DNA of 52,549 nt, taken from assembly GCA_900617105.1 (NCBI GenBank), contig UYFQ01000778.1, forward strand, positions 1 through 52,549. Direction: 5' to 3'. Below are positions 1-52,549 of this stretch, piece after piece. The position numbers and the translations under genes were made by a program. How positions within the stretch are numbered: position 1 is the stretch's first letter; every line of letters begins with the position of its first letter. Below the pieces are notes generated by a model. That model worked only from the letters and a program-made list of their open reading frames with translations. It was not told the origin of the DNA and searched no databases. The stretch is from Hydrurus foetidus. Lineage: Eukaryota.

Positions 1-270
1 CGTCCTGAATTATTGAGGGACCAAACCGTATACAGATACACGCGTCCTCGGTTTCTGACGCGTCCTGAATTCATACTGGTGGTCTTAGTTCCTCTAGGTG
101 CTTTTTCTAAACCGTATACATATGTATGCATCCTTCATACAAGAAGCGTCCTGTTTTTACGTAAAGGGCCACGATCTTTGTGGATTCGTATCGTACGGTG
201 TACTGTTATTAAATTCGTACCTATTGTATGACTGTGTACGTATCATGCGTCCTTTATATATAAGCGTCCT
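1..270 (-). repeat. Array of GCGTCCT and AAACCGTATAC motifs (AGGACGC on minus)
   Basis: Repeated (g)cgtcct(ga) at about 1, 43, 60, 146, 248 and 264; aaaccgtatac at about 23 and 109. Confidence 0.8.
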
Positions 271-697
271 GATTAGTTGACATGTACGTATTTATGTATT
301 TATTTGTTGTCATATTGGTTCTTAGGAATATCTTATCCATACAATATAAGACGTATGCTTTTATACTCATATACTGTCGAGTACATTCTGTCACCGGTAT
401 AGAAAAATCCTACCAACGAACTTTACAACTGATGAGTGCGATTTGACTACTTTGTCACGTGGACGTATGTGAAGTTTGTGCATGTAACGTGCGATCACCA
501 GTAGGAAATCTCGAAGGGATGCAACGAATGGTTCGAATAGTACGATTACGCTAACAGCAAGTGTGATAAATTGAATGAAAGATAAATCGTGTCATACGAT
601 CAACGTTGAAATCACTAGAATGGAGACAGCAACCCAAAGATGTGAATCGTTTACGTCGGGATCTGCCCACAAATATTAATATTAGATTGATAACAAT

Positions 698-1595
698 ATG
701 AGCAAATCTGCTGTCAGTACAAACGATCAGGATGAATGTGGCACCTTCAAACACGACCTCACGGGTGACTTCGATGACACAGAGACTGTGTGTCCTCCTG
801 TTGATCCAGTTGAGGTAATCGAAGTCGCCGGTCCATCTACTAAGGGGAAACACAAGGTCGTTCCTTTCGACGAGTATGCCCATCGTTGCTTCATTATCGA
901 AGCACTAGAACCCCCAAGTGATGCAAAGATTAAGACTGAATCTCCGGGCGTATTCATTAGTAAGAAAGTATTCAATTTGGAAACTTACGATCCGCTTGGG
1001 ACCAAGAGGATTACAACAGTGTGGGAGGACAATGCGGGCAAAACATATCGTTGGTTTCTGTAAGTTTTCATTGTATGCGTCTTATTATGTAATGGACTAA
1101 AACTAATTCGTAATTGTGTTTTTCTATTAGACGTAATTGGAATGGACCTACAACCGTTTTTATGTGGCCAAGTAGTGAATCCCTGACTACAATCGGAAGT
1201 GACAATTTCATTTCTACGGACGCATCGAGCTTCTTGCAGGTTATAATGGTATCATAATATTTTTTTTATGAATTACACTTTAACTTATGTATACAATGTT
1301 ATAACCGTAGTTTGCCTTCCACGAGGCAACAGCCCAGCAAAACGCGTTCCACTCTTGTCCGCACGCATGTGGATTGACAACAATTGTTCCAAATCGAAAA
1401 GCGAGTCAGCTGGTCTTGCACCCCAAAGCATTACCTAGTGTTATGGAGTGGCCTGCTAACGTAAACTTCAAGGTATCGGGCAAAATGATTAAGAAGCCTG
1501 TCGAATGGAACACTTCACCAGCTAAAACAATGGCCTACGCTGACTACGACTTTGACACACTCAGTCCCGTAAAAAAATTTAAATTTAACAAGTAA
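698..1595 (+). CDS. Hypothetical protein, 3 exons (698-1059, 1131-1239, 1311-1595), about 251 aa
   Basis: Two GT-AG introns join ORF 698-1063 to ORF 1374-1595 in frame with no internal stop. No recognisable domain. Confidence 0.7.
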
Positions 1596-1777
1596 CTTTG
1601 TATAACTTAAGCACCATAATTAATTATAATCATTCACATTGTTATGAACAATCCAATGTAACTAATGAATTCTTGACGATTAAATCAAATACTTCTTATA
1701 TCGGAGTTGTGAACTAAGTTGGTCATTCGGTTGTGATGAATCGTAGAGTGGCAAATTGTACCATTAGATATTTAATT

Positions 1778-2262
1778 AGGACGCATCTTCATATGAGGAA
1801 CGCATCATCAATAAAATGATGTCAAAGGTACTCAGACTTTTAGGTAAAAATCAGAACGCATCATTTCAGAAGGACGCGTCATGTACCGTGTATGCAAGGG
1901 GGTATTAAAAGGAGTATATACCCCCTTGGTGTATGGACGGTTTCACAAGGTTCGCAGACCTTTTCTATACCGTAGATGGACGCATGACCTATTATACGGT
2001 TTCGAAGGTTCGTAGAACTATTCGTAGAGATCAGGACGCATCTTCTCAAAAGGACGCGTAAGAACCGTGTATGAACGCATGATTTATTATACGGATCCAC
2101 ATAGTTCGTAGACTTTTTCGTAGAATTCAGGACGCATCCTTTCAGAAGGACGCATGGTATACCGTTTATAGACGTATGAATAATTATACGGTTTCGCAAG
2201 GTTCGTAAACCTTTTCGTAGAATTCAGGACGCATCCTGTCAGCAGGACGCGTCATGTACCGT
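1778..2262 (+). repeat. Array of AGGACGC(ATC) and TATACGGTTT motifs with roughly 97-bp higher-order period, plus an 11-bp stem-loop at 1895-1928
   Basis: tcaggacgcatc..aggacgc blocks near 2031, 2128 and 2225; CAAGGGGGTAT/ATACCCCCTTG inverted pair. Confidence 0.85.
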
Positions 2263-2402
2263 GTAATGACTCCTCTTGTGAACCGCTTCTACCTTTATCA
2301 CACGTATTCTGACAGACAATTACCACCCATCAGTCATTTGAGCACATCACTTGACGCACATAACAAGCTTATACTGCAATATCTATCAGACACCTATGCT
2401 TT

Positions 2403-5400
2403 ATGTCTAGAGAACGTTCTGGCTCCTTTATGGAAGATTTCACAACGTCCGACGGGAACACGACAAGTAATGCCACGTCCGAAGAGTCCTGTTCTATGAT
2501 GAGAAGATTGTTGGAGGATACAGGAGGTCAAGAAAATCTGTCCCAGTTCATGACATTATTACAGAAATATGCCGAGAACAGTGAGCTACAAATACTAGAG
2601 TCACAACAGTTCAATGAGGCAATATCACACACGGCCTTCAGTTTCAATTATGCTTATCAAGACAGACACCTATTCGGCAAATTCCTGGAATTATCACCAT
2701 TATATGTCGCAGCACCATGGTTTGTCCAGCAATACACTTTCAGGAAGCGGTATAGGCACTCAGTTTTACTAGGAGATATATTGTACGTATGGGCTTGTTG
2801 TTGACGTGTCATTCAGTCCCTAACCAATCCTACGTATTACAGGGAAAATTGGAAACACGATGGAACAGTCGGTTCAACTATTCTGACGTTGGGGAGCACA
2901 AAAGTTTCAGTACCACTATTGTCAGACACTGATAAGGTACACAACATACAAATTGACATGTATGAAAGCCTGTTGACTAATTTCTTACACCATTTATATG
3001 AATAGAATACAATCGAAAGATACTATACTGCCAGAGACACTCGAAAGAGAGTAAACGAAAAACTCTGTAGGTTTTTTACGGCACGAAATGATGAATGGAT
3101 AAAATTTCTGGCCACCGTGTTTCCGAACGATATTATAGCCAAAGATAGGCTAACAGTCATCAAAGTCGCTACAAAGTTAAAAAATGCCAGAAACACAAAT
3201 TACAGAGTGCGCGAAAGAGTCAAAAATACAAGCACCAAAAAACTTAGCAAAAAGGTAAATGATTACATCTAATTGTTAAGATTACATAGAAACTAACTAT
3301 TTTGCACACCTATTTCAGATTATGCAACCAGGAGAGTCGATTAGCTTTCAAGCAGTCGGTAGTGACCAAAATAACGAGGTTTGTAATGGAATACTACATC
3401 CACGATGACACAACAAAATACTAAGTGATACTCATCAATCGTAGGATTCTGCACATCACATAACGAATACACCACACACCAACGATGTCCAACTCAACGA
3501 CGTGGAAGATCACGATAGTCCGACGGATACAGCGACAATACTACAAGAAAATGTGGATGACGGAGATATTGAAATGACTAACACTGACATGGTACATACT
3601 CATGACTTATATACTTATACTAAATACTAATATTACATTTCTAATCAGGGTAATCATACATCATGTAGGATATAATGTCGAGCATATGCGTATCGGATTT
3701 AACTACATCAGGTTTAGAAATACCGACGGTAAGTTTGATACGTCGATAATTGTTACATATTATACAACTAATGTGTGTCTCATACGTAAACAAGGTATTG
3801 CATCAGCCAAATGCAAGCATGGTAAACAAAAGTCAAGTTGCCAACATTATGCAAATGTTATCTGAGGAGACACAGGTACACAACCAAGAAACGTCACTAC
3901 TAAAGTTATGGATATTTACTAAATTAACTAATGGATGTATATAAAGGACGTTGAGTGTGAGGCACGCGATGCCAGAATGCGTCAAGATGAACAACTTATG
4001 AAATTCATTAGTTCGGCAACTTGTGCATTGATTACGACAAATGATTGTAAGGGTATCGTTCGACTATTATTACAAGCGTTTCTCGACAAAATGAAGGTAT
4101 GGTTCTCATGATGTAATACTAATATACAAATAAAAAATAACAATTGAATGTATCACAACGTAGGAGGGAAACAGTGAGGAAACAAATAGTTGGGAAACGC
4201 TGTCAACAACAACTTTGCAACAGTGCGTTAAACAGGTAATTTGTACAATCAACAACTAAACATGTTATATGACCTGATCATACTTTTATGATAAACATTG
4301 TGTAGGCAACACCAGATATCAGCGCCATTGATTCGGTAGAGACACACAATACTGTAAGTTCTGGTTAGTTTATGTATTCGAATCTAGTTATAAAGAGTAC
4401 AAAAGTAAATATCATCATTGATATACTTTCAGGTGACACCATTAAATGAAATACCAAGAATGATAACAAGCAAACGAAGAAGGCGCACGGTCAGCTTCAT
4501 AGTGGAAGATCCTAGGGACGAGAGAAATGCTGTGAAACGTTTCTTGGAAGAATATCGTAAGGTTAGATACTAGAATATGAGTCAACTTATTTGTTTGCAA
4601 ACGATCATCTACAAAGTTAATTAATATATCATTCATTTATATGTGTAGGACATAATTCCAGAAGATTTTCAGACGTGGGGTGGGCGACGTCACTTACCGC
4701 ATATACACAATAAACTTGATTATGAACCATATATTCATTTTCCATGGGAAAATAATTCATGTGCATTAGATTCGATAATGACAGCGTGGTGGATTTTATT
4801 CAATACGATGAAAAAACTAATGAATAATGATATAACGGAAATCTTCGAGAGGGAATACCCGGAATTCAACGAATTATTTATCGAAATGTATGAAGGACAA
4901 ATAGATAACATACAAGCAAAAGAAAAGGTAAGACGTATTTTCCAAGGCGTCTTAAATTCGAATTACCAAAGTAATCTATTTATAGAATTACCCACAATAA
5001 ACACTCATATTGATGAGGAACTGTACGATCAGACTAATCACACATTACGACGCCCCGCATTACTTCATTGGAGAATAACCGTAAAACGAAAATGCATGAA
5101 TACAGCTTGTGGTTGTCATGATACAATTGTCGATGTAAAGATAAGTCACGTTGGGGAGTTTGAATTACTACCAACACCCTCAAAAGTAATGTTTCATATA
5201 CAAGATGCATTCATGGAATCAGTTACCTGTGCATATGCTTATCAAACATGTGATGAATGTAAAGTCATTGTGCATTCAACAGTAGAGACTAATTCACTTC
5301 CACATGTAATAAAAATTCGATTCCCAACTATCAATAAGGACAATAGAACCAAATACAAAATAACGCGGATAGACAAATTTTTAATGCTCGATAATACTAA

Positions 5401-5650
5401 GTACAATATTGTAGGAGCAATCTATGGGAATGACGAGCACTTTCTGTTTCGATATGTTTTTGACGACATGATTTACGAGGCCGATGGAATGCATATGCAC
5501 CAACTCCAAGTACCCGGGGAAATAAAACATTCAGCGGAAAGTATTTACATTACAAATGATTATAATAAAGGAATGCCTATGAAGACAAGGGGTACACAAC
5601 TAACGCCTTCTGAAATATATTACATAAGAGACTATACCATCGTTACATAA
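2403..5650 (+). CDS. 11-exon gene (about 843 codons) with C-terminal USP/USPL1-like papain-fold cysteine peptidase domain; one in-frame TGA at 2802-2804
   Basis: Exons 2403-2936, 3006-3254, 3319-3378, 3445-3591, 3669-3728, 3795-3875, 3947-4096, 4164-4235, 4306-4353, 4433-4561, 4649-5650, all GT-AG and in frame. Cys box FPWENNSCALDS (Cys 4760-4762), CMNTAC...CDEC zinc-ribbon-like pairs, His/Asp box GNDEHF..IYEADG. Confidence 0.7.
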
Positions 5651-5654
5651 GTAA

Positions 5655-6467
5655 TTAAGCTATATCATTCTTTCCTAATCTTAGCAATTTTGATAGCAAC
5701 AATTGGATATCAAAGATATAACACGAACTAACATCGGACATTTTACTGGCGAGAGCCTCAGCATTAAAATTTACAGAAATGTTGCGCATGGAGTTATCAT
5801 AAAGTAAATGAACGGACGTATCAGTAATAGATAAGCCGACGGCATGATCGGCGACCTTTCGCCCGTTAGCAGTCATACCATAAACAATAAATCTGGATCT
5901 CTCGTTCGCTAGTCCTCTCAATCGTTTAAGTTGCTTACGATGTACATCGTTGTTCCATTTAGCCTTCCCAAAAAGAACATACTGTCCCACGGCACCTGAT
6001 AAGAGCTTATACACAGTTGCTCCGTTAAAAGCACGAATAGACTTGCTGTCAACCTTCTGCACTCTCTTCCACACGAATGTCATGTTTCGTCCGTGACTCT
6101 TATATATAGATCGCAACCAACGCAAGTATGTATTGACGTTAAGGGAGGAAATCCCTTTGGTTATCCTCTCCGATGGATTGATAAGCATCGTTTGCTTGAA
6201 GGATTCGACAAATCCAAGTGCACCATCCATCTGAAACAGTCACAATGTAAACAGTTAGAATGAATCAGATAGAAAAACAACAACCGTAATGAAATTGACA
6301 TATCGACTCACAGTAAGGATGTTCTTCTGACTGACAGTACACATCTCCCATATTGCATACAGGAGACATAGGTTATCATTCAACACCCACTTGATGACTG
6401 GGGCAATCACGAGCTTACAGCCTCGTACTGCTTTCTTCACGACTGAAATCTTCCTCGTTACCCTCAT
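5655..6467 (-). CDS. 2-exon gene (6467-6312, 6230-5655), putative papain-fold cysteine peptidase
   Basis: Phase-0 GTGAGT..CAG intron joins ORFs 6255-6467 and 5655-6230. NDNLCLLYAIW (Cys) and DHAVGL...LLYDNS (His, Asp) occur in papain-like order. Confidence 0.6.
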
Positions 6468-6609
6468 AGCTGCACTGAGCTATCACTTTAGTACAACTAA
6501 GCTCTAGATAGATCATATCCTTCGTAATCGAATAAACAGTTCAAGCCCTGCTCCAATTCCAACCTTGATGCAACGACTGAACGTGTAGATGCATGTAAGG
6601 CAGGCAGAT

Positions 6610-6900
6610 TGACGCGTCCTGAACGATAAACGCGTCTTGCGATACGCGTCCTGTTAACGATATGCGTCCTGAATTCCAGTAAAGGTCTACGATTCACACA
6701 ATTACATACCCCATGGATCCAACGATGATACGAATAAACCGTGTACGATGAACGCGTCCTTATTATCGAAGCGTCCCGACACCATATTTGAATTATATAC
6801 CGTATACGAAAGTAACATTCACATACTAATAAACCGTATACGCATGCCTGCGTCCTTGTTATCGAATGCGTCCCGAAGAATAATATTATGTATACCGTAT
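6610..6900 (-). repeat. Array of GCGTCC(T) and AAACCGTATAC motifs, inverted relative to the 1778-2262 array
   Basis: About eight gcgtcc/gcgtct and several accgt(a/g)tac copies. Confidence 0.8.
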
Positions 6901-6962
6901 ACAAAAGTGACGAACATTAATCCCCCATACGGTAGCTCGACGAGCTGCCCCACCACAATATA

Positions 6963-7510
6963 GAACCAAACTTTGCTTTGGCATACTCGATCAAACCTTC
7001 CAACATCTCTCCACCTGAATATACAACATATTCGCAAATCATCTCAGTGACCTGGCGATCGCCGATCCTGAGCAATTCGGATGCTGGCTCTCCAGCGGTC
7101 AAATCAATAGTGGCGCGCTTTCACGGTTATTGAGCCATCGAACTTCTCCAAGAGGCACCATTCTTTCAATCAGGTAATACTTTTTGCAACCTGAGAGCAC
7201 CTAGCAATCACATTCACATGCTGAAATTTCTTGAGCATCATCCTCACATATCCACAATTTTACGTAATTGAAGAAACCGTGCCAAGTCAGCAACAGCTGA
7301 AGTTGTCGTCGGCGACACAGACCACAACATCTTCAACCATATCCTGATTTCGAAGGTAACTCATCTTACGACACTTCCTAGCATCTTCATCGGCTCCAAC
7401 TATCATAACAGTCAGTTGCACCTACTTTCTCAATGTCACGTTGATTATATTGACATCTGAACGTTGATTCTCATCTGACAGGCAAATGCCAAAGCGAAAG
7501 GTGTGTAGTG
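6963..7510 (+). repeat. Left TIR (548 bp)
   Basis: Inverted copy at 10795-11342. Confidence 0.95.
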
Positions 7511-10135
7511 TCGAGACTGCTGCAGAGCTGGAGGACAGTAGGAGGCGGGACGTCTATGACAATCCACCTGATCCAAGCGAAGCAAAGGATGTTAATATTT
7601 TAAACGCCTTGAAATGGCATAGTTGGTGTTGGAGCAAGTTCGACAGTTACTCAAAAGCTGGAATAGGAAAGAAGACTTTCGGAAGGTCAGCTATCAAATT
7701 GCAACAGATTATTTTCACTACGCAACTAAACACTTTAATATCATAATGTCGCTTTTTAAGGGCATTAGCTGATGTGGCGAATGGTGGCACTAGGATTCCG
7801 AGAATGGGGAGAAAGCCTTTGCTTTCTGATGCTGGCGTATCTGAATTGAATGAGAAATTATTGGAGTGTGCTAAGAAATGTAAAGCTATTAAACAACATC
7901 AATTCGGTTCAGTGCTGCGAACAGCAATTTCGACTGAAAAAGACAATCCTTTTGCTGAAATCACAATTACTCCGAAGACAATAAAGAAATATCAGAAGTT
8001 AGCTGCTGGGCTCGTGGTGCCAGCAGATGTAAAGTCTGACAGTCGACTTAAGGCATTTGAAAATATAAGAAATCAAGTTTCATGCGCTGCAGTTATGAAA
8101 TTCATATTCCAAACTGTTCATTACTCGATGTTCTTTTCATGCGACGACGTTTCAATTCTCGTCAATAAAATGGACGACATTAAGCCGAAAGTGATTCTAC
8201 CAAAGGAGGCCATAGAGTTTCTGCACGCCCATCACATATCTGTTTCAACAGATGGGACTCAAGAGCAACAGAGGATGATAACCTTCAATCTGTGCATTGG
8301 AGGGAGTGGCGAGTCCCCAACAAAGATTATAAAGTTTGCAGATCGCAATTTTGAAGATCTGAAAATAAAACCCAAAATTATCGTGTTAAAGCCAGACTTC
8401 TATGTCATCCTATACCACCCTTCTTTGGATGAAACGGTGCTAAACATATGGATGTTCCAAAACTGCATCATCCCTCAGCTTGAATTACAAAGGTATGCAA
8501 TACATACATACACACACACATACATACATACATACATACATACATACACACACACATACATACATACATACATACATACATACATACATACATACACACA
8601 TGCATGCATACATACATACATACATACCGCACAATACATACATGCCAGATGCGTACGTACATTACATACTTGCATAGCTGCGTACGTACTGTACGTGCAA
8701 TGCGTACGTACGTACGTAGCGCATGCCGTGCAATGCGTGCGTAGCCGTACAGTACATGTGTACGTGCATACGTCAATGCAGTACTTACGCATACACGATA
8801 GTGCATACATACATGCATGCATACGCAACGTACCGCATACATACATGCTGCAGCATTACATACATTACATGCATACGTACATACATACATACATACATGC
8901 ATGCATACATACATACATACATACATGCGGCATACATGCATACATGTGCGGACATGTACATTAATGCATTAATCGTGTTCGTTACAAACAACAATGCTGA
9001 TCAGTCTTCAGATTATTTTCTCTCTAGATCTAGTGCCATAAAAGACGACATCGATGGTATCCCAGAAATTGTACTGTCTCAGATGTCTTTACCAAACACG
9101 AATGAATTCAGCGAAGAGGAAATTGCCGACGAGGAAGATAGGCGTCAAAAGATACGTGACAAGTACAAATATTTGTGCATTGCATTTGATGGAGACCATC
9201 CACAAATTGCTGCCACTGAGCAGACCCTTATCCCGAGAAGTATATCCAAAAACCAGAATCTTGTCTTCCTCAAGTGGGCAGGAGGGTGCTCCATGACGCA
9301 GTCACCTAATGATAATAATCGTGGAATGCACCCGGTATTAAAAAAAGTATATGGAGATAGCAAGTACCGGTATGGCGTTATCGCTGATCCCCCAGGGGAG
9401 AAGTGGGTTCTGCTGAAGGCCTACCTCCGTGAATATTTGGATCCGGGTTCCTTCCGTACGGTGTGGAAAGCGATGTGCTACGCTCCTTCCACTCTACAAA
9501 ACGCATGTAAGTCGTCCAGTATACGCAGTGCCTACCATAATACAGGGATAGTAGATCAGGATAAGCTGCTCGAAATGCAAAGTGGAGTGAAGACTAACCC
9601 TAGCAACCCCAGAACAATACTGGGTGTTAATCCATTTTTCAATCACTTCACGGCCGACGATGGCAACTACATGTTGGGTAAAATTGATGAATTCGCGGAG
9701 ATTATTTCAAGACATGGGTACATTCCGGAGGATGATTTCACGAAGGTGCTAATGGGGAAGACTTACTTGGACAACTGTCCAGCAGTCAAGCCAGGCTCGA
9801 AGCCTCTTAACGACATGGAGACGAACAGACAAAGAAACCTGGTTTTGTCAAATGAGGGGTTCATCGATCAGTGTCGCTCACGGAAAGAGAATCGGAAAAT
9901 GGTTGATGCTGATAAAGAGACAAAGGAAATCAATATGAAGGTGTTCAGGCCAGCATATAAGGCAGAGGCATTGGAGAAGAAAAAGGTCAGGATAGAAGCA
10001 GAAGCAAATGAGGCGAAACGAGTAAAGGAGGAATTAAAACAGATCAAGAATGATCAGAAAATGGAAAATAAAAAAAAGAGGGAAGAAGAAAAAGGTTTGA
10101 AGAAAGTAAACCCAAAAATAGGAGGGTGTGTTTAA
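7486..10135 (+). CDS. pogo/DDE_1-like transposase, exons 7486-7685, 7761-8492, 9028-10135
   Basis: GRKPLLS linker; catalytic-like motifs FFSCDDVS, IAFDGDHPQ and TQSPND (40 residues between the 2nd and 3rd Asp). Two GT-AG introns restore one frame. Basic, charged C-terminus. Confidence 0.8.
8500..8960. repeat. (TACA)n / alternating purine-pyrimidine microsatellite in transposase intron 2
   Basis: Direct reading of the sequence. Confidence 0.95.
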
Positions 10136-10794
10136 TTTCTATTGTACATTATAATCTTCGCCATTGAAATTGCGGATAATTATAAATTAGTATTATTTGA
10201 ATTCTGGTTTGGTGGAAATAATCTTACTACCTAAGTTTATGAAATATTATTCATCTTTCAGTACTTCTATTATTCATGACGTTAGCAGTAGTTACTTCCC
10301 AATATTTACCTGAGCACAAATATTTATTGCGCTACTCCTATTATCTGCCACTAGTTGCAATTGCAATCGATTATTCATTTCTATTTTATTTCGTATCCAA
10401 ATTAATGTTGAACGTTAATAAACGCTGTGGATACCTGTGATGTCTGCGAAAAAAAAAGTAATTAAAAATATCATGTATTGATCCTGTGTAATCTTTCTTG
10501 AGTTCGTCCGCAGTTTCGGGTTGCCTTCATCATTCCATTATCTTTATCATAGTTACCTATGAAATTAATGTGTGTGGTTTAGATGGAATGCGTGCACCGA
10601 TGATTGAACACCAAGAAACAAGTGTCGATGTAATCTTACTCCATATCACCCGCAATTATTCTCAGCTATCAGCTTTCTGAATGCGATAAATAGAATCCAA
10701 ATTCATGTTCATCGTTGACAAACGCTGTGTTAGCCAGTGATAGATCAGCCAGAAATAATGAGACTCAGTACGTAATGATGACCTCGAAATCAAT

Positions 10795-11342
10795 CACTAC
10801 ACACCTTTCGCTTTGGCATTTGCCTGTCAGATGAGAATCAACGTTCAGATGTCAATATAATCAACGTGACATTGAGAAAGTAGGTGCAACTGACTGTTAT
10901 GATAGTTGGAGCCGATGAAGATGCTAGGAAGTGTCGTAAGATGAGTTACCTTCGAAATCAGGATATGGTTGAAGATGTTGTGGTCTGTGTCGCCGACGAC
11001 AACTTCAGCTGTTGCTGACTTGGCACGGTTTCTTCAATTACGTAAAATTGTGGATATGTGAGGATGATGCTCAAGAAATTTCAGCATGTGAATGTGATTG
11101 CTAGGTGCTCTCAGGTTGCAAAAAGTATTACCTGATTGAAAGAATGGTGCCTCTCGGAGAAGCTCGATGGCTCAATAACCGTGAAAGCGCGCCACTATTG
11201 ATTTGACCGCTGGAGAGCCAGCATCCGAATTGCTCAGGATCGGCGATCGCCAGGTCACTGAGATGATTTGCGAATATGTTGTATATTCAGGTGGAGAGAT
11301 GTTGGAAGGTTTGATCGAGTATGCCAAAGCAAAGTTTGGTTC
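10795..11342 (-). repeat. Right TIR (548 bp)
   Basis: Inverted copy of 6963-7510. Confidence 0.95.
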
Positions 11343-11390
11343 TACATTTTCCCGAGGGGTCTACATATTCCCGGTACTGGAAATCAAAAT

Positions 11391-11511
11391 GTGAAGAGTG
11401 AAGAGTGAAGAGTGGAGAGTGAAGAGTCAAGAGTGAAGAGTGGAGAGTGAAGAGTCAAGAGTGAAGAGTCAAGAGTGAAGAGTGGAGAGTGAAGAGTCAA
11501 GAGTGAAGAGT
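11391..11511 (+). repeat. 7-bp tandem repeat GTGAAGA (variants GTGGAGA, GTCAAGA), about 17 copies
   Basis: Direct reading of the sequence. Confidence 0.95.
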
Positions 11512-11769
11512 CTCACTGTAGACTGTTGACTGTAGAGGATGTAACGTGCCCACATACTATACCGGAAGAAGCAGGAACCTTTCAGAATAAGGTTTCGGCC
11601 TGCGGCCGAAAATCAAGGAATATTTTGATATTTTGAGTTTGAGAACAATATTCCACTTGAACTGAAGAGAATATGGCCATCATCCCTCTGAGCTGTTTAG
11701 ATATTTGGCGACCGTGGAAAGGAATTGTTGGAAGCAAATCGTCTCTGTTCCCCCGTACTTATCACTGCA

Positions 11770-13412
11770 ATGAACTGTGCTGCTAACGGCAGTGCCGCTG
11801 ACGTTAATCGCTCACAGCACGATAATCACAACTTCATGGAAAAGGTGCTGGAATGCCCACTCTGTCTGAGTCTGATATGTGAGCCACTTTCGATTTCTTG
11901 TGGGCACTCCTTTTGTCGCGTCTGCCTGGTGAAATCACTACGAAGGTAGCGCATTCCATCGAGTGCCTCGCTCGATATTCTGCCTTCGATTTGCAGAGCT
12001 GACAATCATCGGCACCCATCCATAGATCGAAAAAGAAATGTCCACAATGCCGGGCTGTTTGTCATATCAGTGCAGAAGATGCACAGGAAAATATCATGAT
12101 AAGAGGTCTGGCTGTGACGACACATTGATTTCGAACTTACAGCTGAAGTTAGATTGCTTCGCAACTAACTTCAACTTCTCGATCTTCACAGATCTGGCAA
12201 TAAACTGGAATTCAACAGAGTACGCTTCGCGGCTCATCGATAGTGAGGCAGAGAAGAGCTGTTGGATGACTTTGCTGCCTATCTTTTATTACAATGAGAC
12301 ATTATTCCCAGGAAGTAGGCTCGACCTCCATCTATTCGAGCCACGATATAGGGTTATGATGCAAAGAGTCGTCAACACAACACGCTCTTTCGCGTATGTC
12401 CCAAACTTCAATCAGTACAGGGCCAATGTTGGTGATGTAGCGTTAGTTGCCGTGCTAGAAGAGGTCGAGTTCATGGCTGATGGGCGCTGTATGCTGCAAG
12501 CGAAGCTCTCCAGCAGGATGACCATCACAGAACATTACGGTCAGCCCACTCACCTCGCTTCTCGAGCTCTGAGCAGCAAATTGGTTACTATTTTCACTGC
12601 ACGAAGGAATATCGCGTTTTCTTCACTTTTTACGACCTGATGACGCCGACATGGATGGTTCTAACTGAACGCTATCCTGTCATTTAAACAGTCGAGGAAG
12701 GCACGCAAGGACTACACTTTTGCCGTCTCGTCCCTCTGGCGGACGATCCCATAGACCCCCTTCACTTGCCACCCGTAAATCGGCTTGTCCAACTGGCCAC
12801 CCAAATAATAGAGTGAGTGCGTTAAATGCACGAAATAGAAAACTTAATCATGAGACTATACAGAATATTTATGAGATAACAACTTATTCACGAGTGCATT
12901 CCTTATGCAGGAGCGTCTTCAGCACTGCGATTCGAGACCTTGAAAGCCGCTATGGTCCTATCCCTCCAGCCTCAGGACCAGAGGCATTTTCTCTATACCT
13001 GGCCGCGATCTGCCCTCTTGCCGATAGGGAGAAGGCACGATTACTCTCCTCGAAAGACACTCTGGAGCGTTTACGGTGTTCTGTTGCCTGCCTGTCTGCC
13101 GTAACAACAAGGCGGGCATCAATTTTTACGACTGATGACGCCGTAAGGGCAGCCGAGGAAAGCCAAGCAGCCCCTCCGGTTCCTAGAAGAAGAAGAGCTG
13201 CCAGAAGACAGCCGCTGAGGAGACCCAGGACCGCACAGAGCGGAGATTCCGTGGGTCTCGTTGCTGATGGCGATGCAGTGAATGCAGAGGGCATGGTGAC
13301 TGAAGAGGAGGAGGAGGAGGAGGAGGAGGACAGCAACGAGGAGAGTGAGGAAGACGTTGAGGAAGCCGAAGGGGAGGGGGGAGGCGAGGGAGAGGGGCCT
13401 CAGAGGTTATGA
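11770..13412 (+). CDS. LON peptidase N-terminal domain and RING finger protein (LONRF-like), 5 exons
   Basis: [21 protein letters not shown] spans intron 11946-12026. Lon-N/PUA motif [20 protein letters not shown]. Further introns at about 12106-12192, 12540-12691 and 12813-12910. Acidic tail. Confidence 0.88.
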
Positions 13413-14898
13413 GAACGAGTGGGACACGGGGGGCCTCTCGACTTCTCACACAACCCCTTATTTGTAACATACATTCGTGACCGCTCGAAAATGTATTTGT
13501 TTCACACATTGCGATTTGTTATAATCGGCTTAGTGCTATATTTCTGCGCGATTGATACAGACACGTCACAACGTCAACTCCCTGACCACGCGTAGCTCCT
13601 TCAATCAACACACGCACTCACACACGCACATACATACACTACTTAGAATATATGTGATATAATTTAGCCGTCAACTGCCGCAATATGTACCTAGCCTAAT
13701 TAGATAAAGCACGCATTCTTAATACAGCAGTCTTCTTCGCGAAGTGAATCAAACAGCATCTACTTCAGGGTACACTCACCAGACCAAGAAAGTACCGAAG
13801 TCCTGTTGCTACTGTGTCAGTGCATATCCTTTGGTACCGGAATCTGTCGGACCAGGGCCATATTAATCAGAATTGAAGGGCTTCTTTTTTCGCCGGAAAG
13901 TCATTAATTGATGCCTCTATCGACAAATTTCGGAGAAGCAAAACACACATGGTCACCAGATATGGTGCGTGCACTCTTGTGGCCGATTCACGACACTGAA
14001 TTTAAAGTGATTTCTACAACTATACCATTTCAACAGCTAGATTGCTGTCGATGGATTGTCCTGAAATTTTCGGAAAAGGATCATCTCATCTCGAGGCAAT
14101 GGCAGGCTTCGCATCAACGGAATGGTGTTTTCTTGTCCACAGCAGCTGCATCGTAGTGAAGCATCAAAGTAATAGATGATGCAACGTACTGTTTTTCTGC
14201 TTAATTCACTGCTCTTAGGAGCCAAGGTTAATAAACATAATGGAGATAAAAGATTATCCGCGAACATGGGTATCTATCTAAATGAAGTGCTTCCGATCAT
14301 TAAGAATTAAGTATTCTTGAATAGTTTGAAGGGAAGAGAAGAAAATAGTATGAAAAAATAATATTGGTGAAGAATGGAAAAAAATACAATTGAAGAAATG
14401 AGAAAGTTTTGAAGTAGTGTTAAAAGGATTACCCATAATCTCTTTTATGGGCGGTAAAAAAATGGCTTTTCGCAAATATTAATGATATAAGATATTAGTA
14501 TCAGATCATGTTGGGAAAAAGCCTGGAACGCACTGAAAAGATTCTCATCTATCTATCTAGATCCAGAAAGGATAGCAAAATGCTAAGTAAATCCAAATGT
14601 ATAAAAAAAAAACAATGGAATGGAATGTAGGCAGGCATTATTTCAAAGGATATATTGTAGCAATTCTGTGTAAAAGAATGCCTCTTCAGGATACTGTCCT
14701 TGATGAAGAAAAATAACCCGAACGTCCTTGCCTTCTTTAGCATATTTCCTGACCCATTCATATTGCTTCCATTCCTTCTTTATATTTGGACTCCCAGGCC
14801 CGTGTTGATTGGATTTCGTCCAATTCATGTAACCGTAGCATATATCAAGTATCCAGGTGTAGTGGTGTAGTTTGGTTTTGAAGAGGTCCGCACCAATT

Positions 14899-16651
14899 TT
14901 AATAATCGTCTTCGAACGTCACGCTTTTGCGTGATTTTGCCGGGGTCATAGGTGCAGTAGAAATGGGACTGCTTGTGGGTGAAGAGGAAAGGGGAGGTAG
15001 AATGGAGCCATAGCTGCTGTTAGCGCCTTTTTTATCTCTTCTATTTCCCTTCCTCTTCTCCTTTTCTTTCTTTTTCTCCTTATCTTTCTCCTCGTATTTG
15101 TCTTTCTCCTTTAGGACCTTCCAGCTTGAGCCACCATTTGCGAAGCAGCTCTTTAGAATTCCTGTGGAGACTGGCGTCGTTGGAGTGCTGGAGATCGATT
15201 TCTTCTTGTCCTTTTTCTTCCTCTGAGGTTTATCCATTTTTTTCTCTCTTTTATGCCTGACATTTTTTATCAGGAAACAGTCAGGGAAGTAAATTAGTTT
15301 CAATAAATGTTTGGATCCCATTCATCGATTCTGATTCAGATAGTGGTCGGTTCTGCATGAATCGCAAGACATACTTCGTCAGGATTTTTCTGTCCCTCTG
15401 CATTTCGGCATCTTCGACAGTCTTTGAGAAGCCCACATCCGCGACATCGGTCTCGCCGTTGATGCACTCTATCCATGAGGCTGGAGTCTCCAAGTGTAAG
15501 ATCCTCAATTGCTTTGCGCCCTCTAATTTTCGTGATGAAGGGTTTGAGCGGATGTCATCTTTACGATAAATTTTCTGAAGCGATCTCAAGCGGTCAGTAG
15601 CATTGGTAGCATCAAATGCTTCGAGCCTCGCTTTTCTCAATATCATTAGGAAGCACACTTCCTCTTTCCTTCTTCGCATGCAATCCGTCGAGAAGGTCAT
15701 TCTTTGCGCCCATTGAATACCCTCTCGTATGGCGAAGCTTCCATCCGTGTTCGTAGTATCACTTTCTGTCGAAGTCTCCGTAGAGTTGCCCGTGATCTCT
15801 TCATGTTTGCCGAAGTCGAGCTTGATGCTCCGCGTACCATTTGAGTCAATAGATTTCTCCGTGTGAGAATTATCTACACTCTTCTCCGTATCTCTCTTCA
15901 TGTCGAGAATATTTCCACGATTACAGTGTGTACTAGTGGCGCTGTGCCAGAGTTGCCTAGAGATATCGAGAGCAGATAAATGGCATTGATGCTCATCGAC
16001 CGAGAAGCATCGCCGTTTGTGACTAGCTGCCGAAACTGATACGCCTTTCATGAGAAGCTCTCTTAGTGTCCAAATATTAGACCTCCCAATGGCATATATT
16101 GCCGCCGAGTTACCGTCTTTATCGCAGGCGTCGATGTCAACGTCACGATCTTGAAGCAGATTCTTGACGATTAGTAGTTGTTTTTTGTTTTCGACGGAGT
16201 CACAAGCAACCATAAGGGGGGTTCTTCCAGTGGTATTCGGTCGGTTTAGATTCGCGCCCCAATTCAACAGGAGTCTGACTCCCTTCACTTTGTTCAGTTT
16301 AATCAGCCGATGGAGTGGTGTATCTACCTCTTCCAAGGACTGGCAGTTGGGATCGGCCCGTAACTTGAGTAAATCTCCCACATGATATGACCGGACGTTA
16401 GGACAGTTACAGATGAGAAAAAGAGCCTTCGTCGCGTCTGGACAGTAGGTGAACGCCTGGAAGTTGCGTGTCAGTTGGTGAGAACACTCGTAGTACATCC
16501 AGAACGCATCATTTGATGTCGAAGCCCGGAGATGTTGCCATTTCGCGCGCAGTTGGTCACTGAAGGTGCTTAAATGACCATATTTTCTCTCATGATTTAT
16601 GAATGTCGAGTAGATTTCATGAGCTGTGCCTGAAGTGGCCTTCCCGTCCAT
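14899..16651 (-). CDS. Ankyrin-repeat protein with Lys-rich C-terminus (exons 16651-15375, 15256-14899)
   Basis: TPLHRLI, GANLNRPNTTGRTPLMVAC and DKDGNSAAIYA ankyrin motifs. A GTATGT..CAG intron (15374-15257) joins ORF 15281-16651 to ORF 14899-15321 in frame. Confidence 0.8.
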
Positions 16652-17147
16652 GGTTATCCAGATCCGTTGCGCAGAGTTGTCTCAACTGAGGCTTCCAGGC
16701 AACGAGCTGCGCTGTAACCATCAAGTTTCGAAAATCGTCCGCAGTATGGATATGATCAGAAGACTTATCTATACATCAAACAAAGCAGGTGGGAAATTTC
16801 GCGAGAAGAACCAAGGGGATGGAAGAACCAAGGCTTTGGACTTTGTTTCGAAGAACCCGAAGAACCACAAGCATTTCTTTCATCCTATCGAAACGGTAAA
16901 ATCGGAAATCGCCTCATCGCCTCAGCGGTAATTGTGTCGTGTTTTGTGTTCTGTCTCGCAAATGATATAGGGTAGCCAATAACACAACAATTCAACTCTC
17001 ACCAGTCCACTTTGCTTCAGCGGAGGGGATTGAGAAAAACACGTACCAACAAGCGGGAATCCTCACTCACAATCACGCGTGTCTTCAATTGCAACTGCTC
17101 ATTTCAAACAGCCCCTATATCCCGATTCTCAAACAAAGTCAGCGGGG

Positions 17148-17405
17148 ATGGTATTTCGCATGATAACTCGGCAAGCATTTAAGACATTCCCTATCTTACA
17201 TACTGTTTCTCAAGGAACATGGGTATTCACTGGCACAGTGGCAGCACTTTCCTTTTCTGCTCTAACGTTCTTTGGCGGCGAGAAGAAAAAGGATGGTCAC
17301 GGTGCCTTCGACGTGGGTAAACCAGAGTTAGTCCAGTCATCCATGGACAATGCTGAGAAGATAAGACTGAAGAACTTCACTCCAAAATCACCAACAAGCG
17401 TTTAG
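17148..17405 (+). CDS. Small single-pass membrane protein (85 aa), possibly mitochondrial
   Basis: ATG at 17148; Arg-rich, acid-free N-terminus, one hydrophobic segment, charged tail. Confidence 0.55.
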   Translation: MVFRMITRQAFKTFPILHTVSQGTWVFTGTVAALSFSALTFFGGEKKKDGHGAFDVGKPELVQSSMDNAEKIRLKNFTPKSPTSV

Positions 17406-17740
17406 ATCTCACGATCTCATCAACGAAAGGGGGTTGCACATCACGCGTGGGATTTTGCAACGGCTTGGACAGCACAGACGTACAAAAGCTGAAGCCAATT
17501 AGGAAGACTAACGCTCGCGCCTTCATTGAAAGTTCCTGGAATATGACGAGTCCAAGAAGCATCACTGGCTGTAACTGGTCTACTCAGCACGGCAGGCGTG
17601 TCTGAGTGAGTATCCTCACAAAACCTGATCCCAAACAAACGGTGTCATATCTCATATATTCTTAATGATGCATCGTTCTATTTGGATGGGTGAGAGAGTT
17701 GCAGTAATAACTTAGAGAACTTCGTCTCTGCCAGTAATTC

Positions 17741-19217
17741 TTACAGATTCATAGCTAATGAGTCAATGAATGAGGCCCCCAACGCTATTAAGCTGCCGTG
17801 GTTCATATTACTATTAGTCCTTACGAATTGCCTTCTGTGCCTCTGCAGTTCGGCCAAGCCCACGTGTCTGTGGAACGCAAGTGTCCTGTCGAAGTCTTGA
17901 AATATTAGAGGAGTACCTACAGTGAATATCATTCAAATGGGTCAACTTTTGGGGAAATACATTCCAGATAAAAAAGTTGGGCGTACCTTCGACATTATCG
18001 GCTTGGTGGCATATGATTCTCTGTGTAATATCCTGACTGGAACGGTCGAGTTCGTGCAGTAAATCTGCATTCACTCTTGGAACAGAGATTGTTGAAGAAT
18101 TTGGTGCCGCCATTTGAGTTGAGTCTGTGAGGTGTAAGTAGGCCTGATGCATGATAGATTCCTCATCTTGATGCCTAACGTCAGGAATCGAGATTCGTAC
18201 TGATCCAGAAATCGACAAAGCAGACGTTGGACAAAAGCTCTCCTCCACGCAGGCGCTCTCTGCGCCAGGGGCGTTGTCTGCTACACAAGAGAGAGTCGTA
18301 AATGCCCTTGATTTAGATGCATCAGTCTCTTGTTTTATTTTCGGTCGCCACGAGGACTTCACTGGCCTCGCAATTGTGTCAGTCGCTGCTTCAGATCGGA
18401 AGATCATTTTGAAATTCTTATCAATAGCTAGGCACCTAATATCAACTTGTCCTTTCGTTGATGAAGGTGTTTCAGGCTTCTGATCCTCGCAATGCACTTC
18501 TTCTATGGCGACTAAGTTAACACCAGACGAAATGAGAGGAGGATTTTTTCCGCCATCAATGCAGTTATCTTCCCCAGATTTTGGGTCCTGCAATATTGAT
18601 TCTGTTGATATCAGAACACGGAATAAGGGAAAGTCCCATCGATTTTTCTCTATTGGAGCCTCGAATCTTCGCCTTAATTCAGTTAATCTGTAAGAGAGTA
18701 GTCCAGAAAGAAAACGTTTAGTATTCTGTGCTGAACGTCAGCTGCACTAAAGATCGGATTTTAGTCGGGTGGTTCTTTTACAGCATTATGCGCTTCCTGG
18801 CAGCAGTTGGACGTACATTTCCGGATCGTAGCCTTCATCTGGGCACTTCCCGGCCCTTACTGAGTTCCACTCAGTAGAGGAAACCTCGTCAGCTTCAATC
18901 CATATGCAGCAATGAGGAGTCCTTAAAGATTTCGAAATGCAAAACAATTCATATCGATAGCCTTTGATGTAGTTCATTGAATCAACAATAACGAAAGTTT
19001 CTGGACCAAGGTGATGATCGACAGCACTCTTCAAGGAGCCTCGGGTTTTCTTCTCATTAGATGCTTCTCTGTAACCAAGACGTTTGTTGACATTCTCACT
19101 TTCCTCATTTATTAGCACAACTTTCTTTGCACCTTTTATCTCCAAGAATTGCTTCAGTTTTTTGCTAAAAGTAGTCTTCCCACAGCAGGGGAATCCTGAT
19201 ATTATGATAAGAGGCAT
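17741..19217 (-). CDS. KTI12: KTI12 (Elongator-associated P-loop protein), 3 exons (19217-18817, 18687-17987, 17916-17741)
   Basis: MPLIIISGFPCCGKTT P-loop, IVDSMNYIKGYRYELFC, RRFEAPIEKNRWDFPLF and AELQRHRRQF motifs. Confidence 0.93.
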
Positions 19218-19745
19218 GGTGAGCAGAAAATGAGACGTTACCCTACATCAGGTAGAGGAACCCCTAATGTCAACTCTGTATCAAAAAGAAGTATCAAATA
19301 TGATGTATTGCGATTGACGATTGACAAAACGCATATTACTGTATTCTGTATTGGGGGATAAACCGTATGGTGGTTCCACCTCTACATACCAAAAAAAAAG
19401 TAAGAAAAGTCAAATAATATGACGCCAGAATTGCAGGGAAATACGTGTCATGTGTGTCGTACGTTACTTATTGAGTTTATCCCCCACTTGGTACGTCACA
19501 ACGTACCCCCTCACAACGTACCCCCCACAATTATTCTGTCGAATACAGAATAGTTACACAGAATACAGAACTGGACTGTCTTTTGGCTTTTGGCTGTCGG
19601 CTGTTTTCGTATTTTCTAAAAAAAACCTGTTGAAGGAAATCCTATGTTGACGTTTGGTTTGGTAATGGGGGTTTCAGTGTGATACTGTCGATCATTACAC
19701 GCCGCTGCATTATAGACTTACCAAGGGCAACTCACAAATTCAAAC

Positions 19746-20357
19746 ATGTTCAGCACCGTCTTCGCACTCGCAGCAATTCTGTCGTCAGCAGCAGCCTTTG
19801 TGCCCACTGGGCGCAAGGTGCAATCACCGTCTCTGCGTATGGCTTTCGAGAAAGAGATCGGTGCCCAAGCTCCTCTTGGCTTTTGGGATCCGATTGGACT
19901 CCTAAAAGACGCCGACCAAGCACGCTTCGATCGTCTTCGCTACGTCGAAACCAAGCATGGTCGTATCGCGATGCTTGCTGTTCTCGGTCATATCGTCACC
20001 AGTAAGGGCGACCGTTTTCCTGGGGAGATCGCTTACGGAGTTCCATTTGCATCTGTAAAATCAGGCCTCGCAGCTTTTGATAACATTCCACTTGCCGGAA
20101 TTGCGCAGCTCTTTTTCTTCATTGGGCTTCTAGAGCTCGGATTCGACAGTGTACAGAGCGAGATTGAAGTTGCTTGCAAGAAGGAAATGACCAACAGAGG
20201 CTGGGATGAGGCTACGCAGAAGAAGAAGGCATCTATTGAGCTTAATAACGGTCGTGCAGCGCAAATGGGCATCTTAGGACTCATGGTCCACGAGAAACTG
20301 AACAATGATCCTTACATCCTCAACTCCATACTCGGTTTTCCAGTTCAATTCAACTAA
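19746..20357 (+). CDS. Lhcf: Fucoxanthin-chlorophyll a/c light-harvesting protein (Lhcf type), plastid-targeted
   Basis: Signal peptide ending AAA-FVP; GFWDPIGL, RLRYVETKHGRIAMLA and ELNNGRAAQMG motifs; intronless. Confidence 0.96.
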   Translation: MFSTVFALAAILSSAAAFVPTGRKVQSPSLRMAFEKEIGAQAPLGFWDPIGLLKDADQARFDRLRYVETKHGRIAMLAVLGHIVTSKGDRFPGEIAYGVPFASVKSGLAAFDNIPLAGIAQLFFFIGLLELGFDSVQSEIEVACKKEMTNRGWDEATQKKKASIELNNGRAAQMGILGLMVHEKLNNDPYILNSILGFPVQFN

Positions 20358-20582
20358 TTACTTTTATGGAAGTCACTTCCGCAACACCCTTTAAGGCAGT
20401 GAATGCCACCAAACACTAACATATAATGTCGCTGCTAGACGTTCAACCAACTTCCCCAACTTTTATTTCCGAGTATATTCTTCGACTCCCATGTAATATG
20501 TCTAAAAAGAGAACTAGTCGATGAAAATGTTTGTTATGATGTTATTTCAAGAAAAGGCATCTTTTTCTGTGCAGTTTCGGAT

Positions 20583-21603
20583 TTACTTCGTAGCCAGTTT
20601 CATGATCTGTGCCTCGAGGTCTTTCTCAGATTTGACTGGCAGAACTGTAAAAAGAAGGGCGGCAAGTTAAGAATACAGTAGGCGATGTAGTAATAACTGT
20701 AAGTTGAGGTGGATGCACTCACCATTTCCCTCTTTGTCAACAAGGAATTTTCCTGCAAAGTTCCATGCAACGTCACTCAAGACTCCCTGCTCTTTCAAAA
20801 ATTTGTAAGTGGGTCTCGTGTTGGGTCCGTTTACGTCTGCTTTGGTGAAGACATTGGCGCCCTCAACGCCCTTTATGTCGTTATGAATTGTAAAACTGCT
20901 TAGGGACATCATCTACGTAAAACATAAAAATGTATCATAATGTAAAATGTTTCATAATGTGGCACCTTCAGGGCGCAGAATCCGACGACGTCGGCATCTG
21001 TGCCTGGCTGCAGAAAAAAAGAAAGGGAGGGTTGGAGTTCTCAGGCGAAATGAAAGGAGCAATTGCGAGTTCGTGGTATATTCTAGAACGATTTCGTTTT
21101 CCTGAAAAGGATCTAAAGAAGTAGCGAATTGATCAGTCCAGCATCGCCGATGTCGAAAAGCAGGCTGAGGATAGTTACCTCTTGTCCACCAAACTGAAGA
21201 CGTTTGTTAAAAAGTAGATAATCGAAATGAGTGGGATGGAGTATGTGAGCAAAAGAGAGTGTATCTCATACAGAAGAGTTGTGAAGCATACTTGATTGCA
21301 TGGAAAAATAGCGACTTCGACGCCTTCACTCTTCATTTTGGCAATCCTTGCGAGTAGTGCGTAACCGGACGCTGTATAACCGCATTTTGTAGCGACGTTA
21401 ACTCCATATACCACCTTTCCCTTGAATTTAGAGAAAGAAACTGATTTTCCAGTTGCATCCTTCTCATTAATATCATAGAATGAACTCATTGCCAAAGTTG
21501 ATGATGATCTTGCAGTTGAAACCGTCGCCTTTCCAAGAAAGGCCCTCACACTTGCTGCTATCATCAACGCGAATATGGAGATAAATATTGCTCTTGCAGA
21601 CAT
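20583..21603 (-). CDS. GPX: Plastid-targeted Cys-type glutathione peroxidase, 5 exons including a 15-nt micro-exon
   Basis: Signal peptide + [15 protein letters not shown] (Cys = TGC); FPCNQ|FGGQE|PGT split over exons; [10 protein letters not shown]; stop at 20585-20583. Confidence 0.92.
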
Positions 21604-23702
21604 TTTGGCTAGTTTGAATTAGATGGAAGTTACCCAATGGTGAGAGTGAGAAGCGATGAATTGCGAGTGAGAAGTAAGAAGTCATGGAATGTAACAGTGA
21701 CGCCTGCTGTGACGCTGCGGAACATGCGTGTGGAAAGTGGTAAGTGTGGAACGAGAACCTGCTTTATTTTCGTTTCTAGGGTAATTTTTTCATGCGTGCA
21801 ACGGGCAACATTCCACAGGTCTCCTCTATCTTCAAAACCCTCGATCAATCTGTGGACATCTTTTCAATTTTGACATCAAATAGAACTGTATTCCTGTCGT
21901 CGAGAAGTGCTGGTTAGTGGAAGAGCTTGGACGCCATTCAGATCTGAGAATAATGTCTCCGGTTATTCTCATATTTTTTGCAAGTCACATTGTTCGCCTC
22001 GGTGCCGTAGGAAGTAACAAGGTAACCGCTGTAAATCATATCTAAACTAGATATAGTGCAAGACTGACATTTGACGTGATCTCATGAACGTCATAGTCTA
22101 TCGACGAAGCGCTGCCAAACAGTTGGACAATTGTTGGCTCACCAAAAATCGCGTCTCAAAAAGATCAGAATTCACAGAGTCGAGCATACAACTTACGGTC
22201 ACGAGAAGCCACATCACAACGTGATAGTGCGATGAATCCGATAAATTCGTTGGGGCCTCATAAAAAATCAAAAAGTTATCGGCCTTTGAAATTACCTGAG
22301 GTGTTGCCTGCGGAGGATGTAGACAAGTCGGCAGAGTTCATAAGGATGTACGCCTAGATCCTTCATCCTCTAGGCCGCATCACTGGATGCGACACCTCCC
22401 ACGCCTCATTGGATACTAGAAATCAAGAGCCTAGAGAACTGTGTATTGCATGTTATTCTTGTTTGTATTATTACTCACTAGTTGTAAGCGATGCATTCAG
22501 CTGAAAAAGGTATTTTGAATTATCTTTCCGTCGAAGTATCGTGATATTAGGTTCGAAGTTGCTTTTTCATGACTATCTCAATGCGTGATGTGGATGCCGC
22601 AGCGAAGTCTGCTATTTGACAAGTGTTGTAACGCACCCTATTAGGAATCCCGTATCGGTCTGCACTTTTATTCTTGCTATTTATTCATCGAAAAATGTCA
22701 TCGTGCCATTGTCATTGAATTTCTTTCTTATTTTTTTTGGAATCTCTGGGTTGGAATACTTTTGTACGTGAGGAATGATCGTATAAAGCAATGCGAAGGA
22801 AATCTGTATGGGCGTCAGAGATTTCTGCAAGCGCCCCAATTGTTGCTCTGCTGTCCTAGGAGCGTGAGGTTGCATGCAAAAAGTATTGAGAAAAAGCTGG
22901 AAGAGCACAAACCTGTCGGTCGTTGTCAAGTATGAAGCGAGTCCATCGCGGCTTCAGGAAGTACAATAGGTGACGAAGTAGCGATAGTGTAGCCTTTCCC
23001 AAGGATGGTCGAGTTAGAGGTTTCGATAGGCGAACAGGGAAGCTGTTCACATCAATTAGGTGTAAAAGTATTTATGCTTCAATCACTCAATTGGCAAGAA
23101 ATAGCTCAAATCGACCAAAACTTCTCATGTCGGACAGGGTATTCATTCGAAGCCTACCCTTGATTAACGACACTGCCGAAGTTAGTATTTATCATGTAAC
23201 TAATTTCCTCAACTACGCTTCATCAAAATGATATCACACACCCAAATTTAATCAACTTAAAATAGTTTTTGCTCCTGTTGGAAATGAGTTCACTCATGTC
23301 GACTAGTCCCAGTGAGGCTGAAGCTGCAGATTCAGTTGAAAATTTCACGTAAAAATACAAAAGACGCTTGCCTGATTAATGCTCATGTAGACTTGGAGAA
23401 ACTGACAAATGAAGTGGTCTACCCTAAACAGCCACGCCCCGTAGTGTGCGTGTGAGATAATTTGGTACCAGATTTCTAAAGATACTAAAAATCATAGAAC
23501 TTCTGGCACTGTTGGGAAGATTCTGGCACACCATGAAAAAAATGAAAAATTCGCAGGAACATGAAAATTGAAGTGATCGATATTGCAGCGAAACAGTTCA
23601 GTTTGATCGACGTGATGTGGTTCTCATGCTGCTCGTGCTACCCATAATTGTTCTCGACAAGTCTATCAAGTCCCCAGAAAAGTCTTTCAGAAAGTCTGGC
23701 AG

Positions 23703-24987
23703 ATGACAGCAGTTCCATTTTTCGTTGTGGCAGCAATTCTGATTATCAATCTCTCATCCTCGGCAGAAATCGAGTTTCTCGATAATATTGGCATCACACC
23801 GGTAAGAAGACAGACTATGCAAGACCCAAATTTTGACCGCTCTTACGATCGTTGATTGCCTACAACAGGATAATCCGTTTTACAGCAATCCTAGACAAGG
23901 TGAGCAAAGTTCACAACTTCAAATAAGACGACTCAAACGCTCTAGCATGTCCCCTCCTGGGCCTGGCACTCAACGGCAGCCAAAACCAGCTCGATCAGTA
24001 GGATCTAATGCCAGAAAGCTCCAGATTAATGGAATGCCGCCGACGCCGCCACCTCCTCCTCCTCCTCCTCCTGGTGCCTTTAGTATGCCAGGACCAAGTG
24101 GACATGCTCGATCACTTACGGAAAGAGAGAAGCTAGCAAGTGGGACGTCTCTTGAGAACGGTGTTTACAGCATGCCTGGGTCTTCGAGATCAGCAGGATC
24201 TAATGCCAGGAAGCTCCAGATTAATGGAATGCCGCCGACACCGCCACCTCCTCCTCCTGGTGCCTTTAGTATGCCAGGACCAAGTGGACATGCTCGATCA
24301 CTTACGTCTCTTGAGAACGGTGTTTACAGCATGCCTGGGTCTTCGAGATCAGCAGGATCTAATGCCAGAAAGCTCCAGATTTATGGAATGCCGCCGACGC
24401 CGCCACCTCCTCCTCCTCCTCCTGGTGCCTTTAGTATGCCAGGACCAAGTGGACATGCTCGATCACTTACGGAAAGAGAGAAGCTAGCAAGTGGGACGTC
24501 TCTTGAGAACGGTGTTTACAGCATGCCTGGGTCTTCGAGATCAGCAGGATCTAATGCCAGGAAGCTCCAAATTAATGGAATGCCGCCGACACCGCCACCT
24601 CCTCCTCCTCCTCCTGGTGCCTTTAGTATGCCAGGACCAAGTGGACATGCTCGATCACTTACGGAAAGAGAGAAGCTAGCAAGTGGGACGTCTCTTGAGA
24701 ACGGTGTTTACAGCATGCCTGGGTCTTCGAGATCAGCAGGATCTAATGCCAGAAAGCTCCAAATTAATGGAATGCCGCCGACACCGCCATCTCCTCCTCC
24801 TGGTGCCTTTAGTATGCCAGGAAAAGATGGGACCCTGCCTTCAGTTGATAGAAAGCTCCAAGTAACAAGTAGGCCACCGAATTCAGTCAGTTATAGCATG
24901 CCTGGATCAGTACGATCAGCTGTCAGGGGGTTTCAGGGCCCTGCTGACCTAATCAATTCCAACAAGCCGGTGGTGAATATCGCATGA
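23703..24987 (+). CDS. Secreted proline-rich tandem-repeat protein with recurring RXL motifs (exons 23703-23801, 23869-24987)
   Basis: Exon 1 encodes a signal peptide (MTAVPFFVVAAILIINLSSSA). A phase-0 GTAAGA..CAG intron joins it to ORF 23833-24987. Confidence 0.85.
24001..24820 (+). repeat. Coding tandem repeat, units starting at 24001, 24196, 24355, 24547 and 24739 (195/159/192/192 bp + partial)
   Basis: Near-identical units differing by CCT triplet number and one 27-bp in-frame deletion. Confidence 0.95.
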
Positions 24988-26275
24988 ATCGTGTAAGCTC
25001 CGCTATGATGGGCTGCTAGCAATTCAAATTTCGCCACTGAAATGACGGTCGCTGATACAGGAAATGTTTCCTGCATCCGTGTCCTTTGAGGACGTGATAT
25101 CAGAAGAAGAAGATTCACAGCAAAGAATGACTCATGAGTTCATCCCTTCAATTTTTTAACTTTTGCCAAATGTATGGGGGTTCCAATAATTAAAAGAATC
25201 ATTTTTGAAAATTGATATCTCGCTGACCATGAACTATGGCCAGTGAACCATGCTATGGATTCTCAATACGATAGAGTCCATTCGACGCTCCGATAGCTTA
25301 TTCCGGTAAGAACTAATAGAATACAGATACACAATGTATTTATAGCATCGCTTCCCCTCCCATCACTCTGCCAATGCAAATTTTTGGGGATCTCAGAGAC
25401 ACATTTCATGTAGTTGCTGGTCAGTTAAGCCATTCATTGGGTGTTCAACAGTAGATAACGCCAGGTGATTTTTTAGCGGACTGTGCCGCCGTTTGAACTG
25501 AACCAGTAGCGGTGCCCATTGTGGAAAAAAAATACCACCAGTGAGAGGATCACGATTCGGTGTCGCAGTGCCCGGAGCTGACTACATCGAAGTATTCCAT
25601 CATCTGCATCTTGATTTCGATTCGACAGCCCAGAACCAAGTGCTGCCGGTATCTCCAAACAATCCGCAACGTAAATCTCGACCGCAAGTTAGCAGCGACT
25701 TCGATTGCCTTTGCGAAGTAGCACTTGTGATGAAAGGAAAAATGAAGCACTTTCAACTCTTAAAATTTCCAGCGAGGTATTAGCTCGCGCTACAATTTCA
25801 GGCAACTAAATTAACTAGGGGCAAACTTTTGAGACAAAAATGTGGATGTACTCACCTCAAATTAGAATAATTAATTGGTTCATCTCCAGCTGTGATTCAC
25901 ACCGATACTGCACTATGCAAATGAAACTGATGACAGTTTGCGGCCATGCCGATGCGTATCTTCTGCCTTGAAGCTTTGAATTGGTGTCATCGAGTGTCCT
26001 TCAAGTGAGAAACCATAAACTTGAACTCTGTTGAGGTTGTCTCCGATTTATGGTGAAAGAGACGGTCGCGGGGTAGGGCTCAGCGCTCAGCATACTAGAG
26101 TGGTTGTGATTTTGACAATAATTCTCAGATCTTGGATCAAAAGTTGGTTTTCAACAATTATCCAAATAAAATTATCCAATTATTCACGGACGCCACTGAG
26201 AAATAAATTATTTCGCTGAAGAAGTTATTGAAATTGTAATGACAGCTATTTAATTTTATCTTTTAGAATATCGCC

Positions 26276-27193
26276 ATGTCAGACTCAAATTCTGATGTTG
26301 TGGTTGTGAAGGGGAAGGGTTACATGAAGTGGTCAGTAGAGATGGAAAAATTGTTGGTGAAATCTGTGAAGGTCAATAGAGCGCATATAAAGACGAAGAA
26401 GTTACAATTTCAAGAGAAGTATGACAAGGTCATCGTCGATCTATGGTCAAGGAAACTGTTCAATGAGCAGTGTGAGAAGCAAACCTGGACAACAGTCCAG
26501 AAAATTTTCCGTGCCTTGTGCGAAAAATTCCGCTCTTCCCATGGATACGGCGACTCCGGTATGCGCGTGAACCTCAGCGCTTTGCCGGATATGGACGAGC
26601 TCTCCGAAGTCAACGAGCTCCTACATGACATGTGTAAAGAAATCGCCAGCCAGATTGAAGAGACGGATCATGAGAAGAAAGTTAAATCCGAGAAGAAGAA
26701 AGTGGTCATGGACATTACAGATGTAATCCAAAGTGGGGGAGGGAAGCCTGGATTGGCGAAACTGGCAGGGGATATGAAAAAAAGTGGTGAAGAATACCTG
26801 TCTGGTAAGACGGAAAACTTCGTGAAAGCTTTATCCGAAAGCAGCGATAGCTCCAAGGGGTTACCAGTCTCGAGATCAGTCTCGTCCGAAAGTAGCGGCG
26901 TTCCGGCAAGCGCTCTGAAAGGTAACATCTTTACCGCAGTCACTGGCGAATCATCAGTAAGAAAGCGAAAAATTAGCAGAAGTGAAATCGAGGGCGAGGA
27001 TCTTATGCGAACATTCACTGACCAGTTCCTGAGAGAAGATCAGGCGGAAGCGACGAGGATGAGCAACTTGGAGGAAACAATCCGCATTTCAGGAGAGGCA
27101 ACAATAGCGGCAATCGCTGCTGGCAACGAGGAGGTCGCAAAATCTAACAGAGCACTGTTTACTATGCTGTCAACTCTACTAGTAAATAGATAG
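26276..27193 (+). CDS. Myb/SANT-like accessory protein of transposon A
   Basis: KWSVEMEKLLV N-terminal helix motif and coiled-coil-like C-terminus; lies inside the TIRs, convergent with the transposase. Confidence 0.75.
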   Translation: MSDSNSDVVVVKGKGYMKWSVEMEKLLVKSVKVNRAHIKTKKLQFQEKYDKVIVDLWSRKLFNEQCEKQTWTTVQKIFRALCEKFRSSHGYGDSGMRVNLSALPDMDELSEVNELLHDMCKEIASQIEETDHEKKVKSEKKKVVMDITDVIQSGGGKPGLAKLAGDMKKSGEEYLSGKTENFVKALSESSDSSKGLPVSRSVSSESSGVPASALKGNIFTAVTGESSVRKRKISRSEIEGEDLMRTFTDQFLREDQAEATRMSNLEETIRISGEATIAAIAAGNEEVAKSNRALFTMLSTLLVNR

Positions 27194-27390
27194 CTGCATG
27201 AGCAAATGTTGTTCATTATAATCAAAGTACGTTAACTTTTGCATGAAAAGTGTTTCATTTTGTGCGTTACGCTTCGAGGTCAATAAAAAAGTTCGTTACT
27301 TCGAACATGAAGAAATTTAATTCTAAAATGCACGGAAGTCATCTACTCTACTCTACAGCTCTCTCATCGATTGAAGATTGAGGGCATAAT

Positions 27391-28695
27391 CTAATCGAAA
27401 GCCATCTCGTTCCTTGGTCCTTCTGCAGTATAAGCCTCAAAACTGGGAGGGGGGCAACGAAACCACTGAGAGGTTTCGTTGTGATTCATGCAGTTCCAAG
27501 CGTTGTTCAAAGTGAAACATAGGTCGATAATGTTATCAGCTCTTTCAAATCCTGTAAGCAATTGGAATGTGTGCTTTTTACCTATGATCCTCCAGTATTG
27601 TGTGAGGTCACGATACATCCATTCAATACTCTCCCTGCATCCGTTCATTGCTTTGTTGAGCTCAGCATATTCTTCGCCGTCCTTTTTACAGGAGATCCTA
27701 TCTTGCTGAGGATAAGCCGAGTCTCCATAACAGGAAAAATATTCCGCTGGTGGACGCTCTGAGGTAAGCTCTACTAAGCGATCATTGATGTCTGACTCGA
27801 CCAACAGGTGCAAGTCATGTCTTCTGCATGAATAACCTTTGCTGACATGAAACGCCATCCCATTAGCCATACCGATCGACTGTTTTTTGATTCCATGGGA
27901 TTTTTTCCACCCGTTGTAGAAGGCCTCCTGAACAAGATAAGGATACCTAGCGGCGAGGACACCTGGTGCCATTGGCCCCCCCCCTGTCCTGCATGACGGT
28001 ATGATTGTGCAGTCTATGAAAAGTGCTACGAGAAATTCTTCATCGATATCTTCATCGACATCGTATCCATAATGTGATAACATTTTTGCCTTGATAGCAT
28101 CCCTAGATTCTTCCAGATAATTTCCCCAAAATTCGAAATGATCCCGTAGCAAGTAACCCCAATTTTCATTCATCCATCTTGCAAAGTAGATGACACCTCT
28201 ACAAATAGTTGAATGGTGAATTTTGTATTTCTCTTGCAGGTCAAGGTATCGGGATCCAAGCGCACAACGCTCGAGTGCGATGAGGAGCAGCTCTTCACCT
28301 GCAAAGCGGTAACCGAAGTCTGGAATGACGAAATATGCTGGGATGCGGAATCCGGTGAGCAAGCGATGCAGTTGATTTCGGCTTTTGAAACGGTAATCTG
28401 CTGCGATTTTACCCTCTTCTATTAGATTTGAATCGATTGACAATCTCTCTCCTACATAACCGATGTAAATTCTGCGTGGAATAGTAGCTACAGCCATGAA
28501 TTCTCCCGAAATTCTTCTCATGAATCGTATCGCTATCGCTGCCCTATTCTCGTCTATTTCTCCATTCAGAACATCGTGCATTCTCAGGAATAGAGCCATG
28601 AGAACGCGCTTTCGATGGCGGTCAATGCCAGTCAATGCAGCACTGTGGCGACAATTGATGTCGAGGTTCTTTGAACTCGTCTTGTAGACAACCAT
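27391..28695 (-). CDS. Harbinger-type DDE transposase (DDE_Tnp_4-like) of transposon A
   Basis: FIDCT, FYNGWKKSHGIKKQ, RRHD, YGDSAYP and RESIEW motifs. Start is ATG 28695 or 28734. Confidence 0.9.
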   Translation of the reverse strand: MVVYKTSSKNLDINCRHSAALTGIDRHRKRVLMALFLRMHDVLNGEIDENRAAIAIRFMRRISGEFMAVATIPRRIYIGYVGERLSIDSNLIEEGKIAADYRFKSRNQLHRLLTGFRIPAYFVIPDFGYRFAGEELLLIALERCALGSRYLDLQEKYKIHHSTICRGVIYFARWMNENWGYLLRDHFEFWGNYLEESRDAIKAKMLSHYGYDVDEDIDEEFLVALFIDCTIIPSCRTGGGPMAPGVLAARYPYLVQEAFYNGWKKSHGIKKQSIGMANGMAFHVSKGYSCRRHDLHLLVESDINDRLVELTSERPPAEYFSCYGDSAYPQQDRISCKKDGEEYAELNKAMNGCRESIEWMYRDLTQYWRIIGKKHTFQLLTGFERADNIIDLCFTLNNAWNCMNHNETSQWFRCPPPSFEAYTAEGPRNEMAFD

Positions 28696-29140
28696 GCTGT
28701 AAATTGTACAACTGATTGACCAAGACAGACTCATCTGACAAGTATTACGAAGTTTATTTGAAATTTTAAAAACAGGACTCCATAAGGACAGCAATAAAAC
28801 TTAACTGCCATTTGAATTACGTTTGCTACATCAAATCAAGATAAGTGAAATTACAACCATGTTTTCGTATGCGTAAAATTAACGAAAATTTAATTCAATA
28901 ATTTCTTGCGAAAAAAGATCACAACCACTCTACTACGGGCGAACCCCAGGAACTCCGTACCTTACACCGCCATTATATGTCGACATCCAAACTGGCGAAA
29001 AAGCGGCGAAGAAAAAGCGTCTTTTCATGCCACTTTTTGCTGACGAGATTATACGAACAATGTCGACCTTTCAAATAGTGACAGATAGAAGTAGATGTTC
29101 GAACTCGAACGAAGAGACTTCATACGATAACTAAAACAAT

Positions 29141-30603
29141 ATGCTGTCTCTCGAATCAAACGTTTCTCCAAAACGGAAGCTGCTATGGGAGTCTGACGAG
29201 GATACGGAGGAAATCTCTTTCGAATTCAACAGCGGGGAGCTGAAAAGGAAGAGATTGCTGGTTGGTTTGGCCTTTTTTTCAATACTGTCTTTGGACGGCG
29301 ATGATGTTCTTGGTGTCCGTGGTCAAGTTAGAACGGGCAACAAGCACCGGGACAGGAGTCGCATCATTGCTTGGTCCAAGGAAATAGATGACGTCATGTT
29401 TAGGAGACAATTTCGATTACATCGTATTGATTTCCATGATGTGCTACTGAAGATAAATGTGGATTTGGATAAATCGGTTTTGCACGCCGTCAACAGTTCT
29501 GGTTCAGCGGTGTCTCCATACTTGATGTTAATGATAACGCTTCGTATCCTTGCCGGTGCATCGTATCTTGACATGATTCATTATCATGTTCATGTTGATT
29601 CAATATCGAGGATAGTCTGGCAAACTGTAGAATCAATTCATAGGAGAATAGATAACATCAAAGTGGCGAGGAATGATAGTGAATGCAAAGCTTTGGCTAC
29701 CGAATGGTCGGAAATACAGCTGAGGCGATGGGGAACATACGTAGCTGTGGGAACTATTTATGCTGGTGACGGCCTTGTTCTTGAAATCCAGCAACCGTCC
29801 TTGAAGGAGCTTAGAGGTCGATCTATTTCCATTTTTAGAAACAGGAAAGGTTTTTGGGGTCTGATAGCTCAGGGATTCTGCGATGCGTATACAAGATTCA
29901 GTGTCCTTGATGTGAAATGGCCAGGAGGTACCAACGACATAGTGGCGTATAGAATGTCAGATCTTTGTCATCTAGCGATGAATGGACACTTCCCAGAATG
30001 GGCCTCATTTGTTCTTGACGAAGCATACTCCTCTCTCGGTGGAATGCATTTGACACCGTATTCAAGTGGCCAACTGAAGTAAGTAACGAATAAATCCATG
30101 TGTAAACCGTTGAATTGTTTTCTGAATTACTTCCATATTATTGCAGGTTCATGAAATCCCGGAATCCTACGCAGTACATGAAACTGATAGCTTTTAACAA
30201 TATTTTGTCCTCGCAAAGGATTACAATCGAACGCGCATTCGGCATTCTGGTTCGCCGATGGGGCATACTGTGGCGTCCAATCGCCTTTAAAATGAAAAAA
30301 GTATCAAAGATAGTAAGAGTGTGTGCTATGTTGCATAACATTTGTGTAGATAGATGGAAAATAAACAATCCAATCAAATATGGTGATCGTGGGCAGCGAT
30401 GGCCTGATGATGTTCCCGACAGCATCACTAGTGATTCCATATTTCCAGAAGAGAAAGAAATCATCAAGAGATTGTATAATAATTATATAGTAGAACGAAA
30501 AAGAAATGTCAATCAAGGATTGCGATCCTGTATAACTGAGGATATTTACGATGCTGGATTACGAGCAAATCGCGATACTGAGCATTTACCTATTCCACGC
30601 TAA
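29141..30603 (+). CDS. HARBI1-like DDE transposase of transposon B (exons 29141-30078, 30147-30603)
   Basis: TLRILAGASYLD, AGDGL, RNRKGF, WPGGTND, LDEAY and RITIERAFGILVRRWGIL motifs; a GTAAGT..CAG intron restores the frame. Confidence 0.92.
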
Positions 30604-30656
30604 TATCAAAGGCGCAAAATTCTATTTAGATTTTAATTGACTATTCATAGAATTGA

Positions 30657-32171
30657 TTACATCAATCTTTTTAATTTCTGCTTCAACAGTGCAATATCTT
30701 CGGCTGTGTAAATATCATCACGTTGTGGATGCGTCAGTTGACTGGTCAGTCTTTCAACTTCGAGAGACGTCGTCTTGGCTTTCTCTGTCTCTGATGTTGC
30801 GTAATTTTTTGCGATCATGGAGTCATTCAAAGAAGCGCTTGAGTTGCCATCTGTGCTCACTGAATCAGGTGACATGATTGATCGAAAGAGACCGATTTGC
30901 TTCTCCGAAAATATGTTACGTTGTTTTTCTTCTCTTTCTCTCGCCGATTTTTTTCTTCTTGAATACTCTGTCTCACTGCTCTGTGGTTCTTCTTTGATCG
31001 CATCGTCACCATTTTCATCCTCCATCAAAACTGATTCCATAAAGTCTAGATCCTTGTCTCTCAGCACCAAATAGTAGAAGAATAGGTTGGCATCTTTGGT
31101 GCGACTTTCTCCGGTACGCTCGTAGGCAGCCTTAATCAAGTCCGTATGGGAGGAGTGGAATCCACTCTTCGCCAGTTTTGCCAGGAGGCCGTTGAAGGAA
31201 CTCCTCATTTTCGTATTTAAGGCTTTCAGTTGTTCGCCTCTCGTCAGAGACGGTGTATCACAAAAAATCCCATTGCTTGGATTTATGTCACCAACAATAT
31301 AACCCTCATAATTTTCAATTGCTAACTCCGCATAAGTATTGCTGTATAAAGCTCTTTTCTGCATAATCAGGTCTGCAAGCTCACTCCACTTTGCTATAGA
31401 CAATGCTGGGGCTCCAATATCCAACACCTCTATTAGCAAGTGCTAATAAAGATAAAGACTTTTTATGGTGACGTGATGAGGTGTGTTACAGAATATGCTT
31501 TCTACTCGGTTCATACCTGGTCTAGCCTTAGCTTCTATCGGTTTCGCTAGATGTTGCCAATATTGAATCAGGTCTGGGTCAGCAATAGCACATGCCAGAA
31601 GTGCTACCCTATCGCAAACGCGTCCATTGCTCAAATGACTCACGGATGAAAACGGTACGAGTTCTACCACACGCTTCTTCTGTTTCTTATCCACATTGAA
31701 GCCTTCAAGTATGCTTTTCGTAACTGTACTCCATTGAGTGCTACCAAATTTCAGTTCAGTTATGGTTTTCTCAATTTTATCTTTGAAACTTTTCAGTTTA
31801 GTGCTCTTAGATTCTTTCCCCCACTTGCAAGAACTGTCCTCTTGATTTATCAGTTTGAGAGACCCAAGAGTCTTTACGATTCTGTTCATCGTCAAAGAAA
31901 GACCGAATTTCTGTCCGGAATTTGACAGCATCTTCAGGGACTCAATGATATCATCACCACTCTTTGCCAGATGGAGCACCTTAGAGAATTTGGCGCATTT
32001 CTCCTCATCAGTCTCAACTACGATTGTATCGTCTATTTCAAGGATATCGGCATCCATACAAATTTCTCCAAATGCTTCCGAGTCCAGCGACTGATTTTCA
32101 TTCGATGCCGACCTGATCTCATTCTCTGAATCAGAGCTGTACGCATCTTCTACAGCTTTCCTCTTGCTCAT
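30657..32171 (-). CDS. Accessory (probable degenerate Myb/SANT-type) protein of transposon B (exons 32171-31517, 31429-30657)
   Basis: A GTATGA..TAG intron with GCTAAT branch point joins ORFs 31443-32198 and 30657-31439. NLS-like MSKRK. Convergent with the transposase. Confidence 0.7.
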
Positions 32172-33190
32172 TCTCCAGAAGAAGGAGTTGAATCGCAAAT
32201 TCTAATTGTGAAGGGCTGTCGCTGTAGCTACTTTTATGTTCTGACGCTTTTGGATGTTCAGCCAAGATGGCGGGATGTGGAGCTGGAAAGTGGCGAGTAA
32301 AAAAGTGGATTGCCGCTTTTTTCGCCGGTTTTTCTCCGCTTTTGCCGTCGACATCGTTCGTATACTTTCGATGTTAGAAAAATGTAAAACGTTGAAAATG
32401 GATTTTGAGTGGAATCACCACCCAGATATTTCTCGTCATTTTCAGGTATTATTTATTATTTTTTGGTACAGTCTACGGTAGAACGCTGTATACAACACAC
32501 CAAAGCTTTCATCTCGAGTACTTTCGATATCGACCAGATCACATCACCAAAGCATCTCCTAACTAACAAACACAATAGCCATTCCATATCACTTCTGGCC
32601 GCCATATAATTTTCCTGCAACGAGTTTACGATACATAGTCAATAAGACATATGTGACAGGCTCCGAGGTTACTTTAGAGACTGATACCAACGATCACATA
32701 ATCAAAAATTGTTTCAACGGGATCACATTAATCTGATACTATATTTTTGCTGTAGTTGTAAAGGATTTTTGATTTTAAATAGTCTTGTTATCAAAAATTT
32801 GTCCATAAACACTCCGGTAGAATTTTCGATCATCAGATTATCAAATATCTTTTGTGACTTTTTTTGAAAACTCTTAAAGTTCATTGAGGTTATTGATTCT
32901 CATGTGATACACTACTCTATAAAATTTTGATGTGTAAATAATCTTGGCGAAAAAGTTACAACGTTTTTACTTTATCTCATACATGAAGCGGGTACGGGGA
33001 TCCTGGGGTTCGCCTACGGTAACGGTAACGGTGAATGTGATATCGAAATTCGAGATGCGACTCAAATTGACTTCATGTGACAGCAACTCAAACTCAAACT
33101 CAACTGTAAGACGATTTATCTTCAGGAGCGTCAAGATTACAGATCGATCACTTCCAAGCAATGCCGGTTTCCGGTAACACTGTTGTTGTG

Positions 33191-36100
33191 ATGATCTCGC
33201 GCATTTCTCTTCTATTCCTGTCGTTTGCGACAATGTGCCTCGCCTTCCAAAGAAAAGCAATGTTCCCGCTCGTCAACGCAAAACAAATGAGATTTATTTT
33301 GCGATTCTCGCCCCCTAAAGAATCTGATAATGAGATCCCTGTGGGAAAGCTTGAGAAGTTGCAAGTTGCTGATGCATCTCTAAATAGTCTACTGGAAAAC
33401 ATGCCCATCGCAGAAAAATACTCCTTGCTGCTACAATCGTATGCGACGAATATTATTGATAACTCCAACCGAACTGCAGCAGCGTTGGACACAATGGATT
33501 TACTATTTACCGAGATGCTAAGCAAATCCATCGCTCCCTCAGAAAAGTCGTCGAAACTTTTGATTGATGCATCGTCAACTTTTTGCAGCAGCATCAAGTT
33601 GGGAAAATCGCTACAGCTTGCAAAAGCAGGTAAATTTCAGGAGTCATCTAAAAGTTTCATGAAGATGTTTGACAGATTGATTTGAATTGAAGGTGGAAAC
33701 TGCAAGGCTTTCGGAGCTGCCAATGGCTTGCTTGGTGTTCCTGTGACAGTTGCAAGCTCATCAACTCTGTCGATAGATTCTGCTGTCCCGTACGATGACA
33801 GAGAACAAGAAGTTCTCTACGCTGGATTGGTGACTGCAATAACAGCCTCTTGGATATCTTTAGAGGTGATGATATGTCAATCCCTTACCTACTCCCAGGA
33901 TAGGCTGATTTCATTTTGTTAAAGGAATGCTGTCACGAATAATCAGAAGTTCTTACACTTCCTTACGCATTGAGATCTCAATTGTACAATTGCATGTAAC
34001 GCAGATTGGGCAAACTTTCGTGAATGAGCTGCATCCATGGTGCACATTGTTCGGAGTGGCGGCTGTAGCTCTCTGTGGATTGGATGTCGCAATCAGACAA
34101 GGCAAAGGTAGAGGCATGTAGAAGATTTGAAATTACATTTACTACATGCTTCATTGAGTGCGTGAATCTCATATCTTGCTGCTCCATCATTTTTGTATCT
34201 TATAACCTCCATAACTCTTCTTCCTGCTACTTTGTGACAACTTTAATCCCTATAGGGATCAAACTCGCTTCTGCAGGCCTTGAGAGACTCGTACTAAAAG
34301 ACGCGGAGAGAGAAACGCACAGCGATGGGTAAGCACAGAGCAAATTATGTATTCTGCAGGAAAAAAATCGGAATTTTGCGTGATGTACAATTACAAATTA
34401 CTCATTGTTGATGACTCAACGTGATGCGAAGAGAAGAGAGGAGAAGTGAACACTGTAATGATGCATGGACAGAGCGCTGCAGTTAGTGACTCGAATAAGA
34501 CTGAGATGCGCAAGCTGTTTCAAAGGATATCGCTGGTAGTCAGCATGAAACGGGCTTGTCGTTCCTCAGCTACTGCAGCTCAATTATTTTCCAGCATTTC
34601 AAAACCTTGACGCAAAGCAGTGATAAAAAATTTAACATTGAATCTTATCGTGATGATATTGTCCTCGTGTTTCAATTTCACTTTCCATCGTGTACTGGAT
34701 TTGATATCTATCATACCGTACTTTCATCACCCGTCTAATCACGGTAACGGCTAAATAATATGTCGATTTTTCAGGGCTGCTTTTTTAGTGGGATATCTAC
34801 TTGGACTACCTTGCTTTTGCTTCAGACCAGGTAATTGATATCAGTACCAGGAATATGAAGAATTACGCGTTATTTCTAAATGTCATAAATGTACTGCTGA
34901 ATACATCGGTGGAGGAAAATGATAGTCTTGCGATACCACTCTTGATTTTCCGGCATTTGATTCTTGAGTTCCCCTTCTCTATGCCCTTTCTTACTATTCA
35001 ACATGATTCATTTCCTCAGATGTCACGGAAGCGTTGAAAATGTTGAGGGATGACCCCCAGGGGCTGGACTTCTACAGACAGCCCAAAGCATTAGGACTGA
35101 CAGCTGCTGGGAAAGGTACGTACGTGTGTATATATGATGTGAGTGAGAGAGTGTGTGTCTGTGACTGGGTGAGTAAGGGGAAGGGAAAGCATGTGTTTGT
35201 GTGCGAATTATGGTGTGTGTATTTGTGGGTGAGAGAATGTGCGTGTGTGTGAGTCAGTCAGTGGGGGTGTATGCGTGTGCTAGTGAGTGTGTGTTCACCG
35301 CCCATATTCTCTCTACACTTTCGATCTCGTAGGTTATCAATGGAAGTGCCTAACTACCTACCAACGTACATCCTCATGAGAGCCTCTAGCTATCTGTCTG
35401 ATTGTCCTGTTCGTCTATCCGTGAATCCGTCTGTGTCCATATCCCTCTTAGTCTAAGTCTCAGCAGACTTGTTTCTTTTACACCCTCTATAATTCATCGA
35501 TAGATCGGTCTACGTATAGTGCTTAGAATAATCGTTATAGAAATAGATGTGATAGCAATGGCAGCACATGAATCACTGGAGTGTTACACCAATAATCTAA
35601 ATGCAACTCTTAACTCTCATCTTTTTATATATTCAAATATATGTAGGAGGAGCTGTGAAATCAGGTAACGCAGGAATGTTCCAAGGAATGTTCAATAAAG
35701 GGTCCAAAGTCCCTGATACTGTAATATCAGCTAATTACGAAGGGGACAATAAAATAATGTACACTCTCCCCTCTATCCCCTCCCGCGCTGGAGAAAATTG
35801 GGGAGAAGAGGTGCAAGGATTGTCAAGAGTTTTAGTTTGGCTGATGGCACCGGTAGCAGCAGAATATTTAAAGTACGGACGTACGGTAGTTTCTGATCCG
35901 AGAAGATCTCAGAAATTATTAAGTGTTTTAGAAAAAATTCAAATGGCTGATAAAAATGGTGTTGAAGTTGAAGTTGAAGGTGTAGTTGAAGGGAGATCGA
36001 AAGAAATGAAAAATAAAAATTCAAAATCTGAAGTGACGATTGAGGAAGTTTCTTATCAAATACCATTTGAGGAAGAAGATAAGAAAGCGTTTCTGCAGTG

Positions 36101-36230
36101 GGCTTTTTATGAAGCTACGTCTTTAGTGAAGCAATATGGCGATTTGTTAGAGGATGTTAATAGCTACCTTGCCACAGGGACATCGACTGTTGGAGAGTGT
36201 GTGATGCTACTTGAGGATGAATTGAGATAA
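33191..36230 (+). CDS. Plastid-targeted peptidase-M41-like (VIR3-family-like) protein lacking HEXXH; multi-exon
   Basis: Signal peptide ending CLA-FQ. Spliced ETHSDG|AAFLVGYLLGLP aligns to the family motif HEAGHFLVAYLLG. LMAPVAAEYLKYG and C-terminal WA..A..L...STVGECV..LE pattern. Confidence 0.7.
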
Positions 36231-37715
36231 ATACTGTACTTTAATAATAGTAAATGATAAATTAAAGTATCAGGAGTAGATGTAGCGACTGATATTGAGC
36301 TCTCTTACAATGTCTCGACGAATACCACTAATAGATGATTGCATTACTGTACTTAAATTGTTTTTTATATTAAGTTACTGTAGTCACATCACGCAGCCGT
36401 GTTTTCCTTTTATGTGATTTGATATGATGTCATAGAATTTGGTGCTTTTTCATCAAGGAATTTCATTTCTTTTCTTTCGATCGATCTTATGTCCGCTTGC
36501 CTGTCTGTCTGCCTGCCATAAAGCATTTAGATGATTCTGCAAATATACATATTAGCTTAATTAGATATTACTGTAATTTCACTTTCTCCTTTTTTTAATT
36601 TGGGACCATTATATTTTGTCAAAACCTTTCCTTCATTTCGGTTTTGGTATGTGGTGTCACATTACCTCCGCAGGGGACAGTGCGATATCTCCTTGCGGGC
36701 TGGACGGTTGAAATCTTCCACTGTATCCGCGTATGCACGAAAATAAAAGTAGGAAGAGACAGCAACTTTTTTCGAAGATGAGAGAAGCGAAACAGCGTAT
36801 TGATATTACTATTTAAAATAGATTGGGAGCACCATAATTTGGAATAGACATTTCATGGCTTTGGAGTGAAAGCTGTGATAGGTATTAGTCATATAGACAA
36901 GTGGTACGGCAGCGAAATAACGTGAAAGATAGTGGATAAGGAAGATGGTGTACTCATAGTCATAACATAACGCCTTTTAGATGATGAAAAAGATCAACGG
37001 CAGTGATGTTAGGAGTGACGTGGATAGCATGATGAACTTTAAAACTGGTCATAATGACAAGCCAACATCTTGTCATGACAAGGAATATTTAACAAAATAA
37101 AATGAATCGCATATGAACAACGATTACTGCAAAAAAAAATGACTCCTGGGTGAATAGAATTACAGCCGTCTGTAGCACCTCCTTGACGTATAGTGATGAG
37201 CGCAATACGAACAAGAAGCATCAAGATTGTCGACTATGACGGCTCCTTGATAATGTTTGTCATCCCATTCAAGATAAAATGCACCTAAAAAATCAATGTG
37301 GTTTGACAGACCTTTCCTTCGAAAGACCTTCTGATTCACACGTGATTCACATCTGCGAGTCACGCATGTACAGAGTGAGGTGCATAGGTAGCAATACACT
37401 ATACTGCACTGTAGTGTTCGGCACGTCTGGTCTGTGGTGTATATGTTGGGTGTGTGGTGTAGATGATGATCAGATTCTTGGCAGTGCGGTTACTGCTGAA
37501 TACGGTGAATGTAATCTCAATTCGTCTCATCCGATGTAACATAATATGATGCGATATCATGTTACACGATGCGGTGCGGTGCGGTGCGGTGCGGTGTAGT
37601 GCAATAGGATGTCTTCCTCACAAGATATGATGCATATTCTCGAGAAAGCCTCACTATAACACAGGAACCAACCATCAAACGCTCTCTAGACGATACGCGA
37701 AAAATAGCGCTGCAT

Positions 37716-40700
37716 TTAGTTCTTGAAAGAGGGGAGGTTGTTGAAGGCAGCGGTGGGCTCCTCCTGCTCCGCCTCCTTCTCAAGCTCATTGATGCTCGCA
37801 GCCCTCGATCTCGCATCCGGCACATTGATGCTCAGACGCACAAGACCAAGCCTCTGCCGCTCAATGATCTAACAAGTGGAAGAGTGGAAAGGGATGGAAT
37901 CGTGAAATAGGCAAGGCGAAAAATAACAAGACTAATGGATCGGATAGATATCGAGATTGATAAAACTAGTGTTTGTTTGATATGGTTTTGCAAAGTGAGT
38001 AAATACACCACATAGACAAGGAAAGAAGTGATATTAAGTGCGCTCTTATACTTCGGATATTGAATTGAAACACAATCTGATGGCGTTTGTGCGATTCTGA
38101 AGGCAATGAGTTCCTACGGTGAAAAAGAATGATGCACAGCACGTACGTACCTCTTCTGGAGATAAGTTCACCAGTGCGGCAGAGCTCCTGCGATGCACGT
38201 ACTTGTTCTTGTATTTGGGGGATCGGTTGATAACCTGTCGAGATTCATACACCATGTGAGATAATGTGAAATGAGGTGAGATGATGCACGATAAGATGAG
38301 AGAACATGTAGTGAGCTGTAATGTGATCAAATGAGGTGAGATAGGATGGAATGAAGTGAGGTGAGATGATGCACGATAAGATGAGACAGGGTAAAATGGA
38401 GTTAGACAATATAAGATGAGATGATATTAGATAAGAATTAGACAAAGATGGGAAGACCATTGTTCAATCCAATTTTTCATATCAAATGACATAATAAATG
38501 ACTGATTGTCAAGGGCAGATGAGAGGGTAAGAGAAAGAAAAAGAGAACGAGTGAGATAGTTAGAACCCATTAATAAATGAGGGACGAACAGAAAAACTAC
38601 TGAGTACCATAAATAATGATCAGGAAGGCGCAGTGTAAATGATACACTGTAGGATAGATAGATAGATAGATAGATAGTCAGATAGATAGTCAGATAGATA
38701 GTCAGATAGATAGTCAGATAGATAGATAGATAGATAGATAGAGCGATCGATAGATAGATAGTCAGATAGATAGTCAGATAGATAGATAGATAGATAGATA
38801 GATAAATAGATAGTCAGATAGATAGTCAGTTAGATAGATAGATAGTCAGATAGATAGATAGATAGATAGTCAGTTAGATAGAGCGATCGATAAATAGATA
38901 GTCAGATAGATAGTCAGATAGATAGATAGGTAGATAGATAGATAGTCAGATAGATAGTCAGATAGATATTCAGATAGAAGATAGATAGATAGATAGATAG
39001 TCAGATAGATAGATAGATAGATACCTGTATCTTATCGAAATCCACTAGAATGCATCCAGCCATGGCTTGTGTGCCTTGTCGGTGGTCCTTGGAAGTCGAG
39101 AATACCGTAAAGACTCTACAGCGGAAAAGAAAAAGATGCATGAGATCGGTGAAGGATAGATCGAAGTTCTTTTCGAATGGAATCTAATCATTTTGGGCGA
39201 GTTCTCTTCTTCTCAAAAGAATGGATTGTTTGAAAGTGTGCTTTCAGAGCGCATTGCTGTATCTTTCTTGGGCAGTCTTATAAGTCAGAAATCGAGACAG
39301 CACACCAACCCACTTGATAATATAGCACAGTGCACCACATCACACCAAATCATTTCACACTGCACCACACCAATGATGCGCCACGTCATGATTTAGCACA
39401 TCACACCACATCATCAACCAACACACTTCATTACACCACACCACACTCAGCCCGTCCAATCTCACCTAGCCCCCTTTGAGAGAGACACACCGTGTGCGTG
39501 TGCTTCGTGCGCACGTATGATGTACGACAGCTGGTTGTTGTCCAGAAAGTTGTCAATTGCTGCGGAGCCGAAACTAACATAGAGGAAATAGAATGAGTTC
39601 AACGATATTTCTTATAAATTCCCCGCTTGCAGTGAGTTATTTTGGCTGATTTATCAACCATTTAGAAGAGATACTGTGTGTACACCATATGAGTTCTCAT
39701 TTGACTCCAAAGTCGGGCAATATCTAAGTCTTCACCGTCTTTGGAGTCAAATGAGAACCCATATGTTAAGATGTTACACAGATTAGATTCATCACAAACC
39801 AGATACACGTACGTACCACACGGCGCCACCCCCTCTGGGACTCTGTCCGAACCCCAAGTCGTTCAGGGAATGTTCCATCTCCTCTGACGCTGGGTCGCTC
39901 CATATGCAGTCACTCGCAACCTAAAGTCAGAGTGGCGGAAAGGATGAATAGGATGAATAGAAAGCAAGGTAAGTACATCTGAGATTGTGTTGTATCATAG
40001 GACACTATTTTGTGTTGTGTTGTGTTGTGTTGTGCTTGGTTATTTGTGGAGTGTAGAGTAGGGGTGGAGTGCAGGAGGGGTAAGTGAAGGAACTGCTTGA
40101 CAGAAGACACATCTCCTATACCACCCCATGACACATCCTATCCTAAAATATCACTATCTAACTCTCCATCTGACCATCTGAGCATTTCTCACCTGTACAG
40201 AGAATTCCGTTTCGTGTTCGTATGCCGGAGTTACGGCCGCAACGCACGGTACAGCCAAGATGGCCTGCACCTCCGTTTCGTACTCCATCACTGGGCGGGG
40301 GATGCCTACAGATGGAGAGAGAGAGAAAAAAAAGGGCAAAGAGAGAAGGGTGGGGATGCGGAGGGAGGCAGGGAGGTTCGTGAGCAGATAAACGATGTGA
40401 TTTCAATTGTTGTTTTAGTTGAGTGCCACTGGTTACATGGTTACAGATTTGACGATGACGAAATGCAATTTGCGAAATAAGCAGTAGTATAGCTTGATGA
40501 TAACATACATCATTTCATTCCGTCTCAATAGCATTACTTATTGCTAATCGCATGAAATGTTGTACCTCCGTGTATGCAGAAGATTTCATGGTCTATGACG
40601 GAAGAGAGTGGCATACGGTCAAACGTTTGATTGCACTCCTGAAAAGATAATAACAAATAGAGACAATAACATTATATGAAGTTAGGTTGAAATTCAATGA

Positions 40701-42041
40701 AATAGTGCATGAAAAAGAGACTATTCGCCTCAGATACAATAAGACTATTACGTGATGAGATTATGAATTCGACTATCAATCAGAGTATTTATACGGAATT
40801 TGAGTTGTTTGATTCTTATCCTCATTCTTACCTCCCAGACTCTCTCACCAACGGATTTTCCGAATCGCTTCTTGCACTGGAACAAGAAAGACTTCTCTCC
40901 GTAGTGATCTTCCCAGCCATTTACCTATTCATGAAAAAACGGAGATAAGTTTCAAGTGCGGCATTAAGTGTCATACATACTATAAATAATGATAATAAGT
41001 ATTCAGGAAGAGTTCAAGAAACCGTTTGATCAATCCATGTGGCAGTACGGATACTCACTACAAAGACTTACATCTCTTGTCTCGTGATTTCCTCTGAGCA
41101 TGTGAATCTTAGAAGGATAGAGCAACTTCAACCCGAACAAATACGCTACGCACTCCAAGGAGCTCTGACCCCTGTCCACGTAATCCCCTAGGAAAAGAAA
41201 CTTCCCCGCAGTCAAATCCATTCCTAACTTCCAAATGTTATCCGCAAAAAAGTGCAAGTCCTCAAGATTGCCGTGAATGTCACCGAAAACATAAACTGGT
41301 GACTGTAGGAAAACACATCGTGGCTCGTCTTGGAAAACTTCTCCCACTGCCTCGCAAACCGTTGCAAGATCATCAGCAAATTCTACTGAAGATAGGTAGG
41401 CAATGTAATCTGAAGGGTTCTGAAATACCCTTAGGAACCTTTCAGCAATCAATTGTTCTTTCGTCCTAACAACATCAGGAATCGCTTCTAACGCATTAGC
41501 CGTGCAGACAGATCCTCTTGTGCCCATACGTTGCTGCGCACGTCCCTTATCAGTAATTACATGGCTGATTGGCTGGATCTCGTGATGTCTACGCACAACG
41601 TCATCGCTCGTCAGATTGCTCGCCACTTCCCCAGCTCTGCCTCTGCATTTGAGCTCGTTCTCTAAACGCTCAACTTTAGCAGCTAAAGCAGCTACCATTG
41701 AATCTTTTATCACTATATCGTTTTGCAAGTTTGATATCACTTTTGTCAAATCAGACTTATGCGGTGGGGGTGGGGGTATATGCGAGACATGGTCTCCGTC
41801 GGTAGTTGTCCTAGACTTTGAAACTGGTCGGGATGATGTGTTCACTATGGGATTTCGAAGAACCGAAGCATATAGATCAGTTGAGTGCTAAACTTGAGAT
41901 AAACGGAGTGATTATGAAGCGCAAATATAGGAGAAACTCACTTTTTCTGTTGGGAGGAGGTGGAAAGTCTTTATAAAGTCTTTCTTCACGTGACTCCTTG
42001 GGAGGGGAATGTAAGAACTTTCCTGCAATCGCTGCTAACAT
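37716..42041 (-). CDS. PPP-family Ser/Thr protein phosphatase with N-terminal Pro-rich/coiled-coil extension, about 10 exons
   Basis: GDIHG, GDYVDRG and RGNHE in ORF 41030-41845. Downstream exons give CIHGG, WSDP, IIRAHE and [11 protein letters not shown]. Stop at 37718-37716. The start at 42041 is inferred. Confidence 0.88.
38653..39023. repeat. (GATA)n/(GATAGTCA) compound microsatellite in a phosphatase intron
   Basis: Direct reading of the sequence. Confidence 0.95.
39686..39765. repeat. 80-bp palindrome (31-bp arms, 2 mismatches, 18-nt loop); mini-MITE-like
   Basis: catatgagttctcatttgactccaaagtcgg / ccgtctttggagtcaaatgagaacccatatg. Confidence 0.85.
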
Positions 42042-42472
42042 TTACTGTTGAAGAAACAACTTTCCGCTCTACTGTTTGTGAGATTGACGAGGCATGGTGT
42101 TATCAGCGACGCTGATAATTTTAGGCGTAGAGATAGCAGTTTAGAGTTTGGAAGCTGGAAAACTCCCCACTTGACTTCAAACTTCGTATCTATCAGTTGA
42201 GTGTTGAGTGTTGGAGTGACTTCGACTTCACTTCGAATTCGTGATCCGATCGATCCAAGTTCCATGTTCGGCGGAAGTAAAATTTTGGGGAAACGGACGG
42301 ACGAACTTCAACTTCTCCTACACACAGAGACAACTCGAACTACTTTTCTCTTTTCTGATGGTCGGCCGGTAGAGTGGGGGACCTAATTAAGAACTGCTCT
42401 CCAAGATTAATTCCAGTAAACGGACTATCAACCGGATGGTACTTCTGAGTACATTTCTGTACTCGTCTGATA

Positions 42473-42790
42473 TGTTGGGGATTCTCAGATTCCGGATACT
42501 TAGCAACTCCGCGTAAGTTGAACCGAAGAGCCAATACTCGTGAAATAGACGATTTGTGTAATCACTTGATATTTAAACTTGTGCACCGTCATCAATCAAG
42601 ACGGCAACGAAGCTTTTACAATCTCAAGTCACTCGCACTCAGTATCCGAAGCAGTCACAATATCGGATTAATGGCTCGTATGAGCCCACGCAACAGACGG
42701 TCCTCGACCCGACCCCGCAGGGTGCGTGCCGCTGACCGTCGGGATCCATACACACATCTACTACAGTGTCTTTTCCCGGATAATCCAACA
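42473..42790 (-). repeat. 3' LTR of copia element
   Basis: Direct repeat of 47798-48115. Confidence 0.97.
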
Positions 42791-42998
42791 CACCCAACAG
42801 GCACACAGTAGATGAGAAAAATGAATCAAACAGTTTATTTTAACGCAGCAGTGAATTTTATTGCATAGCATGCAGCTGCGTTAAATTGTTTAGCATGGCA
42901 GGCAGCAGTAAAGTAAGAATGAATTGATTCGCAACGCAGTAGTGTCTTAAACTAAAATCCCCTCGTGCTATGGTGGTACCCCATTCGGGGTCGCACCC

Positions 42999-45900
42999 CT
43001 AATTCGCTATGCTACCGTCGGTCCATCCCGTCAGCCCGTCCCTCTCTCTCTTGAATTGGCTTCCTTGGAGCGGCTTCGTCAGCACGTTCGCGTACATCTC
43101 CGCGCTTGGAAGGTACTCCACTCTCATTTCCCCCTTGTCCACTCGTTCTTTGACCCAGAAGTACCGGATGTGGATGTGGCGTGTCCGCTCTGCGCCCGAC
43201 CTCCCTCGCTCCACCAGCGCCATGCACGACTGGTTGTCTTGGTATACGGTGACAGGTCCCATGGTGTACCCCTGTGCTGTCAGGAACCTCCTGATGTGAA
43301 TCCCCTGGTTGGCTGAGTCGGATAGTCCGACGAGCTCGGCCTCCGTGCTCGACTTGGTGACGATCAGTTGCTTGGATGATCTGCAATGGACCGCATCCAC
43401 ATCGCCGATGACGATACAGCTTCCCGTGTGTGACCTCCCATCGCTGTGCACCCCGTATGACGCGTCCACGAATAGCCTCACTGACAATCCGCTTACACCA
43501 GGTCGCATCAGTACGCCGCTGTCCCGCGTGTTGTGAATGTAGCGCACCAGCCTCTGCAGCTTCTCCACATCGTCTACCGTGCACTTGTTCACACGTGTGG
43601 CCAGGTAGGCCACCGCTGTGAGGCACTCCGGCTTGGTTCTCTTCGCTATGTACAGTATCATCGCTACTACCTTATGGAACCAGACTCTGGTTGGCTCGGC
43701 TACCAAGGCTGCATCCTCTCGCGTCTCGAATAGTCCATCTGTTGCAGGCGATTTGGCCGTCCCCTGCACCCCTGATGTCTTGACTATCTCGTCTGAGTAC
43801 CCCTTCATGGTGATTATAGCCTGTCCATGCACATGCATATTTGATTGCAGGTCCATGAGCAAGTGTAATAATACCATACCTTTTTCGCAGACCCTCAATC
43901 AGGTGCGACATGGACTCCTTGCTCTTGCTCATGATGAGCAAGTCGTCTACATGAACTGCGGCCGTGCACTGATGACCGTCCGATCCGACTCGGTTGAATA
44001 CGCATTTGTCGTACGCATTGCTAGCATACCCGAGAGTGACCATGGTTGCTCGCAGGTTCTCGTACCATAGCCCCGAACTCTCCACGCACCCGTAGAGTGC
44101 CTTTTTCAGATGGACAATGAGTCCTTCTCCTGAGTCGACGTACTTCCGATATTTATCGTCGATTCCCATCACGAAGGCAGACATGGTGCGGTCCAGGCGC
44201 ATGTGCACTGGCACTCCTAACGTCATGTCTGCGTTTAGGAACGCTCCGCTGATGTCGACTACTGCGACGTGTCTCTTCTCGTGTGCTGCGACAGCCAGCA
44301 TTGTGAATACTGCACTGGTTGATACTGTTGGTGACGAGAGATCGTCGTACAGCTCCTTGTTCTGCTGGTCTCCCCCAGCTACTAGCCTCGCCTTCAATTT
44401 CTGGAAACTCCCATCTGGTTTGTTCTTCCTCTTTATGAACATTGATGAGCGGATGATCGCTGATCTCTGTGACGCTGTGAGCTTCGATCCTAGGACTGGC
44501 ACCCACACCTTCTTATATAGCATTTGTTTTAATTCTTGAACGATAACTCTCTTCGCCTCGTCACCCCTATTTCTCAGCGCTTCTCTCACGCTGATGTTGC
44601 TCGTGTCACTCTTCCCCATTTCGATTCGATGTCTTTTCAGCACTTCCTCAATGCTGTGTAGTATCGATGTTCCTCCCGTAACAGTCGCTCGGACGGACAA
44701 ATTCGTCGCGACGAATGCGCCTTCTCCAGTGCGAAAGAACTCGATGACTCTCTTCTCTGGTGGAGTCAGCTGCTGGACTGATTCTGCACTGGCTGATGTG
44801 CTGAGATCCCCCTCCGTAGGTCGTACTGCTGCGTCCGTCACCGGAGGTTCCGGTACGGGTGACAGTACGGGTGTAAGTACATCGGCAGAAGAGAGGGTAG
44901 AGTGAGGTGGAGGTGGTTCGGTTCCAGTGTGTGTCCCAATTAGCTCCTCAGATTCAAAGATTCTATGCTCGTTTTCATTAGGTATCGATACCCACTTCGG
45001 ATGTGGAATCTCGAGAATGTTGTCTGCTGCGGGCAAGTCGGCTACTGTTGGTTGGGGTTGTTTGACTCGCGGTCCCACTGCTGCTATCTCGACAGTGTCC
45101 TGAGTGGGGGGGGTTGGTAATAAAACGAGGCATATTAGACTTGTCGAGACTGTTAGCAAACAGCAATTCATCAAATACATGCACGCTTGATTTGATTATT
45201 TTCTTCCCTTCTTTTAATGCCATTGCGTTCAGTGTGTTGACGACTGATTGTGGCATTGGGAGGATCTTGAATTGATCCCTTGTGACGATCTTCCCGCTCG
45301 AGAGTGAAAGCATCTTGAACGATCCGGTCCTATTGTGAGTGGGAAGCATAACAATACAGTCTTCAGTACGTGATGCCATTGTGTTATCAGTCTTTGATAC
45401 TGTACACACTGCGTAATCCCCGAACGCCGCCCGAAAGTCCAAGTTCCCGTCAACCCTCCGTCCGGAATACAATTCTCGCGGTGAGAGTCCCCCCGGCCTA
45501 GACCCTGACTGTTGACAGTTGATACGAGATACACAGTATAGAACTAGATAGGTATTACCCAGGTCGGTTAGAGTGAACGGAAGCCTTCCGCAAATGTGCG
45601 CTCGAGCCCGTTCCTTCACCATTTGAATGCGCCGCTCGATTCTGGCGACGTGGCCGCCCGCTGCACTGACATCCAGCTCGATTCCCAGAGCCATCAACTC
45701 GAAGCGAATTTTGCCTATGGCACCTTCCCCGTCGCTCATGATGACTTGCACTGCAAAGTTCCTAGATTTGAGCACACATAACATCTCATCTAGCGCCGCC
45801 TTTACCACGGACGCAGCTCTAGAGGGTTTGCCAAAATCGAGTCGCATTAGGCTGCAGGCAAGGGTGAGATCCAGAGGGGTAGATACGGCAATAAGTATGG

Positions 45901-47772
45901 CTGTGGTGTCTATGAAGACAATGTCCACAGCCAAAACTTGCTCCACCTGCACCAGCGCAGGTGTTAGCGAGATATCAGCGACTGGCGAAGATTTCTTATG
46001 AGTTCGCCCCCTCATGCTCGCCAAGCATTTGCCCCATATGGAATGAGCTATCCTGAAATCGTTCTCCGACACATCAAAGTTGTTCCCCCCGCGGATCATG
46101 GCGATCGCCATCTCAACTGGCGGGTATCCCATGCGTGCCAGCAACTCTCTCGCCCGCCCGGCCGATGCAATTTCCCTCTTAGTGTATCGTGCCATGTTGT
46201 CGCTCACCGTCGTCACGAGAGCTCTCTGGATAGGATGATTGCTCGGCGTCGCTCGCACCATCGAGCGAACGTCGCATACGTAGAAGCGGCCAGTAGATCC
46301 AGTCACAGGTTGTCTACAGAAACTGTAGATGTTGAGGCTCCCAGCCGGCTGAAGGGTAAATCTGCCCGCAGCATGATCGTAGCGAATGTCGGCTCCGCTG
46401 TCAACCATCGCGGCAAATGACAGGATGTTTGCCGTCGCCCCCTGGCTGAAGTAGACTGGCCCCACCTCGCCAAAGTCTCCTTCCATGTCAACTCGAACAG
46501 CATCTGCCTCGAGCTGTACGCCGTTCAATAGAATCCCTCGTTTGGACTTCCTGATATCGGTAAGTAAATTCGGATTGCAAAACACGTTAACCGACGCCTG
46601 ATTGTCTAGCAGGACGTGACTCTTGGAGAACAGCACGACTTCGGTCGTCGTGACGAATGCCGTCTCGTCTGCCGTCTCGTCGTCGTCGAGATCTTCCTCT
46701 ACATCGATGTAGAGCGCTTGTTCGCCGACTTTGCGCTCTTCGCAATCTCTCGCGTAGTGGCCTGTCCCCCCGCATACGAAACAAGTCACTGACGACGATG
46801 GTTTCTTTTTCGGTGTTGTGGTCTTGCCCTTGACCTTCTTTCCCGCGACTTTTTCCTTTGCCGGCATTGCCAGATCTGTCAAAAATGCGGAATGTTGCTC
46901 GCCGCCAAGGGGGACCACCCCGCTCGAGTTCGTCCAAGACGACGCTACCCTGTATGCTCCGGCTAAGGTAGGAGGGTAGCTATTCGGGAGGTTTTGTACA
47001 GCATTGTTACGCATGACAGTGAGCATACCGGTATACCTTTTAGGGTCCAATTTGCATAGGAAGTCGATTGCACGAATCGACTCCTCTACTTCTGCCATAC
47101 CGACACCACGGTTGGCTAGCACCTGGTTGTCAAACCGTGTTTTGAACTCGCCTATGATCTCACGGTCACCTTGTCTAAGGTAGTTGTACCTAATAGTCTG
47201 TTCGTGGATGTTGACTGCTCGCATTGAATCATCCTCACCATAGATATGAGTGAGATGGCTCTTCCTGATGTACTCCCATAGCTTCACGCTATCGAGTCGC
47301 ATTCTCGTTCCCTCGTACCCTGGTTCCTCTCGAACCTTGGACTTTGACCCTGTGGACATGCGTGACCACATCAACGGCCAGAGCTTCTGCTCATCCACTT
47401 TTTGCAATTCTACAGCCTTTCGGCGTGATTCGAACGCATTCAATCTCAATCTTTCGAGAAGTGCAGCCGGGAGCACCACAGTGGCCTCCGCGGGTCCCTG
47501 CACCCGGTTTTCCTCGGCGTCCTCGTCATCGTCGGTCCCTGCTTCGTCTGCACCTTGTCCCGCCGCTGGAGTGGCCGGGTTGTAATCCTCCTCACGAGGA
47601 TAAGGAATGAAGTGACTTGCGTTGGTGGTGAAGAACATGCCTGTCATGCCGTACAGCGCGCATGCTTGGTCCTGCATTTCTTCCCTCCACTGCACCACAT
47701 TGTTGTAGCGACCAATTTCAGAATGCACGCTTCAGTGCCTGATTTTGGTTCCTCTTGCTTCTTTGGTGGCAT
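42999..47772 (-). pseudogene. copia gag-pol broken by three frame disruptions (about 47715, 45110 and 43840)
   Basis: CFVCGGTGHYARDC knuckle, LLDNQAS protease, DIVF/SDGE/ERRI integrase, KARLVAGG/KALYG/HVDD RT and FVDASY/SSTEAEL RNase H, spread over ORFs 44978-47728, 43672-45180 and 42999-43898. Confidence 0.9.
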
Positions 47773-47787
47773 CTCGATGCGCTGATT

Positions 47788-47797
47788 AGTTTAAATA
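47788..47797 (-). promoter_or_regulatory. Non-tRNA primer-binding site TATTTAAACT, complementary to the element's own LTR (47895-47904)
   Basis: Directly abuts the 5' LTR; lacks TGG; part of an 11-bp inverted match 47788-47798 / 47894-47904. Confidence 0.65.
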
Positions 47798-48115
47798 TGT
47801 TGGGGATTCTCAGAATCCGGATACTTAGCAACTCCGCGTAAGTTGAACCGAAGAGCCAATACTCGTGAAATAGACGATTTGTGTAATCACTTGATATTTA
47901 AACTTGTGCACCGTCATCAATCAAGACGGCAACGAAGCTTTTACAATCTCAAGTCACTCGCACTCAGTATCCGAAGCAGTCACAATATCGGATTAATGGC
48001 TCGTATGAGCCCACGCAACCGACGGTCCTCGACCCGACCCCGCAGGGTGCGTGCCGCTGACCGTCGGGATCCATACACACATCTACTACAGTGTCTTTTC
48101 CCGGATAATCCAACA
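47798..48115 (-). repeat. 5' LTR of copia element
   Basis: Direct repeat of 42473-42790. Confidence 0.97.
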
Positions 48116-48479
48116 TGATACTCTAGAAAATTGCAGGCTATCTAATTTTTGATGTGGATGACTGGAAAGGAGTCATATTTGGGGGGTCTAAATGTGTCAG
48201 AATAATCATTTCTTAATAGAAGTCAATGTACGATTTTAGCCCAATTTTCGTGAAACGGATTCTGCAACTAGCCGAATCTGGTCGTGGACGGCTAAAAAGA
48301 TACCGTTAAAGCAAAGCTAACCGGTTAACCGTAAGATAGTTCAATCGGTCCCCGTAGGATGGAAAGGAAACGTTGCCTGCTGCAACTTTGCGACATTTGC
48401 AAACGTGTCCCGATCACTTTCGTTGTAAAGATCAGTATCTGTCTGCGTTGCAAAATTACCCTCCCCCGTATCCAAGAAT

Positions 48480-48692
48480 ATGAATCCTTTTTTGATCATG
48501 ATGGCCTCAGCGAAAGAGAATGCTGCTATGAAAAAAACAGTGCCGATTGCACCAAAAGTTGTTCAGAAAGTTGTTCAAAAGTTTTTCGAGGAGAAAGCGA
48601 ACATGGAGGGGGGCAAAATGCCCCCTGCAAACCAGAGTTGGAGAAAAGCCACAGCAGCGGGATTTATTGGTCAGCTGCTGCATCTGGTGTGA
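48480..48692 (+). CDS. Possible small protein (70 aa)
   Basis: ATG-initiated ORF with protein-like composition between the two LTR elements; no recognisable motif. Confidence 0.3.
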   Translation: MNPFLIMMASAKENAAMKKTVPIAPKVVQKVVQKFFEEKANMEGGKMPPANQSWRKATAAGFIGQLLHLV

Positions 48693-48940
48693 TCTGCAGA
48701 GAATGCCTCGTGTCGATTGTGATGTTCCATTGAGGTTTTGAAAAATGTCAGATCCCAACTATGCCATTTCCGTATTTAAAAATTCCGTGTGAGACGTTTT
48801 CCGCCTACCGGATATCGATTTCGTACTTCTCAGGGGTCCTATAATCACCCTTTAAACGGATTTAGAGTCATTTCCGTAAAATTTTGGAAAAAAAAGCGTT
48901 CTTAATTGGAGTTTAAGAAATAAAGGGTCCCCCACTCTAC

Positions 48941-51900
48941 TGTATCTAACGCATAATGGTGGCTGATATTTTAAGCGTGCCCCCCGTTTCGAAATCCAGC
49001 GGGGAATGAGTCCCTCATCGATTCTATGAATGGGCAAGTTGTGGTCTTGGGCGGGGCCTAGGACGTTGGAGCTAAAAGTGGTGGTCGGTTGATGCAAGCG
49101 GTGGGCAAGGGAAGAAAGGATAGGTGGAGTAAACTTGTGTTAGTATTTTACAGTTGAGTATCTACAAGTGATGTGTACGCTAAAGTGCATTCACGTCATA
49201 TGTGGAACTAAGACCTAAAAGTGGAATCTGGGCGTAATATACCTATTGTACCTAGTTAACCTAGACACATTGTATCCCCTTAGGAATGCAATAAGGCTAC
49301 ACTACCCCTTCTTCCTTTTTTGAAGATCTTTGATATGATATACAAAAAAAAATGAAAAAAAGAAAAGATATGTAAAACATATATATGAGATATAGATGAA
49401 ACGATGATGTCAGACTTTTACTGACTAAACTCTCCAAAAAAGACCCGTAGGTAAAAAAAATAGGAGAGAATCCTCATGGATAAAGTTTCAAATATATTAA
49501 GTCATCTATGTTGCTTATTGATTAATTTAGTCATGTTATTATGACGTAAATAATCATGAAGTTTATCAACATCACGAAGACTTGAATAAGGTTCCCAAGT
49601 GTTTTTGTCTGAAGGGTAATTTAACCATTTGACTAAAAACTCTATGTGGGTACGTTGGTGTTTGCCACGATGATCAAGAATGTCTTCAACAAAGTATTCC
49701 ATGTGATCACGTCGTGCAACATCCAACGGATTTGTGATTGAAGGGTCAAATAGAAAAGGTTTCATTGCAGAAACATGAAACTCTGAAGTTTTCTGAGTGA
49801 CTAAATCATAAAGTGTGTAACGCGAATTTTCGCCACTAACGACTTTTAATGGGCCTCTCCAATGCGTGTGAAGACGTGAAGGAGGGGATCCATCGCGATA
49901 GTGCACTAAGACATAAGAGTCTTTTGGATAATCTACATGCTGAAAAACTTGAGACTGACTTTGATGAAGCAAATCTGTGCGAAGAAGTTCTTTAGCAGAA
50001 GCTTTAAGAAGACTGTCTTGCGTTTTGAGTAGATTGCTCATACGCTTTGACAAAGGTTTGTCATCAGTAACATTTCGCTCAGCAGGAGGTAAAAAAATAC
50101 CTCTATCGAGTTTGAGTACATTTCCGAAAAGAAGTTGAGAAGATGATATTTTAAACGATCACTGTGATTAGAATTTAAGATTCGTTGCACAAATGGAAGT
50201 GACGTTTTATAATCTTCTAGTGTGACATTATCGAATGTTAATGCACGAAGATGTCTATTAACTTCTTTATTCATGCGCTCAACAATAGCATTTTCTTCTT
50301 TAGAATATGCTAAAGTAAGACAATGTTGAGTGCCAATAAGAGTTAGAAACTCTCTAATAACTTCGGAAATGAAGTGTGGCCCATTATCAGAACGGAGTTG
50401 GAGAGGTGCGCCGAAACGACCGAAGTGTTGCAAGAGGCATTTAGCTGTTGAAAGTGCTGTAGCATCTTCTGTATGAAACAGTTCAACCCATCTTGTGAAC
50501 GTATCGATAATTACGAGTACGTACCCGCCGTCTGGAAACGGTCCTATGAAGTCTATGTTAAGGCATTCCATAGGTGTGTAAGTAGAAGTCGAGAAACCAT
50601 GAGCATGTATTGGTATCTTTAACATACTCATTTTCTGACAACACGAACAGTGATCTATGAACCACCTGACGTGCTGACGCATATATTGCCATACTATTTT
50701 TTGTCAATGAGACGCTTTAAAGTGCGCTCAAGGCCAAAATGCCCAACTTGTGAATTGTGTACTTTACTGATTGTATTGTACTGATCACGTGTTAGTTTGA
50801 ATTTTTCAATAGTATTAGCAGACATGATTGCATCAGGAGTATATTCCTGAGGGAAATCAACCATGTTATTGCGACAGAGTCGAGACATCGAATCAGCTAT
50901 ATCATTGTTAGCACCAGGTATATATTCAATTTTAAATGAATATTCGGATAAGGCCATAAACCACCGAACAATCATTGGATTTGAATTATCCTTGATGTAT
51001 AACAAGTTACGATGATCTGTACGCAATGTGAACGTACGATCACGTAATAGCGATTTTAAATACGTGCACGAATAAAAGATAGCATATGCTTCTTTTTGTA
51101 TAACAGCCCAACGAAGCTGAGCTTTGTTAAGTGATTTACTGACAAATGCTATGGGCGTTTCTTGACCGTCAACTAGCTGGAAAAGATAGGCACCTACACC
51201 ATAGTCCGATGCATCAGTGTGCAAGTAAATCGGATCGGTGTCACTTAAAAAGTGCATAGTCGTGCATTTGCATTTTGAAATCTCGGATTTGATCAAATTG
51301 AATGCTCTGAGAGCTTCTATTGTCCAAGTTATTTTCTTATACTTATTATAGTTAAGAAGCAACTGATGTAACGGGTATACAACAGTAGAAGCGTTTCTAA
51401 CAAAGTCGTGAAAATAATTAACCAATCCTAAAAAACTTTTGAGTTGTTTAGATAGTACTGGTTTAGGAAAATCTAAGACAGTCCGTATTTTTTCTTGTGA
51501 CATTCTAAGTCCATCTGCAGATAGAACTTTGCCAACATAATCTATTTCGGCATAGCCTAGATAACACTTATTCGGTTTAAGGAATATTTTGTGTTTTCTA
51601 AAACGTTCAAAAACAAGACGAAGTCTAGAAATAAGTTCGTCAATGTCTTTACCGAAAACATTGCAATCATCTATGTACATTTCGCATATAGAGTATATCA
51701 GCCCTGCTAACACAACAGTCGTCATAATCTGTTGGAAATAGGAGGGTGCTTGTTTTGGCCCAAAGGGTAAACGAGTGAATTGATATACTCCGCAGAATAG
51801 TATGAATGCAGTATAAGCACGTGCAGCGAGTGTAAGTGGTGCTTGATGGTAACCTTGAGTGAGGTCAAGTACAGCAAACACTTTTGCTTTATGTGCACCT

Positions 51901-52549
51901 ATTCGACGCAACATCTCACCGATGTGTGGAATAGGATGTGATTTATCTTCGGTACAATTGTTGAGATTCCGAAAATCAATACACATGCGCTTAGTTCCAT
52001 CAGATTTTGAACTAGTAAAACTTGGCTATAATAAGCCGCGTTTGATTTTTCAACAATATTTTGTTTTTCAAGTTTTTTAATTTGACTAAGAATGTCAGCT
52101 TGATCAACTGTTGATTTAGCCCATGGAGGTTGTCTATTTTTAGAGACTCTCCATTGGTCGTCATTGACATGAAAGTCAAAGGGTGGAATATTAGCAGGAG
52201 TGGCCGAAAGTTCACTGCTAAATATATCCTTGAATTCGTGTACTAGTAACCGAAGTTTATTTTTCTGATCTTCATCACCTGCTAAGTTTATTAGCGAGAG
52301 TGGGTCAGTATCAGGAAATTCATCTATCCAAGGTGAAAACGAGTCCTTGATCGAGTCGTCGATTTCGTCCTCATCAGGGGGCACAGCCTCAAAAAGTCTT
52401 TCAGACTCTTGTATTAGTGAAGCTAGAATAACATGTGTTTGGGTTACTGCCGGTTTCACCTTTTGGGTTAAAGGATCGACCTTTGGGGAGCCATCAGAGG
52501 GTTGCAACTTCTCCTTAGGCTGACAGCCACACGTTATATCCACTTGTTA
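48941..52549 (-). mobile_element. Ty3/gypsy chromovirus-type retrotransposon, 3' part (5' end outside the window); putative 3' LTR 48941-49301, PPT 49302-49321
   Basis: Minus-strand PPT AAAAAAGGAAGAAGGGGTAG followed by TGTA; TGTA...TACA ends. The left LTR boundary is inferred. Confidence 0.88.
49502..52549 (-). pseudogene. gypsy pol (RT-RNaseH-IN-chromodomain), frameshifted near 52000, 50690 and 50150
   Basis: MCIDFRNLN, YIDD, HTDASDYG, H..GH..CSCC, DFIGP/SDNG/ERMN, WRGP and chromodomain YFVEDILDHR..FLVKW..NTWEP. Confidence 0.92.

What the first reader, a model, noticed from the sequence alone, without database searches (positions are those of the whole stretch)
23703..24987. Secreted polyprotein built of RXL-delimited repeated peptides, a silaffin/silacidin-like precursor architecture
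Seen: a signal-peptide exon missed by the ORF track, then RRL, five ARKL and one DRKL, four ARSL and three REKL sites. These delimit repeated peptides QINGMPPT(P)nGAFSMPGPSGHA and ASGTSLENGVYSMPGSSRSAGSNA, both sharing an aromatic-SMPG core that is also kept in the diverged last unit (YSMPG). Established: RXL is the pro-protein processing motif of diatom cell-wall proteins (silaffins, silacidins, frustulins). Inference: a precursor releasing many copies of Pro-rich, probably hydroxylated or glycosylated peptides for an extracellular structure (silica scale or cyst, lorica, stalk, mucilage) or for signalling. It lacks the KxxK and poly-acidic motifs of known silica peptides, so it may be a new peptide class.
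Basis: partly seen in the sequence, partly recalled or inferred. Interest (0 to 1): 0.75.

Follow-up and report, generated by a model that had tools for sequence, protein, structure and literature searches.

The report
Golden-alga RXL repeat-peptide precursor, antisense-covered
A freshwater alga, likely a golden alga, carries an orphan reading frame laid out like the diatom shell-peptide precursors, predicted to be secreted and cut into about ten short peptides that share one five-residue core; in the one stranded RNA sample tested it was silent and only a spliced RNA from the opposite strand covered it, so its role (likely a stage-specific cyst-wall or matrix component) is untested.

Summary
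The motif counts are exact: 11 R-x-L sites (shuffle mean 1.4; 0 of 10,000 reach 11), 3 REKL and 10 [FY]SMPG cores in one open frame. Cores are bracketed by a double spacer, RS[LAV]…[R/E]KL; motif codons change mostly silently (7 of 9). The signal-peptide exon is a good prediction (chance about 0.001) but unconfirmed. In a strand-calibrated poly(A) library (one sample, two runs, about 6% read) none of 319 reads on 23300-25400 was sense. All came from a spliced minus-strand RNA with no long ORF that starts beside a Harbinger transposon end. The neighbouring light-harvesting gene points to a chrysophyte. Only two near-identical, shorter versions of the protein were found; no distant homologue. 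It fails the silaffin (no KxxK), silacidin (not acidic) and KEX2 (no dibasic delimiters) tests but shares the RXL architecture. Best reading: a stage-specific secreted precursor cut by an S1P-like protease, most likely for cyst wall or matrix; signalling peptides and a decaying, silenced gene are close rivals. The scan noted RXL repeat precursors before, on diatom DNA (e1-9898660, e1-9558823), with other peptides.

The parts
23703..23801 (+). Predicted exon 1 (33 codons): signal peptide of about 21 residues (small-x-Ala before the cut, Glu not Phe after it, so not plastid-type) and start of the pro-segment
   Evidence: Sequence. Signal-like start plus GT[AG]AG donor occurs 0.35 times per 105 kb in shuffles. 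No sense RNA support.
23802..23868 (+). Predicted 67-nt phase-0 intron, GTAAG…CAG
   Evidence: 43-nt AG-free zone and TTGAC/TTGAT branch-like words, comparable to RNA-shown introns of this organism (78, 95, 132 nt). Splicing not observed.
23869..24987 (+). Exon 2: rest of the pro-segment to RRL (23926-23934), a degenerate first unit, the repeat array and the C-terminal unit; no transmembrane or GPI-like tail
24010..24747 (+). Four near-identical units (195, 159, 192, 192 nt). Each: RKL, Gln-led poly-Pro peptide with FSMPG, RSL…REKL spacer (shortened in unit 2), Ser-rich peptide with YSMPG, RSA…RKL spacer
   Evidence: the variant letters between copies are also seen in RNA reads
24748..24987 (+). 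Two diverged terminal units that keep FSMPG/YSMPG; their sites are partly degenerate (PSV for RSV, RGF for RKL)
23370..26070 (-). Spliced, oligo-dT-selected antisense RNA (ends approximate): deepest over about 25250-26070, with read-through across the whole gene; intron 25724-25855; longest ATG ORF 48 aa; no Rfam match
   Evidence: (strand calibrated on LHC + and GPX - genes; joint seen in 16 and 10 reads)
26093..28935 (.). PIF/Harbinger-type element (inverted arms 26093-26113 and 28915-28935; DDE_Tnp_4 ORF on -, second ORF on +) whose left end abuts the 5' end of the antisense RNA

Best explanation
This is an intact reading frame with RXL-bordered repeats that likely encodes a secreted precursor, predicted to be cut by a site-1-type subtilisin into about ten short peptides with an [FY]SMPG core, and likely used only at a special life stage, most likely as organic matrix for the silica cyst wall or another outer covering. 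Steps: (1) shown: open frame, motif layout, codon-level conservation of the motifs, silence of the sense strand and antisense cover in one culture sample. (2) Inferred: exon 1 is spliced on and routes the protein into the ER; with no anchor it stays soluble. (3) Inferred: cuts fall after RRL/RKL/REKL and at RS[LAV], and the short spacer is trimmed away (silaffin-1 peptides lose their RRxL ends), giving a 26-29-residue Gln-led poly-Pro peptide and a 17-residue Ser-rich peptide. (4) Inferred: Pro hydroxylation/glycosylation and Ser phosphorylation would supply the chemistry that the bare, nearly neutral peptides lack. (5) Inferred: the antisense RNA is fired outward from the adjacent Harbinger end and may help keep the gene off.
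For: 11 R-x-L versus 1.45 expected; 9 of 10 cores are followed within 2-5 residues by RS[LA], the tenth by the homologous PSV. Across old duplicates 7 of 9 changes in motif codons are synonymous against 0.26 expected (p about 0.002, biased by choosing conserved motifs), while the four codons before the core give 5 of 15. All unit lengths are multiples of three and the two database versions keep the frame with 2 and 1 full units. Signal-like start plus donor is rare by chance; the acceptor is the first AG after a 43-nt AG-free zone. Signal peptide + about 30 residues + RRL is the diatom 'RXL domain' (PMC5525289). Diatom silica proteomes hold disordered, species-specific proteins enriched in SMSM and Pro/Thr/Ser motifs, ten with no KxxK (10.1101/2021.09.18.460806). 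Chrysophyte placement; that chrysophytes build silica only in cysts unless scaled is my own background knowledge, and would explain silence in a growing culture.
Against: No sense read and no splice joint in runs X10/X11, so transcription is not shown. No KxxK, no acidic run; predicted peptides carry about -1 to +2 charge. RxLx/RxxL is a general S1P motif, not a silica mark. No distant homologue in 1.84 billion representatives, which include chrysophyte transcriptome proteins, so no family conservation supports function. Among recent copies only 3 of 5 substitutions are silent. The ATG has C at -3 where two expressed neighbours have A, and a pyrimidine-richer AG at 23885 would give a 35-residue dead product. 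Triplet-sized indels are expected from CCT slippage alone.
Confidence: 0.35

Rival explanations
1. Same precursor and processing, but the peptides are signals (mating or encystment pheromone, or hormone) read by a receptor through the [FY]SMPG core; copy number sets the dose.
For: A short fixed core in freely varying flanks with sites on both sides is the layout of ligand precursors. RxLx/RxxL releases RALF and SCOOP peptides in plants (PMC13082318); fungal repeat precursors include alpha-pheromones (PMC6339444 abstract); a diatom sex pheromone is a peptide (PMC12843257 passages and reference titles). N-terminal Gln could cyclise to pyroglutamate (inference). Silent in culture.
Against: No receptor or modifying enzyme nearby; in ochrophytes RXL has been reported from biosilica proteins (PMC5647440 passage); poly-Pro length varies from 3 to 9.
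Confidence: 0.27
2. A once-functional precursor gene that is now silenced or decaying because a Harbinger element inserted next to it drives antisense transcription across it; no peptides are made.
For: Zero sense reads; antisense 5' end abuts the element's left inverted repeat; transposon-rich surroundings; singleton non-synonymous changes and loss of one spacer.
Against: Frame intact in the window and in both database versions; a lake metatranscriptome holds the repeat unit at depth 33 without the stretch that is deepest in the antisense RNA (contigs give no strand, and holes prove nothing).
Confidence: 0.2
3. The protein is secreted whole, or cut only once after the pro-segment, and acts as an extensin-like disordered glycoprotein; the internal RXL sites were copied along with the repeat.
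For: Internal sites arise by tandem duplication; two are degenerate (PSV, RGF) and one spacer is deleted. RXL processing is called unproven in PMC5647440.
Against: RS and KL codons are kept through silent changes in old duplicates whose flanks have diverged.
Confidence: 0.12
4. Cytosolic poly-proline protein starting at the Met at 23948 (formin/WASP-like ligand), or the antisense RNA is the real gene and the frame is incidental.
For: Gene callers start the database proteins at that Met; the only RNA seen is antisense.
Against: No FH2, WH2 or other domain; upstream signal exon unlikely by chance; silent changes follow the + frame; antisense ORFs are at most 48 aa.
Confidence: 0.06

Closest known systems
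Silaffin-1 precursor Sil1p (Cylindrotheca fusiformis) and silacidin precursor (Thalassiosira pseudonana); PMC4557024, passages read
   Same: Signal peptide, pro-segment, tandem repeats bordered by RXL/RRxL, predicted release of many short peptides, no folded domain.
   Different: No KxxK or Lys in the predicted peptides, no Asp/Glu-rich run; poly-Pro and an aromatic-SMPG core instead; two alternating peptides with double-site spacers; chrysophyte-like host; no evidence of silica association.
Diatom 'RXL domain' proteins Sin1 and SAPs (PMC5525289, PMC5647440; passages read)
   Same: Signal peptide followed by about 30 residues ending in RRL.
   Different: Those are single-pass membrane proteins with one or two RXL; this has eleven and no membrane anchor.
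Plant S1P/subtilase-processed peptide precursors RALF23 and PROSCOOP (PMC13082318; passages read)
   Same: RxLx/RxxL sites in a secreted precursor; Ser-rich short core.
   Different: Plant examples cited carry one C-terminal peptide; no sequence similarity; no receptor known here.
Fungal KEX2-processed repeat proteins, including alpha-pheromone precursors (PMC6339444; abstract read)
   Same: Secreted precursor of near-identical repeats with variable copy number.
   Different: Delimiters are RXL, not dibasic KR/RR.
Sorghum Siliplant1 (10.1101/518332; passages read)
   Same: Signal peptide, Pro-rich disordered repeats, RXL at repeat ends.
   Different: Slp1 binds silica through Lys; the peptides here have none.

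Membership tests
Silaffin-1-type precursor | N-terminal signal peptide | tested here: inconclusive
   Hydropathy and -3/-1 rule met on the predicted exon, rare by chance; no SignalP available and splicing unobserved.
Silaffin-1-type precursor | RXL after the pro-segment and at repeat borders | tested here: met
   RRL at 23926 and ten further R-x-L.
Silaffin-1-type precursor | Lys-rich repeats with KxxK | tested here: not met
   0 KxxK; nearly all Lys lie in the cut sites.
Silaffin-1-type precursor | Polyamine/phosphate modification and silica precipitation | not testable with these tools
   Needs biochemistry.
Silacidin | Asp/Glu- and Ser-rich acidic repeats | tested here: not met
   5 Asp and 13 Glu in 405 residues, pI 10.9; repeats near neutral.
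KEX2-processed repeat proteins | Dibasic KR/RR between repeats | tested here: not met
   One RR and one KR, both at the end of the pro-segment.
S1P-processed peptide precursors (RALF/SCOOP-like) | RxLx/RxxL sites | tested here: met
   RKLQ, RSLT, RRLK and REKL all fit (motif).
S1P-processed peptide precursors (RALF/SCOOP-like) | Cognate subtilase and receptor; cleavage shown | not testable with these tools
   No whole genome is held for this window.
Formin / WASP poly-Pro proteins | FH2 or WH2/WH1 domain | tested here: not met
   No Pfam family above cut-off; no long ORF downstream before the transposon.

The most novel reading that the evidence does not exclude
Golden algae make a new class of small secreted peptides with an aromatic-Ser-Met-Pro-Gly core from multi-copy RXL precursors: either a mating/encystment pheromone or a lysine-free template for the silica cyst. 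This gene is switched off in growing cells by an antisense RNA co-opted from a transposon end. That would extend diatom-type RXL processing to chrysophytes and give a first molecular handle on their cyst or sex programme.
Probability: 0.15. Interest if true: 0.8.

Novelty: new variant of a known kind. Interest (0 to 1): 0.45.

Why it matters
The protease that cuts diatom RXL sites is described as unknown (PMC5525289), and my paper searches (listings only) showed no RXL repeat precursor from a chrysophyte. If real, this gene shows that the processing route is shared beyond diatoms and supplies defined peptides and a marker transcript to test what builds or triggers chrysophyte cysts. Its weight is limited for now: one orphan locus, no sense expression seen, no function.

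Tried and rejected
Homologue searches: word-index search of 5.8 billion proteins gave 1 hit among 7,990 scored candidates (P0001) and 1 among 3 for a poly-Pro-free region in shorter proteins (P0002). HMMER over 1.84 billion representatives gave 6 hits: P0002 and five unrelated repeat or poly-Pro proteins, read and rejected. ESM Atlas gave no usable hit twice. JGI metagenome scan: 0 of 72 pattern stretches confirmed. Viral contigs 0 of 15. PDB sequences: 2 hits at E 0.13 and 0.63, ignored. Rfam none. Pfam: two sub-threshold matches, ignored. A possible second intron from the GTGAG at 23900 (in-frame acceptors 23989, 23998, 24001) could not be tested; it would remove RRL but keep the array. One codon comparison (unit heads) was out of register and was dropped. 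No fold or complex prediction was run, since the protein is low-complexity and has no alignment. The journal version of the diatom silica proteome paper is not held and the preprint's supplements are closed, so I could not check whether FSM/YSM motifs are among its 113 enriched motifs.

Full report
Observation. The region holds one long open frame on + (23806-24987). An ATG at 23703 opens 33 codons with a hydrophobic core, followed by G|GTAAG at 23802 and an in-frame AG at 23868; the joined model is 405 residues. Eleven R-x-L compare with 1.45 in residue shuffles (0 of 10,000 reach 11), though tandem copying inflates this. Over the array only the + frame has no stop; the other five have 4-20.

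Anatomy. The array is four near-identical units (195, 159, 192, 192 nt) and two diverged ones. Read by codon, the true repeat is smaller: core [FY]SMPG, 2-5 residues, RS[LAV], a short spacer, [R/E]KL. Nine of 10 cores are followed by RS[LA]; the tenth has the homologous PSV; the pro-region carries a degenerate core and RSV. The three old versions of the core and their RS and KL codons differ at 9 positions, 7 silent, against 0.26 expected (p about 0.002; the motifs were chosen for being conserved, so this is biased); the four codons before the core give 5 silent of 15; the recent copies give 3 silent of 5. There is no KxxK, no Cys, no anchor, and the pieces are near neutral.

Signal exon. A scan for signal-like starts with a GT[AG]AG donor found 3 in the window (this gene, the glutathione peroxidase gene and one at 17526) against 0.35 in shuffles per 105 kb of strand, about 0.001 for a 300-nt stretch upstream of the frame (my arithmetic). 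The acceptor is the first AG after 43 AG-free bases with branch-like words, like RNA-shown introns of the same organism. Against: C at -3 of the ATG, and a second AG at 23885 that would truncate the product. The residue after the predicted cut is Glu, whereas the two plastid-type neighbours have Ala-Phe, so the default secretory route is inferred.

RNA, the main new result. Runs X10 and X11 (one sample, oligo-dT, same species label as DNA holder X8; about 6% of each run read) are stranded: the + strand light-harvesting gene shows about 1,200-fold depth with first mates on minus only, and the minus-strand peroxidase gene the reverse, with CT..AC joints. Over 23300-25400, 171 and 148 reads were laid and the sense column is zero in all 30 bins of both runs. 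The reads belong to a minus-strand RNA from about 26070 to about 23370, deepest at 25250-26070, spliced at 25724-25855 (16 and 10 reads), with no ATG ORF over 48 residues and no Rfam match. No joint was seen at 23801/23869. Its 5' end abuts the left inverted repeat of a Harbinger-type element (arms 26093-26113 and 28915-28935); that the element drives it is inference. One lake metatranscriptome (X1) holds a 216-nt contig of the repeat unit at depth 33 and a 151-nt piece at 25058-25208, but nothing over 25217-25400; contigs give no strand, so this is only a hint of a different transcript in nature.

Organism and relatives. No genome is held. The neighbouring light-harvesting protein has its nearest named full-length hit in Ochromonas (80%), with Mallomonas and Ochromonadaceae among the others, so a chrysophyte is likely; note e1-10703048 on the same genome says the same. 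The only relatives of the precursor are P0001 (two full units) and P0002 (one), otherwise nearly identical; they may be strain alleles or collapsed assemblies. The letters that differ between the window's copies also vary among the RNA reads, which supports a real mixed array; DNA run X8 shows a more uniform unit at about 1.5-1.7 times flank depth, a hint of fewer copies there (depth is not a copy number). All wider searches were blank. Short low-complexity motifs are poorly seen by these tools, so absence of a family is not shown.

Mechanism. Most likely a secreted precursor cut by a site-1-type subtilisin. RXL borders the repeats of silaffin-1, silacidin and others, and mature silaffin peptides lack the RRIL/RRNL ends (PMC4557024, passages). 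Signal peptide plus 30 residues ending in RRL defines the diatom RXL domain and the protease is unknown (PMC5525289, passages); processing is called unproven in PMC5647440 (passages). RxLx/RxxL is the S1P consensus and releases plant RALF and SCOOP peptides (PMC13082318, passages); the link between diatom RXL and S1P is my inference, and a search for it gave 0 papers. I put the secreted, multiply cut precursor at about 0.6. For its role I commit to a stage-specific matrix, most likely the silica cyst wall (0.35), because diatom silica proteomes include disordered, species-specific proteins with SMSM and Pro/Thr/Ser motifs, ten without KxxK (10.1101/2021.09.18.460806, passages and section 12; supplements closed), and because silence in culture fits a cyst gene (background knowledge). 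Signalling peptides (0.27) and a transposon-silenced gene (0.2) are close.

Comparison and novelty. It works like Sil1p/silacidin precursors in layout but is not a member: no KxxK, no acidic repeats. It is not a KEX2 repeat protein (PMC6339444, abstract) nor a formin. Other papers seen: PMC5501833 (passages, section 8, outline), PMC10328945 (passages: RXL in Parmales silicanins), PMC9650480 (passages), 10.1101/518332 (passages), PMC12843257 (passages), 10.1101/2022.07.28.501549 (passages), and 10.64898/2026.10.27.762293 (term search: no occurrence of silic, secret, peptide, silaffin or antisense). Searches listed no paper on such a precursor in chrysophytes; the library lacks most subscription papers. 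The scan's own notes hold two diatom RXL repeat precursors with different peptides and nothing similar by sequence.

Verdict. Real architecture, orphan sequence, expression of the sense gene not shown, function untested: new variant of a known kind, interest 0.45.

Noticed in passing
window 26093-33014: Two adjacent or nested PIF/Harbinger-type elements: the second (inverted arms 28938-28961 and 32991-33014; DDE_Tnp_4 ORFs at 29135-30082 and 30106-30603 on +) starts right at the first's right-hand arm. The first's transposase ORF had no reads in X10/X11.
   Followed up: partly
window 20500-21630 (-): Glutathione peroxidase gene with a plastid-type bipartite leader, introns shown by RNA, and a small internal exon near 21181-21205.
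   Followed up: partly
window 19746-20357 (+): Intron-less fucoxanthin-chlorophyll protein gene, about 1,200-fold depth; an identical protein lies on a 33,313-nt ENA contig, the same length as the contig of P0001, suggesting the same locus.
   Followed up: partly
window 23472: RNA reads lack 6 letters here (10 of 10 in X11, 2 of 4 in X10) that the window and DNA runs X8/X9 have: probably an allele or strain difference.
   Followed up: no
window 17526 (-): Another signal-peptide-like start with a GTGAG donor, upstream of an ankyrin-repeat ORF (15281-16681); whether they belong to one gene is untested.
   Followed up: no
window 19349-19510: Short element with very high DNA depth in run X9 (thousands-fold), between KTI12 and the light-harvesting gene: a high-copy repeat.
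   Followed up: no
window 42999-47731 (-) and 49502-52546 (-): Copia-like (zinc knuckle, integrase, RT/RNase H-like ORFs) and gypsy-like (RT, integrase, chromodomain-like ORF on +) retrotransposon pieces, judged from the translations.
   Followed up: no
window 8500-8945 and 38653-39023: Long ATAC/TACA and GATA microsatellites; the first lies inside or across long ORFs of unknown type.
   Followed up: no

Follow-up and report, generated by a model that had tools for sequence, protein, structure and literature searches.

A Ty1/copia retrotransposon of the alga Hydrurus foetidus that probably uses the 5′ end of its own RNA as the primer for reverse transcription

How does an LTR retrotransposon begin reverse transcription when the sequence that follows its 5′ LTR does not look like a tRNA-binding site? 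The question is raised by an element on the minus strand of Hydrurus foetidus contig UYFQ01000778.1, of which we analyzed a stretch of 52,549 nt (positions 1 to 52,549; hereafter, the window). The initial annotation of this DNA had proposed that the element belongs to Ty1/copia, that it is primed by the 5′ end of its own transcript, as is Tf1 of Schizosaccharomyces pombe, and that no self-priming Ty1/copia element had been described.

The limits of the LTRs were set independently of any self-complementarity. Repeat comparison delimits a 5′ LTR of 318 bp with TGTTGG...CCAACA ends (47798..48115, minus strand) and a 3′ LTR that has 316 of the 318 bases in common with it, i.e., 2 mismatches (42473..42790, minus strand). 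Both are flanked by the 5-bp target-site duplication TATCA, found at 48116..48120 on the 5′ side and again beyond the 3′ LTR at 42468..42472 (minus strand). Between the LTRs, gag-pol (42999..47772, minus strand) has the Copia order: Gag with a CCHC knuckle, protease, integrase, reverse transcriptase (RT) with an HVDD motif, and RNase H. Gag starts at the ATG at 47772, and its MPPKK start is common to many relatives. Pfam searches found the CCHC knuckle and an RVT_2 domain (E of 8e-20); protease, integrase, and RNase H gave no Pfam hit in the window (no rve for the integrase) and were assigned by eye from motifs (D-D-E for the integrase) and from likeness to the full-length relative P0003, while the Gag-PR-IN-RT-RH order was obtained by tblastn to the same relative. 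The marks of the Ty1/copia superfamily are thus present (LTRs with TG...CA, a 5-bp duplication, integrase before RT, and an RVT_2-type RT), and the proposed superfamily assignment stands. The host of this Ty1/copia LTR retrotransposon is an alga of the fucoxanthin chlorophyll a/c type: an open reading frame at 19716–20357 has its best match to FCP chains, and the Atlas clusters that it matched are mostly from diatoms.

The copy in the window looks young but is broken. Its gag-pol reading frame is interrupted near 47715, at 45120–45050, and at 43880–43840, and because of these three breaks, the copy is probably immobile on its own. At the polypurine tract position before the 3′ LTR stands an atypical G/T-rich tract, CTGTTGGGTG (42791..42800, minus strand), which is TGTTGGGTG-like, contains no purine run, and resembles the start of the element's own LTR; a similar G/T-rich tract precedes the LTR in two of the relatives described below, L006 (about 2976–2989) and L007. 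The window holds other mobile DNA as well. A Ty3/gypsy element with frameshifts, in which RT, RNase H, integrase, and a chromodomain are recognizable, occupies 49502–52546 on the minus strand, its 5′ end lying outside the window, and has a purine tract followed by TGTAG near 49300. Two DDE_Tnp_4 (Harbinger-type) open reading frames lie on opposite strands at 27391–30082.

Read on the minus strand, CCCCAACA closes the 5′ LTR at 47798, and TATTTAAACT (47788..47797) comes directly after the terminal CA, with no spacer. This candidate primer-binding site is the perfect complement of AGTTTAAATA (47895..47904, minus strand), the predicted self-primer, which lies inside the same LTR. The T at 47894 also pairs with the last A of the LTR, extending the duplex to 11 bp and the motif to AGTTTAAATAT (47904–47894, LTR position 212, 107 nt upstream of the LTR end); the part of the complement outside the LTR is 10 nt. 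A second copy of the primer motif is present in the 3′ LTR (42579–42569, minus strand). Both the site adjoining the LTR without a spacer and the perfect 11-nt self-complement had been pointed out before and were recovered here at the same positions, the eleventh pair being the one made by the terminal A of the LTR.

A match of this length could be a coincidence of AT-rich sequence, a concern already voiced with the original observation. The site is 9/10 A/T, and 1 of 299 non-junction positions in the window with CA followed by AT-rich sequence also reached 10 nt. When dinucleotide shuffles of the LTR were scored at offsets −1 to +3, complements of at least 10 nt appeared in 22 of 20,000 and complements of at least 11 nt in 10 of 20,000; of the 318-nt segments taken unshuffled from elsewhere in the window, 0 of 1848 reached 10 nt. 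The complement between the site and the LTR in the window exceeds chance. Coincidence would also have to account for the longer, family-specific complements that occupy the same place in all eight testable relatives, described below, and we regard it as extremely improbable.

Relatives were collected through Gag. A Gag search returned 111 related proteins, most of them 43 to 83% identical over the best alignment and nearly all without an assigned name, and a scan of the Gag alignment against metagenome contigs gave 300 pattern matches, which yielded 15 loci with Gag 26 to 35% identical. A locus was considered testable if it contained an LTR end with enough upstream LTR, which held for eight loci belonging to five families. 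The seven left out comprise L004, L008, L009, L012, L013, and L015, which offer no readable LTR/site junction with upstream LTR, and L011, which has 36 nt before the LTR end and a best match of 4 nt there, its partner being expected ~79 nt upstream. The L011 site (37–48) is one letter off that of L010 and L014, with the partner beyond the contig, and L013 is nearly identical to L010 in the RT comparison. A direct repeat fixes the LTR end of L001, and the LTR ends of L006/L007 and L010/L014 follow from a terminal inverted repeat that they form with the LTR start; those of L002, L003, and L005 were placed by eye, by analogy. In L001 and L003, LTR sequence upstream of the end was taken from the other LTR copy or an overlapping end on the same contig. 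A search of genome contigs for relatives gave no match, viral contigs gave none to two protein queries or two DNA patterns, and no named homologue came from protein searches, cluster look-up, PDB, or Atlas.

A perfect complement to the element's own LTR, starting at the LTR end, was found in all eight testable relatives. It is 15 nt long with the partner 244 nt upstream in L001; 12 nt in L002 and L005 and 13 nt in L003, each with the partner 77 nt upstream; 15 nt at 137 nt upstream in L006 and L007; and 12 nt at 79 nt upstream in L010 and L014. Counting the last A of the LTR, the complements of L001, L006, and L007 reach 16 nt. Shuffled sequences matched the complement lengths of the relatives in 0 to 2 of 2000 cases. 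As a positional null, 0.075% of 97,600 pseudo-junctions reached 10 nt, a figure in which the true junctions are counted.

The families that share this arrangement are distant from each other, with RT identities of 34 to 48% to the window element and 32 to 69% between families. Across six families, the site matches its own LTR over 10 to 15 nt, compared to 0 to 6 nt for the LTRs of other families. The exception is an 11-nt cross-match between L003 and L010, whose sites are near-identical and which represent the two most alike families. Two pair types occur at 8 of the first 10 paired positions. Pairing is kept with different letters in the five distant families, which is the compensatory change that had been suggested as a check in relatives. 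This comparison across both motifs is one of distant families, close relatives (Gag 45 to 75% identical) lying outside it, and since the families are related, the agreement of six does not equal six independent events. For the clade, the covariation rules out a chance match.

If the LTR motif is a primer, its 5′ end would be that of the RNA. In five of five related families, the sequence TCAHW lies exactly at the 5′ end of the complement (TC/A, the slash marking this end), compared to a background of 0.7 to 1.7% per position in the LTRs of the relatives. TCAHW is an initiator-like motif from diatom promoters, and CACA stands at the start of one diatom gene (PMC4686930). The window copy does not have TCAHW; its start context, GCACA/AG, is a weaker initiator. 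Given this weaker context and the CACA precedent in a diatom gene, we infer an RNA 5′ end at about 47906–47904, inside the LTR.

In RNA begun at 47904, the site duplex is predicted to form the outer helix with a mean pair probability of 0.98, and it dominates the predicted fold in eight of eight leaders (mean pair probability of 0.94 to 0.98). The duplex of the window element is short and AU-rich, with a predicted energy of −6.5 kcal/mol. Folding also predicts a 6-bp hairpin at the U5 end, just upstream of the primer-binding site (47804..47818, minus strand). This hairpin is predicted in the leader folds of four of six families, and one of the two LTR mismatches in the window, at 47815, falls inside it. 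A helix downstream of the site, like that of the Tf1 "pretzel," was no better than in shuffled sequences in six of six families (369 to 858 of 1000).

Covariation demonstrates pairing rather than priming, and the duplex could be real and selected for control of Gag translation, for dimerization or packaging, or as part of the promoter architecture, with another primer being used. Such a role would suit the position of the duplex, whose end, in every family for which the Gag start codon was located, lies 3 to 15 nt upstream of that codon, and it would suit the failure to find support for the extra pretzel helix. It fits less well with the place at which the duplex ends in six of six families, at an offset of 0 or −1 from the LTR boundary, exactly where the 3′ end of a primer belongs, and with the fact that no alternative primer site is present in any of the six. 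We therefore consider a role other than priming unlikely.

The absence of TCAHW from the window copy, its short AU-rich duplex, and the unsupported pretzel helix count against self-priming, as may sequence variation among close copies. In runs of four studies, another letter at 47795, which turns the site into TAATTAAACT, accounts for 60 to 91% of the summed contig depth (13,062 of 14,418 in X1, 6293 of 6983 in X3, 260 of 320 in X7, and 46 of 76 in X9). No partner change at 47897 is listed in those runs, in a listing that omits changes near contig ends and carries no phase. Copies with TAATTAAACT that keep the LTR motif of the window would have an A-A mismatch three bases from the 3′ end of the primer, and the variant without a listed partner change would then count against self-priming. 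At site position 3, each of the five distant families has this variant letter, from which the partner AGTTTAATTA is predicted. One contig across the whole stretch (X9 record 25) has seven differences, six of them in the loop; judging from the tabulated distances to its ends, neither motif appears to be altered. In four runs, contigs connect the primer block with either the LTR end or the leader through joints that skip 74 to 102 nt of the loop, the intervening letters not being given; such joints are expected if the loop is free to vary.

The 60-nt block at 47881–47940, which contains the promoter and primer motif, has a summed depth ~10 times or more that of the flanking LTR in four studies; this core may be common to many families or to short non-autonomous elements. 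The flank of the Copia insertion (48116–48400) is deeply covered in X1 and X2 and may be a repeat itself. A loose end at 48116 in X1 and X2 matches the opposite flank, resembling an empty site.

A partner other than the LTR motif would make the 47795 variant easier to account for. The site might instead bind a host tRNA fragment, namely, a tRNA 5′ half made by cleavage in the anticodon arm, with the LTR complement acting as a secondary or structural helper. Half-tRNA priming is known in several Copia lineages (PMC6317226), 5′-half primers being used by Drosophila copia, Osser, and Bianca, and the reverse complement of the window site fits an anticodon loop (Y32, U33, UAA, and a purine at 37) in one register. 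However, that register lacks the 31–39 stem pair, the common 47795 variant would place a U at position 37, and the other five families fit the loop pattern at no tested register. Six site sequences would also mean six tRNA switches, each needing a matching change in the LTR. No tRNA gene was found in the window. The TGG expected for pairing with a tRNA 3′ end is absent after the LTR at offsets 0 to 5 in six of six families, in keeping with what the initial annotation had stated for the window element. Altogether, judging from the site sequences and from the window, a tRNA fragment appears to be a highly unlikely primer.

The perfect complement and its covariation with different letters across distant families make it likely, with a probability that we put at roughly 0.8, that in the window lineage the 5′ end of the element's own RNA, and not a host tRNA, serves as the primer for reverse transcription. 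On this part, the original proposal gains support from covariation in five families and from the initiator-like motif at the start of the complement. Transcription would start inside the LTR (~47906–47904), and the first 10 to 11 nt of the RNA would fold back over a ~97-nt loop onto the site adjoining the LTR. A cut at the end of the duplex, made by the element's RT/RNase H by analogy with Tf1, would free a 3′-OH opposite the LTR boundary, and RT would extend the freed primer across U5 and R, yielding minus strong-stop DNA. The families vary in duplex length (10 to 15 nt) and in how far the primer start lies from the LTR end (77 to 244 nt), while the primer 3′ end always abuts the LTR end. Variable lengths with a fixed 3′ end suggest that the LTR-end junction, and not a count from the cap, would determine where the cut falls.

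The part of the proposal that fails is its novelty, since Neumann et al. (2019) predicted self-priming for 89% of 203 plant Copia elements of the TAR lineage (Houba and Osr-1) and cite an earlier proposal for Houba/Osr-1 (Capy 2005) (PMC6317226). Their criterion, a complement of at least 10 bp starting 0 to 5 bp after the LTR (PMC6317226), describes the window element too. The two share the Copia domain order, a 5-bp target-site duplication, and a post-LTR site complementary over at least 10 nt to the 5′ LTR, but the window element comes from an algal host. None of 10 full-length relatives from the algal clade has a Pfam hit to rve, UBN2, or GAG-pre-integrase, and the HVDD motif is present in the RT of the window element and of five of six loci. 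Plant Copia elements normally match those Pfam profiles and carry YVDD. In contrast to plant Copia, the algal RT scores only 61 to 87 bits to Pfam RVT_2. The Pfam profile and HVDD argue against membership in TAR. By these sequence comparisons, the algal clade looks distant from plant Copia, and an origin of self-priming separate from that in TAR is therefore plausible.

Tf1/Tf2 and the Tf1/sushi group, including plant Tcn1, resemble the algal elements in the predicted RNA-5′-end primer, the site abutting the LTR, and a 10- to 15-bp duplex, and Tf1/sushi elements likewise have no tRNA site. They differ in their Ty3/gypsy order with a chromodomain, whereas the window element has the Copia order and no chromodomain hit. 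The Tf1 primer is 11 nt long. For Tf1, self-priming has been demonstrated, with a role described for RNase H (PMC4600332, PMC5341516), and cleavage and priming in the algal Copia elements are predicted on that model. The Tf1 pretzel is a three-duplex structure that includes a helix downstream of the site (PMC10085805), and this helix is unsupported in the algal families. The CoDi elements of diatoms (Maumus et al. 2009, PMC2806351) are also divergent Copia of fucoxanthin-type algae; primer sites are not discussed in the main text of that paper. In fungal GalEa Copia (Donnart et al. 2017, PMC5445492), a tRNA site after the LTR is likewise missing, but their Conserved Hairpin Site is a local palindrome or hairpin without an LTR complement, whereas the partner in the window element lies inside the LTR. 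Hairpin priming has been speculated to be ancestral (PMC3601003). Literature searches, which covered neither subscription journals nor repeat databases, returned nothing on self-priming by Copia elements of algae or diatoms. The mechanism proposed here is thus a known one, in a Copia clade where no printed report was found.

RT identity within the algal clade is as low as 32 to 38% between members. We lean toward the broader view, to which we give somewhat better than even odds, that this is a deep, abundant, and undescribed clade that switched to self-priming independently of plant TAR and of the Tf1/sushi group, using 10- to 15-nt primers set by the junction and no pretzel. If true, this would bring the origins of self-priming among LTR retroelements to at least three. 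To date, demonstrated self-priming is confined to Ty3/gypsy (Tf1), and predicted self-priming to one plant lineage of Copia. The covarying primer and site in distant algal Copia suggest that escape from host tRNAs is a repeated solution, in Ty3/gypsy as well as in Copia, and that the RT/RNase H of a Copia element is capable of a Tf1-type cut. Self-priming makes exact predictions, of the start site and of the primer length, and it gives a reason to expect that LTR annotation guided by tRNAs overlooks the primer site of such algal elements.
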